This document shows, piece by piece, positions 1-64,000 of a DNA stretch of 64,000 bases. Below the pieces are notes generated by a model that saw only the letters and a program-made list of their open reading frames with translations, was not told the origin of the DNA and searched no databases. The DNA comes from an uncultured bacterium (GTDB taxonomy: Bacteria; Patescibacteriota; Gracilibacteria; Absconditabacterales; Absconditicoccaceae): assembly GCA_946405785.1 (NCBI GenBank), contig CAMJIH010000002.1:950-64949 (forward strand). Reading direction: 5' to 3'. Numbering within the stretch: the stretch's first letter is position 1; every line of letters begins with the position of its first letter. The translations under genes and the position numbers were made by a program.

Positions 1-1040
1 TTGATTGTTCATCTGGAAGTGAAGGTAAAGTGTATGAATGAGTTATTGATTTCAAAATTAATGAAGTAAACTTAGCTAATCTATCAAAGACAAAAACTCA
101 TATTACAATGAATATTGCAACTCCAGATTCAGCATTTGAAAAATCATTTATTCCAAACGATGGAGTAGGATTAGCAAGAGAAGAGTTCGTAATTTCATCT
201 TATATTAAAGTTCATCCATTAGCATTACTTCACTTTGATGAATTAAAAGATGAAAAAGTTAAGAAAGAAATCGAGAAAATGACAGCTGGATATAAAAATA
301 AGGCAGATTTCTTTATTGATAAACTAGCTGAAGGAGTATCAATGATTGCTGCAGCAGTATATCCAAAGAGAGTTATTCTTAGACTTTCAGATTTTAAATC
401 TAATGAATATGCAAATCTTCTAGGAGGTAAAGATTTTGAACCAAAAGAAGATAATCCAATGATTGGATGGAGAGGTGCTTCAAGATATTATTCAGAACAA
501 TATAAAGAAGCTTTTGGACTTGAATGTAAATGAGTACTTAAGGTAAGAGAAGAAATGGGATTAACAAATCTTGATGTTATGATTCCGTTCCCAAGAACTG
601 TTGAAGAAGCTAAAAAAGTTATTGCAACTATGGCTGAATACGGATTAAAACAATGAGATAACGGATTAAAAGTTATGGGTATGTGTGAAATCCCTTCAAA
701 TGTAATTCTTGCTGAGGAATTCCTAGAAGTATTTGACGGATTTAGTATTGGATCTAATGATCTTACTCAATTATTACTTTGAGTAGATAGAGATTCAGAA
801 CTTGTAGCATCTGTATATGATGAAAGAAATCCAGCAGTAAAGAAAATGATTAAACAAGTTATTGATGTTTGTAATAAGAAAGGAAAATATGTTGGTATTT
901 GTGGACAAGCTCCATCAGATTACCTAGATTTCGCAGAATTCCTTGTAGAATGTGGAATCCAATCAATGTCTCTTAATCCAGATACAGTTATTAAAACAAC
1001 ATTAGCAGTAGCTGAATTAGAGAAGAAATTAGGTAAATAA
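1..1040 (+). CDS. ppsA: Phosphoenolpyruvate synthase (pyruvate, water dikinase), C-terminal part; 5' end lies outside the window
   Basis: Frame 3 is continuous through TGA codons at 39-41, 531-533, 654-656 and 780-782. It shows PEP-utilising-enzyme motifs: [51 protein letters not shown][TGA]VDRDS and GICGQAPSD. Ends in TAA at 1038-1040. Confidence 0.88.
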
Positions 1041-1058
1041 TAACAACTAAATTAACGA

Positions 1059-1082
1059 GCAGCTCTAATGAGCTGCTTTTTT
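1059..1082 (+). terminator. Rho-independent terminator after ppsA
   Basis: 7-bp stem gcagctc / gagctgc with loop taat, followed by tttttt. Confidence 0.7.
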
Positions 1083-1112
1083 GTTTTACTAAATAATATT
1101 TTTTTGCTAAAT

Positions 1113-1141
1113 TTGACAAAATAAAAAATTTAATTTATAAT
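1113..1141 (+). promoter_or_regulatory. Consensus sigma70-type promoter
   Basis: TTGACA, 17 nt spacer, TATAAT. It lies 36 nt upstream of the ATG at 1177. Confidence 0.65.
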
Positions 1142-1176
1142 TAATGAAAGAAAATTTTACCATTTAACTTAAAAGA

Positions 1177-2016
1177 ATGGCTTTAGAAACTTGAGAACTT
1201 AAAGGATTAGAAGCATCTTGGGAAAATCTTTCAAAGGAAGAATTAAACAGAGAAATGTCTCGTTATGCAATGGAATGAAACACAGAGAAAGTTCAAGCTT
1301 TGTTAGATTTCATGAAAGTAAAAGATGATCCAGATGCTGCAAGTAAATTTCATGCTAGTTTTAAAGACAAGTATGCTGAATTTCAAAGTAATATAAAAGA
1401 AAAGAATAAGGCTTTAAGAGATTTGAAAAGAGATCTAAAAGGGAAAACAGGTGCAGATAAAGATGCTGTTGAAGCTGAGATCCAAATCAAAGAAAAAGAA
1501 ATAAGTGATGAATGGGAAAGGTTTTTTAAAGCAGATATGAAAGATTATGTAGATAATGTTGGAACAAAAATTGATCTAACAGAAAAAGCTAAAGATGATG
1601 AAATCGATAGATTAAAGTGAGAACTTTCTTGAATAGTATCACATGGACCAAAACTATCTGAATACTTTTCAATTGAGAGAAGAAGATTAGTAACATTAAA
1701 TGATGGTATTATGAAGTTAGAGCAAGATAAGGAAAACTATCCTAAAAATGTTCTTATTTATCTTATGGGGCTATCAAATTCAAAGATTATCTGAATTAGA
1801 GGTGTGAAAAATGGATTAAAAAGGACATGGATGAAGGTTGCATGGAAATGGAATTCTGATGATATTAAGGAGAATCTACAAAATTTTGAAGATTCAATCA
1901 AAATAAAATCAGATGATAGTCTATGGACTATAGGATTAAAAAAGCAACTACAAGAACATCTTCATAATGCAAAACAAGCTTATGTTGATCAACAAAAGAA
2001 GAGCGTATGATTATAA
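1177..2016 (+). CDS. Hypothetical protein, 279 aa, K/E-rich
   Basis: A single frame joins track ORFs 1300-1620 and 1804-2010 when TGA is sense. Ends in TAA at 2014-2016. I recognise no motif. Confidence 0.65.
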
Positions 2017-2039
2017 TTTATTCTCTAAATTAAATTAAG

Positions 2040-2342
2040 ATGTTAAAAACAATTAATGAAGCAAAAAATTATGCTATAGATCGTATTAGTCAAATTGAAG
2101 GTGAAGACTTAATTGAAACTGAAAAATTGTTAGTTCAAACAGAACTTGAAAATCTATTTCTTGAAAAATTATCAAAAGAAATCTCAAATGAAGAAATAGA
2201 GCAATTGCAAGCTGAAAATCAAGAAGATTTAGAGTGAAAACTATTTTATAAAGTTCCTAACTATTCTAGTCTTTTAGAAGATACAACAGCAGAATTTTTG
2301 ACTGATTATCTATCTTCAGATGAAGAAGATGATGAAGAGTAA
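2040..2342 (+). CDS. Hypothetical acidic protein, 100 aa
   Basis: Track ORF 2040-2237 continues through TGA to TAA at 2340-2342. The C-terminus is SSDEEDDEE. Confidence 0.6.
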
Positions 2343-2370
2343 TAAATAAGTTATTCAGAGAATATAAGAA

Positions 2371-2401
2371 GGGAAGCGTTAACAAACTTTCCTTTTTTTT
2401 T
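2371..2401 (+). terminator. Probable rho-independent terminator
   Basis: Stem gggaag / ctttcc (one G-U pair) followed by a run of 9 T. Confidence 0.5.
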
Positions 2402-2447
2402 ATCATAAATTTTAAAACTTTTTGAAAGTGAAAAAAAACCTCAAAAT

Positions 2448-2476
2448 TTGCTAAATTCCCTTTTTTGAATTATAAT
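2448..2476 (+). promoter_or_regulatory. Sigma70-type promoter of the giant coiled-coil gene
   Basis: TTGCTA, 17 nt spacer, TATAAT, preceded by an AAAATT tract. Confidence 0.6.
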
Positions 2477-2513
2477 TAGGTAACGAGGCTTTTTTATTAT
2501 TTTTACGAATACG

Positions 2514-5500
2514 ATGACTACTACACACAATTACAGCATCCTTTCGAATTGAACAATCGAGAACTGAGAAAGATTGGATGAAAAGAAAAAAAAGATTTTA
2601 GATAGTATTAAGATGGATCTATTGGAAACATTAAAAGAGAATAATGTTGTTAATAGAAATATTTTAGCAGATAAATTAAGTAAAAATAGATATGGTAATT
2701 GAGTATCAACAGGTCATGGAGTACCATGAGGAGTGATTGAACTTAATGACTCAGTATCAATAGATCTTAGTAAAAAGAGTATTCAAAATAGATACAAATG
2801 AATTTTCTCTGATTATGATAAAGCTTTATCACTAGAACCTGAAGAAGTAAGAAGAAAAGAATTAGATAGTATAGATACTAGATTTGCTGAAATGTTAATT
2901 TTGGATTCATGAAATTTTATTGAATTCAGAAATGATGAGTCATTTGAAAATGATAAAAATGCTGAAGAAGAATCTCTAATAGCTTACAATGAATTAAATA
3001 AACTAAGAAAATATAAAAGAAAAATTGAACGTATTAGAAAAACTGATAAAAATTGAGATTTCTATATCATAAAATGGACAGATGATCAAATAAAAATAAT
3101 AAAAGAGCGTTTTGAAGAAGAATTAAAAAAAGAAGAAAAGCCTGAAAATAAAGAAGAAACTCCTGAAAACGAAGGAGAAACTCCAGATACAGAAAAAGAA
3201 GATAAAAAGGAAGATGAGAATGTAGATGAATTAAGAAGAGAAAAAGAAGAATTAGAAGAAAAGGTAAGAAAAAGTGAAAAAGATAATGAAGAATTAAGAA
3301 ATACAATAAGAGACCTTATTGATAAACTTAATAAAAAAGATGACACAAAAGATGAAGAAGGTGGTGAAAGCCATGATGATGAGGATATTGATGATGATTT
3401 CTTTAATGATCTCGACGATATCGATGATGCAGAGGTTTTGAATGAAAATCCAAATTATATATTGAGATCTTTAATTGTTGAACAAGTTGTAAGAATAAGA
3501 AGAACAAATTGATATCCAGAATGAACAGTAGAAATCAGAGGAGAATCAATTAATATTGAAGAATTTGAATTTTATGAAGAATTAAAACAAGAATATATTG
3601 ATGCAAAATGAGATGCTGAAAAAATTGCTCAACTAGATAAAGAATTTGCCGAGTTAGTTATCTTATTCTCTCCAAAAGATGCAGACTTTAAAGATAGATA
3701 TTATATTAAACTTACAGAAGACGAATTAGAAGATGGATTAGTAGTAACTGATGAACGTTTAGCTAGATATGGAATAAAATATAATGTTACTGATTATTTT
3801 GAGAAAATAGTAGAAAGAGAAGTCATTAGAGAAAGGAAAATTGTAAGAAAAATTGAAACAGTTATTACTGAACTTGAAACATCTATTACGGAATTAACAA
3901 GAATTATTGATATTGAAAAGTTATCAAAAAAAGAAGTAATTCTCGAAGAAATCTTAAAGAAGAAAAGTCTATTAAAGATTTTACTTAGAAGACAAAGAAA
4001 ATTGTTACTTCTTCTTACGGGGAATAAAAATAGTGAAGAAATCCAAAAATTAAGAGATAAAGAGTCAAAACTTCAAAAAGAAAAAGATGCTGTATTAGCA
4101 GAAAAGGAAAAACAAGAAGAATTGAAGAGAAAAATTGCTGAAATTAAAAAGAAAATCGCAGAATTAGAAAAGGATGATGAAAAGAAAAAAATTGCTGAAA
4201 CTATTGAAGAAAAAGAGAAGGTAATTTCAGAACTTGAAGCAGAAATTAAGAAGTTAGAAAAGGAAAAATCTTCTATAGAAACTCAATTAACATTAAAAGA
4301 TGTTGCACTTTCACCAGACAGAGAAGCTGGTTATCGTGAAGATTTACGTAAAATTGATAAGGATATAGCTGGATTTCAAGAAGATATTAAGAAATTAAAG
4401 GAAGACATTAAGGATTTAAAAGAGCAATTAGGAAAAGATGAATCAGAAGAATTGAAAAATTTAAGAGCTCAATTAAAAGATCTAGAGGAAGAGCTTGCAG
4501 GAATGGATCCAGATATTGATGCAAAATTAAAGGAAAAAGATGAGGAATTAGATGGAATAAGAAAACAGATTAAAGAATTAGAACAAGCTTGAGGTGATAA
4601 TGAAATTCAAGCACAACTTATTGCTCTTATTGACGAACAAGACATATTAATTAGGGAATTAGAAACTCTACAGAGACTTATAAATGTTGCAAAAACAGAA
4701 GAAGAAAAAGTTAGAATTAGAGAACAAATTAGAATTATAAATCAAAAGATAACAATTATTTCTAAAAAAATTACTGAATATGAACATGAAATTCAGATTT
4801 ATAAAGAAAGATCTACAACTAGAAGATTTCGTATTTATCAAGCAGAAGAATTTACACCAGTGCCTTCAGATGGACTTAAATTAAATTCTGTAATTTCAGA
4901 CATGTGAACAGATGTTTTTGAAGAAAAGGCTGCCCTAAAAGTTGAAGAACAGTTAAAACAAGAATATAAGAATTTATGAACATGGGATGTATTTGGTAGA
5001 TTGGCATTATTCTTAGGAAGATGAAGAAGGAGAAGAAGAATGATGGACCGTGAAAAAAATGATATTTCAAATACAGCATTCTTAACAGATCCTACATATG
5101 CAGCATTAAATGAACAAAGTCAAAATGCTGCAGATCGTCATGCTCATGAATTGGCAACAGGAATGGTTGCAATTAATAGAATTACAACAGTTCATAATCC
5201 ACAGGTTGATAAAATATGTAAAGATTATTTGAATGGTATCATTACAGATGCACAATTCCAAACTGAATTTAATAGAATTGTTGCTGCTGATGCAAACATT
5301 CAAAATGCATTAAATGGTCAAAATATTACTCACATAGGAAGTAATATCTTGTTAAGATTAAATGAACAAAGAGATTTAGGTGTTTTGTTTGGAAATCTAG
5401 AAAATGAACTATCTCAATATATTGCAGATAGGAATCAAATACATGTGCAAAGTATGCAAAGTATGGTAGAACTCTATATAAGAAATTATCAAAAAACTCC

Positions 5501-7181
5501 GGCATTTATGTCTTTATTTGAGAATGTTGTAAAAGGAGACATTAATGCAAGTAATCGCATGAAAAAATTTCTCAAACAAGAAATGGCCGTTATGAAGATG
5601 CAAATCAAGAATCTTACTATGAGTATAGATATTATTAATAATTGAAAATCTGCATATCAAATCGATAATTCAGATCGTGAAAAAGGATGGAAATTTAAGG
5701 TATGAAAATTCTTAGACAAACATCCATGGGGAACAGCTATAGGAAGTATTGCTCTTGGTGTATGACTATGAGCTGTTACTGCATGAGCTGGTGCTGTTGC
5801 ATGAGCTGCTATTTCAACAGGAGTATTTGGAGCTTATGTGGGAGGAACAAATGCTATTAAGAAATGGACTCATCATACAAAAGAACAAAATACACATGAA
5901 AAGAATATAGTAACTGACTATAGAAACGAACAACAAAAAATACAACAATGGCAAAATGATGCACTAAATGGTTCTTGGTGGAGAAAATATAAAGCAAAGA
6001 GACAACTAGCTTTATATGATCAAACAACACAAGAAAATATTAAATTAACAAATCAAATTGAAGAATATATTACAAATCTATCAGCTAAAATCTGACAATT
6101 AACTCCACAAGAAGAAAACTTTATGAAATGTAACCTTATTGAAGGTTGGGCCCGTCTAAAGTATTATAGAGAAATGTGACATAACTTCCTAGCATCTGAA
6201 AATGTTGATAAAACAGAAAAGGATATGATGAGATTAGAAAAAGCAATTACTCTATGATTACAAAAGATTAATAAAACAACAACAGACATAGAAACAACAA
6301 TGACTGCTACAAATACTCTTGGAACAAATATAACTTATGATGTATTAAAAAATGACTTGAAAGCAAGTTATGATAAATCATTAATCCAATTTAAGAGAGA
6401 AAGAAGAAATTTGGCTCTTAAATATGGAATAGGAACAGCTGCTGTGTCAATCTGAGCATCTTTAGCTGTACAATATGCTCTTTGAAGTTGAGTATTTAGT
6501 CATGAATCACCAGCATTTAGTGCCACAAAAGCTACATCAGATAATTTTGCTTTATGAAAGGCTGAATGATTGACAAATAATATAGCTGTAGATACTCATT
6601 CAGTATTATCTTCAGCTCCAGATGGATCAACAATAAATATGTTCTATTGAGCTGGTACTGATGCAACACCTGTAATACCATGACGTCTTACACCAAGTGA
6701 TCTTGCAACAAAGATTTCAAATGTTAATAGTTATATTAATTCACTTCCAACTAAAACTGTTGGAGATATTTGACCTGGTTTGACAGCAGCTGATAAAGCA
6801 ACATTCTTAACAGAACTTAGCGGATTATCAGGAGGAACATGAACAAATTGAGTTTTGCAAAATATGAGACATGCAGATAGTATCTGGCAATTAGCAGAAT
6901 GATTATCATTCTCATGAAAATCTTGATTAGCTACTGTAACTCTTGCTCAAGATCCATGATTAAATGTTGTATGAACAACAACACATACTTTAGCAGATAG
7001 AGTTGCAAATTGATATATCGAAGTATCAAAAGATGCTGTACTTTGAAAGAAATCATGGTTCTTCTGAGTACCTTTGTTCTTTAATACTTTTAAAGATAGA
7101 AAGGGTACAGATGATACAACAGATCAAAAGTGGAACAATCAAAATGCACAACAACAGCAACAACAACCAAATAATCCGTAA
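2514..7181 (+). CDS. Giant coiled-coil membrane protein, 1555 aa, function unknown
   Basis: One frame links track ORFs 4002-4592, 5040-5645 and 5838-6095 through many TGA codons. There is an in-frame TAA at 2481 upstream, and the first ATG is at 2514. About 800 aa are K/E/L heptad-like, followed by Gly/Ala-rich hydrophobic segments (GVGLGAVTAGAGAVAGAAISTGVFGAYVGG; YGIGTAAVSIGASLAVQYALG). After that comes a Gly/Thr-rich C-terminal region ending QQQQQQPNNP. Ends in TAA at 7179-7181. Confidence 0.75.
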
Positions 7182-7250
7182 TAAATTCCTTGAATAAAAA
7201 AATATGATTAATACCATGAACTAAAACTATTTACTTATTTATAAAATAAA

Positions 7251-7568
7251 ATGGCAGAAAATAAAATTGCAAAACCATTTCAAGAATCTTTCTTAGATGA
7301 GCTTGTTAAACAAGCAGGATTTGAAGAAGATGAATTTGATATGATAAAAGATGATTTAAGACCAATTCTTCAAGAAAGAATAGTTTTACATATTTATAGA
7401 GAATTAAGTGAAGAAGACTGAAATAAAGTTTCAGATTTTCTAGAACATGAAAAATATGAAGAATTAAACGCTTTCTTGAAAGAAAAAATTCCTAATTATG
7501 AAGATTTTATTATGGAAATTTATGCTGAATTTGAGGATGAATATTTAGAGAATTTTGAAGATCTTTAG
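7251..7568 (+). CDS. Small acidic protein, 105 aa; paralog of the next gene
   Basis: ATG at 7251, one internal TGA, TAG at 7566-7568. It aligns along its whole length with the product of 7586-7888 (..AGF/AGY.., ..IPNYEDF/IPDYDNF.., ..EFEDEYL/EFAEEYL..). Confidence 0.65.
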
Positions 7569-7585
7569 TTGATTAAAGAATATTT

Positions 7586-7888
7586 ATGCAACAATTACAA
7601 GATGAAGATTTTATCTATAATTTATTGTTAGAGGCTGGGTATTCTCCAGATAAAGATGATTTTGATGTATTAAAAGAAGAAATAGAGCCTCTTTTGATGG
7701 ACAAAATTATCTCAAGAGTTTTTGAAGAACTGTCAAATGAACAAAGAAAGGAGGTGATGAAACTATTTGATGCTAAGAAAGAAGCAGAAGCTTTGCATAG
7801 AATAGAAAAAATGATTCCTGATTATGACAATTTTTTAGAAGAAGTTTTTCAAGAATTTGCAGAAGAGTACCTAAGAACGGTAAAGTAA
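7586..7888 (+). CDS. Small acidic protein, 100 aa; paralog of the previous gene
   Basis: Intact track ORF; homologous to the 7251-7568 product. Confidence 0.7.
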   Translation: MQQLQDEDFIYNLLLEAGYSPDKDDFDVLKEEIEPLLMDKIISRVFEELSNEQRKEVMKLFDAKKEAEALHRIEKMIPDYDNFLEEVFQEFAEEYLRTVK

Positions 7889-7895
7889 AAAACTA

Positions 7896-7924
7896 TTGAC
7901 TTTAATATAAAAGGTTATTATACA
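7896..7924 (+). promoter_or_regulatory. Sigma70-type promoter
   Basis: TTGACT, 17 nt spacer, TATACA. It lies 26 nt upstream of the ATG at 7950. Confidence 0.5.
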
Positions 7925-7949
7925 ATAGAAAATTTTTAAATAGAATTAA

Positions 7950-8414
7950 ATGATGTCTAAGTTCTGAAATTCTTTGTGAAATACTATAGCAGTTCCTGTG
8001 AGATGAGTAGGGACCGTATTAAATACCTGATGAGATGTTGTAAAAACTTGATGGAATGTTGTTTCTGATATGTGAAAAGTAGTTTCAGATACAGGGAAGA
8101 AAGCACGGGAAACTCTATCAAGTTCTTGGAGTACTTGAAAATGGTATAATAAACTATATCAAGTTCCTGCAGGAATAGCTATCTCATGAGCAACTATTGT
8201 TGAATGAGCTGTAAGAACTGTAGTAGAACCAGCTAGAAATCTGTTCTTAAACGTTCGTGATAGTGTATGAAATTTTTTCAAGAATATCTGAAATACAATA
8301 AAAAGAGCTTTTGATACAACAACTCCAGTCTCAGATTTCTCTTACGAAAAATTAAAGCTTAAGAACCCTACCCGTAAGAATCGAGCATCAAAGTTAGCAT
8401 GGTGGAAAAAATAA
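7950..8414 (+). CDS. Gly-rich hypothetical protein, 154 aa, very dense in TGA codons
   Basis: ATG-ATG start, TAA at 8412-8414. 12 of its 15 glycine codons are TGA, so it is absent from the standard-code track. It has its own promoter and terminator. Confidence 0.6.
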
Positions 8415-8430
8415 TTATATATAGTAAAAA

Positions 8431-8454
8431 GGAGCTTTAGAGAGCTCCTTTTTT
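8431..8454. terminator. Hairpin shared by convergent genes
   Basis: Stem ggagct / agctcc with a T-run on the plus strand and an A-run (T-run on the minus strand) on the other side. It overlaps the last codons of mraY. Confidence 0.55.
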
Positions 8455-9528
8455 CATCATTATATATTCAATTAGTATTAATAGCATTCATGCAGCAGCA
8501 AGTATTCATTGAATTAACCATGCTTCCATAACAATTGTAGTTTCTTTCATTCATTTATACTCAAGAAGATGATGGAATGGTGCAACAGTGAATAATTTTT
8601 TCTTAAATACTTTCTTCCAAAAAATCTGTAGGAAACTTGAGAAGAATTCAACAATAAAGAACCCAAATATGATAAGGAATGGAATTAAAATACCAAACCT
8701 CATATTCATAAGATATATGAGCGAGGATAGCATTCATCACAGGGCAAATGCTCAAGAATCTCACATAAATAGTTTTGCTGGATTAATATTGAAAAATAAA
8801 AATGCGAGTAATGTGGCAACAAGAATTCATACAATACTACTAGCAAGATATGTTCAATTTAAGAAAGTCATTGCTGCAAAACAAGCTAAGATTATAGTCA
8901 TTAATCATCAAGCTAATCCATCCAATCAATCAGTAATATTGATGGCGTTAACAACAGCAACTGTTGCAATAAATGTTAATATAGGGAATAAGATTCAAAC
9001 TTGGATTTTACCTGCTATTGGCCATAAATTGATATAATCAATTCATAATTTTACATAGAACCAATAAGAAATCCATCAAGAAAATAAGAACATACCTACA
9101 AGTTTTGCTTTTGCACTAAGTCATTTAACTTTTCAATAATCTCTAATATTTAAATAGTCATCAACCAATCAAATTAGTCCCATAGAGAAAAATCAGAAAA
9201 GAATGATATAGGTTTCTCTTGAGTTCCAAAGAGAATTACTAATGAATCATAGATGTTGTAGTGCAAATGATCATAGAATCATAATAAGCATAACAATGAG
9301 GAATAATCCTCATCCCATCGTTGGTGTTCATTGTTTATGTGCATGAAGTTTTGTGAATATTTCAGATTTTTCACCAGTTACTGTGTTCTCACGAATGGTT
9401 TTACCAGCTTTTAACTTATGTAGTAACTTAATATAGAATGGATAAAGGATGAATGAAAGACAGAAACTAGCTAATGAACAAAATATTATCTGACTTAATT
9501 TTCATAAGGTTCAAGTTGCTTCAAGCAT
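8437..9528 (-). CDS. mraY: Phospho-N-acetylmuramoyl-pentapeptide transferase
   Basis: Continuous minus-strand frame containing track ORF 8551-8733. Motifs: HKQGTPTMGG, LVDDYLNI, NITDGLDGLAGG, NINPAKLFMGDSGA, APFHHLLEYK[TGA]. Product is 363 aa. Confidence 0.9.
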
Positions 9529-9665
9529 ATCAAATAATAAGAATATAAAGCATATTGTATCCTCGATAGGCTGAGTGTATTTTTATATCGATAAAATTCA
9601 AGTGTGATAAAAAACAATAGTTAATAGCTATGATTATGAAAATTATTATTCGTAAAATTTTACTC

Positions 9666-9693
9666 TTGCAATAGGTAATAAAAAGTCTAATCT
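9666..9693 (+). promoter_or_regulatory. Possible promoter of the thrS leader transcript
   Basis: TTGCAA, 16 nt spacer, TAATCT, about 30 nt upstream of the leader ATG. Confidence 0.4.
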
Positions 9694-9722
9694 AATTCTA
9701 GATTTAATCTTTTTAGGAATAA

Positions 9723-9770
9723 ATGTCTTATTCTACAATTACTACCACTACTACAACCACAACCGAGTAA
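9723..9770 (+). CDS. Thr-rich leader peptide MSYSTITTTTTTTTE
   Basis: AGGA at 9715-9718, ATG at 9723, eight consecutive Thr codons at 9741-9764, TAA at 9768-9770. Confidence 0.7.
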   Translation: MSYSTITTTTTTTTE

Positions 9771-9831
9771 TTCGGCAGGGTTTTCGTGGTATGTAATCCT
9801 TTGAAAACTCTTGCCTGTCAAGGGCTTTTTA
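9771..9831 (+). promoter_or_regulatory. Putative transcription attenuator (alternative antiterminator and terminator) upstream of thrS
   Basis: The terminator is ctcttg (9808-9813) / caaggg (9819-9824) plus cTTTTTaTTT. The competing stem pairs ggcagggttttc (9774-9785) with gaaaactcttgcc (9803-15). Confidence 0.6.
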
Positions 9832-9869
9832 TTTACTGAAAAGATGTTTTATATTCTTTAGTTTATCTT

Positions 9870-11747
9870 ATGGAAGATTTGTTATTAAGAAAGAGACATT
9901 CTCTTTCACATATCCTTGCACAAGCAGTGCAAAGAGAACAACAACGAGATGTAGAAGTTGCTATTTGACCTGCTATAGATAATGGATTTTATTATGATTT
10001 CTTATTTAGTTCAGAGAAACAAATAAAAGAGGAGGATCTTAAGAAAATCCAAAATCAAATGGAAAAAATCGTTAAAGAAAATCAAGATTTTGTATTATTC
10101 TCTTTGCCAGATGATGCATCAAAGAAATTGGTTGTTGAGTTGATGAAACAAAAGTATAAGGAAGAAATGAGATCAGAATTCGCTGCTGCTTGAGAAGAAA
10201 TTACATTCTATGCTAATACTATTGTTGAGTGAGCAAAAGATGCTTTATTAAGAGGTATTGATCAAGAATATATTAAATATTATGAAGGAGTAACAAAATA
10301 TCTTCAAGAATTATTCCCAGAAAAATTTAATGGAAAATTTGTTACATTCTTAGATATGTGTGAAGGTCCTCATGTATCAAATACTAAAGAGTTAGATACA
10401 AAGGCATTTAAACTAGATAAACTTGCATGAGCATATTGGAGAGGAAATTCAAATAATGTGATGATGGTAAGAGTTTATGGTTTAGCTTTTGATACTAAAG
10501 AAGAGCTCCAGAATTACCAACATATGATGGAGGAAGCTAAGAAAAGAGATCACAGAATTCTAGGACAAAAGTTAAAAATCTTTACAATTTCACCACTAGT
10601 TTGATCAGGATTGCCTTTGCTTCAACCAAATGGAATGATAATCAGAAAAGAAGTAGAGGACTATTTACGAGAACTTCATAAAGATAAGGGTTATTTAAGA
10701 GTTTGGACTCCTCATTTGGCTAAAGAAGAATTATATAAAACTTCAGGTCATGCTGATAAATTCTGAGATGAATTGTTTAGAGTAAAAGGTAAAGAAGAAA
10801 GTTTCTTTATGAAACCTATGAACTGTCCCCATCATATGCAGATATTTGCTGATAATCAATTTAGTTACCGTGATATGCCTATCAGATATTTTGAACCAGC
10901 TACAGTATATAGAGATGAAAAAACAGGACAATTATCATGATTAACTCGTGTAAGATCAATTACTCAAGATGATGGTCATCTCTTCTGTCGTGTATCACAA
11001 ATTACTGAAGAAGTATGAACAATTGTACAAATCATTAAAGAGTTCTATACAACATTAGGAATGATTGATGATTATTGGGTAAGACTTTCAATCAGAGGAC
11101 CTGAAGGAAAATATCTTTGAGATGACAGTGTATGGGAAAAAGCAGAATGAGCATTAAGAGCTGCTTCAGAAAAATATGATTTACCATATAAAATCTGAGT
11201 ATGAGAAGCTGCATTCTACTGACCAAAACTTGATTTTATGTTCAAAGATGCAATTGGAAGAGAATGGCAATTAGCAACAATTCAATGTGATTTTAACTTG
11301 CCAGTAAGATTTGATCTTTCATTTACTAATGAGCAAGGTGAAAAAGAAAGACCAGTTGTTATCCACAGAGCAATCTCAGGATCATTAGAAAGATTTATGT
11401 GAGTAATGATTGAACAATTCTGAGGTGCTTTCCCTCTATGGTTAGCTCCAGTTCAGTTCCAAATTGTACCAGTCGCAGATAAATTTAATGATTACGCATT
11501 TGAATTAGCTGCAAGATTAAGAAAAGATGATTTTAGAGTAAAGGTAGATGATTCAACAGATAGCTTCTCTAAAAAGATCCGTAATGCGGAATTGATGAAA
11601 GTTCCATATACATTAATTGTATGAGAAAAAGAAGTTGAATGAAAATCTGTATCAGTAAGAGAGTTTAGAAGTAAAAAACAATATACATTAAAGACTGAAG
11701 AACTAATAGAACAAGTAATGGTTGAAAGAAAAGAAAGAAAAATTTAA
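9870..11747 (+). CDS. thrS: Threonyl-tRNA synthetase, 625 aa, apparently lacking the N-terminal TGS domain
   Basis: It starts directly at the RHS.SH.LAQAV / [13 protein letters not shown] region. Other motifs: [66 protein letters not shown]. It is continuous only with TGA=Gly. Confidence 0.9.
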
Positions 11748-11760
11748 TTATACTATAAAA

Positions 11761-11798
11761 AGAGGGGATTTTCTTTAAAAATTCTCCTCTTTTTTTTG
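11761..11798 (+). terminator. Rho-independent terminator after thrS
   Basis: 8-bp stem agagggga / tctcctct (one G-U pair) followed by 8 T. Confidence 0.7.
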
Positions 11799-11823
11799 AA
11801 CTTTTTTAAAATATCTGTATAAT
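11796..11823 (+). promoter_or_regulatory. Sigma70-type promoter
   Basis: TTGAAC, 16 nt spacer, TATAAT. It overlaps the T-run of the thrS terminator. Confidence 0.5.
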
Positions 11824-11855
11824 TATTAGTGAATTTTATTCCTTATCTATAAGTT

Positions 11856-13877
11856 ATGGGAATTGTAAACAAAAACAAAGCTAAAAAAATGGTATTTAAA
11901 GGGGCTGTATTACTTTTTTGAATTTTATGAATACTAACTCCTACATTTACAGAAGTAGAAGCAGCTTCGAAATTGAGTGCTAAAGATTGGCTTAATTATA
12001 TTGTTGAAATAGCATGAGCTTACATGGACCAATATTTTTCAATGGTTCATTTTAACGTAGCATGAAATGACTTTTGATGATGAATCCTTTGGTTGCCAGT
12101 GGAACAAATTTCAGGTGATGCTGTTGAAATTAGTATTCCTAATGGTGTGGATGAGAATGGGGATCCATTATACGATTCCAGATTTTGTTCATCAAAAGTA
12201 AGAGGTTTTTACTGGAATTCTCAAAGATGAGATAATAGATTATGGCCAATGGATGAAAAAACACATCAATGGCTTAAAGATGTGCATACAGATATAGAGA
12301 AGTATGCATGATTAAATATAACATGATGATGGTATACAACTTGTAGTGAAGATAAAGAAACAGTAGAATTAAATGCATTTCTTGAAGCTAACTGAGTATC
12401 AATAACACTTTCAGATATAGCAAATATTATTACAGAATTATCTAATTATCCAAAAGAACAGTGGGAGGAAGCAATTGAACCTATTATAGCTGATAAACAT
12501 ATTAATAATCATGAAGCTGAATTAAGAATTAAAAATGTGATCCTTTCATGAGTATCACTTAAGATAGATCCATACGGTATTTATTGAAAAATTACTCATG
12601 ATTATAGATGGGAACATATGGATCTTATTGCATGAGCACATTATGATGTAGAACAAAATAGAATCTCTACATGAAATTTAACATGTAGCTTGCAGAGATT
12701 AAGTAATAACTATCCATTTTGATATTTATATGATGATTATTGACATATTTGAATTATCTGAGCTAGAATCGATTCAAAATATATTCAATGAACAGAAAAG
12801 AATAGAGCAGTAGTAACTAGTTTCCATACTTGATTACAAGCATTACTAGATTCTTGAGTTTGTATGAATGAAATTTTCTGATTTGATTGAAAGAATATGA
12901 ATCTAAATGCAAAAACCCAAGGTAGAACATGATATCAAATTCCTTGACGAAGTGATAGTGATGCATGGAATACTATTTGAAAAATATTATCGAATTTCCT
13001 AACTGCTTGAAATGGAACTGCCAGAACTACAGTCTTTAGTCTATGAATTAAGGGTATTGTATGATTGACTGATGAAGTAAGAGATAATCAAAAAGAATAT
13101 TTTGAGAATAACCAATTACAATCAACTCTTATGCTAAGAACAGAAACTTCTATTGCAAATGTTATAAATGTTGCGAGCAGAAATGCTGAAAGATTATGTA
13201 GAGGTAAATGGGATGAATTCAAAAATTGAGTTCCTTCTTGGGAATTTACGTCTAAAATTGTTTGTCTATCATGAGATGGAGCTAAAAATAACGTACCAAC
13301 TCCTAAACAAATATCATGAAAAACAATTGTTGTTAGAAATGCTGATTTTATAATAAATATGCATAATGGTAGTTATCAATCAAATAAAGATTCTATAGAT
13401 CTCTTTATTGATAGAGGAAACTTATTGCTTGATACTGAAGGTATAGATACAGGTAGCTTGGTATCATTTGATGATTATTGATATTTATCTAATGATATTA
13501 ATAGTGATATTAAAGCTATGTTCTTAAAAGGAACCTTTATTATTAACGGATTGATGCTCGGTGGTACAAGTTGAACAGGAACTATTGATAATAGACTATA
13601 TATGCATGGAAAACTTATTTCATATAATACTATAACAGTTCCTACTACAATTAGAAAGAATACTATTGAAAAAATAATAAATAGACAGTTATGGACTGCA
13701 CCAGAACAAACATCATTAACAAAATTATTCTCATGGTGATGTAATCCTGTAACTTGAGAAGGTAGTGATGGAACTTCATGTAAGTGAAGCTCTGCTGTTG
13801 GAAAGGAATCTCAATTAGTAGATAAGGCATTCTGATTAATAGATATGGATTTAGAAAGTGAATTAATTAAGAATTAA
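11856..13877 (+). CDS. Secreted or membrane-anchored hypothetical protein, 673 aa
   Basis: The N-terminal signal-like segment is KKMVFKGAVLLFGILGILTPTFTEVEAAS. The frame is continuous with many TGA codons and ends in TAA at 13875-13877. I recognise no domain. Confidence 0.6.
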
Positions 13878-13891
13878 AACATATAACAAAT

Positions 13892-13929
13892 AAAAAAGTC
13901 TCAGCTTCCAAATTGAACTGAGACTTTTT
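13892..13929. terminator. Bidirectional terminator between convergent genes
   Basis: 7-bp stem gtctcag / ctgagac flanked by an A-run and a T-run. Confidence 0.7.
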
Positions 13930-13952
13930 ATTATATATAATAAAAGAAAATA

Positions 13953-14705
13953 TTAATCAGAAAGATTATGATAAACTTGATCAACATCTTCATCTTCATT
14001 TAGAGCTTCGAGAATACGGTCAAAAGCTTCTCTATCCTCTCAACTTAGATTAATAGTATTTTCGGCAAAGAAGTGAATATCTGCTTCTGTTACATGATAT
14101 CATAGATCAATGATAGCTTTTCTAACATTAATAAAATCAGCTTTAGATGTGTAAACTTCAGCAGTTCATTCTTCTATATTTAAATCTTCGATCGGAAGTT
14201 CCATAACTTCCATTTCAAGGCTTTCAGCATCGAAAGGTATAATTTTTTCTATTTGTCTTCCTTTATCTTCAACCATTTCAGATTTTCAATCAATAACAAT
14301 AAGTCATTGTTCTTTAAATTGCCAAGAAACAGCTCATATTTCAGCCATTGATCATCCAGATTTTCAAAGTGCTGTTCTAATAGATTGAGAAGTTCTATTT
14401 GTGTTAGAAGTTACAGCTTTGATTAATAGAGCAGATCAGTTAGGACCATATCCTTCATAGAAAACTTCTTTCATTTCTTCTCATTCTAATTGTCCAGAAC
14501 CTTTAAGAATAGCTCTTTCTATAACATCTTTAGGTAATCCATTATAACGAGCTTTTTCAAGAACCATTTCCAATGCAGGATTCATCTTAGGATCAGCACC
14601 ATTTTTTGCAGCTAATTGAATTTTTTTTCAAATAATACTGTAAACTCTAGATTTGTTAGCATCTCAAGCAGCTTTTTTTGCAGCAATACTATGTCGTCTT
14701 CACAT
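13953..14705 (-). CDS. yebC: YebC/PmpR-family transcriptional regulator
   Basis: Product is 250 aa. It starts M[TGA]RRHSIAAKKAAGDANKSRVYS..IQLAAKNGADP..NP.L...LEKAR..GLPKD.IERAI.KG.G, the family signature. Confidence 0.85.
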
Positions 14706-14790
14706 GATAAACAAATAATAATAAAAATTAACTAGTTACGATATATAAGGATTTTGAGACAGTTTTCAAATTTAGTTATAAAATTAGAAG

Positions 14791-15678
14791 TTATACTAAA
14801 TTAAGACATTTCTCATATAATGAAATAGCATTGAATCATGTCTGTTCATAATAGTACTCAGGGAACATACTTGTTAAGTTATTAAATTCAGGCGTAATAA
14901 AAACTATTGGTTTTCAGAGACTTGATAATTGCTTATCAATTTCTTTATTAATTTTACAGTCCATAATGAATGCTATTTTTTTTGCACCTTTATAGTATTC
15001 TTTGAATCCTTCTGAAAATAGATAATTCAAGTTGTTAACTATTGTTAATGCAATGCGAGAACTATTTGTACTAAGTAATTGAGATAATTTAACTAATTCT
15101 TCAAAATGATTTCATAATCAGATAACAAGTAAATCTGGATTTTTAGGAGATAATAACGATAGTATTTTACTATCATCAATAAGTTTTTTATCAATGAACT
15201 GAATTCACTCTTCGTCTTCACTTGAAGATGCATATATGTTATCGGCCATTTCTTGTGAAGAAAGAGGATAGATTGAGTTCTCTTTATTTTTTAATAATTT
15301 TAGAAAACTTTCTAAGTCCCATGGAAAACAGTAATTGAAAGTATTAGAATCAATAGATAAATAATCTAGTTCAGGATAGTATTTTTTTCAGAAACTTCCC
15401 ATAGATGAATTTGCACTGATAATTGATACAGATTTTAATCTGCTAATATGTGGAAGAATATCATGAATTGATAACTTATCTAAGATGATAAGATATTCTC
15501 AATCTTTATTAAGTTGAGAAAAAAATGTTTCAAGATGAGAGTCTATTAATTGGATACTTGAAGATTGAGCTAGTTCTTTGTTATCAGAAATAATACTGTT
15601 ATATTGAATATTTTCCTCTTCTAAAAGAGTTAAAAAATGTGAACTTAGTACAAGTTTTGAAAGATTAATTGATTCCAT
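14791..15678 (-). CDS. Hypothetical protein, 295 aa
   Basis: Continuous minus-strand frame with TGA=Gly, from the ATG at 15676-15678 to the TAA at 14791-14793. No confident motif. Confidence 0.55.
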
Positions 15679-15695
15679 AAATTATAATTTACAAA

Positions 15696-17075
15696 TTAAA
15701 GTATAGATTCTTTTTTCTTTAACCGCCATTGTGATTGCCTTGTAAGAAATGCGGCATCTTTTTTATCTTCTAAAAGAGCTTTTGTAGCTTCTTCCAAGAA
15801 AATCGTATTTTGACTTCATTTAATAAGGATTATCCATTTATCTTCTGATTTTTTCAAAAAGTTCTCAACCCATTTTCAAACTTCTTGATAATTGTGACAA
15901 AGAGTTAGTTGATCCTTTGAGAACCCAATTTTCTGAATTTCATCAGCAAGATAGTTATGCATACTATTTCATAAAAGAACAACATGGTCGGCAGATCATT
16001 GAACATATCAAGCTAATAAACGGTGTTCTTTTTCTGTTAAATCTCCTAATTCCCTCATATCTCAAAGAACTAATAATACTTTTCTTTTTTGTCAGGCTGC
16101 TTTTTGGATAGCAAGAGTAGTATCAATGAGTTTCCTTACACTAAGAGGGGATGCGTTATAAGTAGAATCAACTAAGATACTATCATGTTTTCATTTAAAG
16201 ATTGAACATCTTCATGGTTGAAGTTTATAGATTAATGGATCTTTAAGTAATTCTTTTAAGTTTAATTCTTTTCATGTGAATCTTTGAGCAAGAATTTCTG
16301 CAATAGTAAGAGCAACACAAATATATCAATAGTTAGGTTTTCCTAAAAGATTTGTTTTTAAATGATGTTTTTCTTTTTTTATAAAGATATCAAATTCACT
16401 AAGTACATAATGCTTATCTTTAGGATTAACCGTAATTTTTTCTCAATCAAAATGAATATCTGCTTTAGAATCATATCAAAGTGTTTGATATGTGAATTCA
16501 TCAATTCATAAAGTTCACATTACTTGTTGAGCATAAGTGTCATCTGCATTAAGAAAAGCTATCTCTCTAGTATTCTTTACCATTTTAACTTCTTCACGAG
16601 CAATTTCTGTAGGGTTTCAAAATTGTTCGGAATGAACAGCATCAATAGCAGTAAAAACTCAGATATGAGGTTTGTTAATACTGATTAAAAATTCCATTTC
16701 TTTAGGTCTATCTATACCATATTCAAGCACGATACAATCATATCATTTTTTTCAGAAAAGAGCCATCCATAAAGCTTTACATCCAATTTTGATGAAATAG
16801 GAAAGGGTGGGGGTCCAATTTTCAACCATAAGAATTGATAGAGACATTCAAAGTTCTCAATTAAAGTTTTTTGGTGATGTATATATTTTTTTCTTTGGAA
16901 AAACTTTTTCTAATGTTTGATGAATAATCATACGACAAGAAGTTTTACCGACACTTCAATTAACTCAAATGCTAAAAGCCTGATGTTTATTTAAATACCT
17001 TTTTGCACACCATCATAAAAAACGATAATATTGGAATAGAAGTTTATTCTTAATCAGGATAAGTTTATTTTTCAT
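15696..17075 (-). CDS. murF: UDP-N-acetylmuramoyl-tripeptide--D-alanyl-D-alanine ligase
   Basis: Product is 459 aa. Mur ligase motifs: GVNGSVGKTS, NFNGELGMSL, VLEYG, NADD, DSTYNASPLS, VLGDMRELG. Confidence 0.85.
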
Positions 17076-17226
17076 GGCAGAAATTTTAAAGTGGAATAAA
17101 TGATTAAACCAAAACGATGACAGTATAAAAATTTTAAGAGCATATGCAAACAAAATAGTTAAAGATTAGGAAAAACTATCAATAGATAACTTGAAAATAT
17201 AGGACAAAAACATATAAGGATTTACG

Positions 17227-20200
17227 ATGGATTTTTTATTTTATTCATATTTTTTGATGAAGGCAAAAAAAATATTTATGTGAATTGTGTTCGCAGTACT
17301 TGTTATTATTGGAATTGAATGAATCCAATCATTTTGGTGAGAACACACTTATTATCAAGGGATGTTACAATCTCGGAAAAATCGAGGACTTATTGCTAGT
17401 TCATTAGCATGTTGAATAATTCCTCTTTTGTACATGAGAAAGAAAAAGGTTTCATTAATGAGCTTAGTACTAAGTACATGATGAGCATTATCATTGTTTA
17501 TGATCCTTCATGAGTGGATACAATGAAATCTACTTACATTATTTTCTGCAGTGCCATTAGTTTTTAATACATTAGTATTATATTCATTAGCAATTCTTTT
17601 TATTTTTGCCGTATTCTCTTTGTGAGAATTTATCTCAAGAAAATTAAAACTATTTAGCACAATAAGATGGCAAGAAACATTCTTAACTTTTTGAATTGGT
17701 TTAGTAACTTTCTTAGTACTTATCCAAATAATTGAATGAATTTGAGTTCTTTATAGTGCAATAAGTTGTTTGCTTCTTTTATGATTGGTCATCCTATGAT
17801 GGTTTAATAGAAAAAAACTTGTTGAGTATAAAGATTCATTATTGTCTATTATTGAAAATGCTAAAGATTTAAAAATAAGTTCAAATGTTTGGTGGATTTT
17901 TAGTATATTAATAGTTGTTTCATTTTGATATTATTTCTTTAATTTCTCTCATTCATTTATTCCATATTCAACAGCATGGGATGCTAATCATGAATACATG
18001 TATTTACCAAAAGTTGTATCAGAAAATAATTGAATCCTATGGTGAAATATTTGACCAGCATCAGGTATGTTGGGACTTTGGCATACATATATAGCATACT
18101 TCTTCTCTGTATGAACAGTAATTTCTTCAGTATTAAATATAGCTAAAGATACAGTAGCTGTAAATCTTAATGCATTAAGTTGAGTATTAGTTCTTCTTTT
18201 TGGACTTTGAGCATTAAGTGAAGCATTAGTTCTTTTCAAAAAAAGAGAATCAGATGAAGAAAATCCTGTCCCATTCTTAATATGATGGACACTTATTTTG
18301 ATGTGGTTAACAAGTTGAATGTGAGCATTCTTATTATTCGTAGATAATAAGACTGACATGTGAGTATTGGCATTATCATTATTGGCAATTCTTTCAGGAT
18401 TTATATATCTAAACTATTTTAATAAGAGAGGTACTCATATAGAAGGATCTCAAAGTGTTAAATATCTAATAGTTTCAGCATTATTATTCTCTTTTGCGAT
18501 AACAGCAAAAATAACAGCAGCTATTGATGCTATTATCTTTGTTTTGATTATGATTTGATTCTGTCTTAATACAACAACTCTTATTTGAGTCTGAATAATG
18601 GTACTTTGATTTATGTGAATAATTCAGCCTTTGTTTACATTTGCGTTTATTACAAAAGAATTATGACTATTAATTCTAGCCGTATGAGGAGTTATTACAA
18701 TAATATGATTAATCCGTTGATTGATTAATAGAACAGATTCTTTTTCTAAGAGGTTAAAACAAATAATTATTTGGTGAATAACATTAATAATTTCATTATT
18801 TATATTCAAAGGTCCATGGGTTGCTATTGGGCAAATGACTAGATGATCATTTAATTTTTCACAGTTTGTAAGATCTACAATCTTGGCAAAGAATACGCCA
18901 ACAATTGAAAACAGATTATTATTAGCTCAAGTAACTTGAGATGATGAAAGTTTGAAGACTCAAGCTATTATTGATGAAAAAGCTTTTGAAGAAGAAACTA
19001 AAGATATATCATACCAACAATGTTTATTAGAAAAATATGATAAAGAAGACTTGTCTTCAACAATGCAAAAAGCTCCAGGAAATTCTCTTAGTGAAGATGT
19101 TGGAAGATATGTATGATTTGGATGGAGAGAATTTAAAAAGACAAAAATTTGATGAGCTGTACTAAAGCTTTTGTTCCGAAAAAATAATTCATGTTATTGA
19201 TGGGATTCTGATTGAAAAATCCTATGTGAAAACGCAGATTTGATAGAGAAACAGAATATAAAAAAGTTAGAAAAATTAGCAGAAGAATCTCTTGATAAAG
19301 ATGGAAAAGCTTACCAACTTGTGAGAGATCTTATTGAATGAAATACTTCGTGAGATGATTTAAGAGATTATTATACAGCAATTGAAACTTACTATAAGGA
19401 ACATAGTATTAAGACAACAGATTCAAGTGTATATATACCATACAGATATATTGTTCCTCTTAATGTAGTATTTAATTGGTCATTACAAAATCATAGTAGC
19501 TATTATACAGATATTGGTCTCATTTGGTTGGCTGTATTTGTCATTATGCTTCTAGGATTACTATATGCAATTTGTACATATGATAAAAAAAGAAAACAAT
19601 TATTAATACTTTGATTCTCAACTATCATTGGTTGGATGATTTGGTGGGCAATAGCATGAGGTATTGTATGGTATTGATTATGATTGATTATATGGTCAAC
19701 ATTTGTTGTTGCAGTATTCTTCCAAGAATGGCATCTTAAGGAAGAAGAAAGCCTTCGTTTATGGGTAGGATGAGTTATTGCGTTATTCGCTTTATGAATG
19801 CTAATGCAATGGGTATTAAATGCTTCAAGAATAGCATCTCAATCAAGTTCAGGACCTTTCTGATGGTATAAATCAAATGTTGGTGAAAGACAAGAAATAA
19901 CAAAAGATTTAGAATTTACTAATACAAAAGTTTATAACTATAATTCTGAAGATGTATTCGGTCTACAATTTGGACAATATCAACCATTCTTGAATGCAGT
20001 AAAATGAAGAGCTGATAATGAATGAATCTTAATTGCGTGAACATATGTCCAATATTTCTTAGATAATTGGAATAATATTATATCAGATAATATGTTAAAT
20101 CACTTATGGGAACAAGTATCTGATTTTAATAGCTGTAGATGATACCAAAGATTAAAAAATGAAAACATAAAGTATCTTATTATTGATCCAAATATCTGAA

Positions 20201-20805
20201 CCGTAGGTAGAGCTGGTGAATGAAATGAATCTTTATTTTATAGATTCTTTGCAAGATTATCAGCAGACGAACAAAAAATCCAAACACATGGTGCAATAAC
20301 AATGCTTGTTAAGATGGCTCAAGAATGATATATAGAATTGGTATATACAAATAATATTGGAGCAAAATATGCATTTGAGCTTTCTGATGCTGAACTTATT
20401 TCTCATTTTGGATTCAAATCAAAGGAAGATTTAATTCTTTTGAGATCAAAATTAGCTGTTATTAAATTCTTCTATTCAGAACAAGAATTATTAGAAAAAC
20501 TATTTGTTCTTTTCCAAGAAAGAATTCTTAACTGACAATGAGTTTCAGATATTGCAAGCATGATAGGAAAGGATGTTGATTCTCAAAAACTTCTTCCAAT
20601 TATTAAAAAACTTCTTGAAAATCAAGATACTTCTTGAATAAAAAATCTTACACAAGATGAAAAATATGTGGTTTCTCAATACGCTGGTCTTTATAGAATG
20701 ATGAAAACTCCAGCTCAAAGAGAACAAGCTGAAAATGTTTTAACACAATTGTTCCAAAACTCAATATTTGGTTCTTCTCAAGTAGTTGGTCTTAAATTGA
20801 AATAA
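17227..20805 (+). CDS. Large polytopic membrane protein, 1192 aa, function unknown
   Basis: The frame links track ORFs 18367-18558 and 20338-20535. There are many hydrophobic spans in the first ~450 aa and around residues 760-860, separated by soluble regions. Ends in TAA at 20803-20805. Confidence 0.7.
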
Positions 20806-20826
20806 TTATATTAGTTTTAAGTAAAT

Positions 20827-21864
20827 ATGAAGATACTTGTAGGACTTTCATGAGGTGTAGATTCTGCAATAGCAGCATATCTTCTTAAACAACAAGGATA
20901 TGAAGTTGTTGCAGGATTTATGAAAAATTATGTCTCAGAAACATGAAATTGTACAACATATGATGATTCAAAAGAGGCAATCAAAGTGGCTGAATTTTTA
21001 GGAATAGAAATTCAGGCTTTTGATTTTCAAAAAGAGTATCAAGAAAGAATAATTGATTATATTTTTCAATGATATAAAAAATGAGTAACGCCAAACCCTG
21101 ATGTTTTATGTAATTCTCTTATTAAATTTGATGTATTTTTGGAAAAAGCTTTAGAAAAGGGGTTCGATAAAATAGCTACAGGACATTATGCACAATTGGA
21201 AGAAAAAGATTGAATATATCATTTAGTTCGTTGAAAAGATCATAACAAGGATCAGACATATTTTTTAGCTTGATTAAATCAATTTCAATTAGAACATTCA
21301 ATTTTCCCTATTTGACATTTGACTAAACCTGAAGTAAGAGAATTAGCTAAAAATATAGGTCTACCTAATGCAGAAAGGAGGGATTCTCAATGACTTTGCT
21401 TTATAGGTAATGTCCCAATCAAGAATTTTTTGATGAATAAATTCCCTATAAAAAAATGAGAGATAAAGACCTTAGAAGGTAAAGTAGTTTGAGAACATGA
21501 TTGAGCTTATTTCTTTACAATAGGGCAGAAGCATTGATTATGATTAAATTTTAAAGCTTATGTTTATCGTATTGATATTGAGAATAATGTCGTATATGTC
21601 TGTGATAAAGATGCAGAAGAGTTATTCTCTCAAGATATACTGGTAAAAGATTGGTCACGAATAGCAGAGGAGTATGAAGAGAATTTTAGTCTTACATGAA
21701 AAATCCGTTATCGTCAAAATCCTCCAGTAGAGTGTTGTATAACAAAAAAAGAAGGTACTCAGCTTAATATTCACTTTAAAGAACCTCAATGGGCTGTTGC
21801 TCCATGACAAGTATTTGTTTTATATGATTGAGAAATTTGTTTATGATCAGGTATTATTTCTTAA
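20827..21864 (+). CDS. mnmA: tRNA-specific 2-thiouridylase
   Basis: PP-loop LS[TGA]GVDS at the N-terminus, then TPNPDVLCN and IATGHYA. Product is 345 aa. Confidence 0.88.
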
Positions 21865-22985
21865 TAGACAATTCTTCTAATACCTCTATCAAGTCTTATT
21901 AATATTTCATAAGGAATAGTATTTGCTTGCTCTGCAATAGCAACGATACTATTCTTTTTATTAATGTCATTACCAATAAGTTCTATTTTATCTCAAATTT
22001 TCATATTAGAATCAGCTATACAACAACTAAGATTCATACAAATAGTTCAAATTTGTTCTAATGGTTTTCACTGATAATAATAAGTCAATTTTCCTGCAAG
22101 ACTTCTTAACCATCATTCATAATATCAGAAAGGTATTGTTGCTGTCCAACAATCTTTATCTGAAATCCATCTATAATTATAACTAACTCAATCCTGAGGA
22201 TTAAGTTTTTGAAGTGAAATAACACTTGAAGTTAATGATAAAGCAGGCTTTAATTTTTTTAATGATTCTTTTTCTTCTGAAAATGGAGAATATCAGTAAA
22301 GAATAAGTCATGGTCTCCAAGCATTAAAGAATGTGTCGTCAATAGAACAAATTCCTGCAGAAGCTCCAATATGTCTCCACCTTGGTTTAAATCAATATTC
22401 CTCAATAGTATTGTACATCCTTTTAAAGTTGGTAATTTGAAGATTAATGTGATTCTCTTCAACATCTGCATCATAAAGGTGAGACATAACTCAATCTAGA
22501 GCAATCTTTGGATTGTTTTTTAATAACATTAAAAATCTTTCCAAATCTTTTTCTTGAATACCTTCTCTATTCATTCAAGTATTAAGAAACAACTGAATCT
22601 TTATTCTTTTATTTAAGCTAATAAGATAATTAAGTGTACTTAAATTATATATAGCAACACTTGTTCTACTATAATCGAAATAACGGTAATTTTCAGGTAA
22701 AGTTTCTCACATTATGAGAATTTTAAATTTTGAGTTATTGTGAATAATTTGATATTCAGGGAAAGAATCAACGACAATATATGGAAATTTTTCCTCTTTT
22801 AGAATATCTAATACCTGTAGAATTCCATGTCCATAAGCATTTGATTTTAGTACAGGGAATATTCATGATTCAGGTTTTAATGATTTAATAAGTTTTACAT
22901 TATTGATGATATTATCCCTTGATATATTGATAGTATTTAATGTCTCAACCTTTGGTTTGCGAAGATTCTTTACTCGTTGTAACAT
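21861..22985 (-). CDS. alr: Alanine racemase
   Basis: Motifs: VLKSNAYGHG, NTGMNREG, GVMSHL, PGLILYGYSP, IPFGYYEGW, GTICMN. Product is 374 aa. Its stop codon overlaps the mnmA stop codon. Confidence 0.85.
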
Positions 22986-23001
22986 GATTATTTATGGTAA
23001 G

Positions 23002-23682
23002 TTAAATTGATAAATAAGTTCATTCTTTTAAATCTCAAAGATTATATTTTCAAATACGAATTCTTTGTAAATCTGTAACTTCATAGCCGAGAGATTTGAA
23101 AATTCTTCTTATATGTCTTTTTTTTCATTCATTGAGTGTGATAATAATGCTTCCATTCTCTCATTTTTCTAAAGATTTTGTTCTAAGAAATTCTCATCAT
23201 TCGTGGATTCATCATAAAATTTTTTCTTTTAATTGCCAATTAAAATTTTTATTTAAGTGGACAATATATGTTTTTTCTATTTCTTTGCTTGGATGCTCAT
23301 ATTCATGAACAAGTTTAGAGTTTGTTGTTAGGATCATAAGTCAGCGACTATTTTTATCAAGTCTTCAGATATAATAATATTTTTTTATAAATTCTGTTGG
23401 TAACAATTCATAAAATGTCTTATTATAAGGATCAGATTTTGAACAAGTATATCAAATTGGTTTATTGAATAAAAGAATCTCAGGCAATTCTTCTATATCT
23501 TTAAAAGATATTTTCTCATTAATTTGCAATGAAATTATTTTCAATAAATCATCTTCACAAATTTCTGCTTTATAACTTTCTACTTTTTTGTCATTAATAA
23601 AAACTATTCATTGATCAATGTAATCAGTGATTTTTCTCCTAGAAATTCAATGGTATTTTTGAAGATAATCTCTTAAAAGCAT
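23002..23682 (-). CDS. RsuA/RluB-family pseudouridine synthase with an N-terminal S4-like domain
   Basis: Motifs: LLFNKPIGY, GRLDKNSRGLMILT, EGKKRHIRRIF. Product is 226 aa. Confidence 0.8.
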
Positions 23683-23698
23683 TATTTTTTAATAAACA

Positions 23699-23724
23699 AA
23701 AAAGACATTTTACAATGTCTTTTT
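23699..23724. terminator. Hairpin terminator downstream of the lipoprotein gene
   Basis: 9-bp stem aaagacatt / aatgtcttt, with T-runs on both strands. Confidence 0.6.
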
Positions 23725-23755
23725 ATAGTATCTTAGCAATAAGTTGCAAGAGAAA

Positions 23756-24019
23756 TTATTCTGCAGCTTCTTCAGTTGCTTCTTCAACAGCTTCTGGAGC
23801 ATCAGCAACTTCAACTTCTTCAGCACCTGAAAGAACATCTTCTTCAGTAACTTCATTACCAGTTGTAACAACTTCGATTTCTGGCTCTTCATCAACGATG
23901 ATTTCGATTTCAGGTTCATTGTTATCAACAACAACTTCTTCTTCAACAGGAGTGTTATTACATCCAGCTAAAAGAACTACTGAACTAAGAGCTAGTGCAG
24001 CTAACATAGACTTTTTCAT
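23756..24019 (-). CDS. Small acidic lipoprotein, 87 aa
   Basis: Intact track ORF. It has a signal peptide with the lipobox LLAGC, and the mature part is rich in E, V and T. Confidence 0.75.
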   Translation of the reverse strand: MKKSMLAALALSSVVLLAGCNNTPVEEEVVVDNNEPEIEIIVDEEPEIEVVTTGNEVTEEDVLSGAEEVEVADAPEAVEEATEEAAE

Positions 24020-24139
24020 TTACTAGGTCAATAAAAATATAAAAATATGAACAAGGAAACGTATAATAAAACAAACAATAAATGCAAGACTAAAATTGAG
24101 AAAACGGTAATTTTTTTGTAATTTTATATCTAATTTATA

Positions 24140-24168
24140 TTGACATCATATTTAACAATTGCTATATT
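24140..24168 (+). promoter_or_regulatory. Sigma70-type promoter
   Basis: TTGACA, 17 nt spacer, TATATT. It lies 41 nt upstream of the ATG at 24209. Confidence 0.6.
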
Positions 24169-24208
24169 ATGTAATTGAAAATATAAAAATCTAAAAAAAG
24201 ATAAAAAT

Positions 24209-24631
24209 ATGCATGAAGAAAAAATTTTTTTCAAAACCCGGATCTCATTCCAGAGAGTTCTATCGTTTCTTAGTTCTGCATTGTCAGAATGCGAGAAAAA
24301 TGAAAAACTAGATGTCAAGGTCATAGCAACATGGAATGCAAACATTTGTTCTTGTTCTCATCGTTGTGAATTGAATTCTTATATCGATGTCCCATTCGGA
24401 GTTAGAACAGATGATTCTACTCTTATTCTCGGAATGTTTGATATCAAAAAGTATGGGAAAATTAGTTTGATAGTGAATCAACCGTACAAGTTTGACACTA
24501 TCTCATATAAGATACCATATGACACAACAGTTCTCGGAGTCGTTTTTGAAAACGATTCATTACAAGAGAAAGAGAATTCAGTAGTTATGGCTATGCGTGA
24601 TGCTTTGCACCGACAACTTATGACGGCTTAA
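24209..24631 (+). CDS. Hypothetical protein, 140 aa
   Basis: Intact track ORF with its own promoter and terminator. I recognise no motif. Confidence 0.6.
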   Translation: MHEEKIFFKTRISFQRVLSFLSSALSECEKNEKLDVKVIATWNANICSCSHRCELNSYIDVPFGVRTDDSTLILGMFDIKKYGKISLIVNQPYKFDTISYKIPYDTTVLGVVFENDSLQEKENSVVMAMRDALHRQLMTA

Positions 24632-24655
24632 AGAAAGTTTTACTGAAGAAAATTA

Positions 24656-24685
24656 GGATTTGATTTATAATCAGATCCTTTTTTT
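24656..24685 (+). terminator. Rho-independent terminator
   Basis: 8-bp stem ggatttga / tcagatcc (one G-U pair) followed by 7 T. Confidence 0.65.
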
Positions 24686-24774
24686 GTTATTTATAAATAA
24701 ATGGAAAGTTTTATTTGTATTTTTATCCTATTTTCCTATTCTTTAACGAAAGCTCATTTTATTCTAATTTGAGT

Positions 24775-25647
24775 ATGAGAGGCCTAGTAAAATCAAAACC
24801 ATTTTCGAAGAGAATTAATAGATGAGTCGTACCAAAGACAGGCATCTCATTTTCTGTTTCAAAAAGAAGATGAAGAGATCAAGAATCTCCTTTCATAGTA
24901 ATGTTTAAAAAGTGGTGAGTACTCGTTTTAATAAGTATATTATCCCTTATTCTTTCAATTTTTTTGTTAAAATGAACCTGGTATAATCCAGTTTATTTAA
25001 TAGAAAATATTGAATATCCAGAGGAAACAAAAATTGAATATTGAAATACTGAGCTTTTTGTTCTTTCTTCTAAGTTTTTAAGATGAAAGTATTATAATAC
25101 TTTAAGAGTATGATGAGAATGAAGTCTTCTAGATTGGGTTAGAAAAGAATATCCATTTGTAAAAGATACGCACATTGAATTCTTAGGAAATCAAACAGTT
25201 CGTGTTGATTTTGATTATTATGAACCAGAATATGTTGTAAAACTATGAGAAAAAAAATATGGAATATGGTGAAATAATGTATCAACAGAATTGGATTATA
25301 GATGGAATTTATGAAAATCTGCATTTGTTATTGATACCCCTTGATATTTAAGTTGAGTAACATCATTATCATGATTCTTTTATGAAGTTGATTTTGGTTG
25401 GTATTCAACGAATATGCCTTTAATAAGAGAAGCATTCCCAGATATGGAACGTTTTGTTTATCTTGCTTGATCTTCAAACTTTCTTGTATTCGAAAATTGA
25501 AAAATGATTTATTTGTATAAGGAAGATATTCCTCATCAATTGCAAAAATATCAATGGTTAAAGACTCATTATGATGCATTTTATTCACTAGCAACAATAG
25601 ATCTTTGAAGTCTTAGTCAAGAAAAGGTTGTTGTTGGTTGGTTGTAG
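24775..25647 (+). CDS. Single-pass membrane protein, 290 aa; possibly FtsQ/DivIB-like (POTRA)
   Basis: It has a basic N-terminus and one TM span (WGVLVLISILSLILSIFLL). An I..IE..G......I.. stretch then resembles a POTRA domain. The functional assignment is weak. Confidence 0.5.
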
Positions 25648-25675
25648 ACTCTTTTATAAAAGCAATTAATATATA

Positions 25676-26887
25676 ATGTTTAAATCAGACTTCCCTTTAA
25701 TAGTTGATCATCCAGAAATTCTTTATTTAGATAATGCTGCGACAACACAGAAACCTTCAATGGTTATCGATGGAGTATCAGAATTTCTAAAAAATGAATA
25801 TGCTAATATACATAGATGACATTATGATCTTTCTGAAAAATCTGAAATTCATTATGAACATAGTAAAGAACTTGTTGCTGAGTTATTGAATTGTTCAAAT
25901 AAAGAGGTTATTTATACAGCCAATGCTACAGCTTCATTTAATCTTTTGGCTCAAACATTGGTTAATTCAAATATAGTAAAAAAATGAGATACCGTTCTCT
26001 TATGAGTTCGAGATCATCATGCTAATATTTTACCATGGATGTCATTATCAAAGCTCTTTTGATTTAAAGTAGAATTCTTTTGATTAAATGAGAATTACGA
26101 TATAGATTTTGATGATTTTAAAGAAAAATATACAAATGATGTTAAAATAGTAAGTTGTTGATGGATTTCTAATGTGACATGATGAATCTGTGATGTGAAA
26201 AAATTAAAAACATTATTGCGTGATGATACTTTTTATGTCGTTGATGCATCTCAAGCAGCTCCAAATATTCTAATAGATTTTCAAGAAGTAGGATGTGATG
26301 CATTGGTATTCACAGCTCATAAAATGATGGCCTATACTGGAGTAGGAGGACTGATTTTAAAACGTGATTATGTTAAAGAACTGAAACCATTAGCACTTTG
26401 ATGATGAACAATTAATGATGTTTCTGTTGATGATTATGTCCTGAGAAAATGAAGGTGGAAGTATGAAGCAGGAACTCCAAATATAATATGAGCAGTTTCT
26501 TTAGAATATGCACTTGAATATATAAAATCCCTGTGAAAAGGTGATATAAGAAAAGGAATGGGTATTATAGAAAAACATGAACAAGAACTTGCTGAATATT
26601 GAATCCAAAGATTTAAAGAATTAAAGGATAAGGTTAGGTTAATAGGTCCAGAAAAAAATAGAATTCCTTTGTTCTCATTTATTATTCATGGACATGAAAA
26701 TATTAATCAAGTTGGGGAATACTTTGCGGATAAATGAATTTGTATCCGTTGTGGTTGACATTGCGCATATCCATTGCACAAAAACTTCCAAATAGGTGGA
26801 ACTTGTAGAATGAGTACATACATCTATAATGAAAAAGAAGATTTAGACCGATTCTTTGATGTACTGAACGAATTGATAAATAGTTAA
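25676..26887 (+). CDS. sufS: Cysteine desulfurase, class V aminotransferase (SufS/NifS type)
   Basis: Motifs: LDNAATTQKP, HRGHY, DHHANILPW, SNVTG, VVDASQAAP, FTAHKM, YEAGTPNI, GGHCAYP. It contains track ORF 26195-26401. Confidence 0.85.
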
Positions 26888-26958
26888 CAGAAAAACTTGC
26901 ATTTAATGAATCAAATACTACATTAAAACTAATACTTTTAAATTATTTATGGAAAAAA

Positions 26959-29496
26959 ATGACAATTGATGTTACAAAAATAGCTAGTAAATGGCAAAAA
27001 GAGTGGAGTGAAAAAAAAGTATATCAAACAAAAGAATGATGAAATAAACCAAAATTTTATATTCTAGATATGTTTCCATATCCAAGTGGAGCTGGATTAC
27101 ATGTTGGGCATCCAAAGTGATATATTGCTTCAGATACAATCGCAAGAAAAAAGTTATTGGAATGATATAATGTTCTTCATCCAATGGGATTTGATACTTT
27201 TGGATTAGGGACAGAACAATATGCTATTGATCATAAGATGAAGCCTCAAGTTGTAGCAAAACAAAATATTGATACTTATATTAAGCAACTTGAAAATATT
27301 GGATTTACATATGACTGGGAGAGAAGTTTTTCAACAGCAGATCCTGATTATTATAAATGGACTCAAACAATATTTTTGAAATTCTATAATCATTATTATG
27401 ATGAATCAGCTAAAAAAGCTAAACCAATTGAAGAACTAGAAAAAACATTAAAGGCTCAATGAAAATCAGATGAAGAAATTAAAAAAATTGTAGATGGTGA
27501 AAGATTAGCATATATTGATTATAAACCAATTAACTGGTGTCCTCACTGTAAGACAGGTTTGGCAAATGAAGATCTAGATGATTGAAAGTGTGAAAGATGT
27601 GGAAGTCCTGTTGAACAAAAACCTATGAAACAACGGGTTTTGAGAATAACAAAATATGCAGAAAGATTACTTGATTGATTAAATGATCTTGATTGGGATG
27701 AATCAATGAAGGAACTAGAAAGAAACTGGATAGGTAAATCTTCAGGTACTCAATTTAGGATGAATATTAAGGATTCATCTGATTATTTTGAGGTATACAC
27801 GACAAGAGTAGACACTGTCTTCTGAATGACATTTGTTGTTATGGCTCCAGAACATCCTTTAGTTGATAAAATTACAACAGCAGAACAACGTGATGCTGTA
27901 AATGCATATAAAGAACAGGCTAAATATAAAACTCAGCTTGAGAGAACAGAACTACAAAAAGAGAAAACAGGACAATTTACATGAGCTTATGCAATTAATC
28001 CATTTAATTGAAAAGAAGTTCCAATCTATATTGGTGATTATGTACTTGCTAATTACGGAACATGAGTAGTTATGGCTGTCCCTGCTCATGATGAAAGAGA
28101 TTTCGATTTTGCTAAAAAACATAATATTCCTATTATTCAAAGTATTGCTCCTAAAACTACAGGAGAACGCTATGATTTTGATTCATTCAATGCTTTGCCA
28201 GAAATAGCAACTGAAAAATGAGTACTAGTAGATTCATGAGAATTTACTTGATTAACATCAGAGGAGGCAATTAAAAAGATGCAGGTTTGGTTAAAGAATC
28301 AAAACATGTGATCAGAAAAGATTAATTATAAAATTCAAGATTGGGTATTCTCTCGTCAAAGATATTGGTGAGAACCATTCCCAGTGATATTCTGTCCAGA
28401 ACATTGAACTGTTCCAATGAAAGAATCAGATCTTCCATTAACATTGCCTGATGTTGAACATTATGAACCAACAGGAACAGAAGAAGGACCTTTAGCCGAA
28501 GTATCAGATTGGATTAATACAACTTGTCCTATTTGTTGAAAACCAGCAAAGAGAGAATCTAATACTATGCCAGGATGGGCATGATCAAGTTGGTATTGGC
28601 TAAGATATATGGATCCACATAACCATGATGAAATGCTTTCAAAAGAAAGAGATGAATATTGGAGAAATGTTGATATATATATTTGAGGAGCAGAACATGT
28701 TACAAGACATATGATTTATGCAAGATTTTGGCAAAATTTCTTGTATGATTTGGGTATGGTTTGTGAAAAAGAACCATTTAAAAAGTATCAAAAGGTAGGT
28801 CTTATTATGGCTGAAGATTGAAGAAAAATGTCAAAAAGATGGTGAAATGTTGTAAACCCTGATGATATTATCGAAGAATATTGAGCAGATGTTTTCAGAA
28901 CATATGAAATGTTTATGTGACCATTTGATCAATATATTTCATGGAATACTAACGGTATTAAATGAGCTAAGAAGTTTATTGATAAGATAGTTGCTCTACG
29001 AGATAAAGTAGATTTAAACAAACAAGAAGAGGATAAGAGTATCAACACACTTCTTCATCAATCAATTAAAAAGTTAACTCAAGAAATTGATGATTTTAAG
29101 TTTAATACTTCAATTTCTCAATTAATGATCTTAGTTAATGCATTAACAGAAAAAGATAAAATAGCAAAACCAACATTTGAAGCATTAACATTATTAATGG
29201 CTCCATTCGCACCTCATTTGGCAGAAGAATTCTGGAATCTTTTATGAAATGAATTCTCAATATTTACAACTGGTAAATGGCCTAAATATGATGAAAAATA
29301 TCTAGTAGCTGCAGAAGTAACATTGGCTGTGCAATTCAATTGAAAAATGAGATGAACATTACAAGTTGCTGCTGATGCAACACAAGAAGAAGTAATTGAA
29401 TTAATAAAATCAGATGCTAAATTATCTAATTATTATACAGGAGATCCAAAGAAGATAATATTTATACCTTGAAAAATTATGAATATAATCCTTTAA
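26959..29496 (+). CDS. leuS: Leucyl-tRNA synthetase
   Basis: Product is 845 aa. Motifs: [24 protein letters not shown], and the KMSK region (RKMSKRWGN). It contains track ORF 27184-27462. Confidence 0.92.
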
Positions 29497-29512
29497 TTCT
29501 CAGATATGGAAA

Positions 29513-30280
29513 ATGAATATGAAAGAAGAATCATTCGTATTAACAATTTCATGAGGAGGAGCTAAAGGAATGTATGCGTGTTGAATATTAAAGGCGTTAG
29601 AAGAATTAAATCTTAAAAAGAATATAAGGGCAGTTTTCTGAGTTAGTGCATGAGCTCTTACTTGAGCATATTGGCTAAGTTGATGGAAGGCTGAAGATAT
29701 ATATAATAAATATGTTGAGAGCTGATTGTTTTCTATAAAAAATCTTTCATTATTTCCATTAAAGGGAATTATGAAGGCTTGAACTATGGAAAAAATCGTA
29801 AAACATGATATGAAAAGAAGATTTGAAAAATTAGAAAAACCATTATATGTATGAGCCACAGATTTGTTGAAATGAAAATTTACGCTATATAATTCATGAG
29901 AATTGTTGAGACCTGTTATATGAAGTTTATCAGTTCCATGAATATTTGCTCCTGTTGAATATGATGGAGCCTTATTAATAGATGGATGAGTAACAAATAA
30001 TTTTCCTATAGATGTAGCAAAAAAACTATATCCAAATGAGAAACAAATAGGAATATTATTGTCTAAATTTAAGAAGAATCAAAAAATTGAAAATTTGGTT
30101 GATACTTTACAGGTTACATATGATCTTCTGTTAAAATGACATTTAAGCCAAACATTTAATGAGGCTGATATTCTATTCTATAGGGATCTAAAAACAGGAA
30201 TGACAGAAAATAATGCAAAAAAGTTACAACGTCTTTTTGATCTATGATATCAAGACTGATTAGATACTTTTAGTTCATAA
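29513..30280 (+). CDS. Patatin-like phospholipase, 255 aa
   Basis: Motifs: ISGGGAKG (oxyanion hole), GVSAGA (nucleophile elbow G-x-S-x-G), IDGGVTNNFP (catalytic Asp). Confidence 0.8.
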
Positions 30281-30289
30281 TAAATAGAA

Positions 30290-31081
30290 ATGAAATTCCC
30301 ATTTTTCCTAAGGAAAAAAGATCGTTATGTACTAGTAATCTCTTGAGGTGGAATGAGAGGATTTTATGGATGATGAGTTTTTAAAGCAATAGATGAGATA
30401 TGATTAAGAGATAGAGTAGATGCAATTTACTGAGTAAGTGCTTGAGGCTTATTAGCAAGTTATTGGGCTGCATGATATAAAGCAGATGAGATAGTAGATC
30501 TATTCCTTAATTCAGAGTTCTTGGATTTGTCAAAGGATTTAAATCTACTTCCTAAAGCTTCAATACTCTCTAATAAAATGTTGAAAAAACAAATAGAGAG
30601 AGATCTACCAGAAACATTTGAAGAACTAAAAATGCCAACTTATATATGATGTACAAATACTAATGAATGACAGAATGTGATCCTTTCTTCATGAGATTTA
30701 ACATCAGCATTAATGTGAACAATAGCAATTCCATGAATTTTCCCAGCCGTTGAAAGAGATGGAATGATGTTAATAGATGGAGGAGTAACAAATAATTTCC
30801 CTTTGGCTATCGCTAAAGAAAGATTTCCACATCATAAAATAATAGGAATATCTCTTAATAAGTATCAAAAGAATCAAAAAATAAAAAATATTTTTGATAA
30901 TTTGTTGGTTTCTTTTGAAATAATGTTAAGAAAAGATATTGAGCCACAATGAGCATTAGCAGATATCTTTTTCCATAAAAATTTGGAAACTCCAGTATTG
31001 GAATTTAATAAGACAAAATTGAAAAAACTTTATAATATGGGATATGAAGACTGATTAGAAAGACTAAAAGATTTGATTTAA
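30290..31081 (+). CDS. Patatin-like phospholipase, 263 aa; tandem paralog
   Basis: Motifs: ISGGGMRG, GVSAGG, IDGGVTNNFP. It contains track ORF 30764-30952. Confidence 0.8.
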
Positions 31082-31094
31082 ATAAAAGTTAATA

Positions 31095-31802
31095 ATGCAA
31101 TTATTCATCTGTTCTCAAATCCAGGTTAAGGGGAAAGAAATCCAGGTTAATAACAATCCAGAGATTGTAAATCAATTAAGAAAAGTATTAAGAGCAAAAT
31201 CTTGATATAAGTTTTTCTTGCAAGATGAAAATTGAGCAAAAAGATATAATGTTGAATTAGAGTCTTTTATAGAAAATGGTATTGTAGGTAAAATTATATG
31301 AGAAGAAGATTGAATAAATTGAGATTCTAAAGTATGAATGTTGATTGCATTGCCGAATAAACAGGAAAAATTAGAATTAATTATCCAAAAATTAACTGAA
31401 ATAGGAATTTCTCATATTTTTCTATGGAGTTCTGATAGATCTCAGATAAAATCTTTAAATGAGAATAGAATAATTAGAATTAATAGAATTATTAGAGAAG
31501 CAGTTGAACAGTCTCGATGATGGACAATACCAAAAATTGAAATAGTAAAGGATATAAAACAGTTGCATAATAATTGGAATTTTGTAATTTTTGATTTACC
31601 AAAAGAGGGGACAGTAAAATGAATATTAGATTGAAAGTTACCTTTATTATGAGTTATTTGACCAGAATGATGATTATCCATAAATGATTATAAGAATTTC
31701 CCTACAAATCATATTGTGAAATCATTATGAGATTCGGTATTGAGAATGGAGACAGCAGCGATTATCTGATGATGGTCCTTGAAAAATAAAGTTATAGGCT
31801 AA
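31095..31802 (+). CDS. rsmE: 16S rRNA (uracil1498-N3)-methyltransferase
   Basis: Motifs: ALPNKQEKLELIIQKLTEIGI, IIREAVEQSRG, GPEGGLS, LGDSVLRMETAAI. Confidence 0.8.
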
Positions 31803-31829
31803 AAAATTGGTTATTCATTTTTAATGATG

Positions 31830-31856
31830 ATACTAGGTAATATCTAGTATTTTTTT
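31830..31856 (+). terminator. Rho-independent terminator
   Basis: 7-bp stem atactag / ctagtat followed by tttttt. Confidence 0.65.
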
Positions 31857-31893
31857 ATTAATTAGAGAATAGTGTTATATTTTTGTGATTGTA

Positions 31894-31921
31894 TTGACAA
31901 AATAAGGATAATAAATATTAT
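31894..31921 (+). promoter_or_regulatory. Sigma70-type promoter
   Basis: TTGACA, 16 nt spacer, TATTAT. Confidence 0.55.
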
Positions 31922-31962
31922 CTATTAGATAATATAGAATTTTTTATAGTTAAAATACTTGT

Positions 31963-33021
31963 ATGGAAAAAGGAGAGCTGTCTTCAGATGTGGATAAGTG
32001 AGATGCGATAAAAGACTTACAAATTGAGGAAAAACAAGAACTAGTTAATACTTTAAATCAGAATAAATGAATAGATTCAAATCAAATTGATTTGAATAAT
32101 TTTTCTGCATTGTGAAGATGGGAAAACTGAAAATTTCTTATTAATGAATCTATCGTTAATACAGATGAAAATGGGGAAAATTATATAATTGTAGATGGAA
32201 AAAAGTTTTATGAAAAATGAGATCATCAGTTAAAATACATGGAAATATTTGATGAATATTGAATGCCTCATTTTTATATTTGAGAAGTAAAACCTGATGG
32301 TTTAATCGAGGATTGCGAATGTCTCGTAGTAAGAAATGATGGATGAATATTTAAATGAGAATGGAATAAGAAGGGGATACTAAAAGATCCTAGTAATTGG
32401 GAATATGATTGATCATTTGTTGATGGAAGACCATTGGATATTCATTCAAAGCCAGAATTTCGTAGAAAATGAGTATATAAAAGAGAGGACTGAACTATCG
32501 AAACTTACGTTGCTTATTCAGGTAAGATGAGACCTCAGTTCATTTCATGAAAAGATAATAAAGAGAAGGAAAATCGAAGTAAAAAAAGAGGAAGTGTAGT
32601 GAGTATAAAAAAGGAACTTCCTACATGAGAAATTGAACACATTCTTCATTCATGGAAAAGAGATACAATTTATGAAGAAACAGAAGGTTCATATATTTTT
32701 AAATCTCAAAATTGAAAAGAATTAAGACTTCCAAAAATGGTCGAAGAATTGAAAGATGATAGATATTGAAAAACTTGAGAATTGAGAAAAGGAGCTGATA
32801 GAGCAAAACAATTGGCAAATTTATTAAATGCAGTTGAAAAATTTGTTTGTCTACATCCTGTGTCAAAATTTGCTACTTTTTGACCTCATTTGCAAGTTAA
32901 ATATCGTGATATGTTGTTAAGGAAAACTCTATTAAAAAATGTTGAAGGAAGAATTTGAATTAGCGCAAAAGATCTAGCAGAATGGCTTAATGATAATCAA
33001 AATGATGAAAATCAGAGATAA
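31963..33021 (+). CDS. Hypothetical protein, 352 aa
   Basis: Continuous frame with TGA=Gly, ending in TAA at 33019-33021. A few G-x-W/F-x-x-G stretches faintly resemble MORN repeats, too weakly to call. Confidence 0.55.
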
Positions 33022-33140
33022 TAATTTCAGAGAATAAATATTTGGATACCTTGCAAATAATTTTAATGTTGCAATTAAGCAACATAATTTTATACTTCAT
33101 CAGTATAGTGAAGATTATAGCTCAGACTAAGAGCATTTTA

Positions 33141-33149
33141 TGATATAAT
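33141..33149 (+). promoter_or_regulatory. Extended -10 element TGaTATAAT upstream of rny
   Basis: TGATATAAT ends 10 nt before the rny ATG at 33160. Confidence 0.45.
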
Positions 33150-33159
33150 ATTTATACAT

Positions 33160-34668
33160 ATGTCACCAACATTGTCACTTATTGTTGCAGCTGCTGTATC
33201 TCTTGCAATAGGTTGAGCTGCAGGATTTTACGGATACAAGAAAACATTAAACGAAAAACAAATTCGTTTTAAGAAGAAGATGGAAAAAGCAAAGGAATTG
33301 GAAGATGAAATTTTAGAAGAAGCAAAGAAGAAGGCTGAAGGAATCCTTGAACAAGCAGAGATTAAGGCCCAAAAAATTGAGGATCAGAGATTAGCAAAAA
33401 TGGAAGAAATCCAGAATAGACTCTTGATAAGAGAGGAAAAAATGGATCAAAAACTCGAAAAATTAGAAGAAGAAAAATGAAAAGTGTTGGATAAACAAAG
33501 AGAAGTTGATGAAATAATTGAAGAACAAAATAAAAAATTAGCAGAAATCGCTCAAATTAATCCAGAAGAAGCTAAAAATCAAATTTTTGAAAGAATTGAA
33601 AAAGATAATCAAGAAGAGATCGTAAGATTTATAGAAAAGTTTAAGACAATAAAGGCAGAAGAAGCTCAAAAAGAAGCTGCACAAATACTTGCACAAGCAA
33701 TGCCTAAACTTGCTGCAGATACTGTAAGTGAATTTACATCAAAAGTAATAGACTTACCAACAGAAGAGTTTAAATGAAAACTTATTTGACGTGAATGAAG
33801 AAATATTTCTTTATTTGAAAAACTTACAGGTGTTGAATTACTAATTGATGATACTCCATTATCTGTAAGAATCTCATCATTTGATAGTGAAAAGAGATTT
33901 GTTGCGGCAAAGACACTTGAAATCTTAATAAAAGATTGAAGAATTAATCCTTTCTATATTGAAAAAGTATACAATCAAGTTGTTGATGAATTAGAAGATA
34001 CTTTGAAAGAAAAAGGTAAAGAAGCTCTAACATTGCTTAATTTACCAATGATGAATCCTGAAGTTGTAAGAACTATAGGACAATTCTATCTTAGATATAG
34101 TTATGGACAGAACTTATGGATTCACTCATTAGAAGTTGCTAAAATTAGTGAAAATATCGCTGTTGAATTATGATTAGATCCATTATTAGCAAAAAAAGCA
34201 TGATTACTTCATGATGTTTGAAAAGTTATAGCAGCAGCATGAGAATCTCACACGAAAGTGGGAGCAGATATGCTACGTAAATGGGGAGTTGATCCTATCA
34301 TTGTAAATGCAGCAGAATCTCATCACTATGATATTGAAATGACTAGTGCCTATTCTTGGATTGTGGCAGCTGCTGATGCAATGTCAGCTTCAAGACCTGG
34401 TGCAAGATTTGATACAAAGGATTTCTTTATCGAAAAGATGTGAGAGCTTGAGAAGTTGATTCTTGAAGTTGAAGGTGTTGAAAAGGTATATATTATGCAA
34501 GCAGGTAGAGAAATTATGGTATTTGTTGATCCAAAAGTTATTCCAGATACAGAACTTGAAGTTTTGTTAGAGAATATATGAAAGAAGATTGAAGAACAAT
34601 TAGATTATCCTGGAATAATAAGAATTACAGCATTAAGAGAAACTAAGTTAGTACAATATTTAAGATAG
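33160..34668 (+). CDS. rny: Ribonuclease Y
   Basis: It has an N-terminal TM span, a K/E coiled coil, a KH motif (LIGREGRNI) and an HD domain (LLHDVGK ... ESHH). The frame links track ORFs 33280, 33484 and 34258. Confidence 0.9.
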
Positions 34669-34750
34669 TTTAGAAGATTGGAAGATAGATAAGAAATTGA
34701 ACAAGTTTATTCTTTACCTTCTTCCGATTTATTTATATTCTTTATAAGAT

Positions 34751-35518
34751 ATGTATCCTTATTTAGAAATCTTTTGAACAAAGTTATATATGACAGGTAT
34801 TTGAATTGTCGTAGCTTGCTTTGTATTCTTAATTACAGTATACGTACTTTCAAAAAAGTACCATCAAGAATTCATTAAATTTTTTAATTGGTTGCCTTGG
34901 TTATTGATTTGTATTTATCTTTCAGGACTCTATTTTACATTCTTTTTTGATGGAGGTATAATCCCAACATCATTTGGTATATTCAGTCCTTATTGATATA
35001 ACTTTTCACTTGTTGGTATGCTTCTTGCAGCATTTATACTTATTCTAATTTTCCTATCACAGTTTAGGAGGAATGAAACAAAGAAAATATGGATAGATAT
35101 CTTATTCTTTTGATTTGTTAACGCACTTATTGTATTATGAGTATTCTTAGTATTATGAGATAATTTTGTATGAAAAACATATAATTGAGCACTACATGTT
35201 ACAGCATTGGTTCCTGATAGTGCACTTGTTAAGTATTGATGAGTATATCCTATATGAATATTCCTTTCTTTATGAGCTTTGGCTATAAATCTTATTATTA
35301 CAATATTAAAGCTTATTCTTAAAAAGAGTGGAGTTGGATTATTATGATTCATCTTATTGTTTATTTTGCTTATGGTAATACTTCCTTTTTGGAACTATCC
35401 AGCACATGGAGTAATGTCAGTATTTTGAATGTTTACATTGGATATTAATTACTATGTATTAATATTCTTGATAATATTCTGTTTGTTCTCCTATAAAAAA
35501 CTTAAGAAACCTTGTTAA
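34751..35518 (+). CDS. lgt: Probable prolipoprotein diacylglyceryl transferase
   Basis: A 255-aa polytopic membrane protein with Lgt-like segments (GYNFSLVG, LGDNFVGK, YP..IF). Similarity was judged by eye only. Confidence 0.55.
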
Positions 35519-35553
35519 TCTAATTATTTTGTATCTAGAAGTTGTTTTTTTTA

Positions 35554-37092
35554 ATGAAATTCTTTTTCGCGAAAACAGATAGCTTATATAAGATTTTCAA
35601 AACATTAGAGAAAATCCCACCACAAAAAGCTGTTCAGATGTTTATAGACCCTGAACATCCTTTTTTTGAAAATCAATGGTGGTGAAAACAGATGGTTGAA
35701 ATAATCCAGAAAAGAAAATTAAATATAACATTTTCAGCAGAAAAAGAATCCAATAGAAAATATTATGAACAATTATGATTAAAGGTTGAGTATGAAGATG
35801 AAAAGCCAATAGTTAAATTCTTTAAAACATTATCTTTGTTCCTTTTTGATATAAAGAAATTTCACCTTCATGCGTATAATAGACAAAAATATTTGTTCTA
35901 TATGTTCTTTTTCTTTGAATTAATAGCGTGATTGTGAATTTTATGGTTTATAATAATTCTAATATTGCCTAATGCTACAATTACTATTAAAGTAGCACAA
36001 CAGACTGAAGATATTATATATAATTTCCGTTATTATCCAGTAGCTCGACAAGAAGCTATGGGATCATTAAGACAAATAAGTATTCCTTATTATACATGAG
36101 TAATTGATTACAATTATCAATTGGCAATCAGTACGGAAAATATCCAACATATTGTTAATCCATCTGCTTGATTGGTTAAGATTTATAATAGGACACCTAA
36201 AGATTTACAGTTGTTGGCTAATACTAGATTCGTAACAAGTAATTGATTAGTTTTCTTAAGTAAAGAACCGTTATCTCTTCCTGCATGACTAGAGGATAAT
36301 CCTTCTGAAATTACTGTTAAATTTAATGCAGCAGAAACTGATGAAGAAGGAAAGATCATTGGTGTCAGATGAAACATTCCAAAGAATACAAGGATGACAA
36401 TAAGAAATCTTGATGAGAGCTATATTTTTTGAGAAATTTGGGCTGAATCAATAGAGGATTTTACAGGATGAAGTTCAACATCATTGTGAACAATAACAGA
36501 AAAAGACAAAGAAATGTTAGAGCAAAGGATTAGAAGCTCTGTATATGCTGATAAAATTAATATAGTTAACAGTGAATTTAAAGAAAAAGATTCATTGATT
36601 TTAACATTTGATGAGTTAATAAAGACAACATTCCATCCTCCTTTTACAATTGATTGAAAAATATGAGAAAGAGCAACTTCTTTAAGAGGTAGAGCTGATG
36701 TAACTTTTGATTTTTTCTATTTAAAGCGGTCAGATATAGTAAAAGCATTTACACAATATGTATCAGAAAGACAATCAGATAGTATTGAACTTATTAGTAT
36801 TAATCCAAATAGTTTAATCTTCATTCAAGAATTAAGTTGGATTAATGGATCTGATAGAGTATTCATGATTCCAACAAAAGTTTCAATCTATCAAGGATAT
36901 GATTTTAAAAGGGATGTAAAGTGAATAATCCCTGCGATAAGAACAAATGTTTCATGAAAAACAATAGAAGAAGCAAGGAAAATAATCCTACAATATCCTG
37001 AGATTTCTAGTGCAAAAATCAATCTGTGAATTTTTCAGTGAAATATTTTACCTAATGTGAAATCGAGAATAAAAGTAAAAGTTGAATACTAA
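35554..37092 (+). CDS. Membrane-anchored hypothetical protein, 512 aa
   Basis: About 100 aa of N-terminal region precede one TM span (LFYMFFFFELIAGLGILWFIIILIL) and a large beta-rich-looking ectodomain. Ends in TAA at 37090-37092. Confidence 0.6.
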
Positions 37093-38165
37093 TTTTTTCT
37101 CCAATAAAAGTTACATTCTTCTGATCAGTTAAATAATTTTTTACTATTCCAATTACTGATATCTTTTAGTGTATGCTGATAAGAACTAATCCATCATCAA
37201 TATATATCGTTTTTAAAGGTTGATTCTAGTTTCTTATATAGAAGTGATAAATTTACGTCATGTAATCTTTTCCCATATGGTGGATTACATACAATCCATG
37301 ATTTTCACTGAGAATTTATATCCGTTTTTAAAAAATCTTTTTGTTCGAAAGAAATCAAATCCAAAACTCATGCATTTTTAGCATTGGATTGAGCTATTTT
37401 TATCATATTTGGATCGATATCATATGCTGATATAGAGTAATCTCAAGAGAACTCTTGATTCTTCGCTTCCTCTTTTATATTAGAAAAGTTTTTACTTTCA
37501 AAATTCTTAAAGTATTCAAAGTTAAATTTTCTCCATGTTCAAGGTGCAATGTTTTTGGCCATTAAAGCTGCTTCTATTGCGATAGTTCAAGATCAACAAA
37601 AAGGATCAATAAATGGTGCTTTTACTTTCCATCAAGAAAGTATCAACAAAGCAGCAGCAAGATTCTCTTTTAAAGGAGCTTCTCATACTTCTTTTTTATA
37701 CCCTCTTTGATATAATGCAAATCATGAAGTGTTGAGATAAAGTTTCGTAATATCATGATCAATAATAAGTAATAAGTCATTGATATGTTTTTCTTCGACT
37801 CAAAATTTTGATATACTTTCTAGTAATGCTTTGTGAGAGACAGATTGTATAGCTCTTGTAGATGATAATATTGAATTCTTAGTTTCTACTTTTATAGATA
37901 TGTTACTATTACTTGTATATTGAGAATAATCACAAGATTTAATTAAATTAAATAATTCATCAAAATTCGTTGTTTTTCATTCAGTAAGCTGAATATATAC
38001 TTTATTTGCTAATCTAGAATGATAGTTTATTTTCATCATTGCTTTCATATCACCATCAACAAAAGTTCATGTTTGAAAGGTGCTTTTGGGAAAATAACCT
38101 ATTTTCTTTATCTCATGAGATAATAAACTTCATAATCAAAAGGGGCAAGTAATGAGTAATTCCAT
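37089..38165 (-). CDS. THUMP-domain class I SAM-dependent RNA methyltransferase (RlmL/COG0116-like)
   Basis: Motifs: APLKENLAAALL, DPFCGSGTI.IEAA, and the NPPYG catalytic motif (WIVCNPPYGKRL). Product is 358 aa, ending in TAG at 37089-37091. Confidence 0.8.
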
Positions 38166-38167
38166 AT

Positions 38168-38202
38168 CAAAAAAACGTATAAAGAACAATGCCTTTATAC
38201 GT
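38168..38202 (-). terminator. Strong rho-independent terminator closing the PKD/pilin operon
   Basis: Perfect 10-bp stem acgtataaag / ctttatacgt. The minus-strand T-run of 7 ends 2 nt before the methyltransferase ATG. Confidence 0.7.
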
Positions 38203-38230
38203 TTCTCTTATTTTGTTACAAGTTGATATA

Positions 38231-39163
38231 TTATGAATTTCCTCAGAATTCAGCGAATATTTGATAGAGAATGAATAGGAAGAAGAAGAGAGCAATAATA
38301 GCTAATACAATATTAATAAGAGTATTCTTTGCTTTCTTGAAATTCTCTCATTTTCATCAATCAATAACGAGAAGATATCCAGAGTAGATAATCATAAAAA
38401 CAATAACAATACCACTAAGATATGCGAGGAATTTTGCAACATTGACGATAAAATTTCAAGCTTCTGTTGCAAAATCAGTTAGTGCTGCAATATAGTATAA
38501 GAAATCTACAACTTTAATAGCAATTAAAGCAAATATTACATTACCCAAATTCTTAATAAGTTTTTTCCCATTTCAACTTTCTCATGTTGAAGGATTCATA
38601 AGTTGGAATCAAATAGCAACAATATAAATAATTGCAATAAAGAATGCAGCTCATTTTAAGATACTTAGAATCCAGAATGGCAATCATGTACTAGATGTTA
38701 GGTTATCTGCTACTAAATCAGTTTTGTTGAGATTACTAATATCAAACATAGTTCAGAATATCCGCATTGATCAAAAGAAAAGAAATGATCATATAAGAAC
38801 ATATAGTAAGTTAGTAACGGCTGCTTTTAATTTCTCAGGTTTACCCATACTAGTTATTAATAGAATTGCTGAATAAAGTATGTAAATGAATACAAGAACC
38901 ATACCAGCATATTTTAGGACGTTCCATAATGCTCATCATTTTTTATCAGAACTTTTAGGGAAAAATAACGCCTCAACATTTTTCTTAAATGTATTACCGG
39001 CTTCAACTTTTCAAATATCAAAGAGATGTTCATCTTCTCATTTAGTTAATGAACTTGCATAAGAATCATATATTGGGGCATTACTTACAGCAAAGCTGTT
39101 AAAAGAGATAAAACCTCATAAGAAGATTAGGAATACTAGTATAAATCTTTTTATTAATTTCAT
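38231..39163 (-). CDS. Membrane protein with three tandem TrbC/VirB2-like pilin hairpin modules, 310 aa
   Basis: A signal peptide is followed by three repeats of TM - short basic loop (GKPEKLKAA; GNGKKLIKN; GKGENFKKAKN) - TM. Confidence 0.55.
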
Positions 39164-39194
39164 TGTTTTGTTTATAAATAGTAAAGAATATTGT

Positions 39195-39680
39195 CTAAGA
39201 AAAAAAGTAATTAATAATAGCTGTTACTATTGCAATGACTGCATAGAATCCTGACATTAATATTATTCATAAAATGATATATTTAATATTTTCTTTTGCA
39301 TCATTAATTTTTTTACCAGTAACGAGCAAAAATCAATTCCAAGCCAATAAAATAGTAGCTCATACCATTCAAATATAAATTGTTCGTTGAATATATGGAG
39401 TAATTCCATTTTGATCGTTTGCTAATCGGGCAAATGTGCTAGCTATTTGATATTCAGGAGTAATCTTTGCACCACCAACATCTTCATTATTAATGGAATT
39501 TAATCTAGTGTCTTGTATCTGAGTTGCTTGATCTTTGTTAGCTAGATCAGCAACGTTTTTTACAATATCAGTTGGAGTACTTCCAAAAGCTGCCCAAGCT
39601 TTTGGTGCTTCAGCATTTGTGAAAAATGGAATAGTTAGTAGCCCTATTAAGAATAAACATAATTTGATTTTTGTTTTCAT
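39195..39680 (-). CDS. TrbC/VirB2-like (T4SS-type) pilin-fold protein, 161 aa
   Basis: Track ORF 39369-39680 continues through TGA. The signal peptide is MKTKIKLCLFLIGLLTIPFFTNAEA. The C-terminal hairpin is GATILLAWNGFLLVTGKKINDAKENIKYIILGIILMSG. Confidence 0.6.
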
Positions 39681-39709
39681 TGTTTATATGACAATACTAT
39701 ATAAAACGA

Positions 39710-42700
39710 TTAATCTTCTTCATTTTCATACCTTTCTCTAAGTTTAGCTTTAATAGCAAAGGCTGAAATAGCTCAAGCAAAGACAAATATTACAATACCA
39801 AGAATCCATAATAGAACTTTAACAATAGTAGGCATTCAGGTACTTTTTGATATATCTTCTTTTTGAACTGTAACAGTAGTAGGTTCAATCTTTACATCAG
39901 GATTATCTTTGTTATATTGACCACAAATTTTTAATAAAATATCATATTCTTCACCTATCTTACAAATATTATTTTTAACAATATTTTCATAATCATCATT
40001 AGCAATCTCATTTTCTCAAATGTTATTTGAAGGTACTGCATTCTTTGAAATGAGATCATCTATTTTTACTAATAAAGCAGCTCTTTGTCATTTTGTATCT
40101 CCACTAGTTTCTCAATCTAACATCTCAAATTCATGGAATAAGTCATAAGTATCTTGTTTTAATTTTTGAGGTAATAATGAGAGTATTTCTTCCTTTGAAA
40201 CTTCATAAGGAGTACCTCAAAGTGCAGAAATTGTCGCATGATCTTGAAGACTACTAATTAAGTCATTTAATTTTTCTTCTTGAGATGTAGTAAGTTTTAC
40301 TCTATTCTCTGCTTTGAATTGTTCTATTTGCAAAACATCTCATCTTCGTGCATTTTTATCACCATTTGCAATATCATTTCTAAGCGTTACGATTAAACTT
40401 CTAAGTGTACCATTAGCAATACTAGAACTATCATCAATAGTTTGAATTAATTCTTTTGCAAGATCGTATTTTTGTCTTGTTTCTTCATCAAAATTTGTTT
40501 CGTAATCTGCAAATTCAACAATAAAGTCTTTATGTTGTAATGATGTATCTGTAGATTTTTGATAATAAATTCTTCCAACAGCGGATTCATAACTTGGAGT
40601 ATAAGTTTGATTAGTCATTCTATTGCAGCCAAAGTCTTTATCGTTTTTAGCATCTCAATCACTAGAGGAATCAAAATTTATATCACTATCAATGTAACAA
40701 GTGGTAATGTCACTAGTTGCTTTAACATAAAACATAACTTGATTATTGAGCTGTTTTGAAAGGAATATAGAAGGAACTCAATTCTCAAAACTAACTTCAG
40801 GAAGAGTAACCAAGAAAATTCAGTCATCAATAGGTTGTAAAGTTGTTCTATCAGTTACAGTTACTTGTTGTTCACTTACTGCTTCATTTCCATTACTATC
40901 CTTTGCTTTTATTGTGACAGTATAAGTTCAACTTTTTGGATAAGTAACTTTAAATGCAGAATCAAGGGTCTTATTGATATAATTTTGGTTTCATTTTTCA
41001 CATTGTTCCTTATCAAGACAAATCTCTCTTTCAATAATATTACCGAGACTTATATCTTTAAAAATAACACTTCTACCAATTGCAGTATACATTAGACCTG
41101 GTCTAAGTCATGTTTTTACTACAATAGGTGTTCATTCTCAAATACCTCTATAATCTCTATAGATAACTGAAGCTATAGGAGTATATGGAGATTCTGTAGG
41201 ACTTGCTTTTGAGTAGGAGTATTTTACACGATCGTTCTTTGTTGTTAAATCATATTCTCAGTCTCAATCAAAGTCAATTTGTATAGTCCTTTCCTTTTCA
41301 AAATCGGATCTATCTGAAATAATTTTACTGATAATATCAAATGTTACTTCTTCTCCAACTTCAACATTAATTTTGTCTGATTTTAATGTTACAATAGGAA
41401 TATCAGGTTGCTTTGTGTCAGGAGGGAACATAATAATTGGTCCATTTCCTAAAATATCTTCACTTGATTTATTTCCATCGTCATTATCAAACATTTTTAC
41501 TCAAAACATAAATTCTCCTGCTTGTCTTGGTACAGAGAAAAATGCATAAGGAATTGTTCAAGGTGTAATTTTAGTATCTAAAAGTTTGTTAGGATTGGAT
41601 TTTGGATAATAATACCATTTGAAATAAGAAATAGTTCAATCACTATCTATAGCTCCATCTGCAGTAACTTTTATTATAATAGGATCGATACTTGAAGAGA
41701 AGATATCATTGGTACTTTTTGATTGTTGAAATCAAATACCCATTTCATTTCCATATTGAGGATAACTAAGAGTCAAATTATTTAGTTTAGGTAATGCATT
41801 AACTACTTTAAACCAAATTCTTTCTTTGGTTACTTTTCATAATGAGGTATCTTCTAGTGTATAATCAACGTATTGACATCATAAACTATTGAATTTATGA
41901 GTGAATTTTTGTGATTGTAGAATTTCATCGTTTTTAAGCTGAAAATAGTATTTTAGATTATTTTTACTTCCTTGAGCATTCACAGATTGACTTGTATTAA
42001 TTGAGAATGATGCTTGTCTATCAACTCTAAAAGCATCATATTTAGCTGTTCATGTTCAATTACTTTCAGCTACAACACAAACATCATTTTGTTTTACAAC
42101 ATGATTTGAACCATCACGAACTTCATATCATATAATAGGGCTATCTTTTTCTCAAATAAATACCTTTTCTGTTACTTCATTAGAATCATCATTATCTCCT
42201 ATAACTTTAACTTTTACGTTATAACTTCAAACTTTATCATATTTTACTTCCCATTTATTATCTGATGTTGTTCTTGCTGGAGTTCAGTTCCCAAAATCCC
42301 ATTCATAATTTATAACAGGAACGTTAGTTTGAACCTTAAAAAGAACAGATTCTCACCAAATAGTGGCTTTTGGATTTATGGTTAATTCTGGTCTAAGAAT
42401 TGATTCAACATTAATTTCTTTTGTAATCTCTTCTGTCTGTCAATAATTATCTGTTACTTTTAATGTAACTTTATGTTTTCATTTTTCATTAAATAATACA
42501 GTGATTAGTCTATTATCTTCTTCTGTTTCAGTTATTTCTTTAGCATCTGGATTTGAGAAATTCCATTCATAAGAAAGTACATCATATCAGTTTGAAGTAT
42601 CAATATCTGTTGATGCACTAGCATCTAAAATAAATTCTGATGGGTATTTCCATTTATTAGTTGGAGTGATTGAAAATTGTGGAGTAGGTGGTGTTGAATC

Positions 42701-43996
42701 AACATAAACATTAACAACATCACTATTCTTTAATCACATTTCATCTTCAACAGTAAGATTTACTGTATAATTTCCTGGTTTTTTAAACTGTCTATTAATT
42801 TGTTTTCATTGAAGAGTATCCAATTTTGTTCATTCACTATCAAAGATTTCCCAAGTATAGAATTTTAATCTAGATGTTAATGAATAAGATGCATTTGCTG
42901 AAAACGTATAGGTTGTAGATGTATTTCATTTATCAGGATTCTGTTGAACAACAGCAACAGGATCTGAAACTGCAAGTGTATATGTTTCAGAAACAACATT
43001 ATGTTCATTATCTGTTACAGCTAAAGTAATACTGTAATCTCCTTGTCATGGAAGTGGTAGGTTGATGTAACTAGGAGATCAATCACCAGATTTTGTCCAT
43101 TTAAATCAGTCTCTTGATGTAACATTCCATGTATAACTTAAGATTTCCCTTCCTCAAAGTGGTGTTGTTGAACTACCATCAAAGAGAACTCACTTATTTG
43201 CTTCTTGAATTCCAATTTTTGAAGCTTTATGTTTTTGCATTTTTTTACCATTAGCATAAACGCTTACTGTAGCAGATTTAGGACTTACGGTAACTGTAAT
43301 ATTTTTGGTACCATCAAAGATTCATGCATTAGAACTTCTAACAGTACAGTGAACAATATAAGTTCATGCTTCAGAGAACTGATATTTTACAACAGGTCAT
43401 ATTCAAATGGTTTTATCTACACCATCAATATCCCTATAATACCAGAAATACTTGTTTGAAGGGATTGTTTCATTTGATGGATCTTTACTACCTCTTGCAT
43501 CAAATGTAACTGTAAGTGGAGCTGGTCAACTACTAGGACTTGCTGTAGCTGCAACTTTAACAGTATAATCTTTATCAATTGTAGTCTTTAATTTTGTAAG
43601 AGGCTTTTTACATTTATCATTATATTCTTCGAAATTTGAAGAATTTGGTTCTTTCGCCATAATTGCTGTAGTCTTTTTACATTGTTCGTATATTAATAAG
43701 AATTCATAATCATCTTGTGGAAAATATTTAAAAACCCTATTCATAATGCTTAACTGTTCAGCATAGGTTGCGCTTCAGTTAATTTGCCCAATTTTAGTTG
43801 TTGCATCAACATCAACAAAAATTCACGCTAGTTTGTTCCAATCATCTTCAACCATATAGTTTGCATAATAAGAGCTTGGGACGTTAGAGGAATTTCTTGA
43901 TGTTGCAAAAATATCTCATCATCACAAAATGAGAAAAGCTAATAAGAAAAGCGTAATGCATGAGGATATTCTTTTTATTTTTGTATTCCAAGTCAT
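39710..43996 (-). CDS. Giant PKD-repeat surface protein with a C-terminal TM anchor, 1428 aa
   Basis: One minus-strand frame links track ORFs 40340-40618, 41264-41494 and 43526-43744. It has an N-terminal signal. At least five PKD-like units are visible (PLTVTFDARGS..YFWYY..GTYIVHCTV; LSYTWNV..GDYSITLAVTDN; FYTWEI..GNYTVNLTVED; LSYEWNF..KHKVTLKVTDN; INYEWDFGNG..GSYNVKVKV). The C-terminal TM is VLLWILGIVIFVFAGAISAFAI. Confidence 0.8.
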
Positions 43997-44029
43997 AACT
44001 GAAAAAATCATAATAAAAGACTTAAGATA

Positions 44030-44058
44030 AGTATATTTTTTATTTCAAAAATTTGCAA
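44030..44058 (-). promoter_or_regulatory. Sigma70-type promoter of the PKD/pilin operon
   Basis: On the minus strand: TTGCAA, 17 nt spacer, TATACT. The -35 lies inside the perfect palindrome AAATTTGCAAATTT. Confidence 0.55.
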
Positions 44059-44108
44059 ATTTGAGAGTATGTTTTTTATTTATATACTTGACAACATAAA
44101 AAAAATTT

Positions 44109-44147
44109 AAAAAATAAAAAATCTCTTCTTTTTCGAGAAGAAGAGAT
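44109..44147 (-). terminator. Rho-independent terminator of the upstream gene
   Basis: 10-bp stem atctcttctt / aagaagagat, followed on the minus strand by TTTTTATTTTTT. Confidence 0.7.
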
Positions 44148-44176
44148 TTATGATAATAGATTTTTTTTATCTCAAA

Positions 44177-44998
44177 TTATAATTTTTCGGGCCAGAAGAA
44201 TGGAGAACGAGAACATCAGTCTGTTTTACACATAATTTCAGATATTAATGTCTTTCCATTACGATCTATGAGTGTAATTTCCCAATCCTCATTAAATGTC
44301 TCATTAGTATCAACTGTATATCAAAGTGTATATCAGTACTTTCTTGTTCTCTTTTCTTTATTATCAGTTCATGGAATTAAAGTAATATTATCCAATGAAA
44401 TATTTTCATTAATAAGATGCTTTGTGAATGTTGAAATATTTTTAGAGCTCCAATGAGATCTCCAAGTGGATGATGTCCTTAAAGGGGAATCAACAAATTG
44501 ATTCATCTCATCAATTTCATTATTCATTAGATGAGAATAGAAGTTTTGGATAAGATTAATATCGTTAGTAATACTATCCTCTTCACCAGCAGATGATAAA
44601 AATCATAGATCTTCATTATTAATAACAGGTTCTTCTTGTTTAATTTCCTCTTCCTGATTGTTTATTTCAGGGATATCTGGATTCTTGATAGAGAAAACAG
44701 AGGATTGATTTGTTTGACCTTCAGCATTAGTATTAGAAAGTCCTCCTCAATAAATAAATACTTTATAGATAGCAAATAAAAGAAGTGCTAGAGAAAAGAA
44801 AAAGAGGAGTAATACTCGAAAAGAAACTTTCCCTTCTTTATCTTGAGAAGGATTAACTTTTGGAGAAAAAGTAGTTGTTCATCTTTTTTTGCTAACAGAT
44901 GTTTTTACACTTTTCTCGACCTTTTTAGTAGGTAGTGTTCTTCTTGTAATCTTTTTTTCTTGTTCCTTTTCAGCCCATTTTGTTTTTCTTTCAGCCAT
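44177..44998 (-). CDS. Single-pass membrane protein, 273 aa, function unknown
   Basis: It has a basic N-terminus, one TM span (VLLLFFFSLALLLFAIYKVFIY), an acidic linker and a C-terminal domain of about 150 aa. Confidence 0.6.
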
Positions 44999-45021
44999 TC
45001 TTTTTTTATAAGAGGATAAAA

Positions 45022-46044
<1,023 letters not shown>

Positions 46045-46065
46045 GAAAAAAATTTAATAAATAAT

Positions 46066-46092
46066 AAAAAACACTAAATAAAAATTTAGTGT
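46066..46092 (-). terminator. Rho-independent terminator after the OLD-family gene
   Basis: 9-bp stem acactaaat / atttagtgt with a T-run on the minus strand. Confidence 0.65.
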
Positions 46093-46121
46093 TTTATACT
46101 TTCTTTGCAAGAGCTTTTATG

Positions 46122-48080
46122 TTATTTCATAAAAATATATCTCATTATGTTTTCTAATTCTTGTCTTCTTTCTGCAAATTTTTCATCAAGTAGCCAATCA
46201 TAAAAGTAAGCATTACAAAAATAAGCGACATAAGATAATCATTTTTTCTCTGTAGGGACATAGGTCTCAATCGCTCATTCTTTTAGAATAAAAATATTCT
46301 GATCATAGAGTTTTTCAATTCATTTGAGAATAGCTTTATGTTTTTTAGGATTGAAAGTAAGAATTGCTGTTACAAGTCTATTATAGTAGTCATTATATCT
46401 TTTTTCGTTTCTATTCTCATTTCTGTTTTTCTTTGCTTGTTGATTTGCCATGAGATAATATTTGTTAATTTCTGCCCTTGAGAAGAATCAAAAATCAACT
46501 GTATTATCCCAATCTCCGATAAAATAGTTCTTTATATTAAATTTTCTCAAAAATTTTCTCCAAGCGTTAAAAGATCCTTTACCATTAATATTAATTATTT
46601 CATAATCACGAATCTTTTCTTTTCGTTCAGGTTGGGTCTTTAAATAGTTAAGGTAGAAACTGAAAAAGTATGCATCAGTATCTCATTCTACTAAAATAAT
46701 TTTATCGACAAAGAATATTTTTGAAAGATTTTCAAACCTTAGCATGTGCATAAGAGTAGCATCATCATAATCTACAGTAATTCTTGGAGCAGAAATTAAT
46801 GAATTTTGGTTTTTATCTTTATATACTCTATAAACTGATGTAAGATTTTTTTCATTGATAAATATTCATGAGTTTGTAGAAAAAATAAATTGAGTTCATA
46901 GTTGCTCACTAATATTTTCACAAACTTCAGCTAGTTCTTTTTGATATAGAGGGTGAATATGTAATTCAGGTTCTTTTATAATAATAAATCCATCAGTAAG
47001 ATCATTTCAATAAAGTCCAAAAATGATTGTTAAAAGAGACTTCTCTCAATCACTAAGATCATCAAAATAAGAGATTCTTTCTTGTTGATCAGTCATGTAA
47101 AGACTTATAGTACCATTGATATATTCAACCTTTAAATGTCTGCCTAAATATTTTTTAATCATATAACTTAAACTTTTGAAAAATGTTGAACTTTTTAATT
47201 TTTCATCAATAGTTTCCTTTGATATATCTTTTACTTCTCAATTAGTTAATTGGGCTTGTGAGAAATTCTCTAATATGCTTCGAATTTTATATACACATTC
47301 AGTATATCATATAAGACTATTCCTACTATATTCTAAATCATTGATAATTTTTGATGGATCAACGAAATTATCAAATTTAACTTCAGTTCTATGCGTATTT
47401 AGAATAGCAAAAGTTTTTTTCAATAGATACCAACTTCTTTCTTCTGGTTTTTTTTCATAAGTATTAAATATTGTAATTATAATTTGTAATAACTTTTGAT
47501 ATCTAATACATGAAAGAATGAATTGTTCATGCTCAGTTAAACATGATTCATCAATATTGAAATCTTGTGTTTTTTCATCAAAACTTGCCTTTAGCTTAAT
47601 ACTATGGTGTTCCTCAAGGAATGTCTCGAGTTTATGAGGAGGAAACTCAATATTAAACTTTGAATATTTAGAAATAAGATGATTAATTTTAGAATAATAT
47701 TTACAAACAAATCAGATATTTTCAAAATCAAGATTTGATAATTCCAGAGATATTTCTAATTTAGCTGGTTGATCAGGAGTTTGGTTGTTTGTTTGGAGCT
47801 TTTTAGTATGGTTAGGTCTTTCTTGGATAGTTTTTCTAGTTTTTATATTCTCTTTAGCGTATTCTTCATGGTAAGTATAATCATAGATTAGAGTAGCAAA
47901 AAATTCTTCCAGGATTTTTATAAAATTACTTTTTCAAGAAGCATTATTACCGATAAATATTTTTACTCATTGATATCAATCTTGACCAAAAAAAGAAATT
48001 GGAGCTGATTCTTTGAAATCATGCTCATTAAGGTAAGGAAAACTTAAGAGATTTGATATTTTTACTTCTTTTATTTGCAT
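46122..48080 (-). CDS. OLD-family ATP-dependent endonuclease (ABC-type ATPase fused to TOPRIM), 652 aa
   Basis: Motifs: Walker A IGNNASGKSNF; ABC signature-like SDGEKSLL; Walker B FIIIKEPELHIHP; TOPRIM ILVEGDTDAYFF followed by GDWD. It contains about 14 TGA=Gly codons. Confidence 0.75.
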
Positions 48081-48116
48081 CCTTTTAACAACCAATTAAA
48101 AAAACTCTTTAGCTTA

Positions 48117-48144
48117 ATTATATTCTAAAAAGATTGTTTTTCAA
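48117..48144 (-). promoter_or_regulatory. Sigma70-type promoter of the OLD-family gene
   Basis: On the minus strand: TTGAAA, 16 nt spacer, TATAAT. Confidence 0.5.
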
Positions 48145-48242
48145 ATTTTCAGTAATTATTTTCACTTAATTTTAAGAAGGAATTGTATTTTTTTAGAGAT
48201 TTGATAACCTACACATGATTTAAATTTTTTTCTTTATCAAGA

Positions 48243-48809
48243 ATGCTTAAAAATTTTGAATATTGTAAATATACTTATCTACATAGGAAAGCGTTAACTT
48301 ATTATATTGAAAAAAATAAATATTTAGAGCCTGAAGAAAAAATAGCACTATTAGAAAGGGCTAAAGTTCATGATATGGATAAGTTAACTCTTTATCTTTT
48401 TCGAGATAAAGAAAAAGCATCAAAATATCATAGAGAACATGCTTCTCATCATATAAAAAGCAGTATTCCATACTCAAAAATTGATTTATTGGAATCAATA
48501 TTTGATTATGAATGTGCAGCTTTAACTAAGCCAGATAAGCCACTTAATGCATATGATACTGTTGTTAAGTATTATTCTGAATTTAATGATGTATATTCCC
48601 CAGAATTAAAAAGATTGCACATGGATTCTTCATATTTAGCAGTTGAAGAAGGTGATAAGCTATTTATAGAAAATATTAGTGTAACAGAAGTTGATATTCT
48701 TCATGAAGTTTCAAAATATTTGAAAGAAGCTAAGGATAATATCTATGTAGAATTATGAGAAAATCTTTGCTCAGAAGAGGAATATAATAAACTTATCAAA
48801 TATAATTAG
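48243..48809 (+). CDS. Small His/Asp-motif protein, 188 aa; possibly HD-superfamily or DUF5662-like
   Basis: Track ORF 48243-48758 continues through one TGA to TAG at 48807-48809. Motifs are YLHRKA, KVHDMDK and YHREHASHH. The functional assignment is tentative. Confidence 0.55.
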
Positions 48810-48827
48810 CAATAGTTGTCAATACAC

Positions 48828-48856
48828 TTGAAATTGAGAATCTGAAAATATATTAT
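48828..48856 (+). promoter_or_regulatory. Sigma70-type promoter
   Basis: TTGAAA, 17 nt spacer, TATTAT. Confidence 0.5.
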
Positions 48857-48888
48857 ACATTTCGGATTTTATTCCGTAATTACGTTAA

Positions 48889-49875
48889 ATGAATAAGAAA
48901 ACGCTATGAACAATAGCATTAGCTGGATCTTTACTCGTATGATCATGTGCTTACGAACCTAAAAAAACTGAACAAGATACTGAAGATGTTCCCTCCGAAC
49001 TCTATGATGATCTTACTTATTCAACACATGATGTATCTAAAGAATGAATGAATAATGTAAGATATCCCTCAAAATATGATGATTGGGATAAATTTGATGA
49101 AAATTGACATTTAATTAGTGATAAAAATAAAGCAGAAGAGTCACCAGCTGATTCATTATTAAATGAAGATGAAGATTCAATAAATATAGATTCAGTAGTG
49201 GTAGATTCTGTTGAGACAGTTCCAACAATAGTTGATACAATAAATTCTCAAGAAGTAATTGATTGGGGAACTGCAGATATAATGCAAGGATTATGAGGTG
49301 TTAAAGAAAAAACTAGAGGAGAAGTTTTCATAACAATAGATGATGGTCCATGAGCATATACACAAGAAATTGCGGAAGAATTATATAAAAGATGACATAG
49401 AGCCACATTTTTTATGGTGGGAACAAATATTACTGAAAAACGTTATGATGCTATGAGAAAAGCTGGAGAGATGTGACATGAGTTGGGAAATCATTCATAT
49501 TCGCATCCAAATTTTAGAAAAATATCTTTTGAACAAGCAAAACAGCAATTGGAAAAGACAAAACAAAGAATAGAAGATGCATGAATAAAACCTGCTCCAT
49601 ATTTTAGATTCCCATATTGAAATCAATTTAAGAATAAAACATTATTTGATGAATATATGAAATCAATGTGATATAAGGAAGTATTTTGGGATATAGATAC
49701 ACGTGATTGGAGTAAATCAACAACGAAAAAAGATTTGATTAGGTGTTTAGAGAAAGTAAAACCATGAGATGTTATCTTAATACACGAGAGGTCTTATACA
49801 AAAGATAAAACAATCCCTCCTATGGATTCTGTATTAAAAAGTAAAGGTTTAGTATCTGTTCCTTATCATAAGTAA
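48889..49875 (+). CDS. Polysaccharide deacetylase (NodB homology domain) lipoprotein, 328 aa
   Basis: It has a signal with the lipobox-like LLVGSC. Motifs: TIDDGP, ATFFMVG, GNHSYSHP, FRFPYG, WDIDTRDW, ILIHE. Confidence 0.8.
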
Positions 49876-49954
49876 TCATTTTTATAGATTAATTAATCTT
49901 GAAAACATAGGAGCTTTATATATTTTTAGCTTACTTTTATTGATACAAAAAAAT

Positions 49955-51490
49955 ATGGCAAAAAAATTCTATATAACAACAGCAATTGCTTATATGAATG
50001 CTGGACCTCATGCCTGACATGCACTTGAAATTATTCAAGCTGATGCTTTAGCAAGAATGTACAGATTTTTGTGATATGAAGTTGTTTTTCAAACAGGTAG
50101 TGATGAGCATTGAATGAAAATATGGAATGCATCTAAAGCTGCAGGTAAAGAAGTGCATCAATTTGTAAATGATAATGTAGAATTATTTAAAACCCTTTAT
50201 AAAAAACTTGATGTTTCTTATGATAGATTTCTTCAAACTTCAGATGAAGAAAAGCATATACCATGAGCTCAATTGATGTGGAATAAACTTGTAGAGAGTG
50301 GAGATATTTATAAGAAATCTTATAAATGAATTTATTGTGAAGGATGTGAAGCATTAAAGTTGGAAAAAGATTTAGTAGATGGAAAATGTCCTGATCATCC
50401 AAATAAAGAACTTCAAATAATAGAAGAAGAAAACTACTTTTTTAGACTCTCAAAGTATAGAGATCAAGTTGCAGAATTAATAAAGAATTGAACATATCAA
50501 TTAGAGCCAGAAATTAGAAAAAATGAGATTCTTGCATTTTTAGAAAAGGCTGAAGATGTTAGTTTTTCTCGTCAGAAATCAAAAATGCCATGGTGAATAC
50601 CTGTCCCTGGAGATGAAGAACATGTAATGTATGTATGGTGTGATGCTTTAACAAATTATATAACAGGTGCAGGATTCTGAGTTAATAATGAATGGGAAAA
50701 TGAATGGCCTGCTGATATTCATGTAATAGGAAAGGATATTCTTAGATTCCATGCTGCATTTTGGCCAGCAATGTTGCTATCAGCTAAATTGCCTTTACCT
50801 AAGACATTATTGGCACATGGGTTTCTAAATCTAAATGGTGCAAAAATGTCAAAAACAACATGAAATGTATTAGATTCAGAAGTTGTTGTTGATAAATATT
50901 GAAGAGATCCTTTTGTATTCGATTTATTATATAATGTATCTCTTAATGCAGATGGTGATTTCACAATGGATAGATTAAACGGAGTATATAATAGTATGCT
51001 AATCTGAGCATGGTGAAATCTTGTAAATAGAGTAGTTAGTTTGTGTAATAAATATTGAATTACAGAATGAAGAGGAGAATGAGAATTTGTTAAAGATTTT
51101 GACAAATTATTTGAATCAATAGAAAATCGTTATTTGAAAACATTTGATATACAATGATATTTGCAAGAGTGGTATCGTCTTGTACAAAAAGCTAATGAGT
51201 ATATAACAAAGTCAGAACCATGGAAAAAATGGAAAGAAGATGCAACAAAGGATGAGGCAATTAAAGATTTACAACTATTATTATATGTGATTAAAAACTT
51301 AGCAATATTATCTGCTCCTATTTTAACGAAGTGATTTGAAAAACTTAAAAATATTCTTTGAGTAGAGGAGCTAAAAGTGATAGATACTGCCAAAAATCAA
51401 GATTCTAAAGCCGTTGAAAATGCTTATAAATTGAAAGAATTTAAAGTAAACTTATCGCCAGAGATTCTTTATCAAAGAATAGAAGATTAG
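49955..51490 (+). CDS. metG: Methionyl-tRNA synthetase, 511 aa
   Basis: Motifs: [15 protein letters not shown] (HIGH region), a CEGC...C knuckle, WFDA-like [14 protein letters not shown], and KMSKT. Confidence 0.9.
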
Positions 51491-51494
51491 AAAA

Positions 51495-51518
51495 AGAAGA
51501 GTTATCTCTTCTTTTTTT
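51495..51518 (+). terminator. Rho-independent terminator after metG
   Basis: 7-bp stem agaagag / ctcttct with loop ttat, followed by tttttt. Confidence 0.7.
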
Positions 51519-51597
51519 ATATTCAAAAAACTTTTGAATACGAATTGCATTCATAAATAATGCGGTTATTTCAACAAATAACAAAAACTCATAAAAT

Positions 51598-51625
51598 TTG
51601 CAAAAATATTAAAATTGGTTAAACT
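51598..51625 (+). promoter_or_regulatory. Possible promoter of pilT
   Basis: AAAATTTGCAA gives the -35 TTGCAA, then a 16 nt spacer and TAAACT. Confidence 0.4.
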
Positions 51626-51672
51626 TAAGTAATGAGTTTTAATACTTTTTATTCATCATAAACAAAAAGAAA

Positions 51673-52785
51673 ATGGAAATGGAACAATACGAAGTCTATC
51701 AAAAAGAGCCAAAACAGTATGTTGCATACCTTAACGAGCTAATGCTTGAAAAAAATGCAACAGATATGTATTTGACGTATAATGAACCTCCAACATTAAG
51801 AATTATGGAGGAAATTCATAGACAAGATTTGCCTAAACTAGATGATACAATGCTAAATAAAATTGCATTGGCAATGATGAATAAAACAGGTCTTGATTAC
51901 TTTGAAAAGTATTGAGCACTAGATCTTTGAGTTTGATTTAAATGAAGAAGATATAGAGTGAATATTTCAAGACAAAGAGGTCATGTTATGATCGTATCAA
52001 GATTGTTGAGAAATACAATTCCGACACTAAATGCTCTTGCATTACCACCAATATTCAAACAATTAGCTCATAGAGAAAACGGTATCGTATTCTTAGCATG
52101 ACCAACATGATCATGAAAATCAACAACTTTGGCTGCTGTTATTGAAGAAATTAATACTACTAAGAAAAAACATATTCTTACCATTGAAGATCCGATCGAA
52201 TATATCTTTGAACCAAAGGAGAGTATTATTGATCAAAAAGAATTAGGTAAAGATGTGTCTTCATTCTCAGATGCCATGAAGTATGCTCTTAGACAAAGAC
52301 CAGATGTAATCCTTTTCTGAGAAATTAGAGACTTGGAGAGTATTAGAAATGCTATTTTGCTTTCAGAAACATGACACTTGGTATTAACTACAGTGCATGC
52401 GAGATCTGCAGAGCAGGCTTTAAACAAAATTATTTGATCATTCCCATCTGAAGAACAAAGTCATATTAGAACACAGTTATCAGAGAATATGGCAGCAATC
52501 GTTGTACAGAAATTGTTAAAAAGAATTGATAAACCAGGATTAGTTCTTTGACAAGAAATTCTTATTAATACAACAGCTGTAACAAATATTATTAGAGAAA
52601 ATAAATTAAATCAATTAAAGAGTGTAATGTATACAAACAGAGTTTCTGGATGAATGCAACTTATGGAAGAAAGTCTTCTTACTCTTTTCGAAACAAAGAA
52701 GATTAGTCTTGAACAAGCACTTGAAGCAGCAAATGATCCTTCTTATATTAAGAGAGAATTGATTAATAAATGATATCTTAAATAA
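51673..52785 (+). CDS. pilT: Type IV pilus retraction ATPase (twitching motility protein)
   Basis: The Walker A GPTGSGKST is encoded tga-cca-aca-tga-tca-tga-aaa-tca-aca (52099-52125). Other motifs: TIEDPIE, the Walker B/Asp box RQRPDVILFGEIRD, the His box TGHLVLTTVHA, and a C-terminal PilT-type region. Product is 370 aa. Confidence 0.88.
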
Positions 52786-52808
52786 TAACAAACGAAATAA
52801 CAAATATA

Positions 52809-52832
52809 AAAGCTGCAATTGCAGCTTTTTTT
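52809..52832 (+). terminator. Rho-independent terminator after pilT
   Basis: Palindrome agctgcaattgcagct followed by tttttt. Confidence 0.7.
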
Positions 52833-52937
52833 AATAATTATTTTTTTATACATGAATACGTGATTTTTTATTAAGTCAATATAAAATATGCTCAATATGG
52901 AAGGAATTAATAAAATATTAAATTTAAATGGCTCTTT

Positions 52938-52966
52938 TTTGACTTTTGAAAAAATTTTTTATATAA
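52938..52966 (+). promoter_or_regulatory. Sigma70-type promoter
   Basis: TTGACT, 17 nt spacer, TATAAT. Confidence 0.6.
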
Positions 52967-53002
52967 TTGTATTGAAGACTTTTAGTTTATATTGAAACGA
53001 GT

Positions 53003-54934
53003 ATGGCAATTGCTGATGAAAATAACGGAATCATGTGAGATGATCCTAAGGCAAATCAATTAGCCGATAATAATTCTGCATGAGATTATCCTACTTTTGA
53101 GGATGAGAATACAAATACAGAAACTCCTTCTCCCGTTTCTGATGTACCGCAAGAAGATAATCCTATGCAAGAACCAGCTGCTGAACCTCTTCCAACTGAT
53201 GGAATAGATGCTACACAACAGTGAATGTGACCAATGAAAATTACTGAAGAAGCATTAGCAGAGATGAAAGAACAGGAAAAGGCAGAGCAGGAAGCTTTGG
53301 CTGCTAGCCAAACAATGGATTATCAACTTTCAGAAGATCCAATAGTAAATGATGATTCCTACAGTTATGATAATAATAGTGAAGATACATCAAATGAAAC
53401 AGAGAATTTGATGGATGAATGAAATTCTCTTTGATCATATAGTTTTTGAGAAGAAAGAGTAAAAGTGAAAAGATACAACACATGATTTGTTTTATCTGTA
53501 TTAGGATTAATCGTTTTTGGATGACTAGCATATGTTGTTTATATGTTCTATCAATACCTTGAATATAAATCAATGCCAGTGATTCCATCTGATAAAGAAA
53601 AAACAGTGACAACGGTATCAGATAAGTATGATGAATACGGACAAAAATTAGGATTATTTGATCTTGAAACATATAAGGTTATCTATCTTGAAAACGAAGC
53701 ATATAAAGTTGATGATTTGCTAAGTGATTCAACATTAAACTTTAATCAGAAAAAAGATGATCTTCAAAGATCATTACTTAGAATGGGAAATGAAATTAGC
53801 AGAATTAAAAGAGAAACAAAAGTTTTGAGAGAGAAAATGAATAAAGAATGATTTTTCCCTCCTGAGTTAGTTTGAATTTTGGAAGCTGATAATGCTATTA
53901 GTTCAATTCAAAGAAGTCTTATATCTCTTGAAGTAGTTAAGTTCTCAAGTGCGTTAAGAGTTTTCTCATTAATGGATGATATTGTAAAGGAATTGTCAGA
54001 TAATTTCGATATTACAAAATGAACTATTAGAGAAAAACTTGAAGAATTAATTAATAGATGAGAACAAGATGTAGAGTATTATCTTAATGTATGTTATAAT
54101 AATCCATATGAAACAGAAGAATGTATCAATATTAACGACTTTGATAAATATTATAAAACTATTAAACAAGAAGAAGATTTTGATACTACATTCTTTAAAA
54201 AATTGATGAAGTATATAAATACTCAAATCGAATATAATGAGATGCCAAGTTTCTCAATTACATTTAACAGTTTTAATGGAAAGAGTAATAGTATTACATT
54301 CTCTGTTGAAGTTAATACAACAGTTGAAGATGAATTGGCATTATCTCAACAAGGAATAAAGAGTCCACATATCTTTATTATATCAGAATTAATTAAATTA
54401 CTTAAACTATCTACATTCATCGGAGGTAAACAAATTGATGCAAAGAATGTTAAGGTTGTACCTAAGAATATAACTATTGCATGAAGACAATTTAAAGTAA
54501 ATAACTCTGTAAATACTTATACATTGCCAATTCAAAAAACAACAGAAAGAGAAATCTTCGATTTCATTGAAACATATTCTTTGAACCTTGAAGATACGGA
54601 ATTTGATATGACATGATTCTTGATGTCTGGATTTGATATGTCCGGATTTGATATGTCATGATTCATGATGTCTGGATTTGATATGTCCGGATTCGATATG
54701 TCATGATTTATGATGTCTTGATTTGATATGTCTGGATTCGATATGACATGATTCATGATGTCTGGATTTGATATGTCTTGAGCTGTAATGACATGAGAGA
54801 CTATGACATGAGAAGTGTTATCATGAGATAATCAATATACATGAGATATCGTAGCTGATACTGGCTTAGAAATAACATATAGCTGAGAAGTTAGCAGCGA
54901 AGAAGCATGATTTATTACTGATGCACAAATTTAA
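53003..54934 (+). CDS. Bitopic membrane protein, 643 aa; acidic N-terminus, coiled coil, PilN/PilO-like ectodomain (tentative) and an (M-S/T-G-F-D/M)n C-terminal tail
   Basis: The frame links track ORFs 53234, 53543 and 54203. The TM span is FVLSVLGLIVFGGLAYVVYMFY. The repeat tail is at 54602-54796. Ends in TAA at 54932-54934. Confidence 0.7.
54602..54796 (+). repeat. In-frame 15-nt (5-aa) tandem repeat encoding F-D/M-M-S/T-G, about 12 units, with a 45-nt higher-order period
   Basis: Units read ttt gat atg tct gga, ttt gat atg tcc gga, ttc atg atg tct gga and so on. The Gly position is written either gga or tga. Degenerate units continue to about 54845. Confidence 0.85.
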
Positions 54935-54965
54935 AATAAATACTTTATATATTGAATAAAAAACA

Positions 54966-56510
54966 ATGGAAGAAGAAAAGAAAGAATTAACCCTTTCGGA
55001 TCAAGTAAAAGATGTCTGGGGAAAAATTGCTTGAGTTCTTTGAAAGTGATGAAATGCTGAAAAAGAATTCACTTTCTGAGTAAGTAAAGAAGCTTATATC
55101 ATTGCTCTGATATTATTCATTGCATCTGTTTGAGCTTTTGTTGTAGCAGTGTATTATACATGGTTAAAGTATGAAGAAATTACTTTAAGAACTCCAGAAT
55201 TGGTAGAACTTAGTAATTATAATCTTCCAGATTTCTCAAGAGAAATGAGTGCTGAAGGGGTGGATATGCCTTCAAATATACAATGAATGGTAGATTTATA
55301 CGATAAATCAATGCAAGATAAAAAAAGAATTGAAGGAGAATTAAACTTTAAAACAAGTATTTATAACGAATTCTTAAGAAATTTCTTGTTGCCATCTTTG
55401 AATATTTGGAAAGATCCATACACAAAAGAAATTGATATATCTGTGATGTGAAAAAAATATTTGGATAATAACCCATACCAAGACATTTCATTATTATCTC
55501 AATGGAGTTCCATTATTAGAGATAGTTGAAAAGAAGTATGATTAAATGAGGTAACAGATATGAAAATCTGAGAGATTTCAGAAGATAAAGAATGACATTT
55601 TAAAATCCCAATTACAGTGTCATTTAAATCAAATTCAAAAAGAGCATTCTTGCTTTTGGTTGATAAGTTATCATTAACTTCAAATGTTAGTAATATCTGA
55701 TTGTTAAACGACTTTATGTACTATTTATTTAATACAATTAGAGAACAAAAAGCAGAAGAAATTCAAGCAATTCTTGAAGAATACAACTCAGAAGATTCAA
55801 CAAAGATGGAAAGACCAGAAGGAACTGATGATAAATATTTTGAAAACATGATTATATCTCGTTACTTATACTACTGGATTCTATGAGATGATGAAGAACC
55901 TTGTCGTTTAATAGATGAAGAAGTAATTGATGCAACAGTAAAAAAGAGTATTGTATGTAACGATAAGGATCCAGAAGTATGTTACTTTGATTTTAGAGAT
56001 AAATATAGAAACATTCCTGAATTAGCATATTCTATTTGAATTGAATCAGTTGTTAATAAGCCTTTGGCATTGAAAAGATTTATACAAGAACTACCTCCAT
56101 TGATAGCAATTGAATCATTTACATTTGATAAAGAAAGAAGTGAAAATGGTGGTCTATCTTTAATCCAGAATACTGATTATATAGGACAGGTTCATTTTAA
56201 TATCTATGGTAGATGAATATCAGAGGCTGAAACAAAAGAGATAACAAGGAAGTTAGCAGAGGATTGTTTCGGATCATGAACAAGTAATGATTTGGAATTA
56301 AAGAATGTTTTGGCTCCAGTTCAGACAGCAATCGAGCAAATCGATGAATTATGACAAAACAGTGTCTGAAGAATGACAAATCTTATTGAGTTAAGAGAAA
56401 TATTGAACGAAGATGCTAAGACATATTCAAAGCTCTCTCCATATAATAAAATGGTTAGAAAATTCGAATATTATAGAATGCTTAAAAATATATGAGGTAT
56501 TTGTATTTAA
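54966..56510 (+). CDS. Bitopic membrane protein, 514 aa; PilO-like (tentative)
   Basis: The frame contains track ORF 55701-55886. The TM span is YIIALILFIASVGAFVVAVYYTW. A segment HFKIPITVSFKSNSKRAFLLLVDKLSL resembles the PilO ferredoxin-like fold. Ends in TAA at 56508-56510. Confidence 0.65.
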
Positions 56511-56523
56511 GATATACATAAAA

Positions 56524-56556
56524 TAAAAAATAGAGATTCATATCTCTATTTTTTTA
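56524..56556. terminator. Bidirectional terminator between convergent genes
   Basis: 8-bp stem atagagat / atctctat flanked by an A-run and a T-run. Confidence 0.7.
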
Positions 56557-56575
56557 TATTATCAAATAATTTTCA

Positions 56576-56884
56576 TTAGAAAGGAAGATCATCTGATGAT
56601 GAAGTTTCTCCAGAAGCTTTTTCAATTCTCCAGCAAGTAATACTGTTGAACCATCTTCCTGGTTGATTTTTAGATTCATTTGCTCTAGCATTCAAATGAA
56701 CAGTAATTAAATCACCAGTATTTACATCAGCTAATAGATTAATCTTATCTCTAAAGAAATCTACAGCGATAGATCCTTTATATTCTCTATCTGTGTTCTC
56801 TTCTAAAACGATAGTTTGTTTATCAACACCTTCTCCAATTGTCTCTTTAGGTCCAATAAACTTAACAAATCCTTGATACTGCAT
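56576..56884 (-). CDS. DUF3127-type OB-fold protein with an SSB-like acidic C-terminal tip (..SSSDDLPF), 102 aa
   Basis: This is track ORF 56576-56914 trimmed to the ATG at 56882-56884 (MQYQGFVKF..). It shows the family-like pattern ..IVLEE.....Y...IAVDFF.DK...L....GD...VH.N......... .RWFNSI..WRIE, and the tail DDLPF. Confidence 0.7.
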   Translation of the reverse strand: MQYQGFVKFIGPKETIGEGVDKQTIVLEENTDREYKGSIAVDFFRDKINLLADVNTGDLITVHLNARANESKNQPGRWFNSITCWRIEKASGETSSSDDLPF

Positions 56885-56996
56885 ACTAATAGTGTAATGA
56901 ATAAAATAAAGCAATAAACTTTATAGTAAAATATTGTTTTGAAAAGTAATTACAAGAGGAAATTGATAAAAGAGTAGTACCTATTTATATATTATT

Positions 56997-57605
56997 TTAA
57001 GATACATTTGGAGCTATCATGTAATTAGCTTCAAGTTTTTCAACTTCATTTTCCATTAGTGTTTCTCATTTAAGGACATGTTTTCAGTTATATTCGAGGT
57101 ATATATCTGAATTATCATAGCAGTAATGGAGTTTATTCTTTGATTCACCAAAATAAGTTTCATCATATACTTGATCAAGATAAACATCTCAAAATTCATC
57201 TTTAATCATATCAATATCAGATTTTTTAATCATTTTTATTAGCTCATTTTTTTCAGTATCTCGAACCCAAACATTTGATTTTTGTCAAATATAGAGAATT
57301 CAATAACGAGGAATCCATCAATTTTTATAAAAAATAGAATAGAGGTCAGGTTTAGATATTGTATAAAACTTTATCTGTTCATTTTTTAAAGTTTTTAATA
57401 GATTTAATGCTAATGTTCAAACTCTTAAATTAGTAAATCATCCAGGTCAATTTAGAATTAAACATTCAGTAAAATTATATTTTTTATCAAGTTTAACAAG
57501 TACTTTCCCAATCTCTATTTCAACTCAATTCCTATCCAAAAAAATAGGATTATCTAATCCATAAATTGCTATTCTATCTGAGGAAATATCGATAAATACT
57601 TTCAT
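56997..57605 (-). CDS. tsaB: tRNA threonylcarbamoyladenosine biosynthesis protein TsaB
   Basis: The motif is LNGPGGFTNLRVG (second G = TGA). Product is 202 aa. Confidence 0.75.
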
Positions 57606-57629
57606 AGCGATATTATTATATTGATAAAC

Positions 57630-57938
57630 TTATTCGAACATTCTTTGCAAATCTTCATCCCTGATCATTTTAGGACTCCACATAGGATCAAATGTTGTTT
57701 CAACTTCTACTTCATAATCAGGAGCAGGAATTTGTGCGGCATTTTTTACACTTTCCATAAGATAGTCTGCCATAGGACACACTGGAGTTGTAAATGTCAT
57801 AACAATTTTTATCTTCTTATCTTCTTCGTTAATATTAATAGAATAGATTAATCCTAGAGTATAAATATCAACAACAGGGAAATCAGGATCATAAACTGTT
57901 TGCAGTGAAGCTTCAATACTATGATAAAGTTCTTGCAT
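57630..57938 (-). CDS. sufT: DUF59 / SufT-like Fe-S cluster assembly protein
   Basis: Intact track ORF. Motifs: L..V.DP.....I..LGLIY.I and MT.T.P.CP. Confidence 0.7.
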   Translation of the reverse strand: MQELYHSIEASLQTVYDPDFPVVDIYTLGLIYSININEEDKKIKIVMTFTTPVCPMADYLMESVKNAAQIPAPDYEVEVETTFDPMWSPKMIRDEDLQRMFE

Positions 57939-58323
57939 TATCTTTTCTTAATGGATCTGTAAAAATAGCATACTGCATTGCAATGAAGAGGACTAAACAT
58001 AAGAGTCAAAGCCATTTAGTCCATAATTCAGCTACAAGAAGTAACACATTTATTAAGCAAAAGAGTCAAAAAAGGAATGATGTTTTATATGCATCTTTCT
58101 TCATTCTTTCTTTAGAAACTTTTGTAATAAAAAGTCGCTGAACCCGATAGAAAATAAAATAACTAATTCACCAAAGTAACAAAAATATTCAGATAAGTCC
58201 TAAAGTTAAAGCAATGGCTAAATCGTCTTTTGGACTAATCATTGTAAAATCAATGACGAGTAGAATTATTCAAAAAATAGTTTTTATTAATGATGCACTA
58301 GCATAAATTCCAAAATTCTTCAT
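57919..58323 (-). CDS. Small polytopic membrane protein, 134 aa
   Basis: It has four hydrophobic spans. It ends in TAG at 57919-57921 and overlaps the sufT start by 20 nt. Confidence 0.5.
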
Positions 58324-58343
58324 ATGTTAATGAATAAGAAATC

Positions 58344-59240
58344 TTAAATATTTACAGTAACTTCTTCATGTTCTAATTCTTGCTTTTCTTGTTCGAGAAG
58401 AGTTTCTGTATCTAATTCAGCACGAGAAGGAAGATAGAAAGGATTTGCTCCTGTTTCATAAATTTTTCCGTAAATAACATCCCATATTCCTTGTCATAAA
58501 ATCATAAGAGGGAATGAAAGTAATGGAGTTAATAGCATTAATGTTTTTGCTCCATCTGTATTAACATTACTTTGTAGTGATGGTGCTAATAATCATGATA
58601 ATGTCATGATAGAAACACAGAATCATAAGCAGCATCCCATTAAAGATGATGCAGAATAATTAGGGTTTACAACAAATTCAATTTGACAAGCTGAGACAAA
58701 AGTTGCCAAACATACATAAAGAACAAATACAACAATTGAAGCATTTGGCAAATCTTTAAACATTAGAAATACTACGGCAATACCTACTGAAAGAATTCCA
58801 TTAGTAAGAAGTAATAATCCTACAGTTTTACCTACATCACTATATTTTCCTGAGAAAAAGAATGTATAGATAACCATTAATACAAGATTTCAAACGAATG
58901 CAATAACAAATCATAACAAAAGATTAACAATCCATGCAAATTGATTTTCAGAAGTAAGAAATCATAATCATGATGATGTTACTTCTCAACCTCCTCACAT
59001 TAATGTACCTAAAATACCTGCAAGTACGAAATAAACAACAGCCATAAGAGCTCAAACAACTAATCAGATACCAATCTTTCATAATAAAGCCCATCATCAT
59101 ATAGTACTAGGAGCATTAACTAAACGATCTAATTGTTGCCTCTGATCTTTAGCAATTTTATTTGGGTTAACTGGTGCTATTCCTCAGTCAATTCAAGGTA
59201 TCACGAAGGAAACTGCAGATGATTGATTTAGATTTTCCAT
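58344..59240 (-). CDS. Polytopic membrane protein, 298 aa
   Basis: The frame contains track ORF 58623-58877. It has about 6 hydrophobic spans and an acidic C-terminus. Confidence 0.6.
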
Positions 59241-59271
59241 AAGTATTATATCTCTAATAAAATGTTGTTCT

Positions 59272-59802
59272 TTATTGTTCAATAGTTAAAGATGATAGTT
59301 CTTTAACAAATGTTTTTACATGAGATGATTTTCAACTTGTATAAGAAACCATAACAACTACCTTGTTTTTTAATTCAATAAACTCTTGCGCAACATAGAG
59401 TTCTCTTGTTTCATCTTTGATTTTATAAGTTTTAAGAATTGCTTGATATTCTCAAATAGTTCTCTTTTCCGCTTTTTCGTTTGATAGTTCAAAGTTTCAA
59501 AGATCTTTAACTTGATTAATAGATGATTGAACATATGATGATAATCATACGTTTTGACCTCAAAGATTTTCGTAATCATAAGCGATAATAAGGGTATCAA
59601 GAGTTGCTTCACTGTTTTGTGATACTTCTTGAAACATTATATCTCAATTACTTTCATCAAAATTAACAACTTGCATTTCTGCATTTAAATTTGGATTCCA
59701 TGTAATATCTCATGATTCAATCTCTAGGTTATAAACAGAATCTCAACAACCTGCTAACAAAAACATAGATAATGCAAGTCATAGGAAAGAAGACTTTTTC
59801 AT
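59272..59802 (-). CDS. Lipoprotein, 176 aa
   Basis: The signal peptide MKKSSFLGLALSMFLLAGC carries the lipobox LLAGC. Confidence 0.65.
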
Positions 59803-60104
59803 TATAATATGATATAACAAAGAGCTAAAATAATACCAATAACAACTCAAATAATAAATGATTTGTTAAGGATTGTTTGTTCAACATTTAAATCATAAGT
59901 TGAAGGATTCTTTCATTGCCATATTATCGCAATTAGGTTACCAATCATAAGCCCACAAAATACCAAGTATCCAGGCATAGCGATTTCTTTTACCACTCAA
60001 AAAGCCCCTTCTCATAGAATAATATCTCATCTAACAAGAAGGATTCACATGATAATAGTGAAACAATAGAAAAATCATCTTAACACTTGAAATAATACTA
60101 CCAT
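59802..60104 (-). CDS. Small membrane protein, 100 aa
   Basis: It has three hydrophobic spans. Its stop codon shares one nt with the ATG of the lipoprotein gene (TAATG). Confidence 0.5.
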
Positions 60105-60249
60105 ATTCAAGTATAGAAAGTAAATTACAATAAAAAATAAGTTTTTATAAGGAAAAATCAAGTTTTAATTATATATTAAAAACAATTTGATAAGTTAAAG
60201 TAAATTGCTATATTCTAAACTAATAAATTTTAAATAAATAGATGAATTA

Positions 60250-61578
60250 ATGGCTGAATTACGTCCAAGTGGATTTCCTGAATATAGTCCATCACAACAA
60301 TTGGTTTTTGATAAATTAAAAAGAATTATAGAAGATAACTACGAATCTTTTTGATATACGCATATTCAAACTCCAGCAGTAGAAAGGAATTCAGTACTAC
60401 TTTCTAAAAATTGAGAAGAAACAGGAAAACAAATTTTTTGATTATATTGAATGGCTCAATGAAAGGATGATCTTAAAGAATATGGACTTCATTTTGATCT
60501 AACAGTTCCTTTTGCTAGATATACATTGGATTGGGAAAGTCAGCTTACATTTCCTTTTAAAAGATATCAGATTCAACCTGTTTGGAGAGGCGAAAGAGCT
60601 CAAAAATGAAGATATAGAGAATTCTATCAATGTGATATTGATGTTATTCGAAAATGAGAAAAAAAATATCTTTATTATGATGCTGAAATTATTGCAACAC
60701 TCTGAAAAACATTAGAAAATATTTTTGAATCATGTGAGATTAAAGATACGCCAATATTTCACATTAGTAATAAAAAATTAATAAAATCTTTTCTATGAAG
60801 TATAACATCAAATGAAGAAGAATCTCAGAAAATATCAAATCTTATTGATAAGATTAATAAGATATGAGAAGATAATTTTAAGGCGACATTAAAGGAAGAT
60901 TTATGAATTTCTGATGAAATAATCAATAAAGTTCTTTCTTTTATTAACTTTAAATCAGATTCAATAAATGATTTGGATCAATTGAAAAATATTTGTTCTG
61001 CTCAAGAATATCAAGAATGATTGGAAGAATTAAAAGAAGTTCTTTGATATCTTTCTCAATTAAAATTATCTATGAATCTTTCTTTTGAACGAACAATTGA
61101 TTTAAAAATTATAAGGGGGTTGGATTATTATACATGAACGATTTTTGAAGCGAATTTTAAATCTGATGAGTGAATCTGATCAATATGTTGATGATGAAGA
61201 TATGAAAATCTAACATGATATATTGATCCTAAGAAGAATGATTACTGCGGAGTTGGTTGAAGTATTTGAATTAGTAGAATCTTATGAAAAATTTTTGAAG
61301 AAAAGGAAGAAAGTAAAAAGACGATAGCAGATTATCTTTTCCTTAATTTTGATGAAACATTCTCAGACATTATTAATCTTTCAGCCGATTTTGCTAAAAG
61401 AGGAGAAAGCATCGAAATTTATCCAGAACCTGAAAAACTTTGAAAACAATTTTGATACGCTGATAAAAAATGAATTCCATATGTTATTGTTCTCGGAGGA
61501 TGAGAAAAGGAACAAGGAATTTATAAAATTAAGGATATGAGAACTTGAGAAGAAAAACAGGTAAAAATAGGAAAATAA
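60250..61578 (+). CDS. hisS: Histidyl-tRNA synthetase
   Basis: Motifs: [43 protein letters not shown], and CGGGRY with three consecutive TGA codons (61189-61197), then GGSIG. Product is 442 aa. Confidence 0.9.
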
Positions 61579-61721
61579 TTCTGTAATAGATAGCGACATA
61601 TATAAATTAAAAATGTCAAGCTCTGATTTTGATTTTTGCTTGCGAAACAAACTGGGATTTTTATTATCTTGATGAAAAAAAGAATAATTTTCTATTTTTC
61701 TTTTATCATTAAGAATTGTTT

Positions 61722-64000
<2,279 letters not shown>

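Follow-up and report, generated by a model that had tools for sequence, protein, structure and literature searches.

A candidate threonine leader-peptide attenuator upstream of thrS in Absconditabacteria and Gracilibacteria

The window, by which we mean the whole stretch of 64,000 nucleotides that was analysed, contains a threonyl-tRNA synthetase (ThrRS) gene, thrS, preceded on the same strand by a short threonine-rich reading frame, a hairpin and a T tract (Table 1). The codons of this leader ORF are ATG TCT TAT TCT ACA ATT ACT ACC ACT ACT ACA ACC ACA ACC GAG TAA. Nine of the 15 specify Thr, eight of them in an uninterrupted run (9741-9764), the stop codon occupies 9768-9770, and 99 nt (9771-9869) separate it from the thrS ATG at 9870, exactly as a first-pass annotation of this DNA had placed these features. 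For comparison, Thr makes up 5.2% of the codons in the window's genes. The codon ACC is used for three of the nine leader Thr residues, against none of 24 in thrS and 3.5% of Thr codons in window genes. An (ACN)x8 pattern occurs a single time on both strands of the window and in none of 100 shuffles, and because the third codon positions vary the Thr run is not a simple repeat. Upstream, mraY (8437-9528) lies on the minus strand, so that the leader is situated in a divergent promoter region; assignment of the 9808-9824 hairpin as the terminator of the upstream gene was ruled out, since mraY points away from it. Downstream, thrS is followed by its own 3' terminator and is therefore monocistronic, and intrinsic terminators of -5 to -12 kcal/mol close genes across the genome. 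The window contains no tRNA genes, and hence no tRNA-Thr gene near thrS.

Table 1. Features of the thrS leader region, with window positions and the basis of each assignment.
Feature	Position	Strand	Basis
-35-like hexamer TTGCAA of the predicted leader/thrS promoter	9666-9671	+	Conserved spacing in close loci
-10-like hexamer TAATCT, with transcription predicted to begin near 9700	9688-9693	+	Alignment
Leader ORF start context: TTTAATCTTTTT motif (at -20) followed by AGGA (9715-9718)	9703-9718	+	Motif survey of window genes
Leader ORF, 15 codons and stop, peptide MSYSTITTTTTTTTE	9723-9770	+	Sequence; Thr-rich mini-ORF homologues in about 30 related loci
Putative regulatory Thr codons (9735-9737 and run 9741-9764)	9735-9764	+	Codon count, rare-codon usage
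Region 1: Thr codons predicted to pair with 9786-9797 when the ribosome is absent	9738-9748	+	MFE structure of 9723-9840
Short CCGA/TCGG hairpin whose loop holds the stop codon	9763-9775	+	Folding; covariation in 27 loci
Region 2: antiterminator 5' arm GGCAGGGTTTTC (9774-9785), then GTGGTATGTAAT (9786-9797, partner of region 1)	9774-9797	+	Folding
Region 3: GAAAACTCTTGCC, antiterminator 3' arm and terminator 5' arm	9803-9815	+	Folding
Terminator hairpin CTCTTG-cctgt-CAAGGG (9808-9813 / 9819-9824)	9808-9824	+	Terminator scan, folding, covariation
T tract TTTTTATTT	9826-9834	+	Sequence, terminator scan
Start-context motif of thrS, TTTTATATTCTTTA; translation signal or promoter-like element	9847-9860	+	Conserved in close relatives
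thrS, threonyl-tRNA synthetase, 625 aa, in-frame TGA = Gly	9870-11747	+	Pfam tRNA-synt_2b, HGTP_anticodon, tRNA_SAD
3' terminator of thrS	11762-11789	+	Hairpin of -9.2 kcal/mol, then TTTTTTTT

The predicted promoter of the leader is shared with close relatives. In an alignment of the window with seven close loci, the arrangement TTGCAa/TTGACA, 16-nt spacer and TAnnnT is kept throughout, and each of the eight sequences has TAATCT, TAAACT or TACACT as its equally spaced -10-like variant. In two leaderless relatives, L005 and L006, the corresponding TTGCAT-16-TAAAAT sits immediately before thrS. To judge the translation-start signals, the window's genes were surveyed for upstream motifs: TTTA-N1-4-T[TC][ACT]T precedes 23 of 50 genes, mainly at -20 to -22, over a background of 0.1 per 40 nt, and the leader ORF carries this motif at -20 as the real genes of the window do. 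Shine-Dalgarno sites were detected for only two of the 50 genes and are absent from thrS as well as from most leaders. The AGGA that had been read as the leader's own ribosome-binding sequence is indeed present at 9715-9718, but, because such sites are this rare in the window and the tetramer is not conserved in relatives, it probably does not function as a Shine-Dalgarno site. Since most leaders lack one, we infer translation of the leader from its context only.

Folding of the leader RNA (9723-9840) gave a minimum free energy of -25.1 kcal/mol (z = -2.2). The first-pass annotation had described a terminator (9808-9813 / 9819-9824) followed by a T tract and an antiterminator (9774-9785 / 9803-9815) that consumes the terminator's 5' arm, and had proposed a comparison of their energies; carried out here, this comparison shows both conformers to be stable and mutually exclusive. 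The terminator, together with the following CTTTTTATTT, is the sole terminator-like site in 9300-10100, where 0.1 would be expected. It is weak in the window, having a 6-bp stem with one G-U pair and a C between stem and T tract, and its core of -3.5 kcal/mol can be extended to -7.8 kcal/mol if AAAA (9804-9807) pairs with the T tract. Masking of the ORF lets the antiterminator adopt the fold already described, at -18.3 kcal/mol, and outcompete the terminator (-7.8 kcal/mol). A fourth element had been overlooked, namely a '1:2' stem between 9738-9748 and 9786-9797, and its presence completes the full four-region layout of textbook attenuators. In the free RNA the combination of 1:2 stem and terminator reaches -25.1 kcal/mol, compared to -21.9 kcal/mol when the antiterminator is enforced. 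Across loci, region 2 retains the core AGG(A)GTTTT and region 3 the core AAAACTC(C/T)TGCC, and the 45-nt stretch separating the terminator from the thrS ATG is AU-rich, with only a small local hairpin predicted.

The effect of the ribosome on this equilibrium was modelled by masking the nucleotides it would cover. For the window, the terminator had a probability of 0.85 when the ribosome was placed on the stop codon, and its probability did not exceed 0.02 for a ribosome on any of the Thr codons. In the related loci that carry a leader, the corresponding values were 0.85-0.98 for the ribosome at the stop in 20 of 21 and about zero for the ribosome stalled in the Thr run in most of the 21; in 19 of them no more than 7% of shuffled spacers gave so low a terminator probability with the Thr-stalled ribosome. 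Switching was poor in silico for L054, L066, L019, L008 and L009. The switch logic put forward in the first-pass annotation, with termination when the ribosome reaches the stop and antitermination when it stalls on Thr, thus agrees with masked folding in the window and nearly all relatives. At ribosome-free equilibrium, by comparison, window RNA ending at 9824 favours the antiterminator (terminator probability 0.12), the outcome varies with the transcript end, and the ribosome-free result, in which 1:2 pairing would lead to termination, differs among relatives.

Conservation was assessed at 78 related thrS loci, taking as a Thr-rich mini-ORF any sense-strand ORF up to 30 codons long that contains four or more Thr in six codons and lies no more than 300 nt upstream of thrS. 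Such an ORF is present at 21 of the 78, where about 0.2 would be expected (0.0029 per 300 nt), an enrichment of roughly 90-fold, and none was found on the antisense strand of the same loci. Searches with two covariance models built for the leader element raise the count to about 30 loci, distributed over Absconditabacteria and Gracilibacteria, and their matches at E < 0.02 lie exclusively on the sense strand upstream of thrS. The leader peptides themselves vary widely (MKQLTGTTTTTTD, MNHSIETITTSTTTTMV, MVAQLVTTTTNLTSS and MKTTLSTTTTTTTTTIA, among others), with Thr enrichment as the constant. A hairpin with T tract follows in 20 of the 21 loci, 19-37 nt past the leader stop, and the stems in relatives (-6 to -20 kcal/mol) compare with -3.5 to -7.8 kcal/mol in the window. 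The expectation that a scan of relatives would uncover Thr-rich mini-ORFs with terminators upstream of thrS is therefore borne out in many of them. Furthermore, a scan of 621 kb for a leader of any amino acid combined with a terminator and a downstream ORF returned 23 Thr leaders, all upstream of thrS, versus eight leaders for all other amino acids combined. The element is nevertheless dispensable, as it is absent from most of the 78 loci and from the close relatives L005 and L006 (ThrRS 83% identical); the tRNA gene upstream of thrS in L005 is a tRNA-Cys.

Covariation was analysed in a model-fitted alignment of 27 loci. The terminator helix scored above all 500 shuffles. For terminator and stop-codon hairpin together, pairing amounted to 87.6% and both-side changes were counted in 29 cells, a value that none of 500 shuffles attained; slid controls were 38-60% paired. 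The stop-codon hairpin alone was 87.8% paired, with both-side changes in three of its four pairs. Covariation of the antiterminator, likewise analysed with a model-fitted alignment, was not significant (77% paired, with the observed score reached by 50 of 500 shuffles); the register of this helix varies, the window having a bulge at position 9809, and region 3 has to satisfy two pairing partners. The predicted antiterminator draws its support from thermodynamics and sequence conservation. A MAFFT alignment of the close group proved too conserved for covariation. A further candidate hairpin, between ACCAAC in the conserved 5' UTR and 'CAACTTGG' in the leader, was dropped on account of inconsistent pairing across loci.

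Four lines of evidence computed here, namely the elements present in the sequence, the conservation of these elements, the thermodynamic switch and the terminator covariation, point to a classical ribosome-mediated transcription attenuator through which the transcription of thrS would follow how much charged tRNA-Thr is available, a reading to which we assign a probability of about 85%. Most likely, the leader allows the cell to make more ThrRS when charged Thr-tRNA is low. From the TTGCAA-16-TAATCT promoter, transcription would begin near 9700, and a ribosome would translate the 15-codon leader. With plentiful Thr-tRNA, this ribosome would advance to the stop codon (9768-9770) and cover the start of region 2 (9774 onward), leaving region 3 (9803-9815) free to form the terminator with 9819-9824, and the polymerase would stop within 9826-9834. 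With scarce Thr-tRNA, the ribosome would stall in the eight-Thr run (9741-9764), so that region 1 is covered and region 2 remains free; regions 2 and 3 would then form the antiterminator, the terminator would not form and the polymerase would read into thrS. If the leader were left untranslated, 9738-9748 would pair with 9786-9797 and the terminator would form again, a branch that would have to rely on kinetics and on the A/U extension because of the low terminator probability of 0.12 at equilibrium. In this scheme it is the translation of the leader, termination at the hairpin in vivo, the coupling of transcription to translation and the physiological signal that we infer from the computed features.

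A different output is conceivable even if leader, terminator and alternative hairpin are all real: the element might sense general translation capacity, with read-through whenever ribosomes slow down for any reason, or the hairpin might mainly keep thrS at a low level through constitutive, partial termination. Such readings would accommodate the several distant leaders that are poor in Thr (MVTQLGTSTSILSPTIS, MVA(G)LGTSTYLNSSIIL and MVT(G)LGTSICKSLSTIS), the weakness of the window terminator and the conservation of the non-Thr N-terminal part ('QL' or 'MVAQL'). However, Thr is the sole enriched amino acid and occurs in runs of 4-9 in most leaders, the scan over all amino acids yields almost only Thr leaders that are always linked to thrS, and it is stalling at Thr positions that frees the antiterminator in the folding model. 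The link between an amino acid and its cognate synthetase is hard to explain otherwise, and we therefore regard an output not specific to Thr as unlikely.

Marginally less probable still is that the translated mini-ORF regulates thrS through translation, mRNA stability or Rho in place of intrinsic termination, or that thrS is mostly transcribed from the promoter-like motif at 9847-9860 and the leader represents a separate small RNA or peptide gene. The TTTTATATTCTTTA motif, conserved 10 nt before thrS, belongs to a class found upstream of many window genes and, lying between terminator and thrS, would bypass the attenuator if it were a promoter. The weak window terminator is compatible with this alternative too, and trans-acting small RNAs derived from attenuators are known (PMC6614838). 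On the other hand, motifs of the -20 type are also found within apparent operons, ahead of genes with intergenic gaps of 16-21 nt, and thus fit a translation signal better than a promoter, the hairpin and T tract are kept in 20 of 21 loci with covariation, and the antiterminator overlaps exactly the terminator's 5' arm. That a low-complexity ACN repeat merely lies by chance beside an unrelated, functionless hairpin has nothing more in its favour than an AT-rich, repeat-prone genome; with zero occurrences expected from shuffles, variable third codon positions, the roughly 90-fold enrichment upstream of thrS and a conserved switch logic, the comparative data already refute this explanation, and we consider it negligible.

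Gene regulation in bacteria belonging to the candidate phyla radiation (CPR), with their tiny genomes and few regulators, is little known. The first-pass annotation was aware of no leader-peptide attenuator described in CPR bacteria, and our search of the literature on leader attenuators in the candidate phyla radiation, Patescibacteria, Gracilibacteria and Absconditabacteria likewise found no earlier description; the single paper retrieved, for Absconditabacteria, appeared unrelated. A conserved leader attenuator would mean that CPR bacteria use ribosome-sensed RNA switches, and would imply a coupling of transcription to translation that is tight enough for such control to work. CPR organisms of this group are not expected to make their own amino acids and depend on a host, and the element therefore points to the charging of Thr-tRNA as the monitored quantity. 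With somewhat less than even confidence, we suggest an old, vertically inherited attenuator family of Absconditabacteria (SR1) and Gracilibacteria, all of whose members would have in common the core strand triplet AGGAGTTTT / AAAACTCCTGCC / AGGAGTTTTT as well as leaders that follow the pattern M-x-x-Q/G-L-(x)-Thr run. If true, it would give these candidate-phyla bacteria, whose genetic code is reassigned, their first cis-regulatory RNA switch, and it would be the first indirect sign that they couple transcription to translation. The conserved 'QL' / 'MVAQL' N-terminus may, together with its conserved 5' UTR, reflect a second layer of control, for instance a nascent-peptide effect or a structure at the start codon. 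The leader also contains an in-frame TGA in some loci, before the Thr run in L033, L035 and L028 and after it in L060. Where TGA precedes the run, the switch would work only if TGA is decoded as Gly, so that such leaders would constitute a natural reporter for this decoding. For annotators, the element provides a recognisable small gene and RNA element.

Against Rfam, the Thr_leader model (RF00506) reached 15.6 bits over 9719-9832 (E = 3.2), compared to a gathering score of 55; apart from this sub-threshold match, no other family was found in 9400-10000 at E up to 10. The T-box model (RF00230) gave no match in that interval at the same limit, in accordance with the earlier remark that nothing resembling a T-box was visible. 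Over the entire window, and likewise in 18 relatives without a leader, no Rfam family attained its gathering score. The leader element is therefore an analogue, not a homologue, of Rfam Thr_leader. It shares with E. coli thrL of the thr operon a short Thr-rich leader, a four-region RNA, mutually exclusive antiterminator and terminator, and an outcome that ribosome position would decide. In contrast to thrL, which controls the biosynthetic thrABC genes, the present leader would control a synthetase gene; the two have no sequence or model homology, and phylum and genetic code differ. Thr would also be the sole signal here, unlike in E. coli thrL, because the leader has almost no Ile codons (one ATT).

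Control of synthetase genes through leader-peptide attenuation by cognate codons is exemplified by pheM-pheST. Described classical attenuators of this sort include that of pheST and, in Streptomyces, those of trpS and leuS (Seliverstov 2005, PMC1262725), and a His-leader attenuator has been predicted for a Bacillus hisS paralogue (PMC2965389). With such precedents, the thrS leader would belong to a known kind of control, and the initial view that an attenuator is unusual for a synthetase gene was overstated. The E. coli pheM-pheST and Streptomyces trpS/leuS systems resemble the mechanism proposed here in that a synthetase gene is attenuated by codons of its own amino acid and low charging yields more synthetase; amino acid, gene and lineage differ. 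Within the window, the other synthetase genes leuS, metG, hisS and pheS, whose upstream gaps measure 71-145 nt, carry no comparable leader, as had been noted before. For thrS itself, a weak candidate leader, 'thrL', has been reported in S. lividans, which contains just two Thr codons and lacks a clear terminator (PMC8079986). That proposal likewise involves a short ORF upstream of thrS with suggested Thr dependence, whereas the leader examined here combines 8-9 Thr codons with a terminator and an antiterminator and is broadly conserved. The thrS T-box of Firmicutes is alike in the gene, in tRNA-Thr charging as the sensed quantity and in the choice between terminator and antiterminator, but senses uncharged tRNA directly, without translation. 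The translational operator of E. coli thrS acts on the same gene by binding of the protein to tRNA-like hairpins at the ribosome binding site, whereas the signature here is a putatively translated Thr run combined with an intrinsic terminator, which lies 45 nt ahead of a thrS ATG lacking a Shine-Dalgarno site. The thrS gene would thus join the short list of synthetase genes under classical attenuation, with the leader filling the role that T-boxes have in Firmicutes and ThrRS autorepression has in E. coli.

The leader of thrS in the window is very probably a Thr-tRNA-sensing transcription attenuator (we put the probability at roughly 0.85), as the first-pass annotation had proposed from a Thr-rich mini-ORF and two alternative folds downstream of it. 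Sequence, conservation and thermodynamics all support this reading, and from them we infer the further steps of the mechanism. Re-reading of the sequence reproduced every coordinate of the candidate. The window genome (G+C content 28.8%) reads TGA as a sense codon for glycine: its genes are whole under code 25 and every one is fragmented under table 11. The in-frame TGA of thrS at 9966-9968 falls on a conserved glycine position of ThrRS, a protein 89-93% identical to its SR1/Absconditabacteria counterparts, including that of the human oral taxon HOT-345. As mraY lies on the opposite strand, the gap between the two genes is a divergent promoter region, in which any terminator belongs to the thrS leader.

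Features of the thrS locus in the window, and intervals apparently inserted between attenuator and thrS in related loci (own coordinates)
Feature	Position	Strand	Remark
mraY	8437-9528	-	left neighbour of thrS, opposite orientation
Divergent promoter region	9529-9869		341-nt gap mraY/thrS
-35-like box	9666-9671	+	common to window and seven close relatives
-10-like box	9688-9693	+	common to window and seven close relatives
T-rich motif of leader ORF	9703-9714	+	at -20
AGGA	9715-9718	+	upstream of leader ORF
Leader ORF	ATG 9723, stop 9768-9770	+	peptide MSYSTITTTTTTTTE; thrS ATG 99 nt on
Eight consecutive Thr codons	9741-9764	+	inside leader ORF
T-rich motif of thrS	9847-9860	+	before thrS start codon
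thrS	9870-11747	+	class II synthetase, anticodon-binding and second additional domains, as expected
thrS own terminator	11762-11789	+	downstream of thrS
Insert, L016	2199-2886
Insert, L033	2060-2979
Insert, L035	1852-2988
Insert, L042	464-2962
Insert, L062	1361-2976
Insert, L027
Insert, L030

The run of ACN codons in the leader ORF is found once in the two strands of the 64 kb and in none of the shuffles, in a genome stretch where Thr makes up 5.2% of the codons of genes; its varying third codon positions rule out a simple repeat. The rare ACC accounts for three of the nine leader Thr codons versus 3.5% of Thr codons in window genes, thrS having none, and pooled across related loci the enrichment is modest (0.30 versus 0.20, p = 0.02, relatedness of the loci not corrected for). 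Shine-Dalgarno-like sites precede only 2 of 50 window genes. Ahead of 23 of 50 start codons stands a T-rich TTTA...TTCTTT motif (TTTAT / TTTATATTCTTTA class), in most cases with a constant spacing of 20-22 nt; the background rate is 0.1 per 40 nt. The presence of this motif before the leader ORF supports the view that its ATG resembles a genuine start for this organism. The motif may be a signal for translation or an element of promoter type, and in the latter case thrS expression could bypass the attenuator. Before the leader, TTGCAa or TTGACA, a 16-nt spacer and TAATCT/TAAACT/TACACT are common to the window and seven close relatives, an arrangement that predicts a transcription start near 9700. 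Two loci with ThrRS 83% identical (L005 and L006) keep the -35 box, as TTGCAT-16-TAAAAT directly before thrS, and have no leader, a pattern that suggests a lost or absent leader cassette between conserved promoter and gene; a tRNA-Cys gene (1691-1764) lies just upstream in L005.

Hairpins of -5 to -12 kcal/mol that form intrinsic terminators stand downstream of many window genes, which shows that transcripts are terminated in this way there; within that range the attenuator terminator is on the weak side. Only one terminator-like site, its hairpin (9808-9813 / 9819-9824) with CTTTTTATTT behind it, occurs in 9300-10100, where 0.1 would be expected. For free RNA of 9723-9840 the predicted fold (-25.1 kcal/mol, z = -2.2) comprises the terminator, a small hairpin (9763-9775) whose loop contains the stop codon, and a stem pairing the Thr codons 9738-9748 with 9786-9797. 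This last stem had been overlooked in the first-pass annotation and gives the leader all four regions known from textbook attenuators. With the antiterminator (9774-9785 with 9803-9815) enforced, the fold is only 3.2 kcal/mol less stable. When the ribosome was simulated by setting the covered bases unpairable, a position on the Thr codons gave the antiterminator (-18.3) and one on the stop codon the terminator only (-7.8), so that the two folds proposed earlier do switch with simulated ribosome position. The heptamer CTCTTGC occurs twice in the window, at 9663-9669 over the -35 box and at 9808-9814 in the terminator 5' arm, and when 9660-9872 is folded, the first of them base-pairs with the terminator 3' arm. 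If transcription starts near 9700 this pairing is irrelevant, and the repeat is probably coincidence.

The scan of relatives suggested alongside the original proposal was carried out, and the Thr-rich mini-ORF with terminator indeed recurs upstream of thrS. A ThrRS protein scan with one genome per species gave 80 loci from Absconditabacteria, Gracilibacteria and neighbours, 78 of them with enough upstream sequence. Leaders were defined as ATG-to-TAA/TAG ORFs of ≤30 codons with ≥4 Thr in 6 codons, within 300 nt of thrS. On the sense strand 21 of the 78 loci carry one and on the opposite strand none, with 0.2 expected from the background elsewhere in the same loci (0.0029 per 300 nt). The peptides are highly divergent except for the Thr cluster. 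A hairpin with T tract follows the leader stop codon by 19-37 nt in 20/21 loci, and masked folding with the ribosome at the stop codon gave a mean terminator-stem pairing probability of 0.85-0.98 in 20/21; moving the ribosome to the Thr codons brought it near 0 in most of the 21. Shuffling only the spacer from ribosome to terminator restored the terminator in most shuffles, and in 19/21 loci ≤7% of shuffles were as low as the real sequence. A scan of 81 sequences on both strands for homo-amino-acid leaders of any kind followed by terminator and long ORF found 23 Thr leaders versus 8 for every other amino acid combined, and all 23 lie upstream of thrS.

Distant loci can be aligned over the stretch that begins with the last Thr codons and ends with the T tract, with the consensus ...ACC GAn TAA nTCGG nAGG(A)GTTTT ... 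AAAACTCCTGCC ... AGGAGTTTTTTT, from which regions 2 and 4 emerge as near-copies, each complementary to region 3. Two covariance models were built from this alignment. The antiterminator model, searched against all 81 sequences (621 kb, both strands), matched at E < 0.02 exclusively on the sense strand upstream of thrS, and the terminator model, searched against 32 selected sequences, returned the same 27 loci. The models added leaders MKTTLSTTTTTTTTTIA (L016), MVT-G-LVTTTTTNTSIK (L033), MVAQLDTLTTTTLSPIG (L049), MLRQPTDKTITPETQ (L044), MVGLTAPTTVTTTTD (L042) and weaker ones, for a total of about 30 loci. In the model-fitted alignment, terminator and stop-codon hairpin are 87.6% paired with 29 cells changed on both sides, a covariation reached in 0 of 500 shuffles, and slid controls reach 38-60% pairing. 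For the antiterminator, pairing is 77% versus 33-66% for all slid registers, and its covariation is not significant in this alignment (50 of 500 shuffles reach it). Conservation rather than covariation characterises this helix, whose register varies by lineage.

Several related loci carry further elements. Leader 5' ends are conserved in one alignment (L065, L066, L079, L049, L023, L062 and L054) as peptide 'MVAQL' or 'M(K/R)QL' (nucleotides ATGGTCGCACAACTTG), with an ACCAAC box about 10 nt upstream; conservation of this non-regulatory part exceeds the needs of a plain Thr sensor. In-frame TGA occurs in leader ORFs of L033 (~1950-2000), L035 (~1731-1780), L028 (~732-780) and L060 (2857-2910). 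It is codon 4 in the first three (MVT-TGA-L..., with CAA for Gln in other members), where the standard code would end the leader ahead of the Thr run, and lies past the run in L060 (MLALLETTTTTLL-TGA-EIL). In several Gracilibacteria loci unrelated accessory genes lie between attenuator and thrS, among them a 23S rRNA intervening-sequence protein, ASCH/DUF3850, VKOR, a KAP NTPase, a YhcG PDDEXK nuclease and a KilA-N protein. This stretch is apparently a site of insertion, and genes inserted there would fall under attenuator control. On the minus strand of L028, a Gracilibacteria MAG, an HMGL-like gene (isopropylmalate / citramalate synthase type) is preceded by a Leu-rich mini-ORF (MHNFSHISLALLLLLGFSERLL, plus-strand coordinates 6811-6879) and a terminator of -8.2 kcal/mol, apparently a second leader attenuator of the group, of Leu type.

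Because gene regulation in these bacteria is, to our knowledge, nearly unexplored, we consider the thrS attenuator of moderate to good interest. In line with the first-pass annotation, no comparable leader precedes the other synthetase genes of the window (leuS 26959, metG 49955, hisS 60250 and pheS 45022-46044 on the minus strand), whose upstream gaps are short (71-145 nt). A T-box was rejected for the thrS leader, as RNA-family searches gave no T-box match; across window 1-64000 no Rfam family reached its gathering score and no tRNA gene was found. The enterobacterial Thr leader has no homology with the window element (15.6 bits versus a threshold of 55). Leader-peptide attenuation of synthetase genes is documented or predicted for pheST in gamma-proteobacteria and for trpS and leuS in Streptomyces (PMC1262725), as well as for a Bacillus hisS paralogue (PMC2965389), and a candidate thrS leader of S. 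lividans has two Thr codons only and no clear terminator (PMC8079986). In the literature searched, with most subscription journals outside its scope, we found no description of attenuators or leader peptides in the candidate phyla radiation, Patescibacteria, Gracilibacteria or Absconditabacteria. What is new here is the family, the lineage and a target gene with a convincing Thr run; the kind of mechanism is already known, that proposed for the thrS leader being the same as in thrL, trpL and pheM.

What the first reader, a model, noticed from the sequence alone, without database searches (positions are those of the whole stretch)
38168..44058. Self-contained operon: giant PKD-repeat surface protein plus a single and a triple TrbC/VirB2-like pilin-module protein
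A good promoter (44030-44058) and a perfect 10-bp terminator (38168-38202) bracket three minus-strand genes:
- A 1428-aa protein with a signal peptide, at least five PKD-like units (including the hallmark YEWDFGNG), a long non-repeat region and a C-terminal TM anchor.
- A 161-aa protein with the topology of conjugative T4SS pilins: signal peptide, then TM - basic loop - TM.
- A 310-aa protein that repeats that hairpin three times in one polypeptide.
No VirB4, VirB6 or VirD4 gene, and no type IV pilus pilin, lies next to them in this window. Pilin-fold proteins co-transcribed with a huge adhesin-like protein suggest a cell-surface attachment or contact structure. That would fit the epibiotic or predatory lifestyle inferred for this group. 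A triple-fused pilin module is unusual. The functional reading is inference.
Basis: partly seen in the sequence, partly recalled or inferred. Interest (0 to 1): 0.7.

Follow-up and report, generated by a model that had tools for sequence, protein, structure and literature searches.

The report
Fused triple pilin with PKD giant
In an SR1 (Absconditabacteria) genome that reads UGA as glycine, three co-transcribed genes encode a 1428-residue surface protein built of PKD repeats, a small conjugation-type pilin-like protein, and a protein made of three such pilin units fused in a row; the same partnership recurs, sometimes as a gene fusion, in other ultra-small bacteria, so it may be their unrecognised host-contact structure.

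Summary
Three minus-strand genes lie between two terminator-type hairpins.

- **gA** (39710-43996, 1428 aa): signal peptide, at least 7 PKD/Ig units, C-terminal membrane anchor.
- **gB** (161 aa): signal peptide, conserved 70-aa domain, one TM-loop-TM hairpin.
- **gC** (310 aa): signal peptide plus three such hairpins.

gC passes Pfam's T4SS_pilin (PF18895) cut-off. gB alone does not, but 16 of 19 orthologues match. The gB hairpin profile matches each gC module at 89-95% probability, against at most 7% for reversed controls.

The gB-gC pair sits together in 26 of 28 SR1-type reference genomes. gA adjoins it in one clade only.

The new result concerns other Patescibacteria. Proteins with 2-8 fused hairpins lie next to PKD giants in 5 of 6 loci sampled. 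In 4 of those loci a pilin hairpin is fused to a PKD protein, one of which aligns collinearly with gA.

No VirB4, VirD4 or VirB6 was found in the window or beside any locus. The cited promoter is no better than chance. Structure models were low-confidence and fold searches were uninformative.

Best reading: a pilin-plus-adhesin surface module of the Patescibacterial T4SS-like apparatus. Its function is inferred. It is a new variant of a known kind.

The parts
44119..44149 (-). Terminator-type hairpin ending the upstream 283-aa gene. It marks the upstream boundary of the unit.
   Evidence: 12-bp stem followed by a T-run; sequence read.
44030..44058 (-). Promoter-like TTGCAA-17-TATACT in the 165-nt intergenic region. 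It is plausible by position only.
   Evidence: A 9/12 match. The region has 43 such matches against 42.2 expected from shuffles, so the match is not significant.
39710..43996 (-). gA: a 1428-aa Sec-type exported protein (1433 aa from an earlier ATG at 44011). It has a conserved N-terminal domain, at least 7 PKD/Ig-like units, about 330 aa with no family match, a C-terminal TM and a charged tail.
   Evidence: It contains 52 in-frame UGA (Gly) codons.
40859..43558 (-). PKD/Ig-like repeat array of gA (residues 152-1051 in 1433-aa numbering).
   Evidence: Pfam PKD_4 1.6e-36 and PKD 5.7e-36. Units lie at 152-239, 261-346, 350-436, 441-534, 540-618, 765-853 and 1002-1051, with two weak units in addition. 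The array aligns collinearly with a pilin-fused giant from another lineage.
39740..39844 (-). C-terminal TM anchor of gA (residues 1390-1424). It is preceded by a conserved S-G-[MFL]-P-[TS] motif and followed by KAK-LRE and an acidic tail.
   Evidence: Hydropathy. Conserved in 18 orthologues. No LPxTG.
39195..39680 (-). gB: a 161-aa protein with a signal peptide, a conserved hydrophilic domain of about 70 aa, and one pilin-type TM-loop-TM hairpin.
39198..39404 (-). Single hairpin module of gB (residues 93-161).
   Evidence: Module HMM E = 7e-28. hhalign to gC modules gives 93, 89 and 95%.
38231..39163 (-). gC: a 310-aa protein with a signal peptide, an N-terminal region of about 50 aa, and three tandem pilin-type hairpin modules.
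   Evidence: PF18895 at 31.5 bits against a cut-off of 26.6. Six TMs after the signal segment. 111 full-length homologue clusters. AlphaFold secondary structure.
38729..38944 (-). gC module 1 (residues 74-145), loop SMGKPEKLK.
38468..38713 (-). gC module 2 (residues 151-232), loop NPSTGESGNGKKLIKN.
38243..38479 (-). gC module 3 (residues 229-307), loop DGGKGENFKKAKN. This module gives the best Pfam match.
38173..38204 (-). Intrinsic-terminator-type hairpin with a U-run after gC. The next gene's ATG (an RlmL-like methyltransferase) follows immediately.
   Evidence: dG -16.9 kcal/mol, z -5.7.

Best explanation
The locus encodes a three-part cell-envelope module.

**Shown.**
- gB and gC belong to the VirB2/TrbC-related 'T4SS_pilin' family that is widespread in Patescibacteria.
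- gB carries one pilin hairpin behind a conserved 70-aa extracellular domain.
- gC is a covalent concatenation of three hairpins.
- gA is a Sec-exported, membrane-anchored array of PKD/Ig domains.
- The three genes are tightly packed between two terminator-type hairpins.
- The pilin-PKD partnership recurs across Patescibacterial classes, including as direct pilin-PKD fusion proteins.

**Inferred.** After Sec export and signal-peptide cleavage, the hairpins sit in the cytoplasmic membrane with their Lys-rich loops facing the cytoplasm. They then oligomerise into the core of a pilus or contact structure. The assembly machine would be the chromosomal, monoderm-type (MPF-FATA-like) T4SS reported for this phylum, encoded elsewhere in the genome. 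gA associates with that core and supplies the host-binding surface. It would thus be the adhesin that has so far been reported missing from the Patescibacterial T4SS. The structure would serve attachment to, or transfer with, the bacterial host or prey.
For: **Family membership.**
- gC scores 31.5 bits on PF18895, above the 26.6 cut-off, and gives a sub-threshold TrbC hit.
- 49 of 56 gC orthologues and 16 of 19 gB orthologues match PF18895. 22 of 56 gC orthologues match TrbC/VirB2.

**Module homology.**
- gB hairpin against gC modules 1, 2 and 3: 93, 89 and 95%.
- Module 1 against 3: 92%. Module 2 against 3: 50%.
- Reversed controls: at most 7%.

**Topology.** Hydropathy and two AlphaFold models give three helical hairpins with basic loops.

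**Conservation.**
- 111 full-length gC clusters.
- The gB-gC pair is adjacent in 26 of 28 species-level loci. The trio is adjacent in 16, and probably 17.
- gA-like genes have at least 120 collinear orthologue clusters.

**Independent recurrence of pilin-PKD linkage outside SR1.**
- L033: 8-hairpin protein, then a pilin, then a 383-aa pilin+PKD fusion, then a 718-aa PKD protein.
- L035: 3-hairpin protein, then a 1456-aa pilin+PKD protein.
- L036: 2- and 3-hairpin proteins, then a 1691-aa pilin+PKD protein.
- L038: pilins including a 4-hairpin protein, then a 993-aa PKD protein.
- L039: two 3-hairpin proteins, then a 1630-aa pilin+PKD protein, then an 872-aa PKD protein.
- gA residues 162-1044 align collinearly with the pilin-fused giant of L035 (E = 8e-47).

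**Literature.**
- VirB4 is present in 2,417 of 3,035 Patescibacterial assemblies.
- VirB2-like pilins are found in 1,948 assemblies, and arrays of 2-11 pilin genes in 383.
- 'No adhesins ... were detected' (PMC12102498).
- T4SS pilin genes are essential for epibiotic growth of Ca. Southlakia epibionticum (PMC10633639).
- Vampirococcus has giant PKD-bearing membrane proteins proposed for host attachment (PMC8080830).
Against: - No VirB4, VirD4 or VirB6 family was seen in the window, or in the precomputed Pfam gene lists of the loci that have them. I could not test whether this genome has a T4SS core at all.
- Neither profile searches nor fold searches link the modules to any solved VirB2 or TraA pilin. 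The models have low confidence (pTM 0.33 and 0.42).
- The window's gB alone is below the Pfam threshold (16 bits). TrbC/VirB2 itself is below threshold for gC (19.8 bits against 27.9).
- In more distant Absconditabacteria, gA is not next to the pair.
- gA and the fused giants end in a TM anchor. This fits a membrane-tethered assembly better than a freely extruded pilus subunit.
- gA's constant length and high conservation are unlike typical fast-evolving adhesins.
- No expression or localisation data exist.
Confidence: 0.45

Rival explanations
1. The hairpins form a membrane platform, not a pilus. They never leave the cytoplasmic membrane. They oligomerise, possibly as a closed ring helped by the 3- to 8-fold fusions, into a scaffold that holds the PKD giant and other surface proteins. 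This would be independent of any T4SS ATPase.
For: - gA and the pilin-fused giants carry a C-terminal TM plus a charged tail, so the fused giants are anchored at both ends.
- Covalent concatenation of up to 8 modules is easier to reconcile with a fixed-stoichiometry membrane assembly than with a helical filament of monomers.
- No VirB4 lies near any sampled locus.
- VirB6 homologues are reported absent in Gracilibacteria (PMC12102498), so a six-TM protein could fill a polytopic platform role.
Against: - The modules belong to a family related to true conjugative pilins.
- Pilin genes of this family are part of an essential T4SS cluster in Saccharibacteria.
- In F-type pili both pilin termini face outward (my own knowledge), so linking successive subunits is geometrically possible.
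- Nothing tested here distinguishes a ring from a filament.
Confidence: 0.3
2. The co-location has no physical meaning. gA is a general surface-coat or S-layer-like protein. gB and gC are ordinary T4SS pilin paralogues. They share an operon in one clade only because envelope genes are co-regulated.
For: - gA is separated from the pair in distant Absconditabacteria.
- gA is unusually conserved and constant in length, as expected of a structural coat protein.
- PKD proteins are common in these genomes.
Against: - Independent adjacency in 5 of 6 loci from other Patescibacterial lineages.
- Pilin-PKD fusion proteins in 4 of those 6 loci.
- One fusion is collinear with gA over about 880 residues.
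- A domain fusion of this kind is classic evidence for physical or functional coupling.
Confidence: 0.15
3. The proteins are not pilin-related at all. The hits reflect the composition of hydrophobic hairpins, and gB and gC are unrelated small membrane proteins such as transporter or holin-like components.
For: - There is no match to solved pilins.
- TM helices are prone to spurious profile matches.
- Some weak hits are to unrelated membrane families.
Against: - gC passes the curated Pfam gathering threshold.
- Reversed-sequence controls collapse to at most 7%.
- A standard-code relative passes the NCBIfam cut-off for a Mycoplasma ICE pilin-like conjugal transfer protein, with three separate stretches (54 bits against 40).
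- NCBI names one relative 'pilin'.
Confidence: 0.05

Closest known systems
VirB2/TrbC/TraA conjugative (T4SS) pilins, Pfam PF04956
   Same: Sec-type signal peptide followed by two hydrophobic helices joined by a short basic loop. There are sub-threshold but recurrent PF04956 hits: 22 of 56 gC orthologues.
   Different: - Below the PF04956 gathering score (19.8 bits against 27.9).
- Three modules are fused in one chain.
- The host is a monoderm-type organism.
- No adjacent VirB4, VirB6 or VirD4.
- No sequence or fold match to solved pilins.
Patescibacterial VirB2-like pilin arrays (PF18895), for example the essential pilin series in the T4SS cluster of Ca. Southlakia epibionticum and the 'Sec-secreted array' of TM7x
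   Same: The same Pfam family. Several divergent paralogous modules sit side by side. The signal peptides are Sec-type. The organisms share an epibiotic or predatory lifestyle.
   Different: - The described arrays are separate small genes, often beside virB4.
- Here the modules are fused into one polypeptide (three here, 2-8 elsewhere).
- They are partnered with or fused to PKD giants.
- They are not near virB4 in any locus sampled.
- Neither feature is mentioned in the survey paper.
Mbov_0395-family pilin-like conjugal transfer protein of Mycoplasma ICEs (NCBIfam NF045849)
   Same: A monoderm MPF-FATA context. A standard-code three-hairpin relative passes the model's cut-off with three stretches.
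   Different: The window's gC scores only 16.8 bits against a cut-off of 40. The ICE protein is a single 80-residue module on a mobile element.
Surface adhesins of Gram-positive T4SSs (PrgB type) and VirB5-type pilus-tip adhesins
   Same: The proposed role: a large surface protein that makes target-cell contact for a T4SS.
   Different: There is no homology. gA is a PKD/Ig array with a C-terminal TM anchor and no LPxTG. The survey of Patescibacteria found no PrgB-like adhesins. This comparison is functional only.
Pam pili of CPR bacteria (PamA/PamB; preprint 10.64898/2026.03.03.709456)
   Same: A CPR-specific surface filament implicated in host contact, built from Ig-like folds.
   Different: - Pam pilins assemble by donor-strand exchange with chaperone-usher-like factors.
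- They occur mainly in Saccharimonadia and Microgenomatia.
- gA's only hit to a Pam-system model (PamR) is E = 0.011 over 25 residues, against a 300-bit cut-off.
Giant PKD-bearing membrane proteins of Ca. Vampirococcus lugosii
   Same: A gA-like 1396-aa protein lies one gene away from the Vampirococcus gC homologue (L031). The published description of these giants as candidates for host recognition matches the reading here.
   Different: That paper does not connect the giants with T4SS-type pilins and does not mention multi-hairpin pilins.

Membership tests
Pfam PF18895 T4SS_pilin | Whole-protein score at or above the curated gathering score (26.6 bits) | tested here: met
   gC scores 31.5 bits, with the best stretch at 233-300. 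49 of 56 orthologues match at E <= 0.01.
Pfam PF18895 T4SS_pilin (gB) | Whole-protein score at or above 26.6 bits for the 161-aa protein | tested here: inconclusive
   The window's gB scores 16 bits, E = 0.013. However, 16 of 19 orthologues match (best 4.9e-7), and its hairpin profile aligns to the gC modules at 89-95%.
Pfam PF04956 TrbC/VirB2 pilin | Score at or above the gathering score (27.9 bits) | tested here: not met
   gC scores 19.8 bits, E = 9e-4. 22 of 56 orthologues match at E <= 0.01, best 8e-6.
VirB2-type conjugative pilin (functional class) | Signal peptide followed by two hydrophobic helices joined by a short basic loop | tested here: met
   Hydropathy. Loops read directly from the sequence. 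AlphaFold secondary structure.
VirB2-type conjugative pilin (functional class) | Encoded with, or in a genome that has, a VirB4 ATPase and other T4SS core genes | tested here: not met
   None was found in the 64-kb window, or in the precomputed Pfam gene lists of loci flanking homologues. Presence elsewhere in the genome could not be tested.
VirB2-type conjugative pilin (functional class) | Polymerises into an extracellular pilus (with phospholipid) | not testable with these tools
   This needs cryo-EM, cryo-ET or biochemistry. The monomer models have pTM 0.33 and 0.42.
VirB2-type conjugative pilin (functional class) | Sequence or fold similarity to a solved pilin (TraA, VirB2, TrbC) | tested here: not met
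   PDB profile searches gave no true hit. Foldseek against PDB gave nothing at E <= 0.001. Simple hairpins and low-confidence models limit the power of this test.
PKD domain proteins (PF00801 / PF18911) | Repeated PKD domains above the gathering score | tested here: met
   124.6 and 122.8 bits, with 5-6 stretches. Seven confident units were mapped.
NCBIfam NF045849 Mbov_0395 pilin-like conjugal transfer protein | Score at or above the 40-bit cut-off | tested here: not met
   gC scores 16.8 bits. A distant standard-code relative, L035_344, does pass at 54.1 bits.
Type IV pilus (T4P) pilins | Class-III signal peptide, G/[FM][TS]L[IV]E | tested here: not met
   The motif occurs in none of the six frames of the window. 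The N-termini of gB and gC are ordinary Sec-type.
Pam pilus system of CPR | Match to the one Pam-system model that appeared in the NCBIfam scan (PamR) | tested here: not met
   The only hit is PamR at E = 0.011 and 14.7 bits, against a 300-bit cut-off, over 25 residues of gA.
Sortase (LPXTG) anchored surface proteins | An LPXTG-type motif before the C-terminal TM and basic tail | tested here: not met
   gA has no LPxTG. The conserved motif is S-G-[MFL]-P-[TS]. Whether that is a sorting signal is unknown.

The most novel reading that the evidence does not exclude
Covalently concatenated VirB2-like pilins (3 modules here, up to 8 elsewhere), together with PKD-repeat giants, form a previously unrecognised, Patescibacteria-wide host-contact organelle. 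In this reading the PKD protein is the 'missing' adhesin of the phylum's repurposed T4SS. The poly-pilin builds a pilus or channel with fixed subunit stoichiometry, an assembly principle I know of in no conjugative-type pilus (my own knowledge).
Probability: 0.3. Interest if true: 0.78.

Novelty: new variant of a known kind. Interest (0 to 1): 0.62.

Why it matters
Patescibacteria (CPR) are a large share of bacterial diversity and live attached to other microbes. How they make contact and extract resources is largely unknown.

Their T4SS-like system is essential in the one genetically tractable species, yet it lacks a coupling protein, a relaxase and any recognised adhesin. A conserved module that ties T4SS-type pilin units to giant PKD arrays, sometimes as one polypeptide, gives a concrete candidate for the contact-making part of that machine.

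The candidate can be tested in two kinds of system: the co-cultures that exist for Absconditabacteria (Absconditicoccus, Vampirococcus), and genetically tractable Saccharibacteria.

Fused poly-pilins would also constrain how such pili or platforms assemble.

There is a practical lesson too. Public protein sets translate these genomes with the wrong code (UGA read as Trp). That measurably weakens family detection, from 31.5 to 18 bits here.

Tried and rejected
1. **Table-11 translation.** It fragments all three genes, so I re-derived every protein under code 25.
2. **Exact-sequence look-up of the window's gC.** Its code-4 twin, P0001, was not on record.
3. **Fold searches of both AlphaFold models against PDB.** These returned only generic helical bundles (best E 3.6 and 0.089). 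They are uninformative, because pTM was 0.33 and 0.42 and a hairpin is a trivial fold.
4. **PDB sequence-profile searches.** I searched with the full family and with a 30-sequence single-hairpin alignment. The results were spurious GPCR and designed 'Pizza' repeat matches, with no pilin.
5. **Pam pilus membership.** Rejected.
6. **Sortase or T4P signals.** Absent.
7. **Promoter evidence.** Rejected as non-significant.
8. **Presence of VirB4 in SR1 genomes.**
   - The supplementary tables of PMC12102498 held no SR1 entries.
   - Other papers gave no SR1-specific statement.
   - The question is unresolved.
9. **Other pilin modules in the window or beside the pair.** No other window ORF, and no neighbour of the pair in SR1-type loci, carries a pilin module. 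For example, the 381-aa and 439-aa membrane proteins upstream of the pair in L003 do not.
10. **Folding the window's gB.** I did not use database copies, because they are code-4 mistranslations with Trp in the TM helices.

Full report
**Genetic code and gene models.** Under table 11 the region breaks into short ORFs. Treating TGA as sense raises the total in ORFs of at least 100 aa from 2,603 to 23,134 aa across the window. At alignment columns where the window's three genes have TGA, orthologues use GGN 748 times, TGA 388 times, other codons 325 times and TGG never. So UGA is Gly (code 25), as in SR1/Gracilibacteria. GC content is about 29%.

The genes, all on the minus strand:
- gA: 39710-44011, 1433 aa from the first ATG. 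Orthologue N-termini favour the second ATG at 43996, giving 1428 aa.
- gB: 39195-39680, 161 aa.
- gC: 38231-39163, 310 aa.

The gaps between them are 29 and 31 nt, with no hairpin.

**Expression signals.** A terminator-type hairpin at 44119-44149 ends the upstream gene. A strong hairpin with a U-run at 38173-38204 follows gC; it has dG -16.9 kcal/mol, z -5.7, and none of 200 shuffles folds as well. The promoter-like TTGCAA-17-TATACT at 44030-44058 exists. However, 9/12 matches are as common in shuffled sequence (43 found, 42.2 expected), so only its position speaks for it. The ATG of the next gene, an RlmL-like methyltransferase, follows the terminator directly, so some read-through is possible.

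**The giant protein (gA).** PKD_4 and PKD score 1.6e-36 and 5.7e-36. Iterative mapping places PKD/Ig-like units at 152-239, 261-346, 350-436, 441-534, 540-618, 765-853 and 1002-1051, with two weak units between them. Hydropathy gives an N-terminal signal segment and a TM at 1390-1424.

The C-terminus is the best-conserved part of the tail. It has an S-G-[MFL]-P-[TS] motif, the TM helix, then KAK-LRE and acidic residues, in 18 orthologues. There is no LPxTG.

gA has at least 120 full-length orthologue clusters of 1370-1443 aa, collinear down to 37% identity. Where named, they come from SR1, Absconditabacteria or Gracilibacteria. Identity within the close clade is 60-80% across the PKD region. 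That constancy is unusual for an adhesin.

**The pilin-like proteins (gB and gC).** gC passes Pfam's T4SS_pilin cut-off (31.5 bits against 26.6) and gives a sub-threshold TrbC/VirB2 hit (19.8 bits). gB alone gives 16 bits.

At family level:
- 49 of 56 gC orthologues match PF18895.
- 16 of 19 gB orthologues match PF18895.
- 22 of 56 gC orthologues match TrbC.

gC has six TM segments after the signal segment, forming three hairpins with Lys-rich loops.

Profile-profile comparison of the family alignments gives:
- module 1 against 3: 92.5%
- module 2 against 3: 50%
- module 1 against 2: 12.6%
- the gB hairpin against modules 1, 2 and 3: 93, 89 and 95%, all in register
- reversed-sequence controls: at most 7%

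The description 'single module plus triple module' is therefore sound, although module 2 is the most divergent.

gB also has a conserved 70-aa hydrophilic domain before its hairpin.

AlphaFold2 on the gC family gave pLDDT 64 and pTM 0.33. That run was led by P0001, which is the window's own gene translated with code 4: all 18 differences are G/W at UGA. A run on a correctly translated standard-code relative, P0235, gave pLDDT 68 and pTM 0.42. Both show three long helix-loop-helix hairpins.

Fold searches and PDB profile searches found no pilin. The link to characterised pilins therefore rests on curated family models only.

**Conservation and synteny in SR1.** gC has 111 homologue clusters, nearly all full length at 300-325 aa. 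A scan of species-representative genomes returned 28 loci. All those with an informative label are SR1/Absconditabacteria-type, including oral taxon HOT-345, an Absconditicoccaceae MAG and Ca. Vampirococcus lugosii.

With code-25 ORF calling:
- A gB-like gene directly precedes the gC-like gene in 26 of 28 loci.
- Every gC orthologue has exactly three modules, and every gB orthologue has one.
- The gA-like giant directly precedes the pair in the closer clade, where gC identity is at least about 47%: 16 loci, plus one probably cut by a contig end.
- In Vampirococcus it lies one gene away on the other strand.
- It is absent next to the pair in the remaining distant loci.

The reciprocal test agrees. 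Two distant gA orthologues are not flanked by pilin genes.

**Beyond SR1: the main new result.** An exhaustive profile search of 1.84 billion representative proteins found 789 clusters at E <= 1e-3. They include standard-code Patescibacterial proteins with multiple hairpins:
- 3 hairpins: many, for example P0235 and P0250, the latter named 'pilin [Patescibacteria group bacterium]'
- 4 hairpins: P0228
- 5 hairpins: P0251
- 6 hairpins: P0216
- 8 hairpins: P0189, 820 aa

The contexts of six such proteins were as follows:

| Locus | Gene order |
|---|---|
| L033 | 8-hairpin protein, 155-aa pilin, 383-aa pilin+PKD fusion, 718-aa PKD protein |
| L035 | 3-hairpin protein, 1456-aa pilin+PKD |
| L036 | 2-hairpin and 3-hairpin proteins, 1691-aa pilin+PKD |
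| L037 | pilin array including the 6-hairpin protein; no PKD on the contig |
| L038 | pilins including a 4-hairpin protein, 993-aa PKD protein |
| L039 | two 3-hairpin proteins, 1630-aa pilin+PKD, 872-aa PKD protein |

So 5 of 6 loci have an adjacent PKD giant, and 4 of 6 have a pilin-PKD fusion.

I verified the fusion architecture directly. L035_1456 has a signal peptide, one hairpin (88-157), about 1300 aa of PKD array, and a C-terminal hydrophobic segment with a basic tail. gA residues 162-1044 align collinearly with residues 432-1391 of that protein (E = 8e-47).

A domain fusion that recurs across lineages is strong comparative evidence that pilin modules and PKD arrays work together physically.

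**T4SS machinery.** Pfam scans covered 20 window ORFs: the three operon genes and 17 others. The 17 included every ORF of 500 aa or more that is not an obvious aminoacyl-tRNA synthetase or RNase Y. None was VirB4, VirD4 or VirB6. The only secretion-type ATPase is a PilT-like T2SSE protein at 51673-52785.

None of the precomputed Pfam gene lists shows a VirB4-type family either.

I could not scan whole genomes. The literature reports the following (PMC12102498):
- VirB4 is present in 2,417 of 3,035 Patescibacterial assemblies.
- VirB4 is present in every class examined, including Gracilibacteria.
- Other T4SS components in Gracilibacteria are rarely linked to virB4.
- No VirB6 was detected in Gracilibacteria.

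**Comparison with what is known.** VirB2-like pilins of PF18895 and PF04956, and arrays of 2-11 separate pilin genes, are already described in Patescibacteria. They are essential in Ca. Southlakia epibionticum. The same survey states that no adhesins were detected, and it mentions neither fused pilins nor PKD partners.

Full-text searches for VirB2 + PKD + Patescibacteria, and for PF18895, found nothing further.

The newly described Pam pilus is a different system, built of Ig-fold pilins by donor-strand exchange. It is not matched here.

The Vampirococcus paper noted giant PKD-bearing membrane proteins as attachment candidates, but without any pilin link.

**Interpretation.** The following are shown:
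- the three-gene unit
- its domain content and topology
- the true triplication of a T4SS-pilin module
- conservation of the gB-gC pair across the SR1 group
- a pilin-PKD partnership that recurs across classes and is sometimes fused

The following are inferred:
- the modules form the core of a pilus or contact structure assembled by a T4SS-like machine encoded elsewhere
- gA is its adhesive component

The main rival is a non-extruded membrane platform that anchors the PKD array. It is favoured by the C-terminal TM anchors and by the covalent multi-module fusions. Nothing available here separates the two.

I rate the finding as a new variant of a known kind. The pilin family and PKD proteins are known. 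The fused poly-pilin architecture and its systematic coupling to PKD giants were not found in the library I could search.

Noticed in passing
whole window; gC 38231-39163: Public protein databases hold these genes translated with code 4 (UGA read as Trp). P0001 is the window's gC with 18 G-to-W substitutions. This lowers its PF18895 score from 31.5 to 18 bits, below threshold, and probably degrades structure prediction.
   Followed up: yes
46122-48095 (-): A 657-aa OLD-family nuclease (AAA_21/AAA_15 ATPase plus an OLD-like TOPRIM domain). It is a candidate stand-alone anti-phage defence gene, two genes upstream of the operon.
   Followed up: no
51673-56510 (+): A PilT-like T2SSE ATPase (370 aa) is followed by two ORFs with no Pfam match, of 655 and 514 aa, each with one TM. 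The 655-aa ORF ends in a (M-S/T-G-F-D/M)n pentapeptide array encoded by a 15-nt tandem repeat, x10.4, at 54623-54778. These may be type IV pilus-associated proteins.
   Followed up: partly
39740-39860 (-), gA C-terminus: A conserved S-G-[MFL]-P-[TS] motif lies immediately before the C-terminal TM helix, followed by KAK-LRE and an acidic tail, in 18 orthologues. This three-part layout resembles protein-sorting signals (LPXTG, PEP-CTERM or GlyGly-CTERM type), but it matches no known motif.
   Followed up: partly
2514-7181 (+), 11856-13877 (+), 17227-20805 (+): Three large ORFs have no Pfam family above the curated cut-off. One is a 1555-aa highly charged, apparently coiled-coil protein with one TM. 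One is a 673-aa secreted protein. One is a 1192-aa protein with at least 13 TM segments, whose only hit is a weak sub-threshold match to DUF1129.
   Followed up: no
L003/L027 (GCA_964501605.1), upstream of the gB-gC pair: In one distant SR1-type lineage the pair is preceded by a 381-aa (3 TM) protein and a 439-aa (8 TM) protein instead of gA. Neither has a Pfam hit or a pilin module. A PilB-like T2SSE ATPase is encoded divergently.
   Followed up: partly
L012/L013, between the gA-like and gB-like genes: An extra 241-aa ORF with 2 TM segments, matching the C-terminal part of gA, is inserted between the giant gene and the small pilin gene in two related genomes. It may be a partial duplication.
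   Followed up: no
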